DNA of 38,564 bases from the IMG/VR virus record IMGVR_UViG_3300032038_000266, positions 1-38,564 of that record; one strand, 5' to 3'. The notes under the pieces were generated by a model. That model had not been told where the DNA came from. It saw only the letters and a list, made by a program, of their open reading frames with translations, and did no database searches. Of the stretch, positions 1 to 38,564 are shown piece after piece. This DNA is from a virus. Made by a program: the position numbers and the translations under genes. Positions within the stretch are counted from its first letter, which is position 1. Every line of letters starts with the position of its first letter.

Positions 1-127
1 TCCTCTGCGGCTTTCTCCGCCGCGCTCTTCTTTTGCTTACATCCGACAATCGCGATGCACGCGATGACGAGAATTGTCAATGCTCTTTTCATAGTGCTAT
101 GCTTTTGAGAGTGATTCAATGATCGAG
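1..127. repeat. Terminal overlap identical to 38438..38564 (circular-assembly overlap)
   Basis: Read directly: tcctctgcggctttctcc...gtgattcaatgatcgag occurs at both contig ends. It duplicates the 5' end of the minus-strand lipoprotein gene (ATG at 92..90 here, 38529..38527 at the other end). Confidence 0.95.
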
Positions 128-444
128 AGCAGCCTATCTATCTGCTCATCTTTCTTGGCAAGGAGCTGGACGAATCTTTCACTGTTCACATTATTCCGAT
201 TGCCGGCTACTGCCGTGCTTCCGTCTCCGGACGCGCTCGCCGTACATCCGGACGAGTCCACTCCGTAGAAGAACGGCACATCTTTGCCGATGATTGCCGC
301 AATGTCTTCAAGAAGTCCAGTTCTGATGTCATCTTTTGACAGTGCTGCTGATAAATTTTGTTGTGATATTCCGAGAATCCGCGCACAATGAGCTACGGAA
401 ACTCCATTTTCTTGCAAAATTTTTTTGACTTGTAAACCTTTCAT
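97..444 (-). CDS. XRE/Cro-CI-type HTH transcriptional regulator (candidate switch protein)
   Basis: ORF track 97..504. Start taken at internal ATG 444, giving MKGLQVKKILQENGVSVAHCARILGISQQNLSAAL (N-terminal HTH) and a C-terminal helical ERFVQLLAKKDEQIDRLLSIIESL. It is the first gene of the leftward operon, divergent from the early rightward genes. Confidence 0.7.
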   Translation of the reverse strand: MKGLQVKKILQENGVSVAHCARILGISQQNLSAALSKDDIRTGLLEDIAAIIGKDVPFFYGVDSSGCTASASGDGSTAVAGNRNNVNSERFVQLLAKKDEQIDRLLSIIESLSKA

Positions 445-619
445 AATTAGGCATTTAGTTAAAATCTCAGTTTGTTGGAACAAAAATACTTTGAAAAAAA
501 TCAAAGAAAAATTTGTAGAAACAAAAATTTGTTGTACCTTTGCTTCCGTAGTTCAGTATTGAACGCGGAACAAAGATACAAAATTAAACTGAAAAGTAAA
601 CAATTTAACAGCAAAAGCA
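445..619. promoter_or_regulatory. Divergent early control region with Bacteroidota-type promoters and dyad operators
   Basis: Rightward: TTTG at 512-515, 19-nt spacer, TACCTTTG at 535-542. Leftward: TATTTTTG is the reverse complement of 481-488. Dyads TTTGTT-GG-AACAAA (471-484) and AACAAA-AA-TTTGTT (520-533) each overlap one promoter. An extra AACAAA half-site lies at 569-574. Confidence 0.6.
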
Positions 620-949
620 ATGGAAAAGTTCTATCAGCTCACTCGCACAAACTGGCATCATTCGGACGAGAAAGATTTGTACTATCACAAGACTTTCAAC
701 TTTGCCACTCTCAAGGAAGCTCTTCAGAATCTGCTCGTGTGGGCGGACAAGGATGCCGAAGGGCGCAATCACGAAAACGGAGACGAATACATTGATTCCT
801 TCGGCGAGACTCGCCAGCAGTTCATCTATCAGGATGTCCGAGACGGAGCTGCTATCATCGAAATCCGCAAGCACAAGTGGACTGCCGAGAACGGTCTCGT
901 GAAAGACGAGCAAATCTGCCGCATCACTGTCACTGAAATTGTCTTCTGA
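620..949 (+). CDS. Hypothetical early protein (109 aa)
   Basis: ATG in GCAATGG context just downstream of the rightward promoter. No recognisable motif. Confidence 0.65.
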   Translation: MEKFYQLTRTNWHHSDEKDLYYHKTFNFATLKEALQNLLVWADKDAEGRNHENGDEYIDSFGETRQQFIYQDVRDGAAIIEIRKHKWTAENGLVKDEQICRITVTEIVF

Positions 950-950
950 T

Positions 951-1205
951 ATGGAACGCACACTCATCACTGAAGAACTCGTCAATGCTCGCGGCTTCGT
1001 CTGCGAGGATGCGGACAAGAGATTCCGGAAGCTGGTATGCCAGTGGAACAAGTTTCAGAAACTCACTCTCTTCTATGACCGTCTGACGGAACTTTGGACG
1101 CTCCAGTTTGCCTATAATGTCGAACACTCTCTCCGCTATATGGATCAGATAGACACAATCATCGCTCTTTGGAAAGATACATCAAAACTCAATAATCAGG
1201 AATAG
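951..1205 (+). CDS. Hypothetical early protein (84 aa)
   Basis: ORF track 939..1205 starts on TTG. The first ATG is at 951, directly after the upstream stop (947-949). Confidence 0.6.
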   Translation: MERTLITEELVNARGFVCEDADKRFRKLVCQWNKFQKLTLFYDRLTELWTLQFAYNVEHSLRYMDQIDTIIALWKDTSKLNNQE

Positions 1206-1207
1206 CT

Positions 1208-1711
1208 ATGGCAAGGACAAGACACACAAGAATCGAAAGCAGAGTGGCAGTGCAGCGCGTCCTTATGGATGTGTGGCAAGCCAAGAATGCCGGCAAGAAG
1301 TTCACGCTGGCGAATCTCTGCTCCAAGTACAACTGCGGCAACATCAACGGCGCAATCATCGCGGCAATGGACTTCAGCAAAGTCCCTGAGTACGCGGATG
1401 CAGTCGCTGTGCTGAAGGCAAACTCTGACTACAAGCGCAGCTGCAATGTAGGCACACGCAAGAGTGCGAAGCAAGCACTTGCAGACGCTCGCTCCGAGAG
1501 CGACATCCAGGCGGACGAGAGAGCAATCGCGGAGAAACTCTTCGGACAAGGGCATCGCGAGAACGAGAGCCAGCCTGGAAAGAAGTCTCCAGATCTCTCC
1601 GGACTCGATCTCCAGCCGGATCCGTCTTCGCTCTTTCCGGAGCAGTCGCTCATTCCGAAGGCAATCGCAATCTGCCAGCGCGCTGGCTACATCGTGAGCC
1701 GTCCGCTTTAA
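1208..1711 (+). CDS. Hypothetical early protein (167 aa)
   Basis: CTATGGCA start context, 2 nt after the previous stop. No recognisable motif. Confidence 0.65.
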   Translation: MARTRHTRIESRVAVQRVLMDVWQAKNAGKKFTLANLCSKYNCGNINGAIIAAMDFSKVPEYADAVAVLKANSDYKRSCNVGTRKSAKQALADARSESDIQADERAIAEKLFGQGHRENESQPGKKSPDLSGLDLQPDPSSLFPEQSLIPKAIAICQRAGYIVSRPL

Positions 1712-1740
1712 TTATCCACAAAATCGCTTATATCATAAAC
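1712..1740. promoter_or_regulatory. Perfect DnaA-box nonamer (TTATCCACA, 1712-1720) followed by a copy of the 15-bp dyad motif (GCTTATatcATAAAC, 1726-1740)
   Basis: Read directly in the 38-nt gap between ORFs 1208..1711 and 1750..1956. Confidence 0.4.
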
Positions 1741-1749
1741 ATTTTCACT

Positions 1750-1956
1750 ATGGCAAAAGCACAATTCAAGACTCCTTATCAGGAGAAGAAGGAAGCAAAA
1801 GAACTCCAGATCTACAACGATTATCAGAAAGCAACTGCGGATCCGTCCGCAAGCCGCACGGCAGTCAGAGACTATCTGATGCAGAAGTACAACATCGGCT
1901 CTACGGCTACATTCTACGCAATACTGGAACGGACTGAGAAGCGGCTGGCTCTATGA
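1750..1956 (+). CDS. Hypothetical protein (68 aa)
   Basis: CTATGGCA start context. No motif. Confidence 0.6.
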   Translation: MAKAQFKTPYQEKKEAKELQIYNDYQKATADPSASRTAVRDYLMQKYNIGSTATFYAILERTEKRLAL

Positions 1957-2108
1957 AGACGCTTATGACAATCGAAGAAGCGCGCGAGTTCTTCCGCAGC
2001 AAGAGAGAGCTGATTCTCTCCAACGGCATTCCGGAAGACAGCACAATCGCTCTCGCTTATCAAATCGCAATCGAAGCAATAGACTATGTCATCAGAAAAG
2101 AAAAGTAA
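1953..2108 (+). CDS. Small hypothetical protein (51 aa, below the ORF-track cutoff)
   Basis: ATGA stop/start overlap with the upstream gene. Translation: MKTLMTIEEAREFFRSKRELILSNGIPEDSTIALAYQIAIEAIDYVIRKEK. Confidence 0.4.
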   Translation: MKTLMTIEEAREFFRSKRELILSNGIPEDSTIALAYQIAIEAIDYVIRKEK

Positions 2109-2121
2109 ACGGACTAAAGCA

Positions 2122-2361
2122 ATGGAACGAATCATCTACGCAATCTCTCTACGCACTGTCTCCGGCTTCGTGCTTGGAATGGTCTCTCTCTACGGATGTC
2201 TCGCCAGCTGTGCCGGCGGAGACGAGTACGGCATCATCGCTCTTCTCGGACTGTGCGTCTCTCTGCTTATCGGCTGCGGCGCGTTCCGTCTCATCATCAA
2301 GGGACTGCTCCGCCGTGAGCCGCTCGCCAGGAAGTTCTATCATCTCTACTCTTCAAAATAG
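2122..2361 (+). CDS. Small membrane protein (two predicted TM helices)
   Basis: ORF track 2086..2361. The internal ATG 2122 has the recurrent GCAATGG context. Hydrophobic runs: VSGFVLGMVSLYGCLASCAG and IIALLGLCVSLLIGCGAF. Confidence 0.55.
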   Translation: MERIIYAISLRTVSGFVLGMVSLYGCLASCAGGDEYGIIALLGLCVSLLIGCGAFRLIIKGLLRREPLARKFYHLYSSK

Positions 2362-2369
2362 ACTGCGCT

Positions 2370-2705
2370 ATGTGTGAACTTTGTCACGGTATCAATTCGC
2401 ATCTATGTCCGAACTGCGGCTCTCGCAACGAAGTGGAATGTCCGGACTGTCACGGCGAGTGCTGGCTCTACGAAGCATTCAACATCGAATCTCGCACTAC
2501 ATTCCGCGTCTCGGCAGAAGAGTATGACGGACTGCCGGACAACGAGGAAGATGCAGCCAAGCAGTGCCGCCGTCTCTGCAAAGGAGACATTCAGAGATGT
2601 CCCACTTGTGACGGAAGCGGCTTCGTGGATGACGATCCGGCGGATCACTTTGACGAGCTGGCTGCTGAAGAACGCTACTATGAACGCAAATACGGAAAGC
2701 GATGA
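2370..2705 (+). CDS. Cysteine-rich zinc-finger protein (DnaJ-type CxxCxGxG motifs)
   Basis: CELCHG, CPNCGS, CPDCHGEC and CPTCDGSG motifs. Confidence 0.6.
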   Translation: MCELCHGINSHLCPNCGSRNEVECPDCHGECWLYEAFNIESRTTFRVSAEEYDGLPDNEEDAAKQCRRLCKGDIQRCPTCDGSGFVDDDPADHFDELAAEERYYERKYGKR

Positions 2706-2944
2706 AGACAATCAACATTCCTGACGATCTGATGACGCTGGCGGATGTGGCGGCGATGACGGCTCTCTCTCAGGACTATCTCTATCACATCTACAAGACG
2801 CAGATTCCGCACTATATGTTCGGCACGACTCCGCGCTTCTCCAAGAAGGAAGTGATCGAGTGGATCCAGTCGAAGCGAGTCTACACGAAGAAGGAGACTG
2901 TCGCTCGCGCTCATTCGTACTGCGTGACCGGAAGACATCAATGA
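2702..2944 (+). CDS. MerR/excisionase-like HTH DNA-binding protein (candidate Xis)
   Basis: LMTLADVAAMTALSQDYLYHIYKTQIPHYMFGTTPRFSKKEVIEWI resembles the HTH_17/AlpA-excisionase fold. ATGA overlap with the upstream gene. Confidence 0.55.
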   Translation: MKTINIPDDLMTLADVAAMTALSQDYLYHIYKTQIPHYMFGTTPRFSKKEVIEWIQSKRVYTKKETVARAHSYCVTGRHQ

Positions 2945-3038
2945 CACTTACGGCGGACGCTTGCAAGTTCACGGAGAACTGAGGGCGGCGCGAGTGATAC
3001 CTTTCACGAATAGATATTGATACGGCTCGCAGTCCGCG

Positions 3039-3063
3039 TGGAGTTCGACTCTCCAGTCCGCTA
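3039..3063 (+). other. tRNA 3'-end-like segment (T-arm plus 3' acceptor strand), not a complete tRNA
   Basis: tggag-TTCGACT-ctcca forms a 5-bp T-stem with a canonical TTCGA-type T-loop, followed by gtccgct + a. A perfectly complementary 5' strand (ggcggac, 2952-2958) exists, but it makes a 112-nt unit with no D or anticodon arm. Confidence 0.4.
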
Positions 3064-3115
3064 CAAATACCAACGCTCGAAGGTGTAAGAGAGCAATAAA
3101 ACTACACAATCAATT

Positions 3116-4033
3116 ATGGCTTATCAAAGCAAAGAAGTGAAAACTTCCAATCTCGCAGAGTTCAATGTGGCTCTGCGCTCGCAGAAGACTCAAGCAATGG
3201 TCTTGACATCTCTTCGCGGCAAGGCGGACGAGTATTTCCGCAACATCGCTTCCGCAGTGGCGAACTCCGCCGATTTGCAGAAGTGTGATCCAGTAACGCT
3301 CATCTGCGGCGGACTCCAGGCTGCGCAGCTCCAGCTTCCTCTCGGAAGCGGACTCGGCTTCGCGTATCTGATTCCCTTCAAGAACACGAAGAAAGGGATC
3401 TACGAAGCGCAGTTCCAGCTCGGCTATAAAGGACTCGTCCAGCTGGCAATCCGTTCCGGACTCTTCGCCGAAATCAACTGCGGCGAAGTGTACGAAGGCG
3501 AACTCTCCGACTTCAATCGCATCGCCGGCACATTCAAGCTGGACGGCAAGAAGGAGAGTGACAAAATCATCGGCTACTTCGCTTACTTCCGTCTGAACAA
3601 CGGAGACACTCCGGAGAAGTGCTTCTCGAAGTCTCTCTATATGTCCGCCGAAGAAGTGGAGAAGCACGCGAAACGCTACTCGCAGACATACTCCAGCCAG
3701 TATGACTCCACGCGCGCCGCATCCAAGTGGACAACGGACTTTGAAGCAATGGCAAAGAAGACCGTCCTCAAGCTCTTACTCTCTCGCTACGCTCCTATGT
3801 CCGTGGAGATCCAGCAAGCTGTCTCTTCAGATCAGGCAATCATCCGCGAAGACGGAGTGCTTGACTATGTGGACAACACAGCTCCGGAAGAGCAAGTCCA
3901 GGAAGAGAGCGCAGACGCTGCCGCCGCAATCCGTGGCGCAGCCGAGAACAAAGTCGCAGCCGCCGTGGAAGCATCTGATGCTGCTGTGGAGAAAGCGGAC
4001 AAAGACACTGGTGAAATCTTTAATCAGCAATAG
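3116..4033 (+). CDS. recT: RecT-family single-strand annealing protein
   Basis: GSGLGFAYLIPF and QFQLGYKGLVQLAIRSG motifs typical of RecT. Paired with a downstream YqaJ exonuclease. Confidence 0.85.
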   Translation: MAYQSKEVKTSNLAEFNVALRSQKTQAMVLTSLRGKADEYFRNIASAVANSADLQKCDPVTLICGGLQAAQLQLPLGSGLGFAYLIPFKNTKKGIYEAQFQLGYKGLVQLAIRSGLFAEINCGEVYEGELSDFNRIAGTFKLDGKKESDKIIGYFAYFRLNNGDTPEKCFSKSLYMSAEEVEKHAKRYSQTYSSQYDSTRAASKWTTDFEAMAKKTVLKLLLSRYAPMSVEIQQAVSSDQAIIREDGVLDYVDNTAPEEQVQEESADAAAAIRGAAENKVAAAVEASDAAVEKADKDTGEIFNQQ

Positions 4034-4035
4034 AT

Positions 4036-4503
4036 ATGGAAATTCTCATCGTAGATCCTATCTCTCTCGTGAATGTTCCGCTCCAGGAGTGGAAGGAGAG
4101 AGAGAATCCGCAGAGCGCGGATCTCATCGTCATCAAGACTGACGAGAAAGAACTTTACATCAGCAAGAACATTCTTCCAGGACGCTTCGACTTCAACGAT
4201 GCGCAGAAGGCAGCAGCCGCGTTCATTCCGGCTCGCTCTCCGAAGCTGGACTTCCGCTGTCCGACTCGCAAAGAGTGCATAGACATCTATGACGCTCGCT
4301 TCGCCGGACTGGATGAAGCAATCGAACTGCTCGGCGGAGAGAAAATCTCCGGTCACTGGTATTGGACTTCCGAAGCCGATCCGGATCCAGAGTACAACAG
4401 CAACAACGCGTTCTTCTTCTACGGCGGCTACGGCAGACTGGGCAGCATCTACAAGTACACCACAAACACTGTGCGTCCGGTCTCCGCTTTTCTGAATCGT
4501 TAA
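4036..4503 (+). CDS. Remote DGR target protein (155 aa, DUF1566/C-type-lectin-fold-like, VR2 at C-terminus)
   Basis: C-terminus ...GHWYWTSEADPDPEYNSNNAFFFYGGYGRLGSIYKYTTNTVRPVSAFLNR. Its last ~100 nt match TR with differences only at TR adenines. FRCPTRKECIDIY resembles the W-x-L-P-T/E-E-L motif of DUF1566. Start is 2 nt after the recT stop. Confidence 0.85.
   Translation: MEILIVDPISLVNVPLQEWKERENPQSADLIVIKTDEKELYISKNILPGRFDFNDAQKAAAAFIPARSPKLDFRCPTRKECIDIYDARFAGLDEAIELLGGEKISGHWYWTSEADPDPEYNSNNAFFFYGGYGRLGSIYKYTTNTVRPVSAFLNR
4390..4489 (+). repeat. DGR variable repeat 2 (VR2)
   Basis: Ungapped alignment to TR 32217..32316 gives 13 mismatches, all at TR adenines. Confidence 0.9.
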
Positions 4504-4514
4504 ACTGATTATCT

Positions 4515-4554
4515 ATTCCGCTCCGTGTTGCTCTACGGAGTCACGGAGCGGATT
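4515..4554 (+). promoter_or_regulatory. Hairpin 25 nt downstream of VR2 (candidate DGR target-recognition element / terminator)
   Basis: Arms attccgctccgtg / cacggagcggatt (13 nt, one internal mismatch), loop ttgctctacggagt. Same flanks and geometry as the hairpin after VR1. Confidence 0.6.
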
Positions 4555-4569
4555 CAAAAGACAAAGACT

Positions 4570-5532
4570 ATGGCAAATATCATCATTAGACCGAAGTCGC
4601 GCGAAGACTGGCTCAAGGAGCGCAGCACGCGCATCGGCGGCAGCGAAATCTCCGCTGTCGTGGGAATGAATCCGTTCGAGAGCGCATATTCATTGTGGCG
4701 CAGAAAGAAAGGACTGGATCCGGCGAAGACTGAGAACTTCGCTATGAAAGCCGGACACTATCTCGAAGACGCAGTGGCGCAGTTCTATCAGGACGCTTCC
4801 GGACGCTCTATCATCAAGCGCAGCGCAATTGACTGGCTGTATGTCAATCGCGAGAAGCCGTTCTTGTCCGGCAGTCCGGATCGCACATTTTGGCTCTCCG
4901 GCAACAAGGCGGACGGCAAAGGCGTACTGGAATGCAAGACAACGCAGAAGCCGATTGACGCAGAGGATCTGCCGCGCCACTGGTTTATCCAGGTGCAGTG
5001 GAATCTCGGACTGGCGGAGATGCCGCTCGGCTCTCTCGCTTGGCTCACTCAGGGCAGAGAGTTCGGCTACAAGGACATCGCGTTCGTTCCGGACTTCTAC
5101 GGCTGGCTCGTGGAAGAAGGGGAGAAGTTCTATCGCGACTGCATCATCGGAGACCGTGAGCCGGAAGCTCGCTGCGTGGCGGACATCCTGACGAAGTTCT
5201 CCAGGAGCGCAGCAGAGACTCGCGCTCTTGAGGAAGTCTTCTCCGGAGAGCCGGACAAAGCCGAGAGCATCGCGCTCGCTTGCTCGGAGTATAAGGAAAT
5301 CAAAGACCAGATCTCCGCGCTGGAAGAGAAGAAAGACGAGCTGGAAGAGCGCATCAAGATGTGCTTCGGAGAAGCTGAAGCAATCTCTTACGGCGGACTG
5401 ACTCTCGCCACTTGGAAGAGTGCGAAAGACTCGGAGAAGTTTGACGCGAAAGCATTCGCGAAGGACAATCCGGATCTCGCGGCTCAGTACACGAAGTCCG
5501 TTTCAGGCTCCAGGCGTTTTCTTGTCAAATAG
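4570..5532 (+). CDS. YqaJ-like viral recombinase-domain exonuclease (lambda Exo-type PD-(D/E)XK)
   Basis: RSTRIGGSEISAVVGMNPFESAYSLWRRKKG and GSPDRTF...LECKTT motifs. ORF track 4525 starts on GTG inside the hairpin. ATG 4570 has the CTATGGCA context. Confidence 0.85.
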   Translation: MANIIIRPKSREDWLKERSTRIGGSEISAVVGMNPFESAYSLWRRKKGLDPAKTENFAMKAGHYLEDAVAQFYQDASGRSIIKRSAIDWLYVNREKPFLSGSPDRTFWLSGNKADGKGVLECKTTQKPIDAEDLPRHWFIQVQWNLGLAEMPLGSLAWLTQGREFGYKDIAFVPDFYGWLVEEGEKFYRDCIIGDREPEARCVADILTKFSRSAAETRALEEVFSGEPDKAESIALACSEYKEIKDQISALEEKKDELEERIKMCFGEAEAISYGGLTLATWKSAKDSEKFDAKAFAKDNPDLAAQYTKSVSGSRRFLVK

Positions 5533-5540
5533 TGTGCGCT

Positions 5541-5798
5541 ATGGGAATACTATTGGGAAATCTCACAGTTCAAGACTTCGAGCAGCGTCTCGGAATCAAG
5601 TTCTCGGACGAAGACCGGAACGCGCTGAAGGAAATGCGCCAAGAGGAAGCGAGCAATCTCCAGCCAGGCAAGATTCACATCTTCGATCTTCCTTTCACTG
5701 TCGCTTGCGGAGACTCCGCCACGCAGAAGAAAGTGCTGGATATACTCTACAAGTTCGACACGAGCAAGTTTCCGCCGCTCTCTATCGGAGTCAAATAA
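5541..5798 (+). CDS. Hypothetical protein (85 aa)
   Basis: ORF track 5532 (GTG). First ATG at 5541 in CTATGG context. Confidence 0.55.
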   Translation: MGILLGNLTVQDFEQRLGIKFSDEDRNALKEMRQEEASNLQPGKIHIFDLPFTVACGDSATQKKVLDILYKFDTSKFPPLSIGVK

Positions 5799-5827
5799 AC
5801 TGTTCAGTTAAAAAATTTGACTGAAAG

Positions 5828-5860
5828 GCGTACAATATAAGCAGAAAATTCATACATTTG
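5828..5860 (+). promoter_or_regulatory. Promoter: degenerate 15-bp dyad (gcgtacaatATAAGC) + 10 nt + -7 box TACATTTG
   Basis: Same ATAAGC-N10-TAnnTTTG arrangement as at 12118-12150. It sits in the 220-nt gap ahead of the replication genes. Confidence 0.55.
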
Positions 5861-5883
5861 CATATCCTTAAATTCACGGCACT

Positions 5884-6021
5884 ATGGCAAAGTCATCTAC
5901 AATCAGAGTTTCGCACTCTCAGAATGGACTCTCCGCGAGGAAGTCCGGCGTTTCTTCACGCAGCTCTTGCGTGTCTGCCGTGACGCTTAGGAGTTCTGAG
6001 AGTGAGAAACTTTTTGTTTGA
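5884..6021 (+). CDS. Possible small Ser-rich ORF (45 aa) or untranslated leader
   Basis: CTATGGCA start context immediately downstream of the promoter. Translation: MAKSSTIRVSHSQNGLSARKSGVSSRSSCVSAVTLRSSESEKLFV. Composition is unconvincing. Confidence 0.25.
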   Translation: MAKSSTIRVSHSQNGLSARKSGVSSRSSCVSAVTLRSSESEKLFV

Positions 6022-6023
6022 CT

Positions 6024-6857
6024 ATGGCAACATCAAACGCATTCTACTTTCCTCACGATATGGATGCCGTGAGTGATCCAAAGCTCCAGTCCGTGCTTCG
6101 CGTGCGTGGAATGGAAGGAATCGGCGCATATTGGTGCTTGCTGGAGCGTCTCTATCGGCAGAACGGAGTCTTGTTCTTGTCGGAGATTCCGGATATGGCG
6201 TGGAGTCTTCATTGTGAAGAATCTCTCCTGGAATCAATCCTCAAGGACTTCGGACTATTCGAGATCCACGGAAACGAAGCGACATCTCGCTCGGCTTCCG
6301 AGAGGATCCTCAAAAGAGAAGAGCGCATCCGCAAGAATAAGGAAGCCGGCTCTCTTGGCGGCAAGACTACTCAAAGCAAGCGTTCAGCATCCGTGCCAGC
6401 AGATGCTTCGCAAATGCGAGACGAAAGTCAAGCAAATGCTCAAGCAGATGCTCAAGCAAATGCTTCGGCGGATGCTCAAGCAGGAAAGGAAAGGAAAGGA
6501 ATTGACGCTGGTGTGAGAGATAATGAACATAGTGTAGGTAAAAAGAAGAAAGAGATTGACTATTCATTTGTAGAAGAGGAACTCCGAGAACTATTCAAAG
6601 AGTTCGTCAAAATGAGGAAGGAAATCGGACATCCTATCAAAACACAACGCGGCGCGGAAGCTCGCTACGAAACACTATCTCGTCTCTCCGGCGGCAGAAT
6701 TGAACTCGCAAAGAAGATCATCCAGCAGTCTCTTGACAAAGAGTGGGAAGACTTCTACGAAATAAAGGACAGCAAAGGCAATGGAACTATCAATCGAAGC
6801 TCTCATCGCGGAAGTGACTCAGGGTATGTCCCTGACTACTCGAACACGGAGTTTTAA
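6024..6857 (+). CDS. Replisome organiser / replication initiation protein (Lin1244/DUF4373-like N-terminal domain)
   Basis: FYFPHDMDAVSDPKLQSVLRVRGMEGIGAYWCLLERLY matches the DUF4373 pattern. Central low-complexity QANAQADAQANASADAQAG segment. ORF track start 6018 is TTG; the ATG is at 6024. Confidence 0.7.
   Translation: MATSNAFYFPHDMDAVSDPKLQSVLRVRGMEGIGAYWCLLERLYRQNGVLFLSEIPDMAWSLHCEESLLESILKDFGLFEIHGNEATSRSASERILKREERIRKNKEAGSLGGKTTQSKRSASVPADASQMRDESQANAQADAQANASADAQAGKERKGIDAGVRDNEHSVGKKKKEIDYSFVEEELRELFKEFVKMRKEIGHPIKTQRGAEARYETLSRLSGGRIELAKKIIQQSLDKEWEDFYEIKDSKGNGTINRSSHRGSDSGYVPDYSNTEF
6398..6484. repeat. Array of dyad-symmetric ~12-bp iterons inside the initiator gene (candidate origin)
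   Basis: AGCAGATGCT 6398-6407, TCGCAAATGCGA 6408-6419, AGCAAATGCT 6431-6440, AGCAGATGCT 6443-6452, AGCAAATGCT 6455-6464 and a degenerate GGCGGATGCT 6467-6476, followed by (GGAAA)3 and an A/T-rich stretch. Confidence 0.45.
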
Positions 6858-7512
6858 CTTTCCGCTGACGCGCCAGCAGACGGAGACGCTGCTGCTCCAG
6901 GCATACAAAGCGCAAGTCGCGGCTCGTGGGATGCAGTTCGTGCTGGACGATTCAGTGCGCTACTACATCAGCGAGTTCTCGGACTGGCTGACGGATCCGA
7001 CTGACAAGTGCTTCATAATGTTCTCCGGCGGATGCGGCTGCGGCAAGACTACTCTCGCGCTGGCGTTCCGAGATATGACGAACGCAATCTGCGACAAGGC
7101 GTACAAAGCTCCGGAGTTTCTCCTGAAGGACAAGCCAGTCGAAGTGCAGCGTCAGTACGCGCAACTCGCTCGCTTTCCGCGCGTGTCTCTGAAGACTGCT
7201 CAAGAGATAAGTGATGCAGCCAGGCGCAGCCGCGAAGACCGGACTGACGAATACTACGCAATCAAGCGCAGCGCGTTTCTCATCATTGACGATCTCGGAT
7301 GCGAGCCAGTGGAAGTGAAGAACTTCGGCACATCCGTCACTCCTATCACGGACATCATCTACGAACGCTACGCGGCAATGAAGCCTACAATCATCACTAC
7401 AAACTTGGACACGCGCCAGATCCGCAGTGAGTACAACGAGCGAGTCGCAGATCGTCTGAACGAAATCTGCCGAGTCATCGGCTACAAGAACGAATCATAT
7501 CGCAAATCATAA
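6781..7512 (+). CDS. DnaC/IstB-like AAA+ ATPase (helicase loader)
   Basis: Walker A FSGGCGCGKTTLA and Walker B FLIIDDLG. Alternative start at 6826. Confidence 0.8.
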   Translation: MELSIEALIAEVTQGMSLTTRTRSFNFPLTRQQTETLLLQAYKAQVAARGMQFVLDDSVRYYISEFSDWLTDPTDKCFIMFSGGCGCGKTTLALAFRDMTNAICDKAYKAPEFLLKDKPVEVQRQYAQLARFPRVSLKTAQEISDAARRSREDRTDEYYAIKRSAFLIIDDLGCEPVEVKNFGTSVTPITDIIYERYAAMKPTIITTNLDTRQIRSEYNERVADRLNEICRVIGYKNESYRKS

Positions 7513-7525
7513 AACAGCAAACGCA

Positions 7526-8047
7526 ATGGACAAGCAACATCTTGAAAAACTCAGGCTTCCTCTTCCGGAAGCACTCGCCGGATTCTTCTTCAAGCACGAA
7601 GAGGAAGACGAACACGGCTACTATTCCACTGGCTTCTTCCGCTACAAAGGCAAGAATGTCTTCGTGAACATCGAAGAGGGCAAGTGGCATCTCTCCGCAG
7701 ACGCGAAGCGCACGCTCGGCTACTACGAGCTGAAGGAGCTTCGATATGTCTTCATTCCGAATCGCTGCTCCGTGGCTCAGATCTTTCCGCCGCGCGAAGA
7801 GTTCGTGAATGTCAATGTGAACTGCTTCCACTTGTACGAGATAGACTCTGACGGAGCAATGGAAGCCGCCGCCGATTCAATCGTGGCATTCCGCCAGGGG
7901 ATTGACCGCGCTGTCAAGGCTCTTCAGAAAGCAGTGGACAATCCGAAGAACGCGGACAAGGATATGGACTTCTTCAAGGGCAAGCTCGGCGCATACAAGG
8001 AAGTCGGAAAGATTATGGATGAAATGTTTTTCAAAAAACCGGAATAA
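7526..8047 (+). CDS. Hypothetical protein (173 aa)
   Basis: GCAATGG start context. No recognisable motif. Confidence 0.65.
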   Translation: MDKQHLEKLRLPLPEALAGFFFKHEEEDEHGYYSTGFFRYKGKNVFVNIEEGKWHLSADAKRTLGYYELKELRYVFIPNRCSVAQIFPPREEFVNVNVNCFHLYEIDSDGAMEAAADSIVAFRQGIDRAVKALQKAVDNPKNADKDMDFFKGKLGAYKEVGKIMDEMFFKKPE

Positions 8048-8048
8048 A

Positions 8049-8669
8049 ATGGAACGGATCAACTTCAAAAGAAACTTTAAGCTCTTCGCCGCTTGTGAGA
8101 AGGCGGCAGAACTCTCAATATGTCACGACTACGAGTTTGTCTATCTGCTGAACGGCTACGCATACGCATCCGATAGACATATTCTCGTCCGGATTCCTCT
8201 GAGCGTCTGCACGACATTCGATCCGGAAGACATTGCGAAGCTGGACAACATCCGGATCCACGCTTCTCTTCTGAAGACGCTATATGGATTCAATGTAGTT
8301 TCAATCAAGGAAGACTATGATGCAGTCGGAGATACATACGAAGAACTCCAGCCGCGCCACTTCGTTCAGCTCACTGCGGAGCGCGAAGGAAATCAGATCA
8401 GCGTCAAGCTCTACAAAATAGACAAGCATCCGAACTTTGAAGAAGTCCTGAAGATTGACGGAGACCGCGAGCCAATCAAGTCTCTCGGAGTCCGAGCGAA
8501 ACTTCTCGGCACGCTCGCCGATGCTATGGGAAGCTCCACTATCAAGATGCGCTTCACTCAGGCAAATCGCAAAGTCTTCATTCAAGATATGGATGACGCA
8601 GAGAACTCATCAATCGGACTGATTATGCCAGTGATCGTGGATGAGCCGCTGCCAGGCTTTGAAGACTGA
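8049..8669 (+). CDS. Hypothetical protein (206 aa)
   Basis: ORF track 7902..8669 overlaps the upstream gene. ATG 8049 follows its stop by 1 nt. There is only a weak resemblance to clamp-like proteins (GYAYASDRHILVRIP), which I do not trust. Confidence 0.6.
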   Translation: MERINFKRNFKLFAACEKAAELSICHDYEFVYLLNGYAYASDRHILVRIPLSVCTTFDPEDIAKLDNIRIHASLLKTLYGFNVVSIKEDYDAVGDTYEELQPRHFVQLTAEREGNQISVKLYKIDKHPNFEEVLKIDGDREPIKSLGVRAKLLGTLADAMGSSTIKMRFTQANRKVFIQDMDDAENSSIGLIMPVIVDEPLPGFED

Positions 8670-8670
8670 T

Positions 8671-8844
8671 ATGGAAGCAATCTGCAACAACTGCCGTCAT
8701 TTCCGTCAGACGGAGATGCGCGAAAGGGACGGCTCTATCGTCACTGTCGGATATTGCCACGCAATCAGTTCGTTTCCGTACCGGACTCCGGACTGCACTT
8801 GCCGGCGATTCCACTACAACGAACAAAAAGCAATCCAGCAATGA
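8671..8844 (+). CDS. Small Cys-rich protein (57 aa)
   Basis: MEAICNNCRHFRQ...GYCHA...PDCTCRRF. ATGA overlap with the methyltransferase start. Confidence 0.5.
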   Translation: MEAICNNCRHFRQTEMRERDGSIVTVGYCHAISSFPYRTPDCTCRRFHYNEQKAIQQ

Positions 8845-9740
8845 AACTCCGCGTCTTCACGGCATTCAGCGGCTATGACTCGCAGTGTATGGCACTCCAG
8901 CGCATCGCGGAGCGTCATCCGGACTTCGAGTTCGAGCTTGTAGGCTGGAGCGAGATCGAGCGCAATGCAATCGCCGCGCACGATGCTGTCTTTCCGCAGT
9001 GGCGTGACCGGAACTACGGAGACATCTGCGAGATTGACTGGACGAAAGTGCCGGACTTCGACTTGTTCACATACTCTTCTCCGTGTCAGGACTTCAGTCT
9101 TGCCGGCGTTCAGAGGGGGGGGCAAGAAGGAAGTGGAACTCGCAGTTCTCTTCTTTGGGAATGCCGCAGAGCGATTCTCGCAAAGCGTCCGCGCTTCCTC
9201 TTGCTGGAGAATGTCTCGAATCTCGTCAGCGAGAAGTTCATCAAGACTTTCTCCAAGTGGGAGCAAGAACTCGCTTCGTATGGCTATGACAACTACTACA
9301 AAGTGCTTAACGCGAAGGACTACGGCGTGCCGCAGAATCGCGAGCGAGTCTTTCTCGTCTCGTTTCTCCACAGCCAGATCTTCAACTTTCCGAAGCCAGT
9401 TCCGCTGGAGCTGCGGCTCAAGGATGTGCTTGAAGACAAAGTCGCGGAACGCTACTATCTCTCCGAGAAGGCAATCGCCGGACTGCTCGAACACAACGAA
9501 AAGCACGAAGCTCGCGGCACTGGATTCCTCTTCAAGCCGAAGGATATTTCCGTCAATGGGGGGGGGTACGCCAACTGTATCGCAACGAAGCCAGGCTACG
9601 AGACTGGAACATACATCCTCTGCTCGGATCATCCAAGTGGCGAAACTGAGCAGCTCGCAGAACAGCGTCATCGTGGATCCGGAAGGAATCTCTCCGACAA
9701 TCTGCAACGGCGCAAAGGACGGAATGCCGAAAATCGCTGA
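8841..9740 (+). CDS. DNA (cytosine-5)-methyltransferase, N-terminal catalytic part (motifs I-VIII plus first TRD-like segment); ends prematurely
   Basis: VFTAFSGYDSQ (I), YSSPCQDFSLAG (IV), LLLENV (VI), GVPQNRERVF (VIII). No motif IX/X before the stop at 9740. Contains a G8 tract (9115-9122) and a G9 tract (9558-9566). Confidence 0.85.
   Translation: MKLRVFTAFSGYDSQCMALQRIAERHPDFEFELVGWSEIERNAIAAHDAVFPQWRDRNYGDICEIDWTKVPDFDLFTYSSPCQDFSLAGVQRGGQEGSGTRSSLLWECRRAILAKRPRFLLLENVSNLVSEKFIKTFSKWEQELASYGYDNYYKVLNAKDYGVPQNRERVFLVSFLHSQIFNFPKPVPLELRLKDVLEDKVAERYYLSEKAIAGLLEHNEKHEARGTGFLFKPKDISVNGGGYANCIATKPGYETGTYILCSDHPSGETEQLAEQRHRGSGRNLSDNLQRRKGRNAENR
9115..9122 (+). repeat. Homopolymeric G8 tract inside the MTase, between motifs IV and VI
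   Basis: Counted directly (cagaGGGGGGGGcaag). Currently in frame (AGVQRGGQEGSG). Confidence 0.9.
9558..9566 (+). repeat. Homopolymeric G9 tract inside the MTase variable region
   Basis: Counted directly (caatGGGGGGGGGtacg). Loss of one G would move the reader into the frame of ORF 8965..9867. Confidence 0.9.
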
Positions 9741-9876
9741 AGTGGATGTAGTCGCGAGAGTGAACGCTTCGCAAGACGGCAAGATTGTCAGTCCGGACGG
9801 CATAGCTCCGGCTCTCTGCGTGGGACACTACAATGTGACGAAGATAATCGAATTTGATGAAGACTGATGAAACGAT

Positions 9877-10449
9877 ATGCCTGAACTCCAAAGTGAACGG
9901 AAGACAGCCGTCCCTGGAGCATCGCATCTATTCCGTGGAAGGATGCGCTCCGGCACTGACTACCGGCTTTCACTATCTCATCGCAATCGGGGGGGGCAGA
10001 TAGACACTAAAGATATGGAAACACTCAGAATCAGGGAAGCAACCGTGAAAGGATTCACGGAAGTCCAAGAGGGCGGACTCTTTGACGCATCATATCCGCA
10101 GTCGAAGACTCGGCGCGGAAGGGTGCAAGGAGAGAACGGCGAGCTGTGTCCGACTCTCACTACGCACGGAGACCGGATATGCCGCTTTGAAGGATCTGAC
10201 GGACGCACGATGCGAATCCGCCGTCTGACGGAGCGCGAATCGTTCCGGCTTATGGGAGTGCGCGACTCGGACATCGATCTCATTCAGGCGGCGGAGTTCG
10301 AGATCGAGAGCAAGGGCAAGACTCGCGTCAGTCGGATCTCTTCGACTCAGCAATACGCAATCGCCGGAAACAGCATTGTCGTGGATGTGCTTGACGCAAT
10401 CTTCGAGAATATGTTCTATCCGGTCAGGGAAGAAGGACAACTCTTCTGA
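9877..10449 (+). CDS. DNA (cytosine-5)-methyltransferase, C-terminal part (TRD-like segment + motifs IX and X)
   Basis: RRLTERESFRLMGV (IX) and AIAGNSIVV (X). Upstream TRD-like LRIREATVKGFTEVQEGG...SKTRRGRV...LCPTLTTHG. Confidence 0.8.
   Translation: MPELQSERKTAVPGASHLFRGRMRSGTDYRLSLSHRNRGGQIDTKDMETLRIREATVKGFTEVQEGGLFDASYPQSKTRRGRVQGENGELCPTLTTHGDRICRFEGSDGRTMRIRRLTERESFRLMGVRDSDIDLIQAAEFEIESKGKTRVSRISSTQQYAIAGNSIVVDVLDAIFENMFYPVREEGQLF
9989..9996 (+). repeat. Homopolymeric G8 tract at a frame junction in the MTase C-terminal region
   Basis: Counted directly (aatcGGGGGGGGcaga). Gain of one G would fuse the small ORF 9857..10003 to ORF 9877..10449. Confidence 0.9.
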
Positions 10450-10551
10450 CTATGAACTACGCATCGAACTTCTTCTTCCGCGCTTCTATGATGAACGCGC
10501 AGATATGGGATCTCCGGCTGCGGCTGGAGAGAGAACGAAACACTCAAGACT

Positions 10552-10848
10552 ATGGCAACGATAACAATCGAAGTGACTCAGACTCCGGAAGGAGCATACA
10601 AGTTTGAGTTTGACGAGCGGCAGCGTCCGCTCCTGACGCTCGCGCTGGGACTCGGAGAGGGCGCGCTCTGCGACTCGTGTCTCACTGGCGCGGCTATGCG
10701 CTACTGCATCTCGCCGTCACGCGAGAAGTGGCTCTCGGACTTCTTCGCCAATGCGGAGAAACTGAACGAATCAATCCGCAACGAAGAGCGGAAACTGCGT
10801 GCCGCGAAGACGGACATCGGCTTCGGCATCAAGAAGAAACTCAGCTGA
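10552..10848 (+). CDS. Hypothetical protein (98 aa)
   Basis: CTATGGCA start context. No motif. Confidence 0.6.
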   Translation: MATITIEVTQTPEGAYKFEFDERQRPLLTLALGLGEGALCDSCLTGAAMRYCISPSREKWLSDFFANAEKLNESIRNEERKLRAAKTDIGFGIKKKLS

Positions 10849-11291
10849 TGAGCCGGAAGAGCGACATACTTGCGCTGCGCAACCGCATCGTCTTCCACAT
10901 CGCTCGGCTCTACGGCGTGGAGACTGCGGCGATTCTCGGACGCAGCCGCGCGACTCCGCTTGCGGACTGCCGCGTGCTGCTCGCATACGCGCTCTCTCAA
11001 GAAGGCTACACGCGCACTGAAGTCGGAGATGCTCTCGGAAGGGATCACTCCAGCATCACTCACTGCGTCCAGCTGGCGGAGAGCCGCATCGGATTCGTAG
11101 GCTGGAAGGACTTCACGCACAAGTGGAACGAGCTGGAGAAGGAGATCTGGGCGGACAAGGATGCCGCCGCAGCGTTCCGCGCCAGGCTCGTGAAAGACTC
11201 CGCTCCAGCCGGAGAGATAATACTGAACACATTCATCATCAAATCACTTAAAGACCAAAGCAATGGCAAACAAGATTCAAGTCAAAATTGA
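10848..11291 (+). CDS. DnaA C-terminal (domain IV)-like HTH DNA-binding protein
   Basis: RSRATPLADCRVLLAYALSQEGYTRTEVGDALGRDHSSITHCVQ parallels the DnaA domain IV pattern (R-x-I-x-x-A-R-Q-I-A-M-Y...GGRDHSTV-x-H). Start ATG 10848 overlaps the upstream TGA by 1 nt. Confidence 0.65.
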   Translation: MSRKSDILALRNRIVFHIARLYGVETAAILGRSRATPLADCRVLLAYALSQEGYTRTEVGDALGRDHSSITHCVQLAESRIGFVGWKDFTHKWNELEKEIWADKDAAAAFRARLVKDSAPAGEIILNTFIIKSLKDQSNGKQDSSQN

Positions 11292-11658
11292 CGCAATGAA
11301 GATTCGCGGCGCATTCCAGTGCCGGATCCAGGGACGCACGGCAGCGAAGCAGTGCATCTGCATTCCGCTCGAACACTTCTATCACGGAAAGGACGGAGCG
11401 GAGTATCTTGACTTCGTAGGCTACGAGGATGAGCGGCAGAGCTACGGAAGGCTGTACTCGCTGAAGCAGTCGCTCAATCGCGAAGAGTACGAGCAGCTCA
11501 AGGCTTCCGGCGAGCAGCTGCCGTTCTGCGGAGACATCAAGCGTCTCGAAAGCCAGCAGCGCACTCAGGCTCCAGGAGCGGAGACCGCCGCGCCAGCGGA
11601 AGCGGAGAGTCCGGCTCTCGCAGCTCTCCGAGACGATAGTGACGATCTTCCGTTCTGA
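11263..11658 (+). CDS. Putative ssDNA-binding/recruitment protein with SSB-type acidic C-terminal tip
   Basis: Ends ...LRDDSDDLPF, like the D-D-D-I-P-F tip of bacterial SSB. The N-terminal fold was not recognised. Confidence 0.45.
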   Translation: MANKIQVKIDAMKIRGAFQCRIQGRTAAKQCICIPLEHFYHGKDGAEYLDFVGYEDERQSYGRLYSLKQSLNREEYEQLKASGEQLPFCGDIKRLESQQRTQAPGAETAAPAEAESPALAALRDDSDDLPF

Positions 11659-11668
11659 CGCGCGAGAA

Positions 11669-12115
11669 ATGGCTCAGAAACGCACAACTCGCGTCCGAGT
11701 GAGGAAGACATCCAGCCGAGTGATGAAAGCCGTGCAGATCGAAGGAGAAGCGCGGCTGGCGCAGAGCGGCGGAGACTTCTTCACTCTCTTTGTTCGTCAG
11801 CAGCTCGGAGCAGTCTGCCTGAAGGAACTCCAGTTCGATGAGCATCGCAAGTTCCGCTTCGACTACGCGCTGCCGGACTACAAGCTCGCGATAGAGATTG
11901 ACGGCGGCATTTGGCAAGAGGGCGGCGGAAGGCACAACCGCGCATCCGGCTGGCTCGTGGATCAGGAGAAACTCAATCTCGCAGTCTCGCAAGGCTGGCG
12001 GATTCTGCACTTCACTCCGCAGCAGCAGAACACTATGAAAACACTGGACATCATCCGCGACTCTATGCGCTTCCGGAGCGTGGAAGTTCAGGCAAATGAA
12101 AATTTACCAAAATAA
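11669..12115 (+). CDS. DUF559/Vsr-like PD-(D/E)XK endonuclease-domain protein
   Basis: FRFDYALPDYKLAIEIDGGIW...DQEKLNLAVSQGWRILHFT fits the D...E-x-D-G core and C-terminal G-W-R-V-L-R pattern of DUF559/Vsr-like nucleases. Confidence 0.5.
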   Translation: MAQKRTTRVRVRKTSSRVMKAVQIEGEARLAQSGGDFFTLFVRQQLGAVCLKELQFDEHRKFRFDYALPDYKLAIEIDGGIWQEGGGRHNRASGWLVDQEKLNLAVSQGWRILHFTPQQQNTMKTLDIIRDSMRFRSVEVQANENLPK

Positions 12116-12117
12116 AT

Positions 12118-12150
12118 GCTTATGATATAAGCAAAAATATCTTAACTTTG
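12118..12150 (+). promoter_or_regulatory. Promoter: 15-bp dyad GCTTATgatATAAGC + 10 nt + -7 box TAACTTTG
   Basis: Dyad at 12118-12132, TAACTTTG at 12143-12150, first ATG at 12157. Lies at the head of the packaging/structural gene block. Confidence 0.6.
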
Positions 12151-12156
12151 CAGAAA

Positions 12157-12450
12157 ATGGGAAAGAAACGCAACATTGTCAGTCTCGCTCCGAAGATGAA
12201 CTTCTTCCAGCGGCTGATTTGGAAGTTCCGCTACAATCACACTCCGCAAGTGATGATTGTCCACAAGACTGGCTTCACTTGGCAAGTCTTCACGAGAGTC
12301 AATTCAAAGGGGACTTGGATGTTCCGCGAGACTCTCAAAAACAAGAAGGCTGCTCAGGCGATGCAGTATGTGAGAGCTAACTACAAGCAGTATGTCTTCT
12401 ATATGCCGGAGACCGCTATGGAAAACGCTGCCAAAGCACTGAACAAGTAA
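12157..12450 (+). CDS. Hypothetical protein (97 aa), first gene after the promoter
   Basis: ORF track 12148 starts on TTG inside the -7 box. First ATG at 12157. Confidence 0.6.
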   Translation: MGKKRNIVSLAPKMNFFQRLIWKFRYNHTPQVMIVHKTGFTWQVFTRVNSKGTWMFRETLKNKKAAQAMQYVRANYKQYVFYMPETAMENAAKALNK

Positions 12451-12454
12451 GACG

Positions 12455-13003
12455 ATGAAGAAGTACGAACACAATCCGCGCACTTGGACGAAGAAGCAAG
12501 TGCAGCAGCTCCGGAAGTCAATGCTGGAGCTTGGCGATTTGTCCGGCATCGTTCACGATCTGAACTCAGACCAGATCATCGGCGGCAACTTCCGCTCCGA
12601 TATAATGGACATCAACAAGTGCGAGATCGAAATTGTCAAGCAGTATGATGTTCCGACTCCGCAAGGCACTGTCGCAATCGGCTTCGTAACCTGGAACGGC
12701 GAGAAGTTCAACTATCGCCAAGTCCGCTGGACGAAAGAGCAGTGTGACCGTGCTTGCATATCCGCCAATGCTATGGGCGGAGACTTTGACTACGATGAAC
12801 TCGCAAACTACTTCTCCGAGTACGATCTGGAAGAGTTCGGACTGGACTTGTGGAAACCGGAAGAAGCGAAAGAGGAAAAACCGCCGAAAGACAAGCCGAT
12901 CTCTCTTCAGATCAACTTCGCTTCCGAAGGCGAACGGACTCGCTTCATAGTGCTGATGCAAGAGCAGCTGGAGAAAGATTTTGACTGCGAGTTCAAAGCA
13001 TAG
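12455..13003 (+). CDS. ParB-like nuclease-domain protein
   Basis: HNPRTWTKKQVQQLRKSMLELGDLSGIVHDLNSDQIIGGNFR resembles the ParB/Srx N-terminal domain (H-P-R...L-x-x-S-I...I-I-x-G-x-H-R). Confidence 0.5.
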   Translation: MKKYEHNPRTWTKKQVQQLRKSMLELGDLSGIVHDLNSDQIIGGNFRSDIMDINKCEIEIVKQYDVPTPQGTVAIGFVTWNGEKFNYRQVRWTKEQCDRACISANAMGGDFDYDELANYFSEYDLEEFGLDLWKPEEAKEEKPPKDKPISLQINFASEGERTRFIVLMQEQLEKDFDCEFKA

Positions 13004-13031
13004 CAATTGCGACACATTTGCGACACTGGAT

Positions 13032-13430
13032 ATGGCATTTGAGAAAGGCAACAAAGACGGCAAGCAGTTCAACTCTGAGTCCGCGAAAAAGGCTCAGAAG
13101 AAAGCCGTGCGCAATCGCTACAAGAACAAGCACGGACGCGAACTGCTTCTGATGCTGCTCCAGCGCAAGTGTGACTTCGCTGATGTTGCTGACGCTCTCA
13201 AGAAGTACGGCTTCACGGAAGCTGAACTGACGAATGAAGTCGCTCTCTACGAGCGGCAAATGGAGCGCGCAATGCGGAAAGGAGACACGAAGGCGTTCAC
13301 GGCAGTGATGAAGACTGCCGGACTGATGACGGAAGAGACTCACGCAGTCCAGGAGACACACATCAAGCTCTCTCCGCTCACGAAGGAAGAAGCGGCTCAA
13401 ATGAAGCAGATGTTCGATGAAGACTTTTGA
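13032..13430 (+). CDS. Putative terminase small subunit
   Basis: Immediately upstream of and overlapping TerL. Basic N-terminus MAFEKGNKDGKQFNSESAKKAQKKAVRNRYKNK. The call is based on position. Confidence 0.5.
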   Translation: MAFEKGNKDGKQFNSESAKKAQKKAVRNRYKNKHGRELLLMLLQRKCDFADVADALKKYGFTEAELTNEVALYERQMERAMRKGDTKAFTAVMKTAGLMTEETHAVQETHIKLSPLTKEEAAQMKQMFDEDF

Positions 13431-14880
13431 TTCATATTCTCCGAAGGAGCTTCAGTATCTCCAGGCACGCTGCTATCACGGCGTGCTTGACTTTACACGC
13501 ATAGGCTTCCAGTTCGAGAATCGTCAGAAGTTCATCGTCGGCGAGCATCACAAGCTCATCGCATCCGCGCTGGACGATGTCATCTCCGGCAAGTGCAACC
13601 GTCTCATCGTGAACATCGCTCCGCGCTACGGCAAGACGGAACTCATCTCGAAGAAGTTCATAGAGTACGGCTTTGCGCTGAATCCGCGCTGCAAGTTCAT
13701 CCTCTTGTCCTATTCCGATGATCTGGTGCTGGACAACTCCAAGAGCATCAACGAAGCGATGCGCTCGGACTGGTATCAGGCGTTCTTTCCGGAGACCGTA
13801 GTCAGCGGAACTGCCGCGAAGATGTGGAAGACCACTGCCGGCGGCGGACTGTACGCAGTCTCCAGTGCCGGACAAGTGACCGGATTCGGAGCTGGACAAG
13901 TGGAGAGCGATGTCGTGACGGATATGGATCTGCCGGACGGAATGCTGGCGGAAGGATCTCCGGAAGCGTTCGCCGGAGCGATTGTCATTGACGATCCGCT
14001 CAAGCCGGAAGACGCACTCTCCGACATCGTCCGCGAGAGAGTCAATTCTCGCTTTGAAACGACAATCCGCTCTCGTGTGAACTCTCGCCGCACTCCGATT
14101 ATCATTGTGATGCAGCGGCTGCACGAACACGATCTCTGCGGCTATCTCCAGGAGACTGAGCCGGACAAGTGGCGCGTGCTTTCTCTGCCGTGCATCTCTT
14201 ACGATGAGAACGGAAACGAGAAGGCTTTGTGGGAGTTCAAGCACAGCGTGGAAGAGCTGCGCGAACTGGAGCGCGTCAATCCGTTCGTCTTCGAGACGCA
14301 GTATATGCAGAATCCGAAACCGCTCGAAGGTCTGATGTATCAGCCGTTCCGAACATACGATGTGCTTCCGACTGGAGCGTATCGCATCAAGAACTACACT
14401 GATACGGCGGACACTGGCGCGGACTATCTCTGCTCGATCACATACGCGGAGTTCGACACGGCAATCTATGTGCTGGATGTGCTGTTCACGAAGAAGCCAA
14501 TGGAGTACACTGAGCCGGAGACTGCGAGGATGCTCACGCGGAACGCAGTCGTGTCTTGCATCGTGGAATCGAACAACGGCGGACGCGGCTTCAGGCGCAA
14601 TGTGGAGAGATGCTGCCGTGAACTCGGAAACAATATGACGCGCTTCACGGACTTCACGCAGACGGCGAACAAGCAAGTGCGCATCTTCTCCCACAGTGCG
14701 GAAGTGAACAATCTCGTCTTCTTTCCGTCCGGCTGGGACTATCGCTGGAGAGACTTCTACAACGCGATTACATCATACCGGAAGGAAGGGCGGAACGCGC
14801 ACGATGATGCGCCGGACGCACTGACCGGACTCGTGGAACATAGAGACTCGCGGCAGAGCAGCCGCTTCTCAAGGACATAA
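13417..14880 (+). CDS. terL: Terminase large subunit
   Basis: VNIAPRYGKTE (Walker A-like), AIVIDDPLKPEDA (Walker B-like), C-terminal nuclease-type HDDAPDALTG. 487 aa. Confidence 0.85.
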   Translation: MKTFDSYSPKELQYLQARCYHGVLDFTRIGFQFENRQKFIVGEHHKLIASALDDVISGKCNRLIVNIAPRYGKTELISKKFIEYGFALNPRCKFILLSYSDDLVLDNSKSINEAMRSDWYQAFFPETVVSGTAAKMWKTTAGGGLYAVSSAGQVTGFGAGQVESDVVTDMDLPDGMLAEGSPEAFAGAIVIDDPLKPEDALSDIVRERVNSRFETTIRSRVNSRRTPIIIVMQRLHEHDLCGYLQETEPDKWRVLSLPCISYDENGNEKALWEFKHSVEELRELERVNPFVFETQYMQNPKPLEGLMYQPFRTYDVLPTGAYRIKNYTDTADTGADYLCSITYAEFDTAIYVLDVLFTKKPMEYTEPETARMLTRNAVVSCIVESNNGGRGFRRNVERCCRELGNNMTRFTDFTQTANKQVRIFSHSAEVNNLVFFPSGWDYRWRDFYNAITSYRKEGRNAHDDAPDALTGLVEHRDSRQSSRFSRT

Positions 14881-14904
14881 TGACAATTTTGACACTTTGA
14901 CACT

Positions 14905-15381
14905 ATGACACTACTGGAAAAGATCCAAGCAATCGCGGCAACTGCGTGTCCAGGCTATCACTTCGTCTTCGAGACATCTCGGATGATGAATGTGGAAGCC
15001 GATGACGCTCCGTTTCCGTGCGTCTTTATGGACGAATACTACGAGAGCGGCTATCAGTTCCGCTACGGCTGGAAGCGCACTGCGCGGCTGGAGCTGTCGT
15101 TTATGAAGCTCGCCGAGATGCACTGCGATGCCGTGGAGCGCGAAGCTCTGCGAGACGAGATCCGCGAAGAAGCTGTCAAGCCGTTCTTGACTGCGCTGGA
15201 ATCATCCGGCTACTTCGAGAGCATTCAGACTATCGGCGCAGCAATCTCTTCTCCGAACGAGCCGCCGCGCTTCGATGCGAATGCCGTCTCCGTCTTCCTG
15301 AGAATGAATGTCACATTCCGTGACTGCTCTCCAGCTCCAGCTCCGACTCCCACTCCAACTCCGAATCCCTCTGAAAATTGA
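14905..15381 (+). CDS. Hypothetical virion-associated protein with C-terminal Pro/Thr linker
   Basis: 158 aa, ends APAPTPTPTPNPSEN. Preceded by four GACAC-type octamer repeats. Confidence 0.6.
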   Translation: MTLLEKIQAIAATACPGYHFVFETSRMMNVEADDAPFPCVFMDEYYESGYQFRYGWKRTARLELSFMKLAEMHCDAVEREALRDEIREEAVKPFLTALESSGYFESIQTIGAAISSPNEPPRFDANAVSVFLRMNVTFRDCSPAPAPTPTPTPNPSEN

Positions 15382-15388
15382 CAGCAGT

Positions 15389-15874
15389 ATGTCAAAAATC
15401 GTCCTTCATAGAATCAACTTCGAGAGCCGCGACTTCACATACGGAAGCCGCATCGCTCTCGGAGACATCTTCGGCGCAAGCGGAGTGACGGAGTATGGAA
15501 TGCTCAAGAACGCATTCCGCGAACTGTACGGCTTCTCCGCCAGGCTGCTTCCAGTGCGCTGGAGAGTTAAGGCTTTCAATCACATCATCGCCGGACTGAC
15601 ATCGTGGATCGAGAAGGAGCAGAAGATGCTCCAGTACACTCCGTCCAGCGATGAACTCGCAGCCGGCGTGAAGGAGCTTGGAGAGAAAGTCGGAAATATG
15701 GCAACAATCAAGGCTCTCGCGAAAGCGTACAGCAAGGATCCGGACGAGATTCTTGAGTGGGACTATGCAAAGGTCTTCGGCATCCTCTACACGGATCTCG
15801 AAGAGCGCAAGTATGAAACGAAACTAAACAAGCGAATCTATGGCAGATCTGGCTCTCACAAATTCGGCAATTGA
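15389..15874 (+). CDS. Hypothetical protein (161 aa)
   Basis: ORF track 15308 overlaps the upstream gene. ATG 15389 follows its stop. Confidence 0.55.
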   Translation: MSKIVLHRINFESRDFTYGSRIALGDIFGASGVTEYGMLKNAFRELYGFSARLLPVRWRVKAFNHIIAGLTSWIEKEQKMLQYTPSSDELAAGVKELGEKVGNMATIKALAKAYSKDPDEILEWDYAKVFGILYTDLEERKYETKLNKRIYGRSGSHKFGN

Positions 15875-16382
15875 GTCCGTGTTCCGCAGTGCGCTGGAAG
15901 AGTGCATCGCGCAGATACGCTCCAATTCCAAAGCAGCCGAACAAGTCGCAACCGGCAAGACGCTGCGCTCTCTTGAGTGGCGGCTGGAAATGGTCGGAAA
16001 CGACTGGATTGCTCAGATTCTCGGACGCAAATACTTCGGCGCGCTGGAGACCGGACGCGGCGTGTATCAGGGCGGCAAGGCGGACATCAAGGCGTTCAAC
16101 GATGCGCTCGTGGAATGGATGCGCGCTCGCGGCATACACTCCGAGATGAACGATGAGCAGCTCCGGCTGGAAGCGAATCGTCTCCGCTGGTACATCAATC
16201 GCTACGGCACGCAGCTCTATCAGAAAGGCGGACGCAAGGACATCTTCACTCCGGCAGTGCAAGGCTTTATGGAGACGCTCCAGCAGCAGCTCATCTTCTT
16301 CTTCCAGCACGAAGTCGCTGATATGTTCACGAAAGGATTCCAGGGATTCGGCAACTCCGAACTCTCCGTTCAAACGCAATAA
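15840..16382 (+). CDS. Hypothetical structural protein (weak HK97 gp10-like flavour)
   Basis: CTATGGCA start. ...TGKTLRSLEW... pattern only. The assignment is weak. Confidence 0.5.
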   Translation: MADLALTNSAIESVFRSALEECIAQIRSNSKAAEQVATGKTLRSLEWRLEMVGNDWIAQILGRKYFGALETGRGVYQGGKADIKAFNDALVEWMRARGIHSEMNDEQLRLEANRLRWYINRYGTQLYQKGGRKDIFTPAVQGFMETLQQQLIFFFQHEVADMFTKGFQGFGNSELSVQTQ

Positions 16383-16394
16383 AGACAATTCGCT

Positions 16395-17846
16395 ATGTAT
16401 AATCTTCTTCGCTCCAACTATCTGAACGCATTCACAACTGCGGACAAGGCTGCGGACAACGCTGCCGGCGGAGTCGCGCTGTGGGACTTGCCGGACGAGA
16501 TGCGCCGCGCGTTCAATCCAATCATTCTCACTCGCACGAAGTATCTGCATCTGATTCGCGGATCCTACGAGCCGTCATACTCTCCAGTGCCGAACTACAT
16601 CAAGCGGAAGAACGCTACGACAATAGAGTTCGATGTCGCACTGACATCCAGCATCCGCGTCTGCGTGAAGCTGACGAATGACTCGTATGCAGTCGCGACA
16701 GTGGGATCCGGACGCACGGACTGGACATTCACTGGACTGCTCTATGACATCGTGGAAGTGACCGGAGTGTCGTTCGACACAACGCTCACTGCGGCGGACT
16801 ATGACAAGTTCAAGAACTACATCAGCGACAACTCTCAGATCTTCGTCCGTGGCGGCTTCGCATATCAGGACGCGAATTTTATGTGCAGCGTCTCCGGAGA
16901 TGTTCTCTACAAGAACACGGAAGTGGACTCCTACGGCATCAATGTCTACAAGACTGACGGCTCGTATGTGCGTCTCGTGGCGGACAGCTGCTACGGCGTG
17001 ACGAAGTATGATGTCGCAGCCGTAGTCAAGAGCTGGTTTAACAAGGAGCTGGCGGAGTTCGGAGCGGACAACATAATGACGGACAAGGCTCTCTCGATCC
17101 GCTACAAGCTGACGATTGCCGGAACGACATACACTTTTCTCGCCGTGAACGCAGTCGCTCAGATAGGAGAAGACTCCAATATGGCGGACTACGATGAGCA
17201 AGTCCTGACGAAGTTCTCTCGCATTGACTACTACGAAGGCTATCCGCTGGACTACGCGATTCTCGTCTCCAGCACTGGCGAGACTCAGTATGAACTCGGA
17301 GAACTGACTCCACTCTCCGTCTCTCGCGTGCGCATTGACAATGCGGCAGTCGAACTGTGGACGGAGAACGATGACGAGAACATCGAAGACGAGAACGGCA
17401 ACATCATCTACATTCTGCCGAAGTGCGACATTCCGGTCTATGTGCATTGCAATCCGCGCAAGCCGTTCTATGTCCGCTGGATCAATCAGCTCGGCGGCGT
17501 GGACTACTTTATGTTCGCACGCCAGCAGAAGCACTCTCCGTCCGTCAAGTCCGTCAGTACATACGAGAAGTTCGTGGAGAGTCCGCTGAACGCCAAGACG
17601 AACTCCAAAGCCTATTCTCTCACTACGGCGAACGACATCACTGTCGGAGCGGAGCTGCTGAACGAGACGGACTTCCAGGCTCTTCGCTGGATCGCATTCG
17701 CTCGCAAGATTGAACACTGGGACGAGAAGCTCGGCAAGTGGATTGAACTGAGCGTCTCCAAGTTTGACGGATCCTACAACACGAAGAACGAGACGCACAC
17801 TGTGGAAGTGACATTCTCGCTTCCGAACATCAATGTCCAATACTGA
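16395..17846 (+). CDS. Virion structural protein (483 aa; tail/baseplate-associated?)
   Basis: Large ORF in the structural block. No diagnostic motif. Confidence 0.65.
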   Translation: MYNLLRSNYLNAFTTADKAADNAAGGVALWDLPDEMRRAFNPIILTRTKYLHLIRGSYEPSYSPVPNYIKRKNATTIEFDVALTSSIRVCVKLTNDSYAVATVGSGRTDWTFTGLLYDIVEVTGVSFDTTLTAADYDKFKNYISDNSQIFVRGGFAYQDANFMCSVSGDVLYKNTEVDSYGINVYKTDGSYVRLVADSCYGVTKYDVAAVVKSWFNKELAEFGADNIMTDKALSIRYKLTIAGTTYTFLAVNAVAQIGEDSNMADYDEQVLTKFSRIDYYEGYPLDYAILVSSTGETQYELGELTPLSVSRVRIDNAAVELWTENDDENIEDENGNIIYILPKCDIPVYVHCNPRKPFYVRWINQLGGVDYFMFARQQKHSPSVKSVSTYEKFVESPLNAKTNSKAYSLTTANDITVGAELLNETDFQALRWIAFARKIEHWDEKLGKWIELSVSKFDGSYNTKNETHTVEVTFSLPNINVQY

Positions 17847-17852
17847 TGCGCT

Positions 17853-20363
17853 ATGAAGGAGCAATTCTATATCAACGGCATTCTAATGGATCAGGCGAGC
17901 GGCAAGTCCGCTTCGCTTGTGTATCAGTCTCCGTTCTTCACGGATATAGACTCAATCGTCAGCAACCGCACGAACAGCGTGGACTTTCCCACTACGGAGA
18001 ACAATCTCCAGGCGATTCAGCTGGCGCAGCTCTCCGCCGGCACGAGCAAGTTCGCGTATCGCAAGCACACTGCGCTCTACTTCCGTGACGGAGTCCAGAT
18101 CTTCTCCGGATTCGGCACGCTCCTGAGCATCACTCCCACTGTCATCAAGTTCTCGTTCACTTGGGGGAATGTCAATGCGTTCAAGAAGCTGCTGGACATC
18201 AAGCTGCGCGACTTGCAGACGGATGTGGACTATGTAAACTGGAACGACACGGCAATCGTGAACGATGCGCACTATCCTACGAATGTGCTGTATCAGAAGC
18301 GCGGCTACAACGGCACGCTCTATAAGACTGTCGGACACACACATCCGGTGCTGAAGGTCTCGGACATTCTCACGCGGCTGTCTTCGGCTTCCGGCGTGAC
18401 ATTCGTGGGAAGCAACGCATTCAGCAAGCTCGCGATTCCGATTCTCTTCCGCAAGGCTGACGAGAAGGCGAAAGCCGCTCAGGGAATCAATCTCATCTCC
18501 GGAGACAAGGAGATGAGCGCAATGTCTTATCAGAACAAGTGGACTTTCGGCTGCGACACTGGAGCTGGAGACCGTGACATCAAAGAGCAGTACGATGACA
18601 CCGGCAACTGCTTCGATGTGACGGACTATAACAAGATCCGGATCGTCCTGAAGGGCGGCACGAAGTTCAAGACATACCGGACTGCGCCGTCCCACATTCC
18701 GACAATGGTGCGCGGCATCAATGTCTACGCCACTGACGAGTATGGCAACATCGGCGCGCTCATCCAGCAGCTGCGAATGGACTGGAATGACTTGACTGCG
18801 GACAAGAGCCGCGTGCAATACTCCGTCTCCGAAGACAAGACATACGACATTGACTTGAACTGGCAGAGCGGCGGCAACACTGGCAAGTACAACTACATCC
18901 AGCTCGTGCCGATGATTCTCGGCAACGCATACACTTGCTCCGTCTACGATGTGGACATTGACATAGACATCATCTGCGACTACGATCAGGATCAGGAGCT
19001 GCTCTATCCGAGCATCTATCCGCTCTACTCGAATCTGCCGGACTGGACTGCGTCTCAGCTGCTGAAGAATCTGATGAAGATTGCCGGAGTGTTCGCCGTG
19101 TGTCCGGATAGTGAGACAATCAAGTTCGTCAGCATTGATGCGCTCTACAACAACCGGAACATCGCGCTGGACTGGACGGACAAGCTGATGCTCACGGAAG
19201 GCTCGAAGCCGGAAGAAATCTCTCCCACTTTCGGACAGTACGCGCAGAACAATATCTGCAAGTGGGCGGAAGACACAACGAATCTGATGACTTTCAACGG
19301 CGCGCTTGTCGTGGAGAACGAGACGCTCGAAGCGGAGAAGGATCTCTTCTCGCTGGACTTCGCCGGAAGCGATTATTCCGTGATCGGAGACAGCGAAACG
19401 CTGCGCATCAACTGCTATGCCGTCAATCCGAACGGAGACGAGCCGGCGGAGATGTTTTCGGAAATCACTCCGCACATCTTCGAGATGACCGGACGATATG
19501 CTCGCTTCTCCGCGCTGGACTTCAGGAACATCTCTTACGGAGCGTATCGCACATATCAGCAGACGATCCGCCAGCCGCGAGTCCTGAAGGCGCGTGTGCA
19601 GACGGATGTGCTTGACTTGAAAGATCTGGACTTGTCAGTTCCGGTCTATTCGTTCGCGCTCGGACACTACTACGCAATCAACAAGCTCACAACGAAAGAC
19701 GGCTATGTCGCAGATGTGGAACTGCTCCAGCTCGGAAGTCTTGACACATCCAGCCAGGAAGAGCCGACATCCGAGAACACGGACAACAATCTGCAAGTGC
19801 TGCGCGATGAACTCGGCAACTACTACGCTTCAATTCCGTCCCTGACTGGAGCGGCTCTCAACAACATCATCGCGGATGACAACTATCGTGTCGTGCTGCT
19901 CCGCTACGGCTACGCCAGGCGCGGCAAGACATTCCAATACTACGACTCGCGTCACGACTTGATCTGGAGTCACGCGCATCGCAATCGCTTCTACAAGAAT
20001 GACCGCAAAGGACTCCAGTGGCGCATCATCGGCTACGACATTCTCTACGAAGGGCATCAAGGCGCGCACTCGCAGCAAGTCAAGACTGGCTACTACAACG
20101 GCAGTACGCTCGTGTTCCGGCTGAAGGAGTCTATCTCGCTGCCGCCGCTCCGGACGGATCAGAAGTGGTTTGTGACGAGAGACGGACACATCCGCGAGCG
20201 TTCTTGTGACGGTCAGAACGACTTGTATGTCGCGCTCTATCACAAGGAGAGTGGAAAGTGGGTGCGAGTGAGCAACATAGTCCAGGTGCGTGGACGCAAC
20301 AGTGACCGAACAATGATATGGGAGTTTGAGGAAAGCAACATCATCTTCTCGGCACTGGCATAA
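17853..20363 (+). CDS. Large virion structural protein (836 aa; tail/host-interaction?)
   Basis: Large ORF adjacent to the tape-measure gene. No diagnostic motif. Confidence 0.65.
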   Translation: MKEQFYINGILMDQASGKSASLVYQSPFFTDIDSIVSNRTNSVDFPTTENNLQAIQLAQLSAGTSKFAYRKHTALYFRDGVQIFSGFGTLLSITPTVIKFSFTWGNVNAFKKLLDIKLRDLQTDVDYVNWNDTAIVNDAHYPTNVLYQKRGYNGTLYKTVGHTHPVLKVSDILTRLSSASGVTFVGSNAFSKLAIPILFRKADEKAKAAQGINLISGDKEMSAMSYQNKWTFGCDTGAGDRDIKEQYDDTGNCFDVTDYNKIRIVLKGGTKFKTYRTAPSHIPTMVRGINVYATDEYGNIGALIQQLRMDWNDLTADKSRVQYSVSEDKTYDIDLNWQSGGNTGKYNYIQLVPMILGNAYTCSVYDVDIDIDIICDYDQDQELLYPSIYPLYSNLPDWTASQLLKNLMKIAGVFAVCPDSETIKFVSIDALYNNRNIALDWTDKLMLTEGSKPEEISPTFGQYAQNNICKWAEDTTNLMTFNGALVVENETLEAEKDLFSLDFAGSDYSVIGDSETLRINCYAVNPNGDEPAEMFSEITPHIFEMTGRYARFSALDFRNISYGAYRTYQQTIRQPRVLKARVQTDVLDLKDLDLSVPVYSFALGHYYAINKLTTKDGYVADVELLQLGSLDTSSQEEPTSENTDNNLQVLRDELGNYYASIPSLTGAALNNIIADDNYRVVLLRYGYARRGKTFQYYDSRHDLIWSHAHRNRFYKNDRKGLQWRIIGYDILYEGHQGAHSQQVKTGYYNGSTLVFRLKESISLPPLRTDQKWFVTRDGHIRERSCDGQNDLYVALYHKESGKWVRVSNIVQVRGRNSDRTMIWEFEESNIIFSALA

Positions 20364-20405
20364 AAAAAGAGCTACACTTGCTCTCCGAAAAGATCAGGTG
20401 TAGCA
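20362..20405 (-). terminator. Minus-strand-oriented intrinsic terminator in an all-plus-strand region
   Basis: 13-position stem gctacacttgctc / gatcaggtgtagc (11 WC, 1 GU, 1 mismatch) with an 8-nt loop. On the minus strand it is followed by TC + T8 (the complement of A8 at 20362-20369). There is no T-run on the plus strand. Confidence 0.45.
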
Positions 20406-20486
20406 GCCTCCGACAAAGACGGCGCACGCCCCTCACGGGACTCCTTATGGCACAAAGGTACGAAGAATTTTTAATATCGCAATACT

Positions 20487-23400
20487 ATGGCGGACGAAAC
20501 TAAACAAACTTTGCTTGAAGTCAAGCTGAATCTCTCTGACGCGATTCAGGAAATGGCGCAGTATCAGCAGTCAATTGATGATATTGCGATAGAGATGCAG
20601 AAGCTGACTGCGCAGTACAAGAACGGCGAAATCACTCGCCAGCAGTACAATCAGGATATGATCCGTCTGAAGGAGACGCAGAAAGCCTACCGGAAGGAGA
20701 TGAACGAGCTTTCTCGCGTCACGCAGAATCAGATCATCGCGCAGCAGAAATACGAAGGCACTCTGAAAGGGATGTGCGCCGAGCTTTCCGTGGCGAAGGA
20801 CAAGCTCCGCGCGATGAAGACTACGGATCCAGGCTGGGAAGAGCAGCGCGAGTATGTGGACAAGCTGAACGCCAGCATCAAGGAGATCGAGCAGAGCTAC
20901 GGAGTTTATCAGCGCGATGTCGGACACTACCGGACGGAGCAAGAGAAGACGAAAGAGCAGATTGCCGAGACAATCGAAAAGATGCGTGAACTCATCGCCA
21001 CTCATCGCGAGTCTTCTCCGGAGATGCAGAAGTGTTCAGAGGATCTCGCGAACTTCAACAATGCGCTCCAAAATGAGACGAAGAACGGACTGGACTCCGC
21101 GACTCAGGCTACCGCCGGACTCATCGGCGTGATGACGATTCTCGGCAACTCCTTCAACGATGACACGGAGAAGAGTCAGAAGATGCAGTCGCTTATCAAG
21201 GCTCTCGGCGTGGGAATGTCCGCACTGGCTATCGCTACGAAAGTCTATCAGGCTGCGCAGAAGTCCGGACTGCTCACTCGCATCGCTACGAACGCGCAGA
21301 TAAAGATTGCCACTGCTGCTCTGAAGCAAGAAGCCGCCGCCGAAGCCGGAAGCACTGTGGCAACAGTGGCGCACAAGACGGCTCAAGACGCGCTGAACGC
21401 TTCGATGCTCGCGAATCCTATTATGCTCATCGTGGCGGCAGTCGCTCTGCTCGTAGCCGGACTGACGGCTCTCGTGCTGTGGCTCGTCCGCTCCACTGAT
21501 GCGCAGAAAGCCGCCAATGCCGCCGCGAAGGAGTACGAGAAGCAGACGGCTCTCTCGGAAGACGCTATCGCTTCGCTGGACGCTGCCGAGAAAGCTCGCG
21601 CTATCAATCTGCAAGCCGCTTATCAGAGGGAGCTGAAGGCGATGATGCAGAACGGCGCATCGCAAGAAGCGATTGACAAGAAGAAAATGGAAATGGAGAA
21701 CGAGCTTCTCCGTCTCACGATAGAGTCCACGCAGAAGAAAATGGAAGAGCAGAAGAAGGAGATGGCGGCTGCTCTTGCAAACTGGAAGGCGCAAGACCGT
21801 CTTGCGCGTGAACTCATCCGCACGAAAGGCGAGGATGCCAAGAAGACGAAAGAGCAAATCAAGGCGGCGCAAGAAGCGCATCAAACCTATCTGAACATCC
21901 TCAATGCCTACAATGATTCCGTCAAAGCCGTCAATGACGCGCAGTTCTCTATCATCTCGAACTCTTACTCTCGCCGCCAGGCTGCTGCGGATAAGGCATA
22001 CGAGCGCGCGATGCGCCAGCTGGAACACATAGACAAGCGCAGGCAAGAAGCACTCAAGCGTGCCGCCGTCTATGAGTATGACTACACGAAGAGCGCGGAA
22101 GAGAACGCGGAAGCTCGCTGGAAGGCGGCTATGCTCTACGAGCAGCGCGTGTTCAACGCGAAGCAGAAGTTTGAGAAGGATAAACTCGATCTTGAACTGA
22201 GCAGTCACAAAATCACGCAAGAGCAGTACGACCAGGCGATGAAGGAAATGGCTTCCGAGCAAGCCACTTTCCTCAAGCAGCAAGCGGCGGACATCGCCGA
22301 GCATCAGCGCACGCTCCTGGAGAACGCAATCCAGCTCGCCGGCGGCAAACGCTTGGAAGACTTGCTCTCGGAGATGCACGATCAGTTCACGGCTGCTCGC
22401 GAAGCAATCAATCAGGATCTGAATCTCTCCGATGAAGAGCGCGCGTTCTATCTCGAAGAACTGGCGCAGCGTGAAGCGGATGCCGAGCGCAAGATTCGGC
22501 TGGACAACGAGAAGCAAATCTCCGACAACATCAAGCGCATCGTGGACGATCTCTACAAGTATGATGAACGCCAGTTCTCCGCAGAGGAAACGGAGCGCAT
22601 CGCACTGGAGATCGAGACTCAGAAGCGCATCATCGCCGAGCGCAAAGCCGCCGGACTGAACACTGTGGCGGAAGAAGCGAAACTGAATCAGCTGGAGCTT
22701 CAGATGCGCGCCGCGACTCTTGACAAGGACTATCAGCTCGCGTGGAAGAATCAGAAGAAGCAGTATCAACTTCAGAAGAAGTATCTCGAAGACGAGATTG
22801 CTCTCTATGCCGAAGGCACTGCGCAGCGTGCGGCTCTTGAGCAAGAACTGGCGGAACTGACAGTCCAGTACAACGAGCAGAAACTCGAATCCGCGAAGGA
22901 GTATGCGTCTCAGGCAACGGAAGTGTTCTCGCAGATGAACTCTCTGATGTCCGCTATGGAAGAGCGCACGACTTCGCAGTACGAGAAGGACAACGCGGAC
23001 AAGAAGAAGTCGCTGGACGCTCGTCTGAAAGCCGGACTCATCTCGCAGAAGCAGTACGACAAGCAGTCTGCGGAACTTGACGCGGAGCTGGACAAGAAGA
23101 AAGCCGAGATTGCACGCAAGCAAGCGATCCGCGAGAAGGCTCTCTCCGCGATGCAGATTGCAATCAACACTGCCGCCGCAATTATGAAGATCTGGGCGGA
23201 AGTGCCGAAAATGGACTTCGGCGTTTCCACTGGCGTGCTGACGGCTCTTGCCGCAGCAACCGGAGCAATCCAGCTCGCAGCAGTGCTGGCGCAGCCGCTT
23301 CCGACTGCTCGCATCGGCGGTCTCGTCCAGGGCGGCACTCACGAGCAAGGCGGCGTGCTTGTCAATACCGAAGGCGGCGAGCGCATCATCGCAAAAGACG

Positions 23401-23672
23401 CGAGCGCGGCATTTCCGGAGCTGCTGAATCTCATCTCGTACATCGGAAAGCACTCCAGCGTTCCGGACACTGGCTACGCGGCTGCGATGCTCGGATCCAG
23501 GAGCCAGGAGACAGCAGTGGACGGCACTCCGATTGACTACGACATACTCGCGCAGAAGATAGGCGAGCAAGTGAGCGAGTCTCTCCGGCTCAATCCGCCG
23601 CGAATCGCAGTCGATCAGTACGAATCCGCACACGGAGAGTATGTCAGAATAGAAGACACGGCTAAACTCTAA
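20487..23672 (+). CDS. Tail tape measure protein
   Basis: 1061 aa. Long coiled-coil Q/K/E/A-rich sequence with central hydrophobic segments (GLIGVMTILG, MLANPIMLIVAAVALLVAGLTALVLWLV). Confidence 0.8.
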   Translation: MADETKQTLLEVKLNLSDAIQEMAQYQQSIDDIAIEMQKLTAQYKNGEITRQQYNQDMIRLKETQKAYRKEMNELSRVTQNQIIAQQKYEGTLKGMCAELSVAKDKLRAMKTTDPGWEEQREYVDKLNASIKEIEQSYGVYQRDVGHYRTEQEKTKEQIAETIEKMRELIATHRESSPEMQKCSEDLANFNNALQNETKNGLDSATQATAGLIGVMTILGNSFNDDTEKSQKMQSLIKALGVGMSALAIATKVYQAAQKSGLLTRIATNAQIKIATAALKQEAAAEAGSTVATVAHKTAQDALNASMLANPIMLIVAAVALLVAGLTALVLWLVRSTDAQKAANAAAKEYEKQTALSEDAIASLDAAEKARAINLQAAYQRELKAMMQNGASQEAIDKKKMEMENELLRLTIESTQKKMEEQKKEMAAALANWKAQDRLARELIRTKGEDAKKTKEQIKAAQEAHQTYLNILNAYNDSVKAVNDAQFSIISNSYSRRQAAADKAYERAMRQLEHIDKRRQEALKRAAVYEYDYTKSAEENAEARWKAAMLYEQRVFNAKQKFEKDKLDLELSSHKITQEQYDQAMKEMASEQATFLKQQAADIAEHQRTLLENAIQLAGGKRLEDLLSEMHDQFTAAREAINQDLNLSDEERAFYLEELAQREADAERKIRLDNEKQISDNIKRIVDDLYKYDERQFSAEETERIALEIETQKRIIAERKAAGLNTVAEEAKLNQLELQMRAATLDKDYQLAWKNQKKQYQLQKKYLEDEIALYAEGTAQRAALEQELAELTVQYNEQKLESAKEYASQATEVFSQMNSLMSAMEERTTSQYEKDNADKKKSLDARLKAGLISQKQYDKQSAELDAELDKKKAEIARKQAIREKALSAMQIAINTAAAIMKIWAEVPKMDFGVSTGVLTALAAATGAIQLAAVLAQPLPTARIGGLVQGGTHEQGGVLVNTEGGERIIAKDASAAFPELLNLISYIGKHSSVPDTGYAAAMLGSRSQETAVDGTPIDYDILAQKIGEQVSESLRLNPPRIAVDQYESAHGEYVRIEDTAKL

Positions 23673-23683
23673 CACTCGGAACG

Positions 23684-23917
23684 ATGACCGTCTACGAACT
23701 CGCAACAAGCATTCCGCTGGAGCAGCGAAAGATGATGACTGATGCCGGCATCTTGAACGCTTCGGCGGAACGCTACGTCTCTATCTACGAAAAATTCCTT
23801 CAACTCCAGGCTCGCGGAGTGTCAAAAATGGAGTCATACGCGGAAGTGTCGCGAGAGTGCTTCACTTGCGAGGAAAATGTCCGGAAAGTCATCCAAAAAA
23901 TGCAGAAGGAAGTGTGA
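23684..23917 (+). CDS. Hypothetical small protein (77 aa), possible DNA-binding
   Basis: Helical. SYAEVSRECFTCEENVRKVIQKMQKE could be an HTH, but this is not diagnostic. Confidence 0.5.
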   Translation: MTVYELATSIPLEQRKMMTDAGILNASAERYVSIYEKFLQLQARGVSKMESYAEVSRECFTCEENVRKVIQKMQKEV

Positions 23918-23967
23918 TTCCGGAGTGTGGGAAGAAGATTTACCAACAAAATTCAGTTTTAATCCGT

Positions 23968-23999
23968 TAATTTTGCACTGAAACGCTTATAGTATAAGC
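23968..23999 (+). promoter_or_regulatory. -7-like box TAATTTTG (23968-23975) followed by 15-bp dyad GCTTATagtATAAGC (23985-23999)
   Basis: In the 99-nt A/T-rich gap ahead of the head-gene block (ATG 24017). Confidence 0.5.
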
Positions 24000-24016
24000 A
24001 AAATCGCGATTTTTAT

Positions 24017-25258
24017 ATGATTACTATCAAGCTCCACAATGTCATCGCCAACGAAGACAATCGCTGGTGGTATTGCTGGGATGAAAATGACGATGTTTTC
24101 TCGCTGGAAGCACTTCAGCGGCTCTTTGAGCAGCATCCGGACGAGAAGGACTGGAAGTTCAACATCCACTGTCCAGGCGGCGAAGTGGAAGAAGGTCTCG
24201 CGATCTACGACTTTCTCCGCACATCCGGCAAGAACATCTATATGAATATAGAAGGCGCGTGTCACTCTATGGCAGTGACGCTGCTTCTCGCCGCGCCGAA
24301 GGAGAATCGCTCTGCGAATCCGAACTGTCTCGCTCTCATCCACAAAGTTTTCGGCTGCGCATACGGCGGAACTGCTGACGATCTGGAAGCAGCCGCCGAA
24401 GAGACTCGTATGCTTCAGAACAAGATTCTGAACATCTACGCAGACCGGACGGACAAGAGCTTTGACGAACTCCAGGAGATAATGAACGAGCAGAAACAGC
24501 GCACTGCTCAGGAGCTGCTCTCGTGGGGATTCATTTCCAAGATCAATTCTTACAACACAAACTACAAACATTCAAAAACTATCGCTATGAACATCAAGCA
24601 AATCAAGGAGTCCGCCAATGCGCTTCTGAACAAGATCGGCGCACTGCTCGGCGGCTCGCACGCGAACTATGAGTTCGTGGATGCTGAAGGCAAAGTGTTG
24701 TTCACTACGGAAAGCGAGTCCGATGAGCTTGAAGTCGGAATGGCTGCAACTCCGGACGGAACATTCGTCATCGCAGACGGCAGAACTGTGACTATCGCAG
24801 ACGGAGTCATCACTGACATCCAGGAAGCCGCCGGCGAGGAAGGCGAAGGCGAAGGCGGAGAAGCTCAGAATCACGAGTTCACTTCCGAAGACGGCACTGT
24901 GCTGTTTACTACCGAAAGCGAGAGTGACGAGCTGGAAGTGGGAATGAGCGCGTCTCCGGACGGCGAGTTCACTCTTCCTGACGGACGCACTGTCGTGATT
25001 GCCGAAGGCGTTATCACTGAGATCCGCGATGCGGAAGAGGAGTCCGAAGAAGTGGCGAATCTCCGCCAGGAGAACGCACAGCTCCGCGAGACTCTCGCCG
25101 AAGCTCAGAATCTCATCCGTGAGATGCAGAAGAACATCAAGAGCAACTATGTCCCTGGAAACCGCGTGTCCAGCACGCAGTCCAACAAGGGCAACAAGCA
25201 GCTCACGCGCGAAGAGCGCAAGAACGCTGTGAAGGAAGCTCTTCATCCGACTAAGTAA
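24017..25258 (+). CDS. ClpP-family (S14) prohead protease fused to a scaffold-like C-terminal region
   Basis: NIHCPGGEVEEGLAIYDF, GACHSMAVTLLLA (Ser) and LALIHKV (His) match the ClpP core. The C-terminal acidic region carries a 68-aa tandem duplication and a coiled coil. Confidence 0.85.
   Translation: MITIKLHNVIANEDNRWWYCWDENDDVFSLEALQRLFEQHPDEKDWKFNIHCPGGEVEEGLAIYDFLRTSGKNIYMNIEGACHSMAVTLLLAAPKENRSANPNCLALIHKVFGCAYGGTADDLEAAAEETRMLQNKILNIYADRTDKSFDELQEIMNEQKQRTAQELLSWGFISKINSYNTNYKHSKTIAMNIKQIKESANALLNKIGALLGGSHANYEFVDAEGKVLFTTESESDELEVGMAATPDGTFVIADGRTVTIADGVITDIQEAAGEEGEGEGGEAQNHEFTSEDGTVLFTTESESDELEVGMSASPDGEFTLPDGRTVVIAEGVITEIRDAEEESEEVANLRQENAQLRETLAEAQNLIREMQKNIKSNYVPGNRVSSTQSNKGNKQLTREERKNAVKEALHPTK
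24671..25033 (+). repeat. In-frame tandem duplication (period 204 nt) in the protease-scaffold gene
   Basis: EFVDAEGKVLFTTESESDELEVGMAATPDGTFVIADGRTVTIADGVITDIQEA versus EFTSEDGTVLFTTESESDELEVGMSASPDGEFTLPDGRTVVIAEGVITEIRDA. Confidence 0.85.
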
Positions 25259-25282
25259 CTCAAATCAAAATCAACTACTACT

Positions 25283-26341
25283 ATGGCAAGTATTGTTTCT
25301 TTCAGCGCGTTCTCGTTTACTGCCGAGCAGATTCGAGACATCAATGAGCTTGTCTTTGACGAGCTTCTCCACGCTCCTGACATCAACTTCATTCATCAGA
25401 TGTTCTCCGGCATCGTCTACGACAAGGAGATCGGATTCATTTCCGGTGCTGGACTCGTAGGTCAGGCTGGTCAGGGGTGCAATCCCACAGCTCAGAGCTG
25501 GGCAATCAGCACTCGCAAAGTCACTTGGACTCCGAAGGAGTGGGAAGTGTTCGTGAGCGAATGTGCCGAAGATCTGAAGTCCACTGCCGCCGTCTATGCT
25601 CTTAACAAAGGCACTCGCGTGGATGATCTGACCGACACTGACTATATGGCAATCGTAGTGAAAGTTCTCGCTGATGCAGTGAAGGACTTTATGTATCGTC
25701 TGATCTGGTTCAACGATACCAACGCAGCCAATGTCAGCGCATCCGGCATCATCACGAACGGCGTTTCCGTGAACTACTTCAACATCATTGACGGTCTCTT
25801 CAAGCAGCTTGAGACTGCCGTCTCCGGCGGCGCGCCCACTGTTGCTATCTCCGCAAACGCTGCCGTCACTAAGGCTGCGCAGCTCTCCGGTATGACCGAT
25901 GCAGCCGCATTCCAGCTCCTGAGCGATATGTACTATGCCGCTCCAGTGGAGATGCGTGGTGCTGGCAAGATGATGTTCATCGTCACTCAGACCATTGCTG
26001 ACGCATATCAGCAGTATCTCATCGGCAAGGGCATCGAAAGCACTTACAAGAATCTCGTAGAGGGCATTCCGTCTCTGACTTTCCTCGGAGTTCCGGTCAT
26101 TCCTATGCCGTTCTGGGATAAGAACATCCAGGCTTACAACGATCTCGGCGCAACCTACTACAAGCCGCATCGCGCAGTCCTGATCGAGAAAGCAAATCTC
26201 GGCGTGGGAACTCCTTCCGAAGAAGCATACGGCGAGTTCGACATTTGGTACGACAAGACCAGCCGCAAGAACTACATTCTCATCAAGGATAAACTTGATG
26301 CGAAGCTCCTGAACGACAAGCGTCTCGTCTACGGCTACTAA
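25283..26341 (+). CDS. Major capsid protein
   Basis: 352 aa, directly after the protease-scaffold gene and followed by a strong terminator. The call is based on position and size. Confidence 0.7.
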   Translation: MASIVSFSAFSFTAEQIRDINELVFDELLHAPDINFIHQMFSGIVYDKEIGFISGAGLVGQAGQGCNPTAQSWAISTRKVTWTPKEWEVFVSECAEDLKSTAAVYALNKGTRVDDLTDTDYMAIVVKVLADAVKDFMYRLIWFNDTNAANVSASGIITNGVSVNYFNIIDGLFKQLETAVSGGAPTVAISANAAVTKAAQLSGMTDAAAFQLLSDMYYAAPVEMRGAGKMMFIVTQTIADAYQQYLIGKGIESTYKNLVEGIPSLTFLGVPVIPMPFWDKNIQAYNDLGATYYKPHRAVLIEKANLGVGTPSEEAYGEFDIWYDKTSRKNYILIKDKLDAKLLNDKRLVYGY

Positions 26342-26365
26342 TCGCCGCGCGTATCTCAGGCAACC

Positions 26366-26406
26366 GGAGCGCAGTCGCGGAAGACTTCTGCTTCTGCGCT
26401 CCTTTT
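26366..26406 (+). terminator. Rho-independent terminator after the capsid gene
   Basis: Stem ggagcgcag / ctgcgctcc (9 bp) followed by TTTT. Confidence 0.65.
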
Positions 26407-26432
26407 CAAAAACGAATAAACATTGAAGCAAT

Positions 26433-27008
26433 ATGAACTGCGGAAATATCTCCAACAACCTCGTTCTCGCCGCGTGCGCAAACTCGCTCGCCGCGATTGA
26501 AGCTGACATCGTTCTCATCAACTACGATGATGTAGACCGCTCCGCCAGCACTGTGAATGACGGCGTTCTCTCTTCGCTCGTTCTGAAGTCTTCTACATAC
26601 GGCTATCGCTACACTTCGCACAAGAACGCATTTGAAGCCACTGTTGCTCTCAACAAAGGCACTTACATCAATTCGTTCGTTCACGGCGCAGTCGTGCGTG
26701 TGTTCACGAAGACTCAGAAAGCGAAGGATGAGCTGAATAAGCTCGCAAACGGCAAGGTCATCGCAATCGTCAAGAACAGCGATTCGCAGAATGACGAAAC
26801 GAAGTACGAAGTTTACGGCTGGGAGAACGGTCTCGTGATGTCTGATCTCCAGGCTGCGTCCACTGACGCTGACGGCGTACTCTACACTTTCAACCTCTCC
26901 AGCGATGACAACGCTCGCGAGAGCCAGCTTCCTCTCAGCTATTACAGCACTTCGCTGTCTGCAACTGAGACCGCTCTCGAAGCACTCATCTACACTCCGA
27001 CTCCTTAA
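26433..27008 (+). CDS. Hypothetical structural protein (191 aa)
   Basis: In the head/tail structural block. No diagnostic motif. Confidence 0.6.
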   Translation: MNCGNISNNLVLAACANSLAAIEADIVLINYDDVDRSASTVNDGVLSSLVLKSSTYGYRYTSHKNAFEATVALNKGTYINSFVHGAVVRVFTKTQKAKDELNKLANGKVIAIVKNSDSQNDETKYEVYGWENGLVMSDLQAASTDADGVLYTFNLSSDDNARESQLPLSYYSTSLSATETALEALIYTPTP

Positions 27009-27023
27009 TCGGATTCAGGAGCT

Positions 27024-27653
27024 ATGATGAGTCTTGAGGATTACAAATCACGGTATGGCGGACGCTCGGAGAGCGAAGTGAACTCTCTTGTCCACTCCGA
27101 CTCCGAGTTCCGTGATGCCACTGAAGCACTGTATCAGGCTTACTTCAGAATGCAGCTCAACAAGAAATGCGGAGACTGCTGGAAAGATGCCTACATACTG
27201 CTTCAGACTCGCAAAGCAAGCAAGGATATGGAACACGAAAGACTTTTCGATCTCAAAGCCGGCGCGCTTCTCAGAGATGTGCGCAATATGAATGACAGCA
27301 GCCGTCTCGTCACTCGGCTCAATCTGACTGACGATCTGGCACTGTATCATCTCGGCACAAATCCGGACTACATCAAGTTCTTCTCGAAATATCCGGAGAA
27401 TTGGCGCGAACTCGCCACAAAGCATATCGCCAAGCTGGATGCTCCAGCCGCCGATGCCGCTGAGGATCCGGAAGCGAAGAAAGCCGCAGCGGAAGCCGCA
27501 GTCAAGGCTGCTGAAGCCGCTCGCGACAAAGCCAGCGAGAAAGTCGCGAAGGCGCAGAACGAAGATGCTCTCAAGAAGGCATCCGCAGCTCTGAGGAAAG
27601 CCGAAGCGAAGCTCGCCAAAGCTCAGGAAGAACTTGCCGCGCTCTCTGCGTAA
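27024..27653 (+). CDS. Hypothetical protein with Ala/Lys-rich coiled-coil C-terminus (209 aa)
   Basis: C-terminal AAEDPEAKKAAAEAAVKAAEAARDKASEKVAKAQ... Confidence 0.6.
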   Translation: MMSLEDYKSRYGGRSESEVNSLVHSDSEFRDATEALYQAYFRMQLNKKCGDCWKDAYILLQTRKASKDMEHERLFDLKAGALLRDVRNMNDSSRLVTRLNLTDDLALYHLGTNPDYIKFFSKYPENWRELATKHIAKLDAPAADAAEDPEAKKAAAEAAVKAAEAARDKASEKVAKAQNEDALKKASAALRKAEAKLAKAQEELAALSA

Positions 27654-27718
27654 AGCTGGACGCTCGGAGCAGCACTTGCGAATCAAACGAGCTGCCGTGG
27701 CTAATCCCTGAACGAGTT

Positions 27719-27757
27719 CGGCTGCTTGGAAAGAGATTCTGAGCAGCCGGATTTTTT
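27719..27757 (+). terminator. Rho-independent terminator
   Basis: Stem cggctgct / agcagccg followed by gaTTTTTT. Confidence 0.65.
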
Positions 27758-27777
27758 AATAGCAAAACGGAAAGACA

Positions 27778-29055
27778 ATGAAAGTATCAAGACTACAATC
27801 GGAGAAGCGCGTAGACACTTACAACAATCGCGGCTTGAAGATCCAGGCATACGGAGAGTTCAACGACTTTCCGCAGCGCATCGCCGAGATTGTCGAAGCG
27901 TCCGTGACCGGAAATGCGTGCGTGTCCGTCTACACGAAGTTCATCGTGGGACGCGGCTTCGCTGACGCAAACTTCTGCAATGCCGTCTGCGACAGCAAAG
28001 GAATGACAGTGGATGCTCTGCTCCAGGCTGTCGGAGAAGACTATGCTCGCTTCGGCGGATTCGCGATACATATCAACTACAACGCTCTCCACGAGATTGT
28101 CTCCGCATCGCACTTTCCTTTCGAGTGGCTGCGCTTTGAGCAGCTGGACGAGAACGGACAGTTCAATCGTCTTGCGGCGCATCCGGATTGGGGACGCAGA
28201 TACACGAAGCTCCGTCCGTTCAAGCAGTCGGACATAGAGTATTTCCACTTCTTCAATCCGGATCCGGAAGTCATTGACTCGGAAGTGGAAGAAGCTGGCG
28301 GCTGGAACGGCTACAAAGGGCAGATTCTCTACTTCTCGAACAAAGGCTACAAAGTCTATCCGACTCCGGTCTTTGAAGCCGCAGTCACGGATATGTCCAA
28401 CGAGGAAGGACTGTCCAACATCACGCAGCGCAATGTCAAGCACAACTTCTTGCCGGCTGGAATGATAGTGGACTATGACAACACTTCCAATTCGGACGAG
28501 CAAGAGAAGGAGACGCGCGAAGAGATACGCGAGTTCCAGGGCGATATGAATGCCGGAAAGCTGCTCTACATCAACATCAAGAACGGAGAGCAGAAACCGG
28601 AGTTCGTGCCGTTCGTAGGCAAGAACTTCGACAAGGACTTCGAGCAAGCCGAGAAGAAGACTCCGCAGATAATCGGACGCGCATTCTCGCAGCCGCCGAT
28701 TCTCCGTGCAGAAGATGTCGGAGCGAACTTCGGCGCAGATCTGATGCGCAACGCATACGACTACTACAACTCGATCACTGAGAGCGAGCGTCAGATAGTC
28801 TCTCGCGTCTTCAAGAGCATCTTCGACTTGTGGAACGATCCCACTATCAACATAGAGAAGAACTACGACATCGTGCCAAAGTTCTATCGCGTGAACGCCA
28901 CTCTCGCGGAGCGGCTCGGAGCGAATGTGGAGAAGGTGCTGGAGATTCTTGGAAATGCGTCTATGAACGAGCGCGCAAAGTCCGTCATCCTCTCTACGGT
29001 CTACGGCATCGAAGAAGACGAAATTGACAAACTTCTTGAAGGAATGCGGATATGA
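27778..29055 (+). CDS. Putative portal protein
   Basis: 425 aa. N-terminal YGEFNDFPQRIAEIVEASVTGNACVSVYTKFIVGRGF and central YPTPVFEAAVTDM...NVKHNFLPAG patterns recall portal families. Not verified. Confidence 0.5.
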   Translation: MKVSRLQSEKRVDTYNNRGLKIQAYGEFNDFPQRIAEIVEASVTGNACVSVYTKFIVGRGFADANFCNAVCDSKGMTVDALLQAVGEDYARFGGFAIHINYNALHEIVSASHFPFEWLRFEQLDENGQFNRLAAHPDWGRRYTKLRPFKQSDIEYFHFFNPDPEVIDSEVEEAGGWNGYKGQILYFSNKGYKVYPTPVFEAAVTDMSNEEGLSNITQRNVKHNFLPAGMIVDYDNTSNSDEQEKETREEIREFQGDMNAGKLLYINIKNGEQKPEFVPFVGKNFDKDFEQAEKKTPQIIGRAFSQPPILRAEDVGANFGADLMRNAYDYYNSITESERQIVSRVFKSIFDLWNDPTINIEKNYDIVPKFYRVNATLAERLGANVEKVLEILGNASMNERAKSVILSTVYGIEEDEIDKLLEGMRI

Positions 29056-29633
29056 TAATCACTATCGAAGACATCCGGAAGATCCGCCAGATCGCCGGAA
29101 ACATCAAAGAAGACCGCGTGGACATCTACATCCGCGAAGCCGAACTGCTGGACATTGTTCCGGTCATCGGAGCGGAGCTGTACGAGAGAGTCCGCTGCAT
29201 CGGCACTATCACACTGGATGATGCCGGAACGCAGCTGCTGGACGAGACCGGAGACAACGCAATCATCACTGCGGACGAGAACGAGCTGCCGCTGAACGAG
29301 TACAAGCTGCTGAACGGCGGCTACTACGAAGACTGTCACGGCGTGAAGTGCCGCTTTGAAGGAGTGAAGGCTGCGGAAGCATACTTCGCGTATGCTCGCT
29401 TCGTGCGGAATCATCCAGTGGCTGTCACTCCGTTTGGAGTCGTGAACAAGCTCGGAGACGAGTCTTCTCAGGCTGACTCCAGGACTGTCGCTGCCGTGAG
29501 TGCGGACGCTCGCAGAATCGGCGAGATGTATCTGACTGAAGCGATGCGCTTTTGGAGCATCGTGGAGCAATGCCGCTGCCGCAAGGGAACGGCACGGACG
29601 CATCGCCGCCGCTTCATCCCTATCGGAGACTGA
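29052..29633 (+). CDS. Hypothetical protein (possible head-tail connector)
   Basis: ATGA overlap with the portal gene. The call rests on position only. Confidence 0.5.
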   Translation: MIITIEDIRKIRQIAGNIKEDRVDIYIREAELLDIVPVIGAELYERVRCIGTITLDDAGTQLLDETGDNAIITADENELPLNEYKLLNGGYYEDCHGVKCRFEGVKAAEAYFAYARFVRNHPVAVTPFGVVNKLGDESSQADSRTVAAVSADARRIGEMYLTEAMRFWSIVEQCRCRKGTARTHRRRFIPIGD

Positions 29634-29666
29634 AATCAATATCAACAATAAAACTACTTTATCACT

Positions 29667-30290
29667 ATGGCTGGAAAAAAATTTGCTGCTGACTTCGAGC
29701 GCATAGACGAAGTCAAGTCGAATGACAAAGTGCTGATTTGGGACTCCGATACCGGAGTCGTGAAGTACGCAACTCCGGCGCAGATCAACGCGAAGTTTGA
29801 CGATCTCGTGGCAGACATTGCAACTGCGACTGCCGCTGCTCAGGCGGCGGAAGACGCACGCGATCTCGCTCTCGGCTACAAGAATGACGCAGTCGATGCG
29901 AAGAATGATGCCGTGAGCGCGAAGAACGATGCTGTCGGAGCGAAGAATGACGCTGAAGCTGCTGCCGCCGCCGCTGCCGGCACTCTCGCGAACGCTATGA
30001 CGAAAGACGGAGATGATGTCCAGGTGCTTATCGAAGCAATCACTGCTCTCGAAGCGCGCGTGGCGAATCTCCAGGCATTCATCATCAAAGTCGTTTCCGG
30101 AGAAGCCGTGCTTCCGAAGCTCGCAGTGGAAGATCTTGTCTGCTACGGCGAGAACAACATCGTGGATTCCGGATCCGGCGCGCCGAGTCAGAAGCCGTTC
30201 AAGGCTGGACGCATCTACATTGACATCGCGAACAACAAGATTTACAAGTCGCTCGGCAATGCCAATGTCTCGAACTGGAACAATCAGTAA
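29667..30290 (+). CDS. Fibre-like protein with heptad KNDAVxA repeats
   Basis: YKNDAVDAKNDAVSAKNDAVGAKNDAEAAAAAAAG, then a coiled coil and a C-terminal knob-like segment. Directly upstream of the DGR target. Confidence 0.6.
   Translation: MAGKKFAADFERIDEVKSNDKVLIWDSDTGVVKYATPAQINAKFDDLVADIATATAAAQAAEDARDLALGYKNDAVDAKNDAVSAKNDAVGAKNDAEAAAAAAAGTLANAMTKDGDDVQVLIEAITALEARVANLQAFIIKVVSGEAVLPKLAVEDLVCYGENNIVDSGSGAPSQKPFKAGRIYIDIANNKIYKSLGNANVSNWNNQ
29880..29960 (+). repeat. In-frame 21-bp tandem repeat (3.8 copies)
   Basis: aagaatgacgcagtcgatgcg / aagaatgatgccgtgagcgcg / aagaacgatgctgtcggagcg / aagaatgacgctgaagct. Confidence 0.85.
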
Positions 30291-30310
30291 ACTCTTAACG
30301 CACTATCACA

Positions 30311-31651
30311 ATGGCAAAACAAGTAAACAAGTACGCAACGAAAGCTGCATACACTGCGGACACTAACCGTTCCGCAGCCAAGTCTGCCGTGTCCTATATC
30401 ACGGAAGACAGTGCCGTCAAGTATGACGGCGTGAATGCTGTCGTGGAGAAAGATGCTGCTCAGATCGGCGATCTGGTAGTGTATGACAAGAGCGAAGGAC
30501 GCATCCGCTTTGTCGTGGCGAAGACTCTCGTGAAGAATCAGCTCGGCGCGGAACTCGTTCCGCTTGCAGTCGTGTATGCTCGTCAGGGCAAGCGGCTGCT
30601 CATCGTCTCTCTCTCGAATCAAGGCTCACATCGCTGGGCGCATACTTTTGAAGTATGTCTGCGCGGCATTGATCCGACAACTGCCGGCACGCTGGCAATC
30701 ATCGTTCACAACAACGGCGCACTCTCCGAAGAAGTGGATGTGTCTTGGGGAAATGACAGCACGCTCGCCGCTATCGCCGCTTCTATCTCGGCTCAGTTCC
30801 AGACTCTGACTGACGCTGATGACAAAGCGTGGGTAGCTGCCGTAGACGGCGCGAACATTATTCTCGGACATAACTATTATCTCGTGGACACTGTCACTTC
30901 CGTCTCCGGAACTGGCGGCGGCGCGAATGTCTCCTATGTCGAAGACACTGTGAACTACCAGTGTAGTTATGCCTATCTCGCCGGAACTGAGGATGTCCGC
31001 AGAAACAACTATGTGGACACTTCCTTCGGCGGCGGCAATCTGAAGAAGTTCATTGACTACTACGGCACGAACGGAACGACTCCCACCGGAAACATTCCTC
31101 TCGGAGACAGCACGATTGTCAATCGCGCATCGTTCGAGTCCAGCGCATACTGCGCGGATCTGCGCGCCGCATACTCCACATACGAAGAGTATATGGAGAA
31201 GGAGCAGATGTGCCAGCTTCCGTCCAAGTTCGGAGCGCAGCTGCGTGACGGCAAGGAGACAACAGCCTGGCTCGCCGCTCAGTTCGGCACTGATGTCCGT
31301 GGCATAGACGAGCCGCGCTATCCGGCTGCTTCCGTGGTGAAGAACTACGGCGTGACCGTAGCCGGACACACGACTGGACTGGAGAGCGGACACTGGTGGC
31401 TTCCGTCCGTGACGGAGATGCTGATTCTGATGCGTGACCGCCGCTACAACGGCAGCGATACGGATCCGGATCCGATCAACGACACGCTCGTGAAGATGAG
31501 CGGAGATACTATCTACGGAAACGGATATTATCCGTGGACTTGTGGCGAGTACAACAGCAGCAGCGCGTTCCTCTTCAACGGCTACATCGGCACACTGCGC
31601 ATCCACGACAAGTACGGCGCAGGCACTGTGCGTCCGGTCTCCGCTTTGTAG
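30311..31651 (+). CDS. DGR target protein 1 (446 aa; putative receptor-binding protein with C-terminal DUF1566/C-type-lectin-fold-like domain carrying VR1)
   Basis: GHWWLPSVTEMLILM motif and C-terminus CGEYNSSSAFLFNGYIGTLRIHDKYGAGTVRPVSAL. The last 104 nt match TR apart from A-site changes. Confidence 0.9.
   Translation: MAKQVNKYATKAAYTADTNRSAAKSAVSYITEDSAVKYDGVNAVVEKDAAQIGDLVVYDKSEGRIRFVVAKTLVKNQLGAELVPLAVVYARQGKRLLIVSLSNQGSHRWAHTFEVCLRGIDPTTAGTLAIIVHNNGALSEEVDVSWGNDSTLAAIAASISAQFQTLTDADDKAWVAAVDGANIILGHNYYLVDTVTSVSGTGGGANVSYVEDTVNYQCSYAYLAGTEDVRRNNYVDTSFGGGNLKKFIDYYGTNGTTPTGNIPLGDSTIVNRASFESSAYCADLRAAYSTYEEYMEKEQMCQLPSKFGAQLRDGKETTAWLAAQFGTDVRGIDEPRYPAASVVKNYGVTVAGHTTGLESGHWWLPSVTEMLILMRDRRYNGSDTDPDPINDTLVKMSGDTIYGNGYYPWTCGEYNSSSAFLFNGYIGTLRIHDKYGAGTVRPVSAL
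31543..31646 (+). repeat. DGR variable repeat 1 (VR1)
   Basis: Ungapped alignment to TR 32213..32316 gives 17 mismatches, all at TR adenines. Confidence 0.92.
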
Positions 31652-31670
31652 ACTATTCCGAACATTCTTT

Positions 31671-31708
31671 ATTCCGCGCGGCATTGCCGTAGTGCTGCCG
31701 CGCGGATT
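31671..31708 (+). promoter_or_regulatory. Hairpin 24 nt downstream of VR1 (candidate DGR target-recognition element / terminator)
   Basis: Arms attccgcgcggca / tgccgcgcggatt (13 nt, one internal mismatch), loop ttgccgtagtgc, followed by cttt. Confidence 0.6.
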
Positions 31709-31732
31709 CTTTCAAGCGAACATTGATTCAGT

Positions 31733-32152
31733 ATGGCAAAGAATCTCGAAAAGCTGGAAATCTATCACAAGGCGTATCTCTTCTCGATCTACCTGGAGCA
31801 GAAAGTCACGAAGTTCGATAGACGCTATCGTTTCACGCTGGCGGACAAACTCTCGGACGGCATTGACAAGTTCATCTGCGCCGTGCTGGACGCGAATAGA
31901 GAGACGAACAAAGGCAAGGCTGCGCGCATCATCTACTATGCGCTTGGCGAGCTGGACAAGATAGAATACCGGACTCGGAAAGCAGTCGCTCTGAATCAGA
32001 TGTCCGTAGACACAAAGGCAAAATGCGACATTGCACTTGAAGACTTGCGCTCAGACGCAAGACGCTGGCGGAAATACTATCTCCAACTTTGTGGTGCGAG
32101 TGCCGGAGACGCTCCTGAAGAGGATGACTCTCCGGCAGAGAGCCAAGAATAG
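31733..32152 (+). CDS. avd: DGR accessory variability determinant (Avd-like four-helix-bundle protein)
   Basis: 139 aa, helical and basic (KLEIYHKAYLFSIYLEQKVTKFDRRYRFTLADKLSDGIDKF...). Sits in the canonical position between target and TR/RT. Confidence 0.75.
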   Translation: MAKNLEKLEIYHKAYLFSIYLEQKVTKFDRRYRFTLADKLSDGIDKFICAVLDANRETNKGKAARIIYYALGELDKIEYRTRKAVALNQMSVDTKAKCDIALEDLRSDARRWRKYYLQLCGASAGDAPEEDDSPAESQE

Positions 32153-32212
32153 ATTTGTTTTTGAAAAGGTCGCTGCGCTCTCATTCAGAGCTATATCGAA
32201 AGCAGCGAAAAT

Positions 32213-32316
32213 TGGCGAGTACAACAGCAACAACGCGTTCATCTTCAACGGCAACAACGGCAAACTGAACAACAACAACAAGTACAACACAAACACTGTG
32301 CGTCCGGTCTCCGATT
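32213..32316 (+). repeat. DGR template repeat (TR)
   Basis: 104 bp with 38 adenines and 12 AAC codons in the VR reading frame (GEYNSNNAFIFNGNNGKLNNNNKYNTNTVRPVSD). It is the donor for VR1 and VR2. Confidence 0.92.
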
Positions 32317-32336
32317 CTCAAAACAAACAGCGTGGA

Positions 32337-33623
32337 GTGGCAAACATCAGTTTCTCTGAGTTCGCGGCTTCAGTGTATGTCGCATATCTTGTGTGTCTGA
32401 AGAACAAAGCCGGCACGATGAACGCTCTGAAGTTTCGCGTGAACGAGAGCGAGAATCTGCTGGAGCTGGCGCGTGATGTCTACAACTGCGAGTATGTGCC
32501 GAAGCCGTCTATCGCGTTCATCATCACTCGTCCGTGCCTGAGAGAAGTCATCGCGGCGGACTTCTCCGATAGAATAATGCAGCATTGGGTAGTGATGCGC
32601 ATAGGGCCGCTCTTTGACCGCTGCAAGACAATTCCGGAGAATATGTACTCTTGTCGCATCGGCAAGAGGAATCTCGCCGCTCTCGTGCATCTGCGCGATG
32701 CAATCTTCCGGAAATCTCGCGGCTATCGCAGCGAGTGCTGGATAGGCAAGTTCGACTTGTCTTCGTTCTTTATGAGCATAGACAAGCGGCGGCTCTATGA
32801 CGATCTTGTGGATCTCGTCCAGCGCGAATATCACGAGCCGGACAAGGACTGGCTTCTCTATGTCATCCGTATCATCACTTTCATAGTCCCTACGGAACAC
32901 GCGATGCGGAAGTCTCCTATCTATGCGTGGAATCCGCTTCCGGCGCAGAAGAGCAGCTACAATCTTGACTGGTTTTTAGGACTGGCTATCGGCAATCTAT
33001 GGAGTCAGACTGACGCGAACTTCTACAACGCTCCAGTCATTGCTTGGATTCTCCAGCACTCGTCCGCAGATGTCGTGAACTATGTGGATGACACGACTCT
33101 CGTGGCGGACAACAAGTCCGACATCCTGAATCTGATGCCGTGGATCCGGAAGGAGTTCCAGGAGCAGCGCGGACTCCAACTGCACAAGAAGAAGTTCTCG
33201 CTCCAGTCGTTCGACAAAGGCGTGAAGTTTCTCGGCGGCGTAGTCAAGTTCAATCGTCTCTACATCAACAATCGCACTGTTGCGAAACTGATGAACAAAG
33301 TCCACTACTACAACACACAGTACGCGGAGACTCATCGCCGCCGCGCTCGCAATGTGGAGAAGTTCGTCACTATCATAAACTCTTACTTCGGTCTGATGCG
33401 CCACTTCGCGACTTACAACATCCGGAAGCGCATCTCTGAAGACATTCTCTCTCGCTGGCGCGGCTATCTCTACTTTGAGCCGAATCTTCAGAAGGCGGTC
33501 ATCATAAGCAAGTATCGCCGCGACAAGCAAGCCGCGTTCCGCGCTCGCCGCCAGCATCGCAAAGACATCTATCAACTAAATCATATCTACTATGCAAACA
33601 CAGCTTTCAATCAATGCGCTTGA
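32337..33623 (+). CDS. DGR reverse transcriptase
   Basis: IGNLWSQ (DGR-type motif 4) and NYVDDTTLV (YxDD). The N-terminal ...AYLVCLKNK...ENLLELARDVYNCEYVPKP aligns with DGR RT N-termini, so the start must precede the first ATG (32418). GTG 32337 is proposed. The ORF track extends to 32031 only because TR lacks stops. Confidence 0.88.
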   Translation: MANISFSEFAASVYVAYLVCLKNKAGTMNALKFRVNESENLLELARDVYNCEYVPKPSIAFIITRPCLREVIAADFSDRIMQHWVVMRIGPLFDRCKTIPENMYSCRIGKRNLAALVHLRDAIFRKSRGYRSECWIGKFDLSSFFMSIDKRRLYDDLVDLVQREYHEPDKDWLLYVIRIITFIVPTEHAMRKSPIYAWNPLPAQKSSYNLDWFLGLAIGNLWSQTDANFYNAPVIAWILQHSSADVVNYVDDTTLVADNKSDILNLMPWIRKEFQEQRGLQLHKKKFSLQSFDKGVKFLGGVVKFNRLYINNRTVAKLMNKVHYYNTQYAETHRRRARNVEKFVTIINSYFGLMRHFATYNIRKRISEDILSRWRGYLYFEPNLQKAVIISKYRRDKQAAFRARRQHRKDIYQLNHIYYANTAFNQCA

Positions 33624-33858
33624 GAAGCGTCAGAACGAGCTTCTCGCGGAAATGTCCAAGTCCGATGCTCACGCACTGAAGTGCAGCAAGCTCGGAAAGT
33701 CCTTTGCGGAAGAATATCCGGAAGACTTCGCCGGATATGAAGCCGCACGAGCGGAGTATAACGATAACGAAGGAAGGCTCGCAGAGCTGCGTGCTGCTCT
33801 TGAGGAAGAGCGCGCCGCCGAAGATGCCGCCGTCCGTCCTGAGGGAGAAGGAGAATAG
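33592..33858 (+). CDS. Hypothetical acidic helical protein (88 aa)
   Basis: CTATG start context. Overlaps the RT 3' end by 32 nt. Confidence 0.55.
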   Translation: MQTQLSINALEKRQNELLAEMSKSDAHALKCSKLGKSFAEEYPEDFAGYEAARAEYNDNEGRLAELRAALEEERAAEDAAVRPEGEGE

Positions 33859-33861
33859 CGT

Positions 33862-34137
33862 ATGTGGCAGAAGATTCTCGCTTTCCTCAAGTCCGTGTGG
33901 AAATGGATCCGCACTGACGGCTTGCTGCATATCTCCATTGCGGCACTTATTGTCTGCGCTTTCGGCTGGATCCGTCCAGTATGGATTCCGGCTCTCATCT
34001 CGCTCATCTCTTGCATCGCGAAAGAGATATACGACTATCTGCATCCGGACAAGCATACGGCAGAATGGCACGATGTCATCTGCGACTTGATAGGCATCGC
34101 CGGCGGCGTTATTATCGTACTTCTGAATCACATTTGA
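33862..34137 (+). CDS. Small membrane protein (about 3 TM; holin-like or lysis accessory)
   Basis: LLHISIAALIVCAFGW, VWIPALISLISCIA and LIGIAGGVIIVLL hydrophobic segments. First gene of the lysis cluster. Confidence 0.5.
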   Translation: MWQKILAFLKSVWKWIRTDGLLHISIAALIVCAFGWIRPVWIPALISLISCIAKEIYDYLHPDKHTAEWHDVICDLIGIAGGVIIVLLNHI

Positions 34138-34139
34138 CT

Positions 34140-34619
34140 ATGAACATCGCCGAAACAACGAACACTGCGGCTGCAACAGTAGCCGAAGGAAGCGTCTCCG
34201 TTCTCGCGCTGGCGTTCTTACACGAAACTCTCACTATTATGACTCCGTTCCTGATTGTCGCTTTCGTTCTCATCATCGCAGATCTGATATTCGGAATTGA
34301 AGCGGCTCGCAAGAGGGGCGAAGTCGTGAGATTCTCGCGCGCACTCCGCCGGACTGTGAACAAGGCTGTGGAGTATGCGTGCTGGGTTATTCTCGCTGCG
34401 TCTCTTGCCGTAGCATTTGACTACAAGCCGCTGAACTGGATTCTGCTGGCTGTGGTTATCGGCAACGAGATGATATCAATCATAACAAACTGGCTCTTCT
34501 TGCACGGAAAGAAAGTGACCGGACTGCAAGAGTTCTTCTTGTCTCTTCTCGGCAAGAAGCTGGACGCAGACACTTCCGGCATCCACATCGAAGACGCTGA
34601 AAAAACTGAAGGCAAATGA
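34140..34619 (+). CDS. Phage holin-family membrane protein
   Basis: TM segments TPFLIVAFVLIIADLIFGI, ACWVILAASLAVAF and LLAVVIGNEMISIITNW (E-x-x-S-I-x-x-N holin-4-like signature). ATG 34140 in CTATG context. Overlaps the amidase start. Confidence 0.6.
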   Translation: MNIAETTNTAAATVAEGSVSVLALAFLHETLTIMTPFLIVAFVLIIADLIFGIEAARKRGEVVRFSRALRRTVNKAVEYACWVILAASLAVAFDYKPLNWILLAVVIGNEMISIITNWLFLHGKKVTGLQEFFLSLLGKKLDADTSGIHIEDAEKTEGK

Positions 34620-35239
34620 AAATCTTGATTGACAACGGACACGGCGTGAACACTGCCGGAAAGGGCAGTCCTTACGCGCTGAACAAAGTAAAGCCGGCAC
34701 TCGATCTCCGCGAATGGAAATGGGCGCGCGAGATTGCCGCGAAAATCTATCTCGTGCTGAAGGAACTCGGCTATGATGCCGAGCTGCTCGTCACGGAAGA
34801 CCGCGATGTCTCGCTCCTGGAGAGATGTCATCGCGTGAACGCGAAGTGCAACGAACTCGGAACGAAGAATGTGATGCTCATCTCCGTACACGGCAACGCT
34901 GCCGGAAACGGACGGCAGTGGATGTCCGGACGCGGCTGGTGCTGCTACACTTCTCCAGGCAAGACTTCCAGCGATGCTCTCGCAGAGAAGCTCTACGATG
35001 CAGCGGAGCGCAACTTCAAAGGAATGAAGATCCGCACGGAGAAAGCTCCGGACGGAGACCGCGACTACGAAGCGCGCTTCTCTATGCTCGTGAACACTCT
35101 CTGCACGGCAGTGCTGACGGAGAACTTCTTCTACGACAATGTCGAAGACTGCAAGTGGATGCTTTCCGAAGAGGGCAAGAAGGCGATTGTCAAGACTCAC
35201 ATCGAAGGCATCGTGCATTACATCAACTCGCTGGGATAG
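34616..35239 (+). CDS. N-acetylmuramoyl-L-alanine amidase (endolysin, Amidase_3-like)
   Basis: ILIDNGHG, MLISVHGNA and AVLTENFF match zinc-ligand/catalytic blocks of MurNAc-LAA amidases. Confidence 0.85.
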   Translation: MKILIDNGHGVNTAGKGSPYALNKVKPALDLREWKWAREIAAKIYLVLKELGYDAELLVTEDRDVSLLERCHRVNAKCNELGTKNVMLISVHGNAAGNGRQWMSGRGWCCYTSPGKTSSDALAEKLYDAAERNFKGMKIRTEKAPDGDRDYEARFSMLVNTLCTAVLTENFFYDNVEDCKWMLSEEGKKAIVKTHIEGIVHYINSLG

Positions 35240-35373
35240 CGAGTCTCAAGTCCGAGAAATTCGAGCAGGGAATTTTCATTAGATAATTGGTTATTAGTTT
35301 TAGTGTTATGCGGCTCTGCCAAGCGGACGGATTCACGGACTTGCCGTCCGCCGGCGGAGACTATTGATGCAGT

Positions 35374-35877
35374 ATGGAAGACAAGAAGATTGACATCTAT
35401 CCGCTCATCACGGCTCTCTGCGTGCTGTGCCTGATATTCGGCTTCGGACTCGGAAACCGGATCGCGAAGCGGAACTATATCACGATAGAAAAGCGCGACA
35501 CTGTCACGATAGTGCAGACGATCCACGACACAACGAAACTCGTCCAGTGGCGTGACCGCGTCCGCACGGACACTCTCTTCTTTCCGGTCACTGACACGCT
35601 GCATCACACGGACACTCTTGCCGTGCCAGTCCAGATCGAGCAGAAGACATATCAGACGGAGAACTATCGCGCAGTCGTGGAAGGCTGGCATCCGGAGCTT
35701 GTCTCCATAGACATCTATCAGAAGGAGAAGATCATCACGATAGAGAAGCAGATTGCTCCGAAGAAGTGGACATTCGGCGCGACAATCGGCGTGACTGGCG
35801 GCGCGTTCTACACTCCGAAAGGATTCCAGCCAGGCATCGGAGTCGGAGCGAGCATCGGCGCGACATATCATTTTTGA
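35374..35877 (+). CDS. N-terminally membrane-anchored protein (possible spanin-like lysis accessory)
   Basis: TM IYPLITALCVLCLIFGFGLG and a Gly-rich C-terminus. The call is based on position after the endolysin. Confidence 0.4.
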   Translation: MEDKKIDIYPLITALCVLCLIFGFGLGNRIAKRNYITIEKRDTVTIVQTIHDTTKLVQWRDRVRTDTLFFPVTDTLHHTDTLAVPVQIEQKTYQTENYRAVVEGWHPELVSIDIYQKEKIITIEKQIAPKKWTFGATIGVTGGAFYTPKGFQPGIGVGASIGATYHF

Positions 35878-35880
35878 CGC

Positions 35881-35908
35881 ATCATTTTCGTAGTCTCACG
35901 AAAATGAT
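35881..35908 (+). terminator. A/T-rich perfect hairpin after the lysis cluster, abutting a -7-like box TATATTTG (35909-35916)
   Basis: atcattttcgt-agtctc-acgaaaatgat (11-bp stem). No clean T-run, so terminator function is uncertain. Confidence 0.35.
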
Positions 35909-36112
35909 TATATTTGCATATCAACTCGGACACTCTTGTGGGAGCTGAAGAAAACAGCGGCTGCTGATCTGATTGCAAGCGGAGATGCAGAAGTGACGGA
36001 ACGGATGCTCAATGGCGATAGACGAAAGTCGCGGAAAGTCAGTCGTGCGCACGGCTGGCTTTCTTGTTAAAAATGCTTATCTTTGTAGCCGGAAACGGCG
36101 GCTCGGAGAGCT

Positions 36113-36127
36113 GCGTATGTCATAAGC
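36113..36127. promoter_or_regulatory. Fifth copy of the 15-bp dyad motif (GCGTATgtcATAAGC)
   Basis: Read directly in the non-coding region upstream of int. A TATCTTTG -7-like box lies at 36078-36085. Confidence 0.4.
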
Positions 36128-36139
36128 AATTCCAGCAAT

Positions 36140-36379
36140 TTTGTTGCTGGTTTGTTGCTCAAAATTTGAAAAGATAGATGCAAAGCACTGATATTTCGCG
36201 ACATACGCGAGTTTTACTAAGAACTGCCACGGAAAGGGGATAGTGTAAAGCCGGAACAACAAGAAACAAATGCAGACAAGCTGGAAGCACGATTCGGTTT
36301 GTCTGCTTTTGTTTGGATATGCGACATTTTTGTTGCATCTTTGTTGCGCTGCTTCCAAAAAAGCAACAAGCGCAACAAA
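36140..36379. repeat. Six copies of TTTGTTGC in phased pairs upstream of int (candidate arm-type/regulatory sites within attP)
   Basis: Direct copies at 36140, 36151, 36329 and 36340 (11-bp spacing within pairs). Inverted copies GCAACAAG at 36363 and GCAACAAA at 36372. An 11-bp inverted repeat tttgttgcgct (36340-36350) / agcgcaacaaa (36369-36379). Confidence 0.5.
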
Positions 36380-36404
36380 CTCCGAACAAAAAGCGTCCGA
36401 CATT

Positions 36405-37553
36405 ATGGCTACATCAAAAGAGCCGATCCGTCTCCGGCGGCGGCTTACTCCTTCAGGCAAGGAGTCTCTCTATCTTGACATCTACATTGACGGGAAGCGG
36501 AGCTACGAATATCTGAAGCTCTATCTCATTCCGGAACACTCACGCGAAGACAAGGAAAAGAATCGGCAGACGCTCCAGCTGGCGGAAGCCGTCCGCAGCA
36601 AGAGAGTCGTGGACTTGCAGAATAAACGCTTCGGCTTTATGAAAGGCTTCGCTACTGACACGAATCTCTTCGACTACACGGAGATGCTCATCGAACGCAG
36701 ATATTCGCTGGAATCTCTCGGCAATTGGGGAAACTGGCGTTCATATCTCGTGCATCTGAAAATCTACTGTCCGAACACTTCAACAACTCTCGGCGATGTC
36801 ACTCCGGAGTTCGTCCAGGGATTCAAGGACTATCTTGAGTTTAAGGCGGAGTGTCAGACGAACACGAAGGCGAAGCCAGGCGAGCGGCGCAAGCTCTCGC
36901 AGAACGCAAAGTGCGGCTACTTCAACAAGATGCGCTGCACAATGAACACGGCGTTCAAGGAAGGACTCATTCCGAAGAATCCTATCAACGGCATTTCGGC
37001 AATCAAAGAAGGAGATCCGGAGCGTGTCTATCTCACTATCGAAGAAGTGCGGAAACTCGCCGCAACGGAGTGCAAATATCCGGCACTCAAGCGAGCGTAT
37101 CTCTTCTCGTGCCTGACTGGACTCCGGCTCTCCGACATCAAGAAGCTGCGCTGGAGCGAGATTCGCGAAGAGGGCGGCTTCACTCGCATCGTCTTTCGGC
37201 AGAAGAAGACCAAAGAGCAAGAGTATCTTGACATCTCTCCGGAAGCGTCTCGTCTACTCGGCGAGCGCAAGGATCCGGAGACGCTCGTCTTCTCGGACTT
37301 TCTCTATGATGTGTATATGCGGCACGAGCTGCGCGCGTGGTGCTTGCGCGCCGGCATTCCGAAGTCTCCCACTTTCCACTCTGGACGGCACACTTTCGCC
37401 GTGATGATGCTCGATCTGGACGCGGACATCTATACCGTGCAGAAACTGCTCGGACACGCGGAAATCAAAACGACTGAGATATATGCGAAGATTCTTGACC
37501 GGAAGAAGCAAGCGGCGGTGCTGAAGATTCCGGACATCGGACTCTCGAAGTAA
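36405..37553 (+). CDS. int: Tyrosine-type site-specific integrase
   Basis: LTGLRLSDIKKLRW (Arg), HSGRHTFAV (H-x-x-R) and LLGHAEIKTTEIYA (His...Tyr). The N-terminal SLYLDIYIDGKRSYEYLKLYL is arm-binding-like. ORF track 36270 extends through the repeat region; ATG 36405 is preferred. Confidence 0.9.
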   Translation: MATSKEPIRLRRRLTPSGKESLYLDIYIDGKRSYEYLKLYLIPEHSREDKEKNRQTLQLAEAVRSKRVVDLQNKRFGFMKGFATDTNLFDYTEMLIERRYSLESLGNWGNWRSYLVHLKIYCPNTSTTLGDVTPEFVQGFKDYLEFKAECQTNTKAKPGERRKLSQNAKCGYFNKMRCTMNTAFKEGLIPKNPINGISAIKEGDPERVYLTIEEVRKLAATECKYPALKRAYLFSCLTGLRLSDIKKLRWSEIREEGGFTRIVFRQKKTKEQEYLDISPEASRLLGERKDPETLVFSDFLYDVYMRHELRAWCLRAGIPKSPTFHSGRHTFAVMMLDLDADIYTVQKLLGHAEIKTTEIYAKILDRKKQAAVLKIPDIGLSK

Positions 37554-37808
37554 CTACTTGCCGAAGATGTTTCCTCTTCCAGTGAGAAGCCAGTTCGCGT
37601 TCACTCCGTAGTCTTCCACGAGATAGCGCAGCCAGGCGCACTGGAAGATGTTGCGCTCAGGCGATTTGCGGAGCTGGTAGAGATTCCGCCGATTGATTCC
37701 GTGCTGCTCCGTGAAGTTCGTCACTCCGTGGATCCGGCGGATGTCTTTCAGTGTGTCCAGTGCAAGGAAGAAGCGGCGCACTATCGCTTCGGAGTCCGGA
37801 GTCTGCAT
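37554..37808 (-). CDS. HTH DNA-binding protein (84 aa)
   Basis: C-terminal NANWLLTGRGNIF, typical of XRE-like HTH proteins. Last gene of the leftward operon; its stop abuts the int stop. Confidence 0.6.
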   Translation of the reverse strand: MQTPDSEAIVRRFFLALDTLKDIRRIHGVTNFTEQHGINRRNLYQLRKSPERNIFQCAWLRYLVEDYGVNANWLLTGRGNIFGK

Positions 37809-38251
37809 AGTTCTTCAGATTTATCGTTTGCGGCAGCGAATTTCGCGTCTATCTCGGCAAGATGAGCAGATAGTCGTTTTTCCAGCGAGCCGCGCTCTGC
37901 GGCTAAAAGAGACGGCAAAGCGCGTGTTTTGACGCACTCTTCAAAGTCGGAGAGTTCCGCCGCAGTCATTATCGGCAAATACTTCTCATATTCGAGCAGT
38001 TCGCGGATGTAGAGCAGCGTCTCGTCCTGGAGCCGGAAGCGAGTGTCCAGCATATCGCCGTCTCCGGTCAGAAGCCAGCGCGCATTCAGTTCCGGCACGG
38101 CTCGGACAATCGCAAGGACTGGAGTCAGTCCAAAGTTCTCTCCGCAGAGCAGCTTCGTCAGGTATTGCGGAGTCCAGCCGCAGAGCGAAGCGAACTCTCG
38201 CTTGCGTCCGCCAGTCTTGTAGTCTATGATCTGAGCAAGACGCGTCTTCAT
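37781..38251 (-). CDS. HTH regulator with C-terminal helical domain (candidate CI-like repressor)
   Basis: MKTRLAQIIDYKTGGRKREFASLCGWTPQYLTKLL...ARWLLTGDGDML, plus an about 90-aa C-terminal domain. Confidence 0.6.
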   Translation of the reverse strand: MKTRLAQIIDYKTGGRKREFASLCGWTPQYLTKLLCGENFGLTPVLAIVRAVPELNARWLLTGDGDMLDTRFRLQDETLLYIRELLEYEKYLPIMTAAELSDFEECVKTRALPSLLAAERGSLEKRLSAHLAEIDAKFAAANDKSEELCRLRTPKR

Positions 38252-38529
38252 CTCTCTACGGTCTCAAGCGTCATACGGATCGTCTCTTCCAGATCTTTGC
38301 CGTGCAGCATCCGGAACATCTCGAATGTGGATGCAGTGTCTATCGGCATCATTCCGGCGGCTTCCAGTTCCGCGTTCGCGCGTATGATGCGCTCTCGCGC
38401 GCTTTCAATTATTGTCTGCTCATACTGGAGCTGCGCTTCCTCTGCGGCTTTCTCCGCCGCGCTCTTCTTTTGCTTACATCCGACAATCGCGATGCACGCG
38501 ATGACGAGAATTGTCAATGCTCTTTTCAT
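38248..38529 (-). CDS. Small lipoprotein (93 aa) in the lysogeny operon
   Basis: MKRALTILVIACIAIVGC gives a signal peptide with an I-V-G-C lipobox. The start lies 4 nt after the stop of HTH gene 97..444 across the circular junction. ATGA overlap with the next gene. Confidence 0.7.
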   Translation of the reverse strand: MKRALTILVIACIAIVGCKQKKSAAEKAAEEAQLQYEQTIIESARERIIRANAELEAAGMMPIDTASTFEMFRMLHGKDLEETIRMTLETVER

Positions 38530-38564
38530 AGTGCTATGCTTTTGAGAGTGATTCAATGATCGAG
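38438..38564. repeat. Terminal overlap identical to 1..127
   Basis: Exact 127-nt identity with the start of the window. Confidence 0.95.

Follow-up and report, generated by a model that had tools for sequence, protein, structure and literature searches.

The window analysed here comprises positions 1 to 38,564 of IMG/VR virus record IMGVR_UViG_3300032038_000266. It was found to be a circular assembly, in which an exact 127-nt terminal overlap leaves a unit of 38,437 bp, and it belongs to a temperate phage with an integrase. The genes and features considered below are as follows.

3116-4033, + strand: recT, ssDNA-annealing recombinase (Pfam RecT 5.7e-43; PHROG 148 2.2e-67)
4016-4549, + strand: accessory cassette made up of the last recT codons, ORF155 and the hairpin, missing in a 96-97% identical relative
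4036-4503, + strand: ORF155 (155 aa), predicted DUF1566/Lcl_C-like C-type-lectin-fold protein and second DGR target
4390-4489, + strand: VR2 (variable repeat 2), from the TR alignment, including its GC-rich 3' IMH-like end ACTGTGCGTCCGGTCTCCGCTT
4517-4552, no strand assigned: GC-rich inverted repeat (hairpin/cruciform) 27 nt 3' of VR2, putative DGR target-recognition element
4570-5532, + strand: YqaJ/RecE-like recombination exonuclease (Pfam YqaJ 2.4e-18; PHROG 434 1.3e-73)
30311-31651, + strand: cassette-adjacent canonical DGR target, 446 aa, with VR1 at 31547-31646 (TR alignment)
31673-31706, no strand assigned: hairpin/cruciform 26 nt 3' of VR1
31733-32152, + strand: avd (accessory variability determinant; PHROG 3206 'Avd protein of DGR', 1.8e-9)
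32217-32316, + strand: TR (template repeat), 38% adenine and AAC-rich, from its alignment to VR1 and VR2
32337-33623, + strand: DGR reverse transcriptase (Pfam RVT_1 2.5e-10; PHROG 1423 9.8e-65)

The start of the reverse transcriptase (RT) gene is approximate, with a GTG at 32337 or at 32373. Its open frame extends back through TR to position 32031, and the RT profile match begins at residue 116 of that longer ORF. RT and Avd adjoin TR on one replicon.

A first-pass annotation of this DNA had placed a 155-aa ORF at 4036-4503, 2 nt after the recT stop and between recT and a YqaJ exonuclease gene, and the Pfam and PHROG matches agreed with this arrangement. ORF155 is probably co-transcribed with recT, because its ATG lies 2 nt past the recT stop. 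VR2 was found to lie 27.8 kb from TR directly and 10.6 kb across the circle junction, close to the roughly 27.7 and 10.5 kb given earlier for the remote location. The structural module of the window occupies 13.4-31.7 kb and ORF155 is outside it, in the early recombination/replication operon, as expected from the earlier description of an early-operon gene with no structural-gene neighbours.

The variable repeats and their hairpins

VR2 (4390-4489) aligned with TR (32217-32316) without gaps. Thirteen of the 100 positions were mismatched and all of them (13/13) fell on TR adenines, so that the match described in the first-pass annotation was reproduced exactly. Adenines make up 38 of the 100 nt of TR, and the hypergeometric probability that 13 random mismatches would all fall on A is 7.6e-7. 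VR1 (31547-31646) differed from TR at 17 positions, again at adenines in every case (17/17), and mostly to bases other than those in VR2. Nine mutated positions are common to VR1 and VR2, with the same base at two only. Since the two repeats differ from each other at 19 positions, they have been diversified independently, as had been proposed. Both VRs are in frame 0 with the TR codons, the mismatches of VR2 to TR are confined to codon positions 1 and 2, and VR2 ends 14 nt upstream of the ORF155 stop. Both peptides quoted in the earlier annotation were exact.

All 13 differences had previously been attributed to adenine mutagenesis. Each of them is indeed at a TR adenine, but the A-to-C change at 4487 (TR 32314), which is common to VR1 and VR2, is more likely to mark the fixed, putative IMH/IMH* boundary than to have arisen by chance mutation of an adenine. 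GTGCGTCCGGTCTCCG is a conserved segment, and both VRs read GCTT where TR reads GATT, precisely at the end of the homology. A comparable fixed difference was seen in Alistipes-type lineages, with CCGCTT in VR versus CCGAATT in TR.

Judged by its variation among close relatives, VR2 looks like an active DGR target. The 90%-identity cluster that holds ORF155 has 17 members from different samples, and 15 proteins with 89% identity or more to ORF155, of which 14 came from that cluster and one was P0002, were aligned with it. Residues 1-119 and 146-155 were almost invariant in the alignment. VR2 is clearly not invariant across relatives, as each of the 16 near-identical proteins has a VR of its own. 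Every variable column corresponds to a TR codon containing A; in ORF155 these columns are Y120, N121, N123, N124, I127, N129, N131, N132, K134, N136-N139, Y141, N142, T143, N144 and T145. The residues E119, S122 and K140 are fixed despite an A in their codons, which indicates selection on the scaffold. Adenine-only mismatches and variation in the population together support the earlier identification of VR2 as a genuine remote DGR target.

A similar picture was obtained with contig L003, which is about 98% identical to the window genome-wide. Over recT-ORF155-yqaJ the two differed at 54 of 2417 nt, and 14 of these differences were inside the 100-nt VR2, all 14 at TR-A positions. Divergence was 14% in VR2 versus about 1.7% in the flanks. 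In ORF155 outside VR2, 6 of 7 differences were at third codon positions, a pattern that points to strong purifying selection on the non-VR part of the gene.

Each VR is followed by a GC-rich inverted repeat. After VR2 this is TCCGCTCCGTG...CACGGAGCGGA, located 27 nt downstream at 4517-4552, and after VR1 it is TCCGCGCGGCA...TGCCGCGCGGA, located 26 nt downstream at 31673-31706. The two hairpins have the common flanks TATTCCGC/GCGGATTC, and their stems differ at four positions, each of which is compensated on the opposite arm. In DNA folding the VR2 hairpin reached -15.8 kcal/mol (z = -6.4) and the VR1 hairpin -16.4 kcal/mol (z = -3.6), with 0/200 shuffles as stable in either case. The stretch after TR gave no significant hairpin when its DNA fold was compared with shuffles (z = -1.25). 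In other lineages too VR2 is followed by hairpins, and the sequences of their stems differ. An intrinsic terminator was also considered for the VR2 hairpin and rejected, as it has no T-run and was not called by the terminator scan.

In phage BPP-1, efficient retrohoming needs a GC-rich hairpin/cruciform 4-34 bp downstream of VR; the structure of its stem matters and the stem sequence does not, and IMH plus hairpin are sufficient for targeting a heterologous gene (Guo et al. 2011, PMC3240598). By analogy, hairpins after VR1 and VR2 and none after TR are in line with this requirement. The present system also resembles BPP-1 and its target Mtd in the TR-to-VR adenine mutagenesis, in a VR at the 3' end of an ORF with the C-type-lectin fold, and in a GC-rich 3' VR end with a GC-rich inverted repeat downstream, the stem sequence of which is variable (PMC3240598). 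Unlike in BPP-1, the stem of the hairpin here is in two parts, an outer one of 11 bp and an inner one, and the spacer is 26-27 nt. A point against the analogy is that the loops depart from the GRNA consensus seen in BPP-1-like elements. Mtd, a trimeric protein of 381 aa at the tail-fibre tip, is encoded beside the cassette, whereas ORF155 is a single domain of 155 aa encoded 10.6/27.8 kb away.

With BPP-1 as the model, it is well supported that ORF155 is a second site diversified in trans by the usual DGR mechanism. TR RNA would be reverse-transcribed by RT with Avd, adenines being misread, and the cDNA would replace the 3' 100 nt of ORF155. The IMH-like, GC-rich end of VR2 would guide it there, together with the hairpin/cruciform that follows after 27 nt; VR1 has its own copy of the element. 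In this way the face with which a single-domain C-type-lectin protein of the DUF1566 type binds its ligand would be rewritten.

Some members of the family look non-diversified and have no hairpin (L059/60/62/63, which are identical on four contigs, and L037, L044 and L010), so the basic function does not require the DGR. In some contigs rearrangement breakpoints were found at the hairpin. Loss of the hairpin was considered as the cause of a frozen VR in L031/32/33/35, which all have the same VR, and was rejected because L033 and L035 keep the hairpin; these four are probably one strain. Frozen-looking members without a hairpin and breakpoints at the hairpin would fit a passive relic, that is, a VR/TR segment brought in by recombination on which DGR action has ended or never occurred, in a gene of no particular importance. 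For VR2 we find this hardly credible and excluded it on the basis of the VR2 variation, the L003 comparison and the intact hairpin. The 16 unique variants stand on an invariant backbone with substitutions at TR-A positions only, the IMH-like end is intact as well, and the remainder of ORF155 appears to be under strong purifying selection.

The ORF155 protein and its family

The AlphaFold2 model of ORF155, made with a 27-sequence family alignment, had a pLDDT of 83 and a pTM of 0.79. Its top PDB match in Foldseek was 8q4e, the C-terminal domain of Legionella Lcl (E 4.1e-5, probability 1.0), with TM 0.51/0.59 and 28% identity over 118 columns. The next PDB structure matches were C-type lectins, and the BFVD structure matches were phage DUF1566 proteins. 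When the family profile was searched against PDB sequences, 8q4e was the only match (E 0.031). Pfam Lcl_C (PF07603) scored 18.0 bits on ORF155 (E 0.0035), below the 34.9-bit gathering threshold, and it matched 9 of the 27 family members at E <= 0.01 (best 3.2e-5). ORF155 carries the motifs FRCPTRKE and WYWTSE, the putative equivalents of WRLPT..E and yWss in DUF1566. The protein is predicted to have a DUF1566/Lcl-like C-type lectin fold and to be essentially one minimal domain. The structure prediction and its best PDB match, the Lcl C-terminal/DUF1566 domain, thereby support the minimal lectin-fold domain suggested in the first-pass annotation.

Neither a signal peptide nor a TM segment was detected in ORF155. 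Its maximum 19-aa Kyte-Doolittle hydropathy is 0.89 and its N-terminus was modelled as a confident beta-strand, and both agree with the missing signal peptide noted before. The resemblance to the 446-aa VR1 target is solely at residues 92-152 (versus 389-446 of that protein). ORF155 has no Mtd-like N-terminal beta-prism/beta-sandwich attachment domains.

Short DUF1566-only targets are common among DGRs, and about half of CLec2 category 'd' consists of short single-domain proteins (Wu et al. 2018, PMC5758913). ORF155 is similar to this category and to Legionella LdtA in having a DUF1566/Lcl_C-like domain with a C-terminal VR ending in ...VRPV (PMC5758913). LdtA-type proteins, however, are surface lipoproteins with signal sequences, and ORF155 has no signal sequence. 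It also differs from the CLec2 'd' class in scoring below the Pfam Lcl_C gathering score and in belonging to a narrow family of its own.

The family comprised 426 homologues at 90% clustering, and 196 relatives at 50% clustering were found when 1.84 billion cluster representatives were searched exhaustively with an HMM (E <= 0.001). Nearly all members are 130-260 aa long and are matched by the profile from end to end. With so few relatives in so large a set and with matches over the full length, the ORF155 family, of proteins of about 150 aa, is by these searches narrow, with a conserved N-terminal stretch of 50 residues. No known tail, structural or effector domain was found fused to the ten extended members scanned with Pfam. 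A crAss001_48 domain was present in one extended member, and another, of 348 aa, consists of the family domain duplicated in tandem. The family had no match in PHROGs, PADLOC or NCBIfam. It was likewise not found in 50,697 GenBank phage records by DNA and protein searches with the locus and three family members, the latter by tblastn; the sole matches in these records were to the cassette-adjacent DUF1566 target of Bacteroides phages Bacuni_F1/F2.

Accessory cassette and genomic surroundings

A related phage, L134 (IMGVR_UViG_3300002377_000117), has a recT gene 96-97% and a yqaJ gene 97-99% identical to those of the window. Its homology covers window positions 3111-4015 and then 4550-5958, with no counterpart of 4016-4549, and 8 nt separate its recT stop from the yqaJ ATG. 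This 8-nt gap agrees with the earlier claim that ORF155 was inserted into an otherwise adjacent recT-yqaJ pair, adjacency being judged from L134 as the one close relative. RecT homologues of about 40% identity had no YqaJ detectable within 3 kb. Because recT and yqaJ are 8 nt apart in L134, we regard ORF155 and its hairpin as an accessory cassette that is gained or lost as a unit, and it would be a small one within the early operon.

Accessory, moron-like presence and absence would also suit a gene that is expressed in the lysogen as a hypervariable sensor, which would serve superinfection exclusion or defence by recognising the proteins of phages that enter the cell. ORF155 would then be encoded by the prophage as an equivalent of the antigen sensors that multicellular bacteria diversify by DGR. 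There is a precedent for intracellular sensors diversified in this manner (PMC10907252), and the phages concerned are temperate: they have an integrase, and prophage copies occur in the genomes of Alistipes/Rikenellaceae. We consider a sensor of this kind quite improbable, as ORF155 has no effector or NTPase domain and no PADLOC match, the 2 nt to recT leave no room for a promoter of its own, and the gene is co-oriented with the lytic early operon.

Homologues of ORF155 were found in prophages of Alistipes, Rikenellaceae and other Bacteroidales, and on many metagenomic phage contigs of 35-41 kb. The order recT, ORF155 homologue, yqaJ occurs in the window, L003 and L004. Another context has DUF3799 nuclease, NinG, DUF6291, PAPS reductase and DNA methylase, followed at some remove by the homologue and then terminase. 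Elsewhere the homologue comes directly after a divergent repressor region, or stands before a pentapeptide-repeat protein (on a 97-kb contig), or is part of the series DUF2800 nuclease, Enc34 ssDNA-binding protein, homologue, C5 methylase, PolA and VapE, with an RT on the same contig. Methylase neighbours in relatives are of the C5, Dam and N4/N6 types. Representatives of four genes on each side were scanned with Pfam at 44 loci, and the neighbour families were DNA methylases, RecT, SSB, PolA, DnaG, VapE, Mu Gam and DUF2800, and further pentapeptide repeats and an SMC-like ATPase. The 25 commonest neighbour Pfam families at these loci included no structural one.

Altogether the homologues are on at least five different phage backbones, in recombination, replication or DNA-methylase surroundings and never in the tail module. 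What stays constant across these gene orders is an early neighbourhood, one of DNA metabolism or anti-restriction. The split of the RecT/Exo pair, which had been presented as notable, is incidental, because the homologues occupy several other early-region contexts.

These surroundings bear on the possibility that ORF155, although its gene is by chance not in the structural module, is an accessory protein that binds receptors or glycans and is either attached to the virion or released. A small adaptor docked on tail or capsid would be one form of this, and a soluble lectin freed at lysis another, with diversification for surface recognition as in VR1. The C-type lectin/DUF1566 fold is found in surface-exposed DGR targets and in Bacteroides pilus-tip adhesins (PMC5758913), and other two-target phages have been read as having two receptor-binding proteins (PMC10743442). 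The TR-encoded scaffold is also common to the cassette-adjacent target, and virion proteins are likewise without signal peptides. A virion or released lectin is nevertheless unlikely in our view. The early or DNA-metabolism surroundings recur on at least five unrelated backbones and never beside tail genes, and the 155-aa single-domain protein has no recognisable docking or oligomerisation domain. ORF155 is also tightly coupled to recT, and it is present or absent between phages that are about 96-97% identical. It is probably not a virion receptor-binding protein.

The arrangement of one template with a near and a remote target was also found in relatives. Three IMG/VR contigs with a small protein about 53% identical to ORF155 have VR1 and TR 637 nt apart together with a remote VR2; VR1 and TR were linked to VR2 on these contigs by a 19-mer common to VR and TR. 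Their TR is different in sequence, and their VR2 departs from it at adenines. L004 also has VR1, TR and a remote VR2. In a scan of +/-10 kb around 58 IMG/VR family loci, a TR was found in L032 only, because TRs usually lie further away.

Known distal targets and the possible function of ORF155

The concept of a distal non-structural DGR target is already known, and the rarity assigned to such targets in the first-pass annotation was overstated (PMC8008677, PMC12629997, PMC5758913 precede it). A 2025 gut-virome atlas still presents tail proteins as the typical DGR targets (PMC12636319), and the largest DGR survey was unable to detect remote targets (Roux et al. 2021, PMC8144416). Many phage-associated DGRs with one adjacent and one non-adjacent target, with non-adjacent ones in prophages, were reported by Wu et al. 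2018 (PMC5758913). In Quimbyvirus, a second, distal and presumably non-structural target lies among methyltransferases, and a role in phage-host conflict was inferred for it (Benler et al. 2021, PMC8008677).

Like the present phage, Quimbyvirus ('Quimbyviridae', Bacteroides phage) is a temperate gut phage of Bacteroidota with one DGR and two VRs. It also has one target beside the cassette and another, distal one of the C-type-lectin kind, which is encoded apart from the structural module amid DNA-modification or counter-defence genes, and it shows adenine-specific variation between near-identical genomes (PMC8008677). Its genome is about 75 kb and its distal target is on the opposite strand, by four methyltransferases, a MutY-like nuclease and a tRNA ligase (PMC8008677), whereas the genome here is 38.4 kb and the target is co-oriented between recT and yqaJ; the targets were compared by description only. 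According to a 2025 Nature paper, four prophages of Bacteroidota have a second VR that is distal and close to counter-defence genes (PMC12629997). Its main text gives no protein-family description, and the likeness of these prophages to ORF155 is by description only (PMC12629997). Tentaclins/tgt2 DGRs of small gut myoviruses similarly have one TR and two C-lectin targets with differing VRs (Baykov et al. 2023, PMC10743442). Both of those targets, however, are inside the DGR cassette, have DUF6273 and Ig-like domains, and are read as receptor-binding proteins (PMC10743442). By its position ORF155 fits the distal non-structural target type, as a second VR outside the structural module that is near DNA-modification/counter-defence genes in relatives. 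New here are a delimited family of small proteins, paired hairpins with compensatory differences, population-level evidence for VR2 activity, an empty-site relative, and a distribution over the early regions of multiple backbones.

We think it rather probable that ORF155 is a functional second DGR target diversified in trans and serves as an intracellular hypervariable binder in conflict. It would act inside the infected cell by binding a variable host or competitor factor. The counter-defence or host-takeover role of such a binder is something that we infer only, as the first-pass annotation did for a host-factor or defence-binding protein. An intracellular early-lytic function is favoured by the coupling to recT, by the early-operon position on many backbones, by the lack of export signals and docking domains, and by a presence and absence like that of accessory counter-defence genes. 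From the gene position only, ORF155 would be expressed early and act in the cytoplasm. Lambda Gam and P22 Abc modulate host nucleases, and the position of ORF155 may be compared with that of such Gam/Abc-type modulators beside phage recombinases, with which it has no homology.

Some points speak against an intracellular function. To our knowledge, DGR targets of the DUF1566/C-lectin type have so far been characterised as binders that are extracellular or exposed on the virion. It is also conceivable that the VR1 and VR2 targets, which are built on the same TR scaffold, share an extracellular ligand class. Further, there are no PADLOC/NCBIfam matches and no fused effector domain that would point to the function, which also counts against a conflict role.

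A wider form of the intracellular explanation is possible, and we offer it tentatively and with more doubt than belief in the whole. The ORF155 family would be a portable DGR target in the form of a 0.5-kb cassette, consisting of a minimal lectin domain and a recognition hairpin, that can enter the early operon of whichever Bacteroidales phage bears a DGR and is from then on kept in step with the TR of that phage. Inside the cell the phage would so have a repertoire of binders, comparable to antibodies, with which to neutralise variable immunity or nuclease proteins of the host. This would be pre-adaptive counter-defence, unlike the receptor switching on which all DGR phage biology has been modelled.

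Phage DGRs have been treated almost entirely as host-range devices on tail proteins (e.g. PMC12636319). The ORF155 locus is a compact example of the other class, with a 155-aa, single-domain and apparently non-virion target. Nature provides a control with an empty site, the cis element can be identified, and one invariant scaffold carries hundreds of natural variants; these make the role of non-structural DGR targets directly testable. If it is true that ORF155 binds host defence or repair factors, a phage would for the first time be seen to turn programmed hypermutation to counter-defence inside the cell.

Circular genome and its gene modules

The exact terminal direct repeat of 127 nt (1-127 = 38438-38564) is the assembly overlap (k = 127) of a circular genome, which has a unit length of 38,437 bp. 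From comparison with L003, a relative that is 98% identical, we infer that the lysogeny module crosses the circular junction and precedes the rightward early operon that holds recT, ORF155 (the 155-aa lectin-fold gene) and yqaJ. The inferred module comprises:

35374-38556 plus 97-504, lysogeny module, containing DUF6808 and four minus-strand genes
36270-37553, Bacteroidota-type tyrosine integrase

The structural genes (13417-31651) are found in an unusual order:

13417, large terminase
20487, tape-measure-like protein (1061 aa)
24017, head protease
25283, candidate major capsid protein (352 aa; PHROG family of unknown function)
27778, portal
30311, target protein carrying the variable repeat VR1

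The 352-aa protein may be the major capsid protein. Given this order, the VR1 target comes after the portal and is therefore preceded by portal-proximal genes, not by recognisable tail-fibre genes.

Template repeat and start of the reverse transcriptase

One single long open frame (32031-33623) holds the template repeat (TR) in frame and continues into the reverse transcriptase. Since homology to reverse transcriptases starts only at about residue 116 of this frame, the true start is probably GTG 32337 or GTG 32373. An AAC-codon, ORF-like structure was found to be kept in the TR.

Duplication, absent hairpins and possible breakpoints among ORF155 homologues

Two family genes were found together on a 39-kb viral contig (IMGVR_UViG_3300045988_118231; loci L041 and L066), and another two on a Rikenellaceae bacterial contig (CABJAJ010000001.1; L126 and L127). 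The family domain is duplicated in tandem in one protein (P0164, 348 aa), and another (P0231) has a crAss001_48-related domain at its C-terminal end.

In some family members the C-terminal region is identical between independent contigs and the hairpin downstream of the gene is absent. These were L059, L060, L062 and L063 (gene at approximately 10001-10411), and the pairs L037/L038, L044/L045 and L010/L011, all of which are apparently not diversified by a DGR. Several of these hairpin-less members are carried by contigs of 71-97 kb, and the one in L010 is followed directly by a gene for a pentapeptide-repeat protein.

Several IMG/VR contigs show sequence divergence precisely inside the hairpin 3' of VR2, the variable repeat of ORF155, with one arm remaining:

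L024, approximately 2600, 5' arm only
L032, approximately 5690, 5' arm only
L031, approximately 3600, 3' arm only
L041, approximately 1090, 3' arm only

In L032 the TR lies downstream of VR2 at a distance of just 1.7 kb. The hairpin may be a recombination or assembly breakpoint.

Follow-up and report, generated by a model that had tools for sequence, protein, structure and literature searches.

Poly-G tracts and out-of-frame recognition modules in a putatively split cytosine-C5 methyltransferase locus of a temperate phage: a candidate contingency locus

Background

Repeats within the coding sequence that re-phase translation are known from Type III mod phasevarions, from NgoAV, and from methyltransferases of mycoplasmas. 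A frameshift in the poly-G tract of the NgoAV hsdS gene of Neisseria gonorrhoeae alters specificity instead of abolishing it (PMC6789123). A C5-methyltransferase of Mycoplasma agalactiae contains a mid-gene tract of G6-G11, and CpG C5-methyltransferases of mycoplasmas carry mid-gene poly(G) or poly(GA) tracts, on/off switching being mediated by poly-G (PMC9465063). In these cellular enzymes, a gene has a single tract, whereas the phage locus described here contains three, and relatives have up to 15. Unlike in the cellular enzymes, its tracts are located at or in module borders and successive modules are encoded in successive frames, so that slippage can select modules. The Type I hsdS shufflons (pneumococcal SpnIII/ivr, Mycoplasma pulmonis, Bacteroides fragilis) have the same outcome, namely stochastic switching of TRDs; however, they rely on site-specific inversion between hsdS copies, whereas the phage locus would use slipped-strand frameshifting along collinear modules.

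The C5-methyltransferases M.SPRI, M.Phi3TI, M.Rho11sI and M.H2I of Bacillus phages, known from the work of the Trautner laboratory, possess several tandem TRDs with one specificity each. They resemble the present locus in being phage-encoded orphan C5-methyltransferases with tandem TRDs or TRD-like modules between motifs VIII and IX, and an alignment with the rho11s enzyme covers 98% of the N-terminal half (N-half) at 29% identity. The Bacillus enzymes are single polypeptides in which all TRDs are present, whereas the phage locus is distributed over three frames and two to three cistrons, with apparently hypermutable gating. In M.AquI, motifs I-VIII, with a portion of the variable region, are on one polypeptide, and the rest of that region and motifs IX-X on the other; together with fragment complementation, this enzyme provides the precedent for split methyltransferases (PMC3404938). 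M.AquI and M.EcoHK31I are both two-polypeptide enzymes; the phage locus shares with M.AquI the split within the variable region, and its ORFs overlap, the likeness being one of architecture and family; in the phage locus, however, each half is apparently phase-variable and carries whole modules, and relatives contain many more cistrons.

Bet-hedging by homopolymers has been described for phages, with poly-G tracts in receptor-binding proteins of Campylobacter Fletchervirus and homopolymer loci in T2/T4 (PMC12633550). According to its GenBank record, Bordetella phage BPP-1 has a single C8/G8 run in the bpm adenine methylase gene; it is comparable as a temperate phage which carries a diversity-generating retroelement (DGR) and has a homopolymer in a methylase gene. 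In all of these cases, one tract acts as an on/off switch in a gene for a receptor-binding, baseplate or adenine-methylase protein, whereas the present locus is multi-tract. To our knowledge, the bpm tract was never studied further, and a literature search returned no description of a modular cytosine methyltransferase controlled by several tracts. The locus analysed here appears to combine three known kinds, i.e., phase-variable, multispecific and split methyltransferases.

Results and discussion

Poly-G tracts in a genome that avoids GGG and CCC

The window, i.e., the whole stretch of 38,564 nucleotides that was analysed (IMG/VR record IMGVR_UViG_3300032038_000266), originates from a temperate gut or rumen phage. 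The phage genome is circular (38.4 kb), and GGG and CCC are otherwise avoided, with observed/expected ratios of 0.18 and 0.03, respectively, over the whole genome. A homopolymer count over the 38,564 bases identified G8, G9 and G8 as the only runs of G or C exceeding five nucleotides, all within one C5-methyltransferase locus; the other G runs comprise ten G4 and one G5, and the longest C run has four nucleotides. A second-order Markov model predicts 8e-5 runs of G8 or longer, as compared to three observed. The positions and lengths of these tracts, and the lack of a comparable G tract elsewhere in the window, agree with the first-pass annotation of this DNA. Tract 1 (G8, 9115..9122) is in frame, encodes ...QRGGQEG..., and directly follows the catalytic PCQ motif IV; tract 2 (G9, 9558..9566) encodes NGGG, and tract 3 (G8) is located at 9989..9996; these and all other features described below are on the plus strand unless noted otherwise. 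Contingency loci are characterized by a repeat that is anomalous for the genome and lies within a reading frame, as do these three G8-G9 tracts.

Gene layout and identity of the methyltransferase

The locus comprises the ORFs 8841-9740, 8965-9867, 9854-10003 and 9877-10449. The N-half ORF (8841..9740, frame 0, 299 aa) contains motifs I-VIII, tracts 1 and 2, a first recognition module and an unconserved tail; it matches positions 7-227 of Pfam family PF00145 (E=2e-48), while ORF 9877-10449 matches positions 235-322 (E=4e-8). Members of the C5-methyltransferase family have motifs I-VIII, including FxGxG, PCQ, ENV and QxRxR, followed by motifs IX and X past a variable region. Both sets of motifs are present: FSGYDS, PCQDFS, ENV and QNRERVF were recognized by eye in the N-half, and RRLTERESFRLMG and GNSIVV in ORF 9877-10449. 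The assignment of motifs I-VIII and IX-X to these two ORFs in different frames, separated by stops in all three frames, had been proposed in the first-pass annotation and was confirmed.

The exact N-half protein of the window (P0121) was found in other assemblies. A sequence search of the PDB aligned the catalytic core to M.MpeI (4dkj) and M.HhaI, the core alone being matched and the recognition modules returning no match. AlphaFold2, run on single chains with alignments of 89-96 sequences, predicted the core well for both N-half isoforms (299 aa, G9; 341 aa, G8), with pLDDT values <50 past residue ~238, i.e., throughout the module region. No GenBank phage was matched by Megablast with the locus as query, and the N-half, run against 185,579 reference genomes, returned distant Streptomyces matches only and pointed to no host. 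The long ORFs in alternative frames, 8965-9867 (plus strand) and 8814-9803 (minus strand), were considered as genes and rejected, since the low T content explains the length of both; alternative frames of the plus strand, the strand covered, show pN/pS values >1.

Five TRD-like modules between motifs VIII and IX

Homology to single-chain relatives identified five TRD-like modules (M1-M5) between motifs VIII and IX, a tandem arrangement characteristic of multispecific methyltransferases. The first-pass annotation considered the locus as possibly split or phase-variable and missed this string of recognition modules. M1 (9567..9620, alpha-type, YANCIATKPGYETGTYIL) is homologous to in-frame modules of P0009, P0079, P0073 and P0090 and is read in frame 0 only if the length of tract 2 is 0 mod 3 (G9); read in frame 1, the same DNA encodes the 19-aa linker TPTVSQRSQATRLEHTSSA. 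Behind M1, translation in the G9 state would continue into a frame-0 tail (9621..9740) of 39 aa plus stop, the protein sequence of which is not conserved. The beta-type modules M2 and M3 (...SSSQNSVIVDPEGISPTICNG... and ...SQDGKIVSPDGIAPALCVG...; 9622..9867, frame 1, ending with TGA 9865-9867) are reached only if tract 2 is G8 or G11. M4 (9857..10003, frame 2, gamma-type, MKTDETICLNSKVNGRQPSLEHRIYSVEGCAPALTTGFHYLIAIGGG) forms a cistron of 48 aa that ends with TAG 10001-10003; P0004 and P0005 contain homologous modules in frame, and the 48-aa product of the cistron (P0145) occurs on seven contigs.

The delta-type module M5 (METLRIREATVKGFTEVQEGGLFDASYPQSKTRRGRV...CPTLTT) and motifs IX and X are encoded by 10015..10449 in frame 1. 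ATG 10015, which stands 12 nt after the M4 stop, presumably serves as the start of M5: it was picked by gene callers in several assemblies (P0151, P0154, P0158), and a Met at the start of the M5-type module is present in the array-type loci L004, L007 and L030 and absent in single-chain homologues. Some natural single-chain homologues have a single module between motifs VIII and IX, which is alpha only in P0073 and P0090, delta only in P0106 (1082 members), and epsilon only in P0022; among the matches examined, there were no natural single-module enzymes of the beta (M2, M3) or gamma (M4) type. Each module may constitute an active TRD with its own specificity.

A conserved split junction

At the split junction ATGAAGACTGA (9857..9867), the TGA that ends the N-half (frame 1) is overlapped by the ATG with which the following cistron (frame 2) begins. 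The second lineage keeps this junction as ATGAGAACTGA; the frame change is not at a homopolymer, and it is found in every relative retaining the stretch. Similar junctions (..I-Y-E-T-stop overlapped by ATGAA, +1 frame) occur at the module boundaries that were read in L007, L030 and L004 (=L028), and L003 indicates that a deletion can re-fuse the two halves. Free-standing N-half homologues of ~300 aa are numerous among more distant relatives. As in enzymes of the M.AquI type, motifs I-VIII and IX-X are encoded by separate ORFs, with a conserved split in the variable region. Since the break at 9857-9867 is conserved, the enzyme is probably a true two-part, M.AquI-like methyltransferase, in line with the split enzyme that the first-pass annotation had offered as one option. 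Because of this junction, slippage in the tracts alone cannot generate a single continuous ORF, and the suggestion that an assembly error conceals such an ORF had to be abandoned.

The frames might instead be joined during expression, by RNA polymerase slippage or programmed ribosomal frameshifting at the tracts, at ~9621 or at 9857-9867, so that one long multispecific enzyme or all isoforms would be formed from any genotype, and the DNA variation would be secondary. Transcriptional slippage can arise at long homopolymers, all junctions in the arrays shift the frame by +1, and the single-chain homologues P0004, P0005 and P0009 (510-540 aa) carry the same modules in one frame. However, the two lineages have different DNA where the frame changes from M1 to M2 (CTCTGCTCGG vs ATCTGCGAAG), and inspection of this region (~9615-9625) in the two lineages revealed no shared slippery motif, i.e., no conserved slippery sequence at the frame change as would be typical of programmed frameshifting. 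At the junctions, moreover, the ATGAA is conserved and the ATG is always there, while the stop follows 1-9 codons past it, which argues for re-initiation rather than frameshifting. Considering also that length variation is directly documented at the DNA level (see below), we regard joining of the frames in expression as improbable and favor separately initiated cistrons.

Tract lengths differ between assemblies

The phage is represented by more than 40 independent assemblies, among which tracts 1, 2 and 3 all vary in length (G6-G11) with unchanged flanks. For eleven loci with conserved flanks, the genotypes of tracts 1/2/3 were 8/9/8, 8/8/9, 9/8/8, 9/9/8, 8/8/8, 8/9/9, 9/8/7 and 10/8/-, and the same tract states recur in two lineages with a divergence of about 10%. 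Between L015 and L016, there is one substitution in 3036 nt (99.97% identity) besides the different length of tract 2 (8 vs 9). Changes of poly-G length by strand slippage re-phase the reading frame. Tract 1 is G8, G9 or G10 in relatives with identical flanks, and its G9/G10 alleles result in N-terminally out-of-frame genes (P0129, P0134, P0135, P0143, P0144, P0003); at the protein level, it is in frame in 20 cases and out of frame in 6. Tract 2 has 7, 8, 9, 10 or 11 residues in relatives, and all three frames are represented at the protein level, by 9, 12 and 4 distinct sequences; the G9 state accounts for 9 of the 25 distinct N-half sequences, that of the window among them. N-half products of 341 or 343 aa are encoded in other assemblies (P0001, P0123, P0130, P0131, P0136, P0140), and P0123 (341 aa) shares 99% identity with the protein that the window would encode with one G fewer at tract 2. 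Tract 3 is G7, G8 or G9 in the loci read, with a G6 allele in P0156, and occurs in both the unlinked and the fused state, the latter represented by P0146, P0147, P0152, P0155 and P0159; P0146 (197 aa, on three contigs) corresponds exactly to what the window would encode if tract 3 were one G longer. Two predictions of the first-pass annotation, that one G fewer at tract 2 shifts translation into ORF 8965-9867 and that one G more at tract 3 fuses a small ORF to the motif IX/X ORF, are thereby realized in natural alleles.

Homopolymers are error-prone in several sequencing technologies, and tract lengths are known from assemblies; sequencing or assembly errors in a gene of one fixed structure could thus be suspected. 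We consider such an artefact very improbable. The range of G6-G11 spans ENA, JGI and Logan assemblies from different assemblers, the tracts are kept in diverged lineages and confined to the methyltransferase gene, no single set of lengths produces one continuous ORF, and both the junction and the M1/M2 frame change lie off the homopolymers and are common to all contigs retaining them. Length polymorphism between close genomes with conserved flanks is the second characteristic of contingency loci, and the finding that all three tract lengths differ among near-identical genomes from independent samples supports the phase-variable option of the first-pass annotation. From the tract differences between samples, we infer that switching probably also occurs within a clone.

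Purifying selection acts on each segment in its own frame

Overall, pN/pS is 0.05-0.5 in the proposed frame of the segments, as compared to 1.2-3 in the other frames. Values are 0.10-0.21 for 8841-9557 (frame 0), 0.08-0.24 for M2/M3 (frame 1), 0.45-0.54 for M4 in frame 2 (vs 1.3-2.3 in other frames), and 0.38-0.45 for M5 with motifs IX-X (frame 1). M1 shows 0.05-0.15 in frame 0 vs 0.7-2.0 in frame 1, the signal in these 18 codons being derived from 6 synonymous vs 1-2 non-synonymous changes, while the frame-0 tail 9621-9740 has a pN/pS of 2.3-2.6.

Fragmentation of the window gene over three frames, and the truncated products predicted by gene callers, would also be expected of a pseudogene decaying through frameshifts, as had been considered in the initial reading of the locus. 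Decay is, however, the least probable explanation of all, and is rejected by the finding that every segment is under purifying selection in the frame proposed for it; likewise, both frames downstream of tract 2 are intact whatever its current state, and the architecture is kept across lineages of 66% to about 90% identity. The selection signal in both alternative frames also speaks against a technical artefact.

Frame 0 of M1 and frame 1 of M2/M3 are both under selection, and no single state of tract 2 allows both to be read. Selection in frame 0 and then in frame 1 after tract 2 suggests that this tract is a module selector rather than a plain on/off switch. The first-pass annotation had correctly noted the frame shift at tract 2 and missed its possible role in module choice.

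Related loci and array designs

About 10% of 80 related phage methyltransferase loci have 2 to 15 poly-G tracts in module-cassette arrays, L030 containing about 15. The first-pass annotation, while correct as to the tracts, missed this recurrence, often in expanded form, in other phage methyltransferase genes. The GenBank phage relatives MT835567 and PV036447 are without tracts. A tract at the same offset as tract 2 is present in L023, L028, L030 and L074. In L004/L028 (66% aa identity), a tract occupies the same site; the upstream frame encodes M1 and the +1 frame M2, the linker being open. In L023, the tract decides which of two paralogous alpha modules, both with a stop behind them, is read, and that at position 3530 of L007 offers a choice between a module A and a module B.

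Many tracts in relatives resemble plain on/off switches of one module, and at several tracts stops are reached within 3-10 codons in both alternative frames. Such behavior is usual for homopolymers in methyltransferase genes, e.g. in mycoplasma CpG methyltransferases and Type III mod genes, and could hold for the present locus as well, if only the 8/8/9 state were active, all other states were off, and M1 were vestigial; an all-on genotype indeed exists (L001). We consider this explanation rather unlikely: purifying selection maintains the frame-0 reading of M1, which could not be translated in the 'on' state, the frequency of the G9 state given above, with the window included, does not fit an inactive form, and the two-frame layout is kept in L004/L028 and L023, the alternatives of the latter both being complete alpha modules with stops. 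Openness of the second frame after 43 tracts, compared with random positions in the same arrays, was marginal (p=0.049), the loci not all being independent. The G9 state itself yields M1 followed by a 39-aa junk tail instead of a clean stop, which counts against a role of tract 2 in module selection.

Proposed model

We favor, with a probability of roughly 0.6, the interpretation that the locus is a hypermutable contingency locus of a temperate phage, which encodes an orphan split C5-methyltransferase and in which the tracts re-phase five recognition modules. The enzyme would be formed from two or three translationally coupled polypeptides, with five autonomous modules between motifs VIII and IX. 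The tracts are likely to act as switch, selector and linker, respectively. Tract 1 would be the master switch, the catalytic N-half being on at G8 or G11 and otherwise off. Tract 2 would act as a railway switch between M1 and M2+M3: at G9, the ribosome would complete M1 and stop at 9740; at G8/G11, it would read the M1 DNA as an out-of-frame linker, proceed through M2+M3, and stop at 9865; and at G7/G10, an early stop would leave no module. At tract 3, G9/G6 would fuse M4 to M5-IX-X, while in the unlinked states M4 would be a free 48-aa peptide and M5-IX-X would be translated from its own ATG 10015. The N-half and the C-half would assemble as in M.AquI; in the state of the window (8/9/8), the core with M1 would be made together with M5-IX-X.

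Among the progeny of each phage lineage, the target sites that are methylated would thus differ, and some progeny would methylate no site. This may be a bet-hedge, as methylation would protect in hosts with classical restriction and be lethal in hosts with methylation-dependent restriction. Whether the locus represents a new type of epigenetic diversity generator, in which frame-shifted TRD cassettes with stop/start junctions are each gated by hypermutable poly-G, and slippage would act as railway points choosing the modules that join the catalytic core, we regard as evenly balanced.

Implications

If the model is correct, the five modules and three tracts of the window would allow for at most some six 'on' specificity patterns in addition to 'off', and relatives such as L030 with its many tracts would provide far more. 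Specificity would be switched by frameshift-mediated module choice, distinct from the Type I shufflons. The link between genotype and epigenotype is directly testable, as tract lengths and 5mC motifs can be read on one long native read. Annotation pipelines call such genes fragmented or pseudogenes; their 'frameshifts' would be informative states. Engineering of C5-methyltransferase specificity could draw on the naturally delimited module cassettes as a guide. For the phage, contingency loci would diversify the epigenetic coat, beyond receptor-binding proteins, and a phage population would keep trying out methylation patterns in the face of the various restriction systems that its hosts possess.

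Poly-G tracts and their variation among related phages

The cytosine-C5 methyltransferase locus carries the three long G runs noticed in the first-pass annotation, namely G8 at 9115–9122 (tract 1), G9 at 9558–9566 (tract 2), and G8 at 9989–9996 (tract 3). A count of all homopolymers in the whole window identified them as its only G or C runs of more than five bases; the remaining longer G runs comprise ten of G4 and one of G5, and the longest C run is 4. On the + strand of the window, GGG is strongly avoided genome-wide (observed/expected 0.18), and CCC is depleted even more (0.03; 24 occurrences in 38.5 kb). Under a second-order Markov model built on the remainder of the window, 8e-5 runs of G8 or longer are expected. 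Selection against slippage-prone runs might account for the depletion of GGG and CCC, as might codon usage or the avoidance of a target of host defence.

The closest database proteins represent alternative readings of the same methyltransferase gene: P0001 (341 aa) continues in frame 1 after tract 2, P0002 (299 aa) in frame 0, as in the window, and P0003 enters the gene at tract 1 from another frame. In aligned contigs of relatives the flanks are identical and the tract lengths differ. Tracts 1/2/3 measure 8/9/8 in the window and in contig L016, 8/8/9 in L001 and L017, 9/8/8 in L013, 9/9/8 in L014, 8/8/8 in L015, 8/9/9 in L002, 9/8/7 in L018 and L019, and 10/8/absent in L003; outside the tracts, G and C runs in the genotyped 2–7 kb loci are all shorter than six bases. 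L015 and L016 derive from two different samples; over 3036 aligned bases, a single substitution separates them, besides the length of tract 2. The same tract states recur in the window's lineage and in a second lineage, about 10% diverged.

More than 40 gene calls fall into the 90%-identity clusters of the N-half (motifs I–VIII) and the C-half (motifs IX–X); they come from assemblies of ENA, JGI and Logan, and many lie on 38–39 kb contigs. After tract 2, nine distinct proteins continue in frame 0, twelve in frame 1 (one with a G11 allele), and four in frame 2 (G7 and G10 alleles). For tract 1, 20 proteins show the in-frame state and 6 an out-of-frame state (G9, G10). At tract 3, the fused state is represented by 197-aa proteins and one 196-aa G6 allele, and the unlinked state by a 48-aa product on 7 contigs; the 197-aa protein P0146 matches exactly what the window would encode if one G were added. 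Such variation among genomes is what a contingency locus would leave as its signature in a population. With three anomalous tracts, hypervariable between near-identical genomes, the phase-variable reading proposed initially holds; we put the probability of a true contingency locus at about 0.9.

Reading frames and selection

The two ORFs described in the first-pass annotation exist, and their motif assignments agree with Pfam: 8841–9740 matches PF00145 positions 7–227 (motifs I–VIII), and 9877–10449 matches positions 235–322 (motifs IX–X). Comparison of the three-frame translation of the window with the full-length single-chain homologues P0004, P0005, and P0009 (510–540 aa) resolved the region between motifs VIII and IX into five modules resembling target recognition domains (M1, alpha; M2 and M3, beta; M4, gamma; M5, delta). 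Homologous reading runs in frame 0 through the core and M1 (YANCIATKPGYETGTYIL) from 8841 to about 9620, in frame 1 through M2 and M3 (9622–9864), in frame 2 through M4 (...ICLNSKVNGRQPSLEHRIY...TTGFH) from the ATG at 9857 to tract 3, and in frame 1 through M5 (...ATVKGF...SKTRRGRV...CPTLTT) and motifs IX and X from tract 3 to 10449. Two of these frame shifts, near 9621 and at 9857–9867, occur away from any homopolymer, and no combination of tract lengths restores one continuous ORF.

The possibility that the gene is decaying was addressed by Nei-Gojobori pN/pS values for the window versus three genomes of the second lineage. In the proposed frames, pN/pS was 0.10–0.21 for the core (8841–9557, frame 0), 0.05–0.15 for M1 (9567–9620, frame 0), 0.08–0.24 for M2 and M3 (9621–9864, frame 1), 0.45–0.54 for M4 (9869–9988, frame 2), and 0.38–0.45 for M5 and motifs IX–X (9997–10446, frame 1). 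All other frames gave 1.2–3.2 in all segments, except for M1 in frame 1 (0.7–2.0, a range including one noisy three-substitution estimate). Purifying selection on all parts, each in its own frame, rules out decay. The frame-0 tail after M1 (9621–9740) showed pN/pS of 2.3–2.6 and thus is junk.

Very long open frames overlap the methyltransferase gene (8814–9803 on the – strand; 8965–9867 on the + strand, frame 1); between tracts 1 and 2 of the second lineage, none of the three + frames is interrupted over about 590 nt. The low T content of the + strand (20.6%) probably explains these open frames; pN/pS of the + strand alternative frames is above 1.

A probable split methyltransferase

In every contig retaining the junction stretch, the TGA stop of the N-half and a next-frame ATG overlap (ATGAAGACTGA in the window, ATGAGAACTGA in the second lineage). 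Free-standing N-halves of about 300 aa, ending after a beta module, are numerous among the homologues. Array-type relatives show the same type of junction at nearly every module boundary read, i.e., ...I-Y-E-T with a stop 1–9 codons on, overlapped by a +1-frame ATGAA. In array-type loci, moreover, gamma and delta modules begin with Met (MKTDETICLNSK and METLRIREATVKGF in the window, MKIRDATKKGY in locus L004, MKHSKVTLHIPQATKLGY in L007), unlike those of single-chain homologues. Because of the overlapping ATG and these Met starts, the junctions are read as putative termination-reinitiation sites. M5 and motifs IX–X would be translated, in any state of tract 3, from the ATG at 10015, located 12 nt beyond the M4 stop; in that case tract 3 would only link or unlink M4.

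M.AquI and fragment complementation in other C5-methyltransferases indicate that such halves can assemble (PMC3404938), and by analogy the N-half and C-half are presumed to do so. With the junction conserved in both lineages and all parts under purifying selection, the suggestion of an M.AquI-like split enzyme is upheld, and a functional enzyme of this kind appears likely. In L003, a natural deletion between GAACGGC repeats (L003 1200–2560; window 9769–10133) has taken out the terminal part of M3 together with the split junction, M4, and tract 3, yielding an in-frame single-chain methyltransferase; it is evidence that recombination, too, reshuffles the modules.

Putative recognition modules and the proposed role of tract 2

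Short single-chain homologues exist whose entire variable region is one module: P0073 and P0090 are alpha-only, P0106 (1082 member sequences) is delta-only, and P0022 has a single module of another type. No single-module enzyme of the beta (M2, M3) or gamma (M4) type was present among the homologue matches examined, so that these three are only candidate recognition domains. Each module may confer its own, independent specificity. The multispecific enzyme of Bacillus phage rho11s aligns weakly over the N-half.

M1 is readable only at tract 2 G9, M2 and M3 only at G8 or G11. Since M1 and M2/M3 are both under selection yet need different states of tract 2, the term selector would fit this tract better than on/off switch. 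The selection signal of M1 (18 codons; up to 6 synonymous changes and 1 non-synonymous change) is the weakest link of this argument. The proposed selector design is conserved among relatives. Locus L004/L028 (66% amino acid identity) has G9 at the tract 2 site, with an M1-type module in the upstream frame, an M2-type module in the +1 frame, and an open linker between. At the tract 2 offset (717 nt), L023 has a tract that selects one of two paralogous alpha modules, YANCIRANAALNATDNAIIE-stop or, via a window-like linker (GGGTPTVSEQ...), VANCIRANSAVCPTDNFIIDNG-stop. In L007, a tract at 3530 completes module A or skips into module B, and in L030 three alpha modules in two frames lie behind two tracts.

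Two or more tracts of G7 or longer were present in eight or nine of the 80 methyltransferase homologues located in IMG/VR (e.g., L023, L028, L030 with 13–15 tracts, L064, L073, L074, and L083). Nearly all of these tracts fall within the variable region, 680 nt or more from the start. In total, 29 tracts were counted in 191 kb of methyltransferase regions versus 11 in 365 kb of flanks. L030 has one tract in the catalytic core (offset 178); because its site differs from that of tract 1, master switches seem to have evolved repeatedly.

L007 (3420–5060) and L030 (3480–6300) contain arrays of nine or more recognition-module cassettes. In most cassettes a Gly-Gly-Gly motif coincides with one G7–G9 tract (once C8), and 2.6 kb of L030 hold about 15 tracts. 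Boundaries read in L007 show ..I-Y-E-T-stop overlapped by a +1-frame ATGAA(A), and L030 looks alike. The longest tract seen, G14, lies inside a related array (L064, 5121–5134).

The phage and its gene surroundings

Because positions 1–127 and 38438–38564 are identical (assembler overlap), the genome is circular or terminally redundant, of about 38,437 bp, and the window is a complete phage genome. PHROG matches to RecT, a RecE-like exonuclease, replication initiator, large terminase, portal, protease, and tape measure, besides integrase and reverse transcriptase, identify a temperate tailed phage. No close relative was found in reference genomes or among GenBank phages. The sequences upstream of ORFs of 120 aa or more (e.g., 3091–3115, 8816–8840, 27753–27777) lack a Shine-Dalgarno motif and are often rich in A, a hint of a Bacteroidota-type host.

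The methyltransferase is located in the early/replication module; no restriction gene was recognised among the larger ORFs nearby. In the second lineage a Mom-family gene (PF25680; L002 2562–2999) lies directly upstream of the methyltransferase. The window has unrelated small ORFs at this position (8019–8844), the early region being mosaic between otherwise similar phages. ORF 12455–13003, matching ParB-like and "DNA methyltransferase" PHROGs (phrog_620, phrog_498), may encode a protein with a ParB-like N-terminal domain or be a second modification-related gene.

The two copies of a 104-nt repeat (VR, 31543–31646; TR, 32213–32316) share 84% identity; at each of the 17 mismatches the template copy has A and VR another base. 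VR lies at the 3' end of gene 30311–31651, and a reverse transcriptase ORF (32124–33623; PHROG match) lies downstream. From this arrangement, 30311–33623 is assigned as a diversity-generating retroelement, so the phage would have two independent diversity generators, as Bordetella phage BPP-1 has.

Comparison with known systems

Phase-variable methyltransferases are well known, most of them being simple on/off switches. Multispecific phage C5-methyltransferases and split C5-methyltransferases are likewise known, as separate things. In NgoAV hsdS a poly-G tract changes specificity (PMC6789123), and Mycoplasma CpG C5-methyltransferases have a mid-gene G6–G11 on/off tract (PMC9465063). Among phages, contingency loci are known for receptor-binding proteins of Campylobacter phages and, from a 2025 preprint, for T2/T4; the preprint also noted an unstudied poly-G in the methylase gene of BPP-1 (PMC12633550), which the GenBank record shows to be a lone C8 within bpm, an adenine methylase gene. 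A split phage C5-methyltransferase with several tracts that select modules was not found described in the full-text literature, the coverage of which is incomplete, so that this is absence of evidence only.

In the proposed mechanism, tract 1 would act as master switch, tract 2 would choose between M1 and M2 plus M3, and tract 3 would govern the linkage of M4. Switching of specificity is slightly more likely than not, and the system may serve the phage as bet-hedging against restriction and methylation-dependent restriction.

Follow-up and report, generated by a model that had tools for sequence, protein, structure and literature searches.

Which factor reads the 15-bp palindrome GCTTAT-N3-ATAAGC that stands ahead of the packaging genes of this phage, and what would its recurrence at four further places in the genome mean for control of the lytic genes? 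To our knowledge, gene regulation in temperate Bacteroidales phages is almost unstudied, and the literature on Quimbyviridae promoters and on the repressors and operators of Bacteroides temperate phages yielded nothing on this dyad or on the 84-aa protein considered below. The DNA analysed here, called the window, is the complete genome of a temperate phage of Bacteroidales (an IMG/VR record of 38,564 bp, 53% GC) and carries direct terminal repeats. Relatives of its TerL were found in Bacteroidales MAGs and genomes, and we therefore applied to it the promoter rules of Bacteroidota, whose -7 consensus is TAnnTTTG at -12 to -5 of the start site (PMC9723704). We propose, with a probability of roughly 0.55 and on sequence grounds, that an 84-aa protein represses the lytic genes via the five dyads in the prophage.

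Five dyads at conserved gene junctions

The window holds five copies of the palindrome at two or fewer mismatches, against 1.07 expected, and none of 100 dinucleotide shuffles of the window reached five matches. When the window was scanned with a position-weight matrix trained solely on the sites of three relatives, the five sites scored 19.2-24.3 bits and the next-best 15-mer, which is coding, 8.4 bits. All five lie within the 4.9% of the genome that our own ORF tiling leaves non-coding, for which our own arithmetic gives a chance of 0.049^5 (~3e-7). A sequence-only reading of this DNA had listed five copies, all of them in intergenic gaps and with no well-matched copy in coding sequence, and had named a matrix scan as a check; its coordinates and sequences proved exact, and the scan confirms the intergenic restriction. 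Gene layout, from PHROG and Pfam calls, is given with the other features in Table 1.

Table 1. Dyads, predicted promoter boxes, repeats and genes of the window
Feature	Position	Strand	Sequence	Remarks
Dyad D	1726-1740		GCTTATatcATAAAC	Between early 167-aa gene (1208-1711) and 68-aa gene (1750-1956), 9 nt before ATG
Dyad E	5828-5842		GCGTACaatATAAGC	Head of replication module (5884-6021, 6018-6857)
Dyad A	12118-12132		GCTTATgatATAAGC	Head of packaging/tail operon (12157 onward; TerL 13417-14880)
Dyad B	23985-23999		GCTTATagtATAAGC	Head of head/DGR/lysis operon (protease 24017-25258)
Dyad C	36113-36127		GCGTATgtcATAAGC	Upstream of int, 13 nt before first TTTGTTGC repeat of putative attP
-7 box by E	5853-5860	+	TACATTTG	10 nt after dyad
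-7 box by A	12143-12150	+	TAACTTTG	10 nt after dyad, 6 nt before ATG 12157
-7 box by B	23968-23975	+	TAATTTTG	9 nt upstream of dyad
-7 box by C	36078-36085	+	TATCTTTG	27 nt upstream of dyad
TTACCAA element	12104-12110	+	TTACCAA	7 nt upstream of dyad A
TTACCAA element	23940-23946	+	TTACCAA	21 nt upstream of site B -7 box
Repeats	36140-36379		TTTGTTGC	Five copies: two tandem pairs 11 bp apart and one inverted
Lysogeny block		-		CI-like HTH gene 97-444, lipoprotein gene wrapping the ends, 156-aa HTH gene 37781-38251, 84-aa gene 37554-37808
CI-like 115-aa HTH protein (CI-115)	97-444	-		First lysogeny-operon gene; control region 445-619 without dyad
156-aa HTH and coiled-coil protein	37781-38251	-		Overlaps, and probably co-transcribed with, the 84-aa gene; disfavoured binder
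84-aa HTH protein (predicted XRE/CI fold)	37554-37808	-		Proposed dyad binder; phrog_9710; predicted recognition helix INRRNLYQL, residues 38-46
Lytic genes, first part		+		Early genes, RecT and exonuclease, replication initiator and helicase loader, methyltransferase, TerL 13417-14880
Lytic genes, later part		+		Tape measure 20487-23672, protease 24017-25258, portal 27778-29055, DGR Avd and reverse transcriptase, endolysin
Integrase (int)	annotated from 36270			After endolysin

Three further complete relatives carry five dyads at the matching gene junctions, namely G001 (37.7 kb, TerL 75% identical to that of the window), the prophage contig G010:C12 (TerL 89% identical over the best segment) and G011:C168 (TerL 71% identical), and the inter-site distances correspond around the circle. 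Conservation in related phages, another check that the sequence-only reading had named, is thus present at five syntenic sites in three other complete genomes. Dyad E is syntenic in G001, G010, G011 and the ENA contig L172, and dyad D, which follows a 167-aa gene conserved among the relatives, is syntenic in G001, G010 and G011; spacers and flanking DNA have diverged among syntenic sites. Partial sets occur, as expected, in the fragments L006 and L007/L008 and in L172. A close, L007-type relative of the window phage with helix IDRRNFYQL (L174/L175, contigs of ERR6170113 and ERR6170108) has kept site A alone, as GCGTAT-N3-ATACGC, and has lost the dyads at the C, D and E positions; the five-site set is therefore not obligatory.

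Beyond these relatives, an IMG/VR scan for the dyad, spacer and -7 box returned 12 loci, of which G001 and G002 alone are relatives; we regard the other ten as chance because they are single sites with no protein in common with the window. A second 'site' in G004, GCGTAGGGCATACGC, was rejected as coding. Alistipes and Rikenella phages with ~65% identical TerL share only TerL with the window and have no comparable dyad. The G010 phage contig (35-39 kb) has five dyads versus four degenerate matches in the other 1.66 Mb, and outside the phage contig of G011 the dyad count is at the level of control patterns. We therefore rejected a host-factor regulon, the host MAGs (G010, G011) having no dyad enrichment outside the prophage, and regard the dyad as phage-specific.

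Around int, the TTTGTTGC repeats have only one further copy elsewhere in the window, and amid them a strong hairpin (36272-36306, a 14-bp stem with a T-run) overlaps the annotated int start; the true start probably lies ~100-130 nt downstream of 36270. Judged by their arrangement, repeats and hairpin probably form an attP core with Int arm-type sites, and dyad C would therefore lie at the edge of attP. Upstream, the stretch 35881-36100 contains an inverted repeat (ATCATTTTCG...CGAAAATGAT) directly before a -7 box, TATATTTG at 35909, conserved in G011 and G010. In the window this box would transcribe ~180 nt of non-coding DNA before site C, a stretch absent from G011; Rfam returned no family in 35881-36100.

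Dyad symmetry and promoter geometry

Across an alignment of 35 sites, positions G1, C2, T4, A5, T11, A12 and C15 are invariant, and variation is limited to T3G, T6C, A10G, G14A and, once, A13C. Both half-sites are conserved and, in the 6-N3-6 arrangement, lie about one helical turn apart; the spacer is free, and half-site variants occur in either half (e.g. G011 site B). Unpaired bases fill 19 of 168 pair cells with no compensation, and covariation is at the shuffled-control level by every measure (190/500 shuffles). The free spacer and the uncompensated half-site changes therefore indicate a protein-binding dyad rather than a hairpin. A palindrome could instead fold into a hairpin, in RNA or in single-stranded DNA, and serve for example as an attenuator, terminator or processing site: the genes all run in the same direction, so that read-through RNA would hold every copy, sites A and B fold (-5.3 and -4.4 kcal/mol), and a T run follows site C in G001. 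However, sites C, D and E form no hairpin, the broken pairs go uncompensated, most sites lack a U-tract on the coding strand, and an Rfam scan of the window gave no matches; a compensated stem followed by a U-tract, as in an intrinsic terminator or structured RNA, was not found. We give a hairpin function hardly any credence, and we consider it highly probable, from the aligned sites, their synteny and their enrichment in the phage, that the five dyads are functional and bound by protein.

We found eight exact forward TAnnTTTG boxes in the window, four of which adjoin dyads (at A, B and E, and upstream of C) and one of which is the early promoter at 535; the start sites that follow are predicted. 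The sequence-only reading had noted exactly 10 nt and then a TAnnTTTG box after the copies at 12118 and 5828, which is correct (TAACTTTG at 12143 and TACATTTG at 5853). At site A the order is shared by six genomes (TTACCAA, 6-8 nt, dyad, 8-10 nt, TAAnTTTG, 6-8 nt, ATG), the dyad centre lies ~-28 to -30 relative to the predicted start, and mRNA from this putative promoter would be near-leaderless. At site B four genomes share another order (TTACCA(A/T), exactly 21 nt, TAnnTTTG, 8-11 nt, dyad, 10-17 nt, ATG), with the dyad at about +5 to +22 of the upstream predicted promoter (centre ~+13); in the window it covers about +6 to +20. Site E of the window and of G010 has the A-type order, dyad and then -7 box. 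G001 and G011 reverse it: their E dyads come 9 nt after a near-consensus box and are followed by the ATG at 10-18 nt, the boxes by E in these two genomes being imperfect or missing. Site D has no recognisable -7 box on either side in four genomes, and its dyad lies 9-14 nt before the ATG of the 68-aa gene. Finally, in three genomes a TAnCTTTG box precedes the dyad of site C by 27-43 nt, and a conserved TTTTGTTGC follows this dyad at 8 nt.

Two positional claims of the sequence-only reading stand in part. That the dyads head transcription units agrees with the exact -7 boxes adjoining A, B and E, but D has no recognisable promoter and C abuts the putative attP; that the dyad occupies the -33 region is true of some sites, but at B, and at E in two relatives, it lies downstream of the -7 box. 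Because of this downstream placement, 'operator of a repressor' fits better than 'upstream promoter element'. More generally, a dyad that may stand on either side of the core promoter, or without a promoter, is better read as a repressor or roadblock operator than as an activator site.

The activator alternative holds that a phage dimer bound near -30 replaces a missing -33 element and turns on delayed-early and late promoters, by class II activation or sigma appropriation. It draws on the geometry at A, C and E (window and G010), where the dyad ends 8-10 nt before (T/C)AnnTTTG with its centre at ~-30, and on the late promoters A and B, which lack the -33 TTTG that the early promoter at 535 possesses (TTTG, 19 nt, TACCTTTG); lambda CII and a phage 186 regulator are also among weak fold matches. 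Activators, however, need a fixed upstream position, and at B (four genomes) and E (G001, G011) the -7 box comes first, and the 10-17 nt between dyad and ATG leave no room for a promoter. Site D lacks any box, and the gene of the proposed binder belongs to the lysogeny operon rather than to the early lytic genes. We regard activation as improbable and retain the repressor operator.

A second element, TTACCAA, has just two copies in the window, each slightly upstream of a late-operon dyad, and is also found upstream of A and B in G001, G010 and G011; it may be a late-promoter element or the site of a late regulator. The 77-aa HTH-like gene (23684-23917) adjoins the copy at 23940, and in the replication region of G010 TTACCAA also occurs in arrays at 12-bp spacing. 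Inverted repeats of the form TTCAGT...ACTGAA flank the DNA immediately before dyads E and B (5805-5827 and 23952-23984) and recur in the early leader (548-598); they are seen in the window and in none of the relatives. A perfect DnaA-box nonamer, TTATCCACA, lies at 1707-1715, 11 nt upstream of dyad D, and is probably due to chance, since the relatives lack it.

The 84-aa protein and other candidate binders

The sequence-only reading had suggested that a dimeric phage regulator uses the dyad as its operator or activator site, and had offered as candidate binders the HTH proteins at 97-444, 37554-38251, 10848-11291 and 23684-23917. The dyad is indeed conserved and phage-specific, and the interval 37554-38251 does contain the gene for the 84-aa protein; the proteins of 97-444, 37781-38251, 10848-11291 and 23684-23917 fit less well. 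The 84-aa protein matches the full-length profile of phrog_9710 (E 3.7e-30; residues 1-83 on profile positions 2-84 of 95), a family without assigned function or DNA target, and no Pfam model matches it. Its AlphaFold2 model (mean pLDDT 92.3, pTM 0.83) has predicted helices at 4-22, 29-36, 40-48, 57-67 and 71-76, and the variable INRRNLYQL segment corresponds to helix 40-48, the expected recognition helix. Foldseek placed the N-terminal domain of phage 186 CI first (prob 0.96, TM 0.56, with a weak E of 0.16), and lower matches at E>1 were XRE-family regulators, ImmR and lambda repressor; searching PDB sequences with the profile of the family gave nothing significant. From the confident model we predict an XRE/CI-like fold for the protein, and it has no obvious dimerisation domain apart from the long N-terminal helix.

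The gene is the last of the minus-strand lysogeny operon (CI-like, lipoprotein, 156-aa HTH, 84-aa). It has no minus-strand consensus box before it in the window and therefore probably shares a transcript with the CI-like gene. From lineage to lineage the gene order stays constant (a repressor-like gene, one or two small genes, the phrog_9710-type gene and int, usually convergent), and in Porphyromonas prophage records the homologue is named 'repressor protein', by annotation only. Bacteroides phage Versailles (ON453897) also encodes a family member, with helix IDRRNFIAQ, and 7.8 kb of its sequence contained no GCTTAT dyad. A set of 5.8 billion proteins contains at least 1488 family members at E<=1e-6, none with a Pfam domain.

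Single-sequence searches for relatives with the 97-aa or the 84-aa protein gave no matches, and alignment queries were needed. A metagenome scan with the alignment of the 84-aa protein returned 11 loci. Among the longer of them, L151, L153, L158 and L160 (34-44% GC) have helix INRRNLYQL and dyads of 17.9-23.9 bits; by tblastn with all window proteins, the 84-aa protein is the sole match in L160, and just RecT (33-37% identity) joins it in L151, L153 and L158. L162, also INRRNLYQL, has two intergenic dyads (24.0 and 18.0 bits) in its ParB_N/NinG and SMC/RecT gaps. L152 has the same helix, yet no dyad within 8 kb on either side. No dyad was present at any of eight loci with an INYWNL helix (five from the metagenome scan, three from the IMG/VR scan), and family look-ups found none of >=16 bits at six loci with other helices.

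We also sampled 80 IMG/VR loci, picked solely by homology to the 84-aa protein, at a site threshold of >=16 bits. All seven INRRNLYQL loci carried the dyad (12 sites in 92 kb) vs 3 of 73 others (3 sites in ~863 kb; hypergeometric ~4e-8 by our own calculation, an upper bound on significance given three or four lineages). The comparison overstates independence because the loci fall into few lineages (the window clade, the RecT-SMC phages, L160 and perhaps L213). Exceptions to the link are L181, with helix INRWNLNTL and a promoter-adjacent dyad of 22 bits, and L219, with a 19.5-bit site.

Other helices accompany other palindromes. Helix IDRRNFYQL occurs with GCGTAT-N3-ATACGC at site A (L174/L175, L007), and the INRRNMFTL loci L197/L198 have a symmetric GCTTAC-N3-GTAAGC. 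In the same SMC-to-RecT gap, L166 (INRRNLYIL) has a palindrome that keeps GTGCTT...AAGCAC with the inner bases changed. GTGCTT-N7-AAGCAC palindromes are seen at L166:5319-5333 and at a second site of L160 (3647-3661), with inner bases unlike those of GCTTAT-N3-ATAAGC, and the dyad of the RecT-SMC lineage is longer, reaching outward to GTGCTTAT-N3-ATAAGCAC. For the INYWNL phages, the candidate cognate palindromes CATGCA-N3-TGCATG and AGCAAT-N3-ATTGCT were rejected, both being coding. Genome-wide de novo dyad discovery was swamped by codon bias; confined to the surroundings of exact -7 boxes, it did not recover the positive control.

Seven proteins, CI-115 and the 156-aa, 84-aa, 167-aa, 68-aa, 77-aa and 80-aa HTH_17 proteins, are conserved in all four complete genomes. 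A real operator might be read by another binder, such as the 68-aa (1750-1956), 77-aa (23684-23917), CI-115 or 156-aa HTH protein or a host factor: the candidate phage proteins have invariant HTH-like stretches in the four genomes, the 68-aa gene stands right after site D and the 77-aa gene right before site B, and L152 has the helix without the dyad and L181 the dyad without the helix. However, we detected no homologues of these alternatives in the dyad-bearing L160, L151, L153, L158 and L162, and the motif is not enriched in the host MAGs beyond the prophage. A homologue of the 156-aa protein (44% identical, with a near-identical HTH) occurs in L164, where 20 kb contain no dyad, and the dyad-bearing L160 and L162 lack this protein. 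CI-115 is disfavoured, as L160 and L162 have no homologue and their CI-like proteins are unrelated, and the 77-aa protein has no detectable homologue in other dyad-bearing lineages. Two further proteins were set aside: the Bac_DnaA_C HTH protein (10677-11291) is missing from all three complete relatives, which keep the dyad, and the ParB-like protein (12455-13003) is missing from G011, which keeps it as well. Another binder is in our judgement rather unlikely, and the 84-aa protein, going by its co-occurrence with the dyad, is the likely one.

Proposed regulation and known systems

The early switch appears to be separate from the dyads. Region 445-619 contains a full-consensus early promoter (TTTG, 19 nt, TACCTTTG at 535), two minus-strand -7 boxes within a repeated GGAACAAARATAC (481, 571) and, in a conserved leader, GTTCAGT...AAACTGAAA. 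G001 and G011 have kept this region, and neither it nor the equivalent region of the relatives contains a dyad or half-site. The operators of the CI-like protein, TTGTAGnAACAA-like, probably lie within it.

We propose that a dimeric HTH protein of the phage uses the dyads as its operators and that this protein is most probably the 84-aa product, which would be made together with the CI-like repressor from the lysogeny operon. At A and E the bound protein would occlude the -33 region of sigma-A-type promoters, and at B, D and C it would act as a roadblock just past the start site or inside the operon. The outcome would be silencing of the replication, packaging/tail and head/lysis sub-operons, which appear to have good sigma-A boxes of their own, and of transcripts entering attP/int, with the CI-like protein handling the early switch at 445-619. 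We infer from the arrangement that the 84-aa protein physically binds the dyads as a dimer, that it represses and does not activate, and that it is expressed in the lysogen.

A close counterpart is found in cluster A mycobacteriophages, whose ~20-30 stoperators are asymmetric, 13-14 bp long and fixed in orientation. Their immunity repressor (L5 gp71 and relatives) binds as a monomer, acts on the early promoter as well and can block transcription already under way (PMC9283540, PMC6550527). Like stoperators, the dyads are dispersed over short intergenic gaps beyond the early operator, here as five sites syntenic in four genomes, and a stoperator-like role would suit site D, which has no promoter, and site B, which lies just past the start. 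Unlike them, the window sites are palindromic and five in number, the immunity switch has none, and the protein proposed to bind them is not the CI-like one but a second protein.

In phage P1, C1 is a single lysogeny-expressed repressor that silences many lytic operons via dispersed operators; those operators are asymmetric 17-mers, and C1 is large and unrelated to XRE-type HTH proteins. The direct silencing of separate lytic operons proposed here resembles P1, whereas the palindromic site and small XRE-type protein do not. With the CI proteins of lambda, 434, P22 and 186 the 84-aa protein would share a predicted five-helix XRE/CI-like fold, a palindromic operator (half-site centres 9 bp apart) and a gene in the lysogeny operon; unlike them, it has no C-terminal oligomerisation or S24 domain, the divergent cI/early region has no operators for it, and a separate CI-like protein is present. 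The nearest parallel is 186 CI, which also represses a distant late-activator promoter. The link between phrog_9710 and GCTTAT-N3-ATAAGC is newly proposed here.

More tentatively, phrog_9710 may comprise second-tier immunity repressors that are widespread in Bacteroidales prophages (1488 clusters at least), invariably close the immunity operon beside int, and act at dispersed operon-head and roadblock sites, not at the CI switch, with an operator code set by the helix. In such a code INRRNLYQL would specify GCTTAT-N3-ATAAGC, IDRRNFYQL would specify GCGTAT-N3-ATACGC, and so on. If the 84-aa protein does act on the five dyads, the result would be a defined cis-element, a regulon of five conserved sites, a protein partner that is open to testing and comes from a large, functionally unassigned family (phrog_9710, no Pfam), and a map of likely promoters for the window phage group. 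A correct helix-operator link would allow prediction of cross-repressing gut prophages and supply orthogonal repressor/operator pairs for Bacteroides genetics, and phrog_9710 proteins, if they do form such a class, would shape cross-immunity among co-resident gut prophages.

Follow-up and report, generated by a model that had tools for sequence, protein, structure and literature searches.

The way in which DGR cDNA finds and replaces the VR is the least understood step of mutagenic retrohoming. To our knowledge, the only DGR target element that has been dissected is the BPP-1 hairpin, which has a GRNA tetraloop. A 24-bp segment after the BPP-1 VR contains 8-bp inverted repeats that form a hairpin or cruciform in supercoiled DNA, and this structure is needed for efficient retrohoming (Guo et al. 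2011, PLoS Genet, PMC3240598). The structure of the stem matters while its sequence does not, extensions of the stem are tolerated better than deletions, and both the size and the sequence of the GAAA loop are needed, with two additional nucleotides being sufficient to kill activity (PMC3240598). Furthermore, the position of the hairpin alters the efficiency of retrohoming but not the integration site, and the IMH together with the hairpin suffices to retarget a heterologous gene (PMC3240598). Guo et al. reported similar structures after the VRs of other phage-related DGRs and defined the class by GC-rich stems of 7-10 bp, 4-nt GRNA loops, and a position 4-34 bp from the VR (PMC3240598). In the survey of Wu et al. 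(2018), high-confidence inverted repeats followed the VRs of only 34% of 372 DGRs, so that a post-VR hairpin is not universal, and few terminators were found (PMC5758913). The myDGR program seeks only GRNA tetraloops on stems of 7-10 bp, at a distance of 4-34 bp from the VR (PMC6602519). Finally, the hairpins of nanoarchaeal and archaeal-virus DGRs have GRA triloops (Paul et al. 2015, PMC4372165). The tentaclin paper and a 2026 preprint, both of which contain the terms "hairpin" and "DGR," do not mention target DNA hairpins.

The window, by which we mean the whole 38,564-nt stretch of DNA that was analyzed, is a complete phage genome of 38.4 kb with a 127-nt terminal duplication (1-127 = 38438-38564) and a G+C content of ~53%. 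It carries a classical DGR, consisting of an adenine-specific TR/VR pair, a DGR-type RT, and an Avd gene adjoining the TR (Table 1), and the main cassette has the gene order target-VR-avd-TR-RT. All 17 differences between the TR and VR1 fall at TR adenines, as do 93% of the 14 differences between the TR and VR2. The GC-rich block near the end of each repeat is identical in TR, VR1, and VR2. It is followed by a short discriminator, CTTT in VRs versus ATTC or AATTT in TRs, which is consistent across the family of RT relatives. Target gene 2 is flanked by recT (3116-4033) on one side and by a yqaJ-type exonuclease gene (4570-5532) on the other. The product of target gene 1 is probably a tail or receptor-binding protein, and the gene adjoins upstream genes of the late region. 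The RT probably starts at GTG 32337, with ATG 32418 as the alternative. The phage also encodes integrase domains (Arm-DNA-bind_5 and Phage_int_SAM_5), and its host is probably a gut Bacteroidales bacterium, since the nearest chromosomal RT relatives are found in Alistipes MAGs (L013 and L016).

Table 1. Window coordinates of the DGR, its two target genes, and the hairpins that follow the VRs
Feature	Position	Strand	Remarks
Target gene 2	4036..4503	+	155 aa; weak Lcl_C/C-type-lectin-like match; 3' end is VR2
VR2	~4390..4492	+	3' end of target gene 2; GC-rich block same as that of VR1, 4471-4486, then CTTT
Hairpin 2, 3' of VR2	4515..4554	+	ATTCCGCTCCGTG-TTGCTCTACGGAGT-CACGGAGCGGATT
Target gene 1	30311..31651	+	446 aa; stop TAG 31649-31651; 3' end is VR1
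VR1	31543..31646	+	3' end of target gene 1; GC-rich IMH-like block GTGCGTCCGGTCTCCG 31628-31643, then CTTT
Hairpin 1, 3' of VR1	31671..31708	+	ATTCCGCGCGGCA-TTGCCGTAGTGC-TGCCGCGCGGATT
avd (accessory variability determinant)	31733..32152	+	phrog_3206 'Avd protein of DGR', E 1.8e-9
Template repeat (TR)	~32213..32316	+	GC-rich block 32298-32313, then ATTC (IMH*-like); no hairpin 3'
DGR reverse transcriptase (RT)	32337..33623	+	RVT_1 E 2.5e-10; phrog_1423 8e-64

The original prediction had placed a hairpin downstream of each VR. The letters of both match exactly, and a repeat search gives perfect arms of 11 nt at each site. Specifically, the outer stem of hairpin 1 (31673-31683 / 31696-31706) consists of 11 perfect base pairs, nine of them G-C. 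The 12 nt between its arms hold a TT bulge (31684-31685), weak GC/GC pairs (31686-31687 / 31694-31695), and a predicted loop of CGTAGT. Similarly, hairpin 2 has a perfect 11-bp outer stem (4517-4527 / 4542-4552; 8 of 11 pairs G-C) and 14 nt between its arms, with a TT bulge (4528-4529), an inner stem GCTC/GAGT (4530-4533 / 4538-4541), and a TACG loop (4534-4537). This inner stem is supported by a natural variant of the VR2 hairpin (L175) in which a G.T pair has become A-T. Either stem can also be read as 13 positions with one mismatch, because the single mismatch that had been noted at arm position 2 is a T.T at both sites and is joined by an outermost A-T pair. Both interiors start with TTGC, as described, and the identical flanks extend one base farther on each side than had been noted, with 16 of 16 bases matching (TATTCCGC and GCGGATTC). 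Farther in than this shared base, the sites differ at four of the six inner stem positions, each of these differences being compensated, which agrees with the claim of compensated inner-stem changes. The spacing from the VR, given as 24 and 25 nt, was confirmed in being nearly equal at the two sites, while its absolute value depends on the VR end that is chosen: it is 24-25 nt from the end of TR/VR similarity and 27/28 nt from the last G of GTGCGTCCGGTCTCCG to the A of ATTCCGC. With respect to the genes, the hairpins start 19 nt past the stop codon of target gene 1 and 11 nt past that of target gene 2. Identity between the two sites is 16/16 in the outer stem base, 54% in the spacer, 46% in the inner part, and ~50% in the 3' flank.

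No other single hairpin in the 38.4-kb genome is as strong as hairpins 1 and 2. When folded as single-stranded DNA, hairpin 1 reaches -16.4 kcal/mol (z -3.6) and hairpin 2 reaches -15.8 kcal/mol (z -6.4), and none of 200 shuffles was as good. When the + strand was scanned in sliding 50-nt segments (12,838 in total), the two sites ranked second and fourth, the segments ranked first and third being double hairpins, and no hairpin of comparable strength was found after the other ~50 phage genes. The TR had been described as having nothing similar behind it, and this holds: its 91-nt 3' flank folds at z -0.08, and a covariance model of the hairpins has no match near it. That model (R1) was built from 15 family hairpins, including the two in the window. 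Within the window, R1 matched the two sites at 52.5 and 44.6 bits on the + strand, scored 26.1 and 10.5 bits on the - strand of the same sites, and detected no third copy, the next score being 13.1 bits (E 0.05). Across 98 related loci (756 kb), 73 of the 74 matches with E < 0.1 were either a hairpin downstream of a VR or the weaker echo of one on the reverse strand. The + strand score was always far above the - strand score, which means that the hairpin keeps its orientation with respect to the VR. Training of the model had used the same sites, so that its positives are uninformative and only absence elsewhere counts. The one stray match, in L013, is weak (E 0.06) and lies away from a VR; the RT of this locus is related, no VR is nearby, and the match is probably due to chance rather than a real element. 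Frequent copies away from VRs would speak against a link to the DGR; there are none in the window, where the association with VRs is exclusive, and only this weak stray in 756 kb of related loci. A loose pattern, TTCCGC-N18-36-GCGGA, has four matches in the window, and the two extra ones (4076 and 11363) are not hairpins. Searching Rfam with the hairpins at gathering thresholds gave no match.

The resemblance to BPP-1 extends to several features. These include a GC-rich inverted repeat shortly past the IMH end of the VR (and, for hairpin 1, between the target gene and avd), the lack of a hairpin after the TR, the conservation of the structure rather than the sequence of the stem, and the gene order of the cassette. 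The distance from the GC-rich block is ~25 nt in BPP-1 (the 21-bp IMH part plus ~4), versus 27-30 nt here. The build of the element is where the systems part. In BPP-1, a stem of 8 bp carries a GAAA loop, whereas the hairpins described here have 11-bp outer stems (8-12 bp in the family) and an interior of 12-14 nt with a bulge, an inner stem, and a loop of 4-6 nt. In addition, the stem base is identical at both sites of our phage, whereas the stem sequence is free in BPP-1. Compared with the class definition of Guo et al., the position lies within 4-34 bp of the VR whether it is taken as 24-25 or 27-28 nt (29-31 nt in relatives), the TR lacks the element according to both the fold and R1, and constraint falls on structure and not on sequence according to an alignment of relatives (A3) and compensated polymorphisms. 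The stems, however, are GC-rich but 11 bp rather than 7-10 bp in length, and the stretches between the arms (TTGCCGTAGTGC, 12 nt, and TTGCTCTACGGAGT, 14 nt) are not 4-nt GRNA loops. For these reasons, we classify the hairpins as a variant of the element and not as its canonical form. Among the loops of the family (CGTAGT, TACG, TCCA, GTCG, TCCG, GAAC, GTCA, CTTGA, and CTTTGC), GRNA fits only the GGCA of L015. Being limited to a 7-10 bp stem with a GRNA tetraloop, the myDGR definition would not report them. The hairpins nonetheless belong to the same feature class that DGR surveys describe after many VRs, including those of multi-target DGRs (PMC5758913, PMC6602519). With the archaeal DGRs they share a lineage-specific departure from GRNA and a short motif by which IMH and IMH* differ; the archaeal hairpins have loops of 3 nt and are located within the target gene, whereas those in our phage are intergenic, long-stemmed, and bulged (PMC4372165). 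Guo et al. also drew a parallel to group IIC introns, which are likewise retroelements that recognize a GC-rich stem-loop by their insertion or homing site (PMC3240598). In contrast to the targets of these introns, most family hairpins have no U tract, and a DGR is not a mobile intron, since a repeat is replaced and nothing is inserted.

Near-identical phages with 38-kb genomes (L001-L010 and L173-L178) came from exact-protein look-ups. RT-homolog loci are ordered by RT identity to the window: 81% for L262, 59% for L011 and L263, 50-56% for L015, L016, and L091-L121, and lower for others. Nothing was found with blastn of the DGR cassette against the phage collection, with scans of IMG/VR for an exact pattern and for a single protein, or with exact-protein look-ups of RecT and the 320-aa YqaJ. 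All lineages with an RT identity of at least 50% (L011, L015, L016, L091, L093, L096, L115, L116, L118, L262, and L263) have a GC-rich hairpin that starts 29-31 nt past the boundary between CCG and CTTT. From its end, 15-40 nt remain to the next start codon, which is that of avd where this gene was identified. The stems of these hairpins stay paired. Stem sequences vary widely (TCCGCGCGGCA, TCCGCTCCGTG, GCTCCGTG, TCCCCCTCCGTG, CCCGCGCCGCA, GCACAACGTG, and GGCGCGGCGGT), and the build is constant, with an outer stem of 8-12 bp, a bulge on the 5' side, an inner stem of 2-5 bp, and a loop of 4-6 nt. The first base of the bulge is T in 15 of 15 sequences, making it an invariant column of A3, and the bulge consensus is T-Y-G-Y.

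The outer stem covaries among these relatives. In A3, 83.6% of the outer-stem cells pair, compared with 66.5% after shuffling, and double changes occur at 8 of the 11 pairs. The covariation score is 0.489 versus 0.188 for shuffled alignments, none of 500 of which reached the observed value, and it falls to 0.06-0.18 when the partners are slid. These pairing figures are conservative because four rows (L115, L116, L118, and L172) are out of register; an alternative MAFFT alignment (A4) was left out, as it had lost the register of the 3' arm. More broadly, a hairpin of -10 kcal/mol or below occurs within 100 nt downstream of 63% of 108 non-redundant VRs of RT relatives, while the share is 25% for TRs and 9% for random positions (Mann-Whitney p 6e-31 and 2e-11). 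Among the strong post-VR hairpins of this wider set, GRNA fits 8 of 114 terminal loops. The textbook form (e.g., CGTCCCCGC-GAAA-GCGGGGCGA) occurs among the alphaproteobacterial RT relatives, and Bacteroidales-type relatives have long stems and larger loops that begin with T.

Natural variants extend this pattern to the level of populations. Selection on structure had been proposed from the two sites of the window; the stem is indeed kept by compensatory change both across relatives and within populations. For example, L002, L008, L175, and L262 carry a G>T together with a C>A, a compensated change that yields CCGCTCGGCA...TGCCGAGCGG. One pair of the L016 group exists in three states: G-C (L016), G.T (L096 plus six more contigs), and A-T (L191). 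In the VR2 hairpin of L174, a C>T produces a T.G pair.

The second target site also varies in its presence. Four sibling phages (L172, L179, L180, and L181) share an identical 84-aa look-up protein and the same flanking gene order as the window. In these siblings, the recT stop is followed after 8 nt by the yqaJ ATG, and target gene 2, VR2, and hairpin 2 are jointly absent. From this joint absence it follows that hairpin 2 is inherited with the VR2 module and does not belong to the recombination operon. The siblings carry a different DGR, with an RT of 410 aa, an Avd of 130 aa, and another TR. At 38 nt downstream of that DGR's VR lies TGCGGCGGA-TTGTCCGTCAGGCT-TCCGCCGCA, which has a long interior starting with TTG.

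Judging from the repeats of the near-identical phages, which have nine distinct VR1 and six distinct VR2 sequences, both acceptor sites are being diversified in nature. Apart from a single VR1 position in L176 and the VR2 of L174, which has an indel, wherever these repeats mismatch the TR on their own contig, the TR has an adenine (e.g., 16/16, 14/14, 20/20, and 19/19). Because the variants of VR1 and VR2 differ from their own TR in this way, both acceptors are in use.

We consider it likely that the two hairpins are cis-acting target-site markers of the phage's DGR and represent a variant of the BPP-1-type element. The original prediction had read them as the BPP-1 equivalent, and every computational test that we ran supports this reading; a role in homing is suggested by analogy. 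Each acceptor site consists of three parts: the end of the VR, with a GC-rich block identical to that of the TR; a short discriminator, CTTT in the VRs versus ATTC in the TR; and, 27-28 nt farther on, an inverted repeat rich in GC, which could be extruded to form a hairpin or cruciform when the DNA is supercoiled or transiently single-stranded. If it forms in vivo and acts at the DNA level as in BPP-1, the hairpin would raise the efficiency with which the VR is replaced by adenine-mutagenized cDNA (RT-Avd complex, TR RNA), and homing may need it. Since the TR has no such structure, information would flow in one direction. If the function is the same, then the details of recognition must differ from those of BPP-1, because the loops are not 4-nt GRNA; the role of specific contact that the GRNA loop has may be taken over by the T-Y-G-Y bulge and the constant spacing. 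Two further observations count against the marker reading. One uncompensated C.A mismatch occurs in L009, and on the L101 contig a second, mutagenized VR has just the hairpin's 5' half behind it.

The hairpins had also been suggested to act as terminators. Under this explanation, they would be Rho-independent terminators or 3' mRNA stabilizers of the target genes, and their link to VRs would be incidental to the position of VRs at gene 3' ends. GC-rich stems right after stop codons are what one would expect of such elements, hairpin 1 has a borderline tail (TTCTTTCA) with 5 T in 8, the tails in L115 and L116 are T-rich, and Guo et al. themselves noted the resemblance along with the group IIC intron parallel (PMC3240598). 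Yet, the tail of hairpin 2 (TTCAAAAG) has no T tract, a T tract is absent in most relatives (L011, CGCCTTAC; L015, AGGCCTAA; L016, TTCGCAAG), and a scan for terminators calls neither hairpin. Furthermore, the hairpins end 15-24 nt before the next gene on the same strand (yqaJ or avd, the latter starting 24 nt past hairpin 1), which leaves no room for a promoter. It follows that avd and yqaJ must be transcribed through the hairpins, and that efficient termination there would shut off avd-TR-RT along with the remainder of the recombination operon. Comparable 3' hairpins are missing from the other ~50 phage genes and from the recT-yqaJ junction of the siblings without target gene 2, where 8 nt separate the two genes, and only a minority of VRs had terminators in the survey of Wu et al. 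(PMC5758913). A terminator role is therefore unlikely, at least for VR2, and we regard termination or mRNA stabilization as an improbable account of the two hairpins.

A different explanation is that the hairpins act in RNA, whether as a processing or stability signal, as a translational regulator of the downstream gene, or as a binding site for RT-Avd in the mRNA. Three of the four one-sided variants are wobbles of the G.T(U) type on the sense strand (the L096 group, L174, and the inner stem of the reference VR2), with the C.A of L009 as the fourth, and the asymmetry between strands in R1 is strong. A count of three versus one is not significant, however, and a DNA hairpin with a sequence-specific loop predicts the same asymmetry, so that neither observation discriminates between the two possibilities. 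Regulation of a specific gene is unlikely given that the downstream genes differ (avd versus yqaJ). Moreover, the BPP-1 element works in target DNA with the target in either orientation, and its loop requirement is on the sense strand (PMC3240598). We find a role in RNA quite improbable.

Least credible of all is that the similarity is a leftover of the duplication that created the second target, with functionless stems kept by chance or gene conversion: the 16 identical outer bases and similar layout at both sites would fit, as would VR parts kept alike through homing from a single TR, but the target proteins are alike only across 63 residues around the VR, any duplication must be old because the spacer, inner part, and 3' flank are only ~50% identical, both stems are still perfect with their differences compensated, and the same structure recurs at the same distance with another sequence in relatives down to ~50% RT identity. 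Given the diverged flanks and the restriction of protein similarity to the vicinity of the VR, the shared stem base is no by-product of a recent duplication. Nor should it be a by-product of homing, which would overwrite only what lies upstream of the GC-rich block, a limit that we infer from BPP-1, where the 3' integration of cDNA occurs in the (GC)14 element.

Returning to the hairpins as target-site markers, a bolder version can be formulated, which we regard as rather unlikely in its entirety. A clade of gut-phage DGRs (probably of Bacteroidales) would use a different target code, in which the hairpin is two-tiered, a T-Y-G-Y bulge replaces the GRNA contact, and the stem base (TATTCCGC/GCGGATTC) contributes. 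VR, CTTT, spacer, and hairpin would together form a portable module, planted in the recT-yqaJ operon of our phage. If true, this module would be a minimal natural "address label" for retargeting this type of DGR, by which a second, unrelated lectin-like protein has come to be diversified, and present DGR annotators would systematically miss such hairpins.

The natural series described here has another build than the BPP-1 element, with a long stem, a T-Y-G-Y bulge, no GRNA, and fixed spacing, and it is well sampled. It offers two active acceptors in a single genome, compensated as well as uncompensated variants, and a contrast between the presence and absence of the VR2 module. With this material, the rules of target recognition become testable in the DGRs of gut Bacteroidales phages. 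It also indicates that annotation rules based on a GRNA loop under-report post-VR hairpins. The underlying concept is unchanged, as DGR specialists would expect a hairpin after a VR; the element is of a known kind and has a noncanonical build.

Some other features of the sequence were considered. The idea that a VR corresponds to the TR with an inserted spacer and hairpin was rejected: local alignment of the stretch directly 3' of each hairpin with that directly 3' of the GC block of the TR, judged against shuffles, gave p values of 0.02-0.06 in the window and > 0.2 in the other lineages examined (L262 to L172). We also rejected GCGGATTC as a genome-wide motif. It occurs 11 times versus 2.2 expected, but it is no outlier under a maximal-order Markov model, and its excess thus reflects a general oligonucleotide or codon bias. 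Finally, avd, yqaJ, and probably the RT (GTG 32337) have the shared TGGCAAA as their start-codon context.

Four siblings of the window phage that are without target 2 (L172, L179, L180, and L181) share with it an identical 84-aa protein and the flanking gene order. Their DGR cassette is different, with an RT of 410 aa, an Avd of 130 aa, and a TR ending in GCCGTGCCGTGCGTG, and it looks as if the cassette has been replaced in these four loci. In L172, a second VR lies at the end of the locus, where it is cut by the locus boundary. Across both kinds of cassette, VRs and TRs could be told apart by the nucleotides immediately 3' of the GC-rich block. In all VRs of the window, of L172, and of the loci of RT relatives (L011, L015, L016, L091, L115, L118, and L263), the block is followed by CTTT, whereas in all TRs of the same set it is followed by ATTC, ATTT, or AATTT. 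The contrast persists in L172 despite its swapped cassette, and it has the appearance of a conserved discriminator for this clade between IMH and IMH*.

In the related locus L101 (980-1140), a second VR is adenine mutagenized (12 mismatches, 92% of them at A). Of the family hairpin, just the 5' half (ATTCCCGCGCC) is present after this VR, and the 3' arm is missing. The arrangement, seen in one contig, is a possible natural experiment on whether the hairpin can be dispensed with. More distant DGRs (L047-L062, L067, L076, L082, L087, L090, and others) carry a strong hairpin at about +10 after the TR, for example TATCGCCCGGC...GCCGGGCGGTA at -13 kcal/mol. Such hairpins lie about 3-20 nt 3' of the TR, and many of the DGRs that have them were binned to MAGs of Chlorobiaceae, Flavobacteriales, or other Bacteroidota. 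They may be part of the spacer structure of the DGR RNA. No hairpin of this kind follows the TR of the window.

Target 2, a stand-alone protein, is encoded within the RecT/YqaJ recombination module, where a diversified protein would not usually be expected. In the four siblings, the target 2 gene, VR2, and the hairpin are all missing, and recT and yqaJ are separated by 8 nt. Gene callers began yqaJ at GTG 4525, within hairpin 2, in the window phage and in its close relatives L171 and L173-L178, giving 335 aa. The true start is likely ATG 4570, because siblings without the insertion begin the gene at the equivalent ATG (320 aa).

GTG 32337 is the probable start codon of the RT (MANISFSEF...) and lies only some 20 nt 3' of the TR. 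Residues N-terminal to ATG 32418 are conserved in the alignment of RT homologues, with the consensus FAxFxxSMRxAYRxCLKNK. Gene callers stretched the RT reading frame back through the TR, to 499-511 aa.

Coordinates of features in the window and in sibling locus L172
Feature	Sequence	Coordinates	Remarks
recT	Window	3116-4033	Upstream neighbor of target 2
Target 2	Window	4036-4503	155 aa, stand-alone, lectin-like; weak Lcl_C match
yqaJ	Window	4570-5532	Downstream neighbor of target 2
Post-GC-block tetranucleotide, VR2	Window	4487-4490
Post-GC-block tetranucleotide, VR1	Window	31644-31647
Post-GC-block tetranucleotide, TR	Window	32314-32317
I2	Window	36034-36063	Member of repeat cluster
I4	Window	36264-36314	Member of repeat cluster
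Terminator-like site	Window	36272-36306	Within repeat cluster
I1	Window	36327-36392	Member of repeat cluster
Different DGR cassette	L172	About 2037-2850	Reverse-complement coordinates

The window is a complete phage genome of ~38,437 nt, circular or terminally redundant, because a perfect 127-nt direct repeat occupies both of its ends (1-127 and 38438-38564). At 36030-36400, ahead of the integrase gene, inverted repeats are clustered with repeats of the TTGTTGC type; this may be a regulatory region or an attachment site. The genome has 26 GGATCC sites and 7 sites of CGGATCCG, often at the center of short palindromes (e.g., 1614-1627, 2856-2873, 6985-7006, and 31457-31472). Their abundance may reflect codon or oligonucleotide bias, such as a Pro-Asp-Pro coding run, or a host without a restriction system of that specificity.
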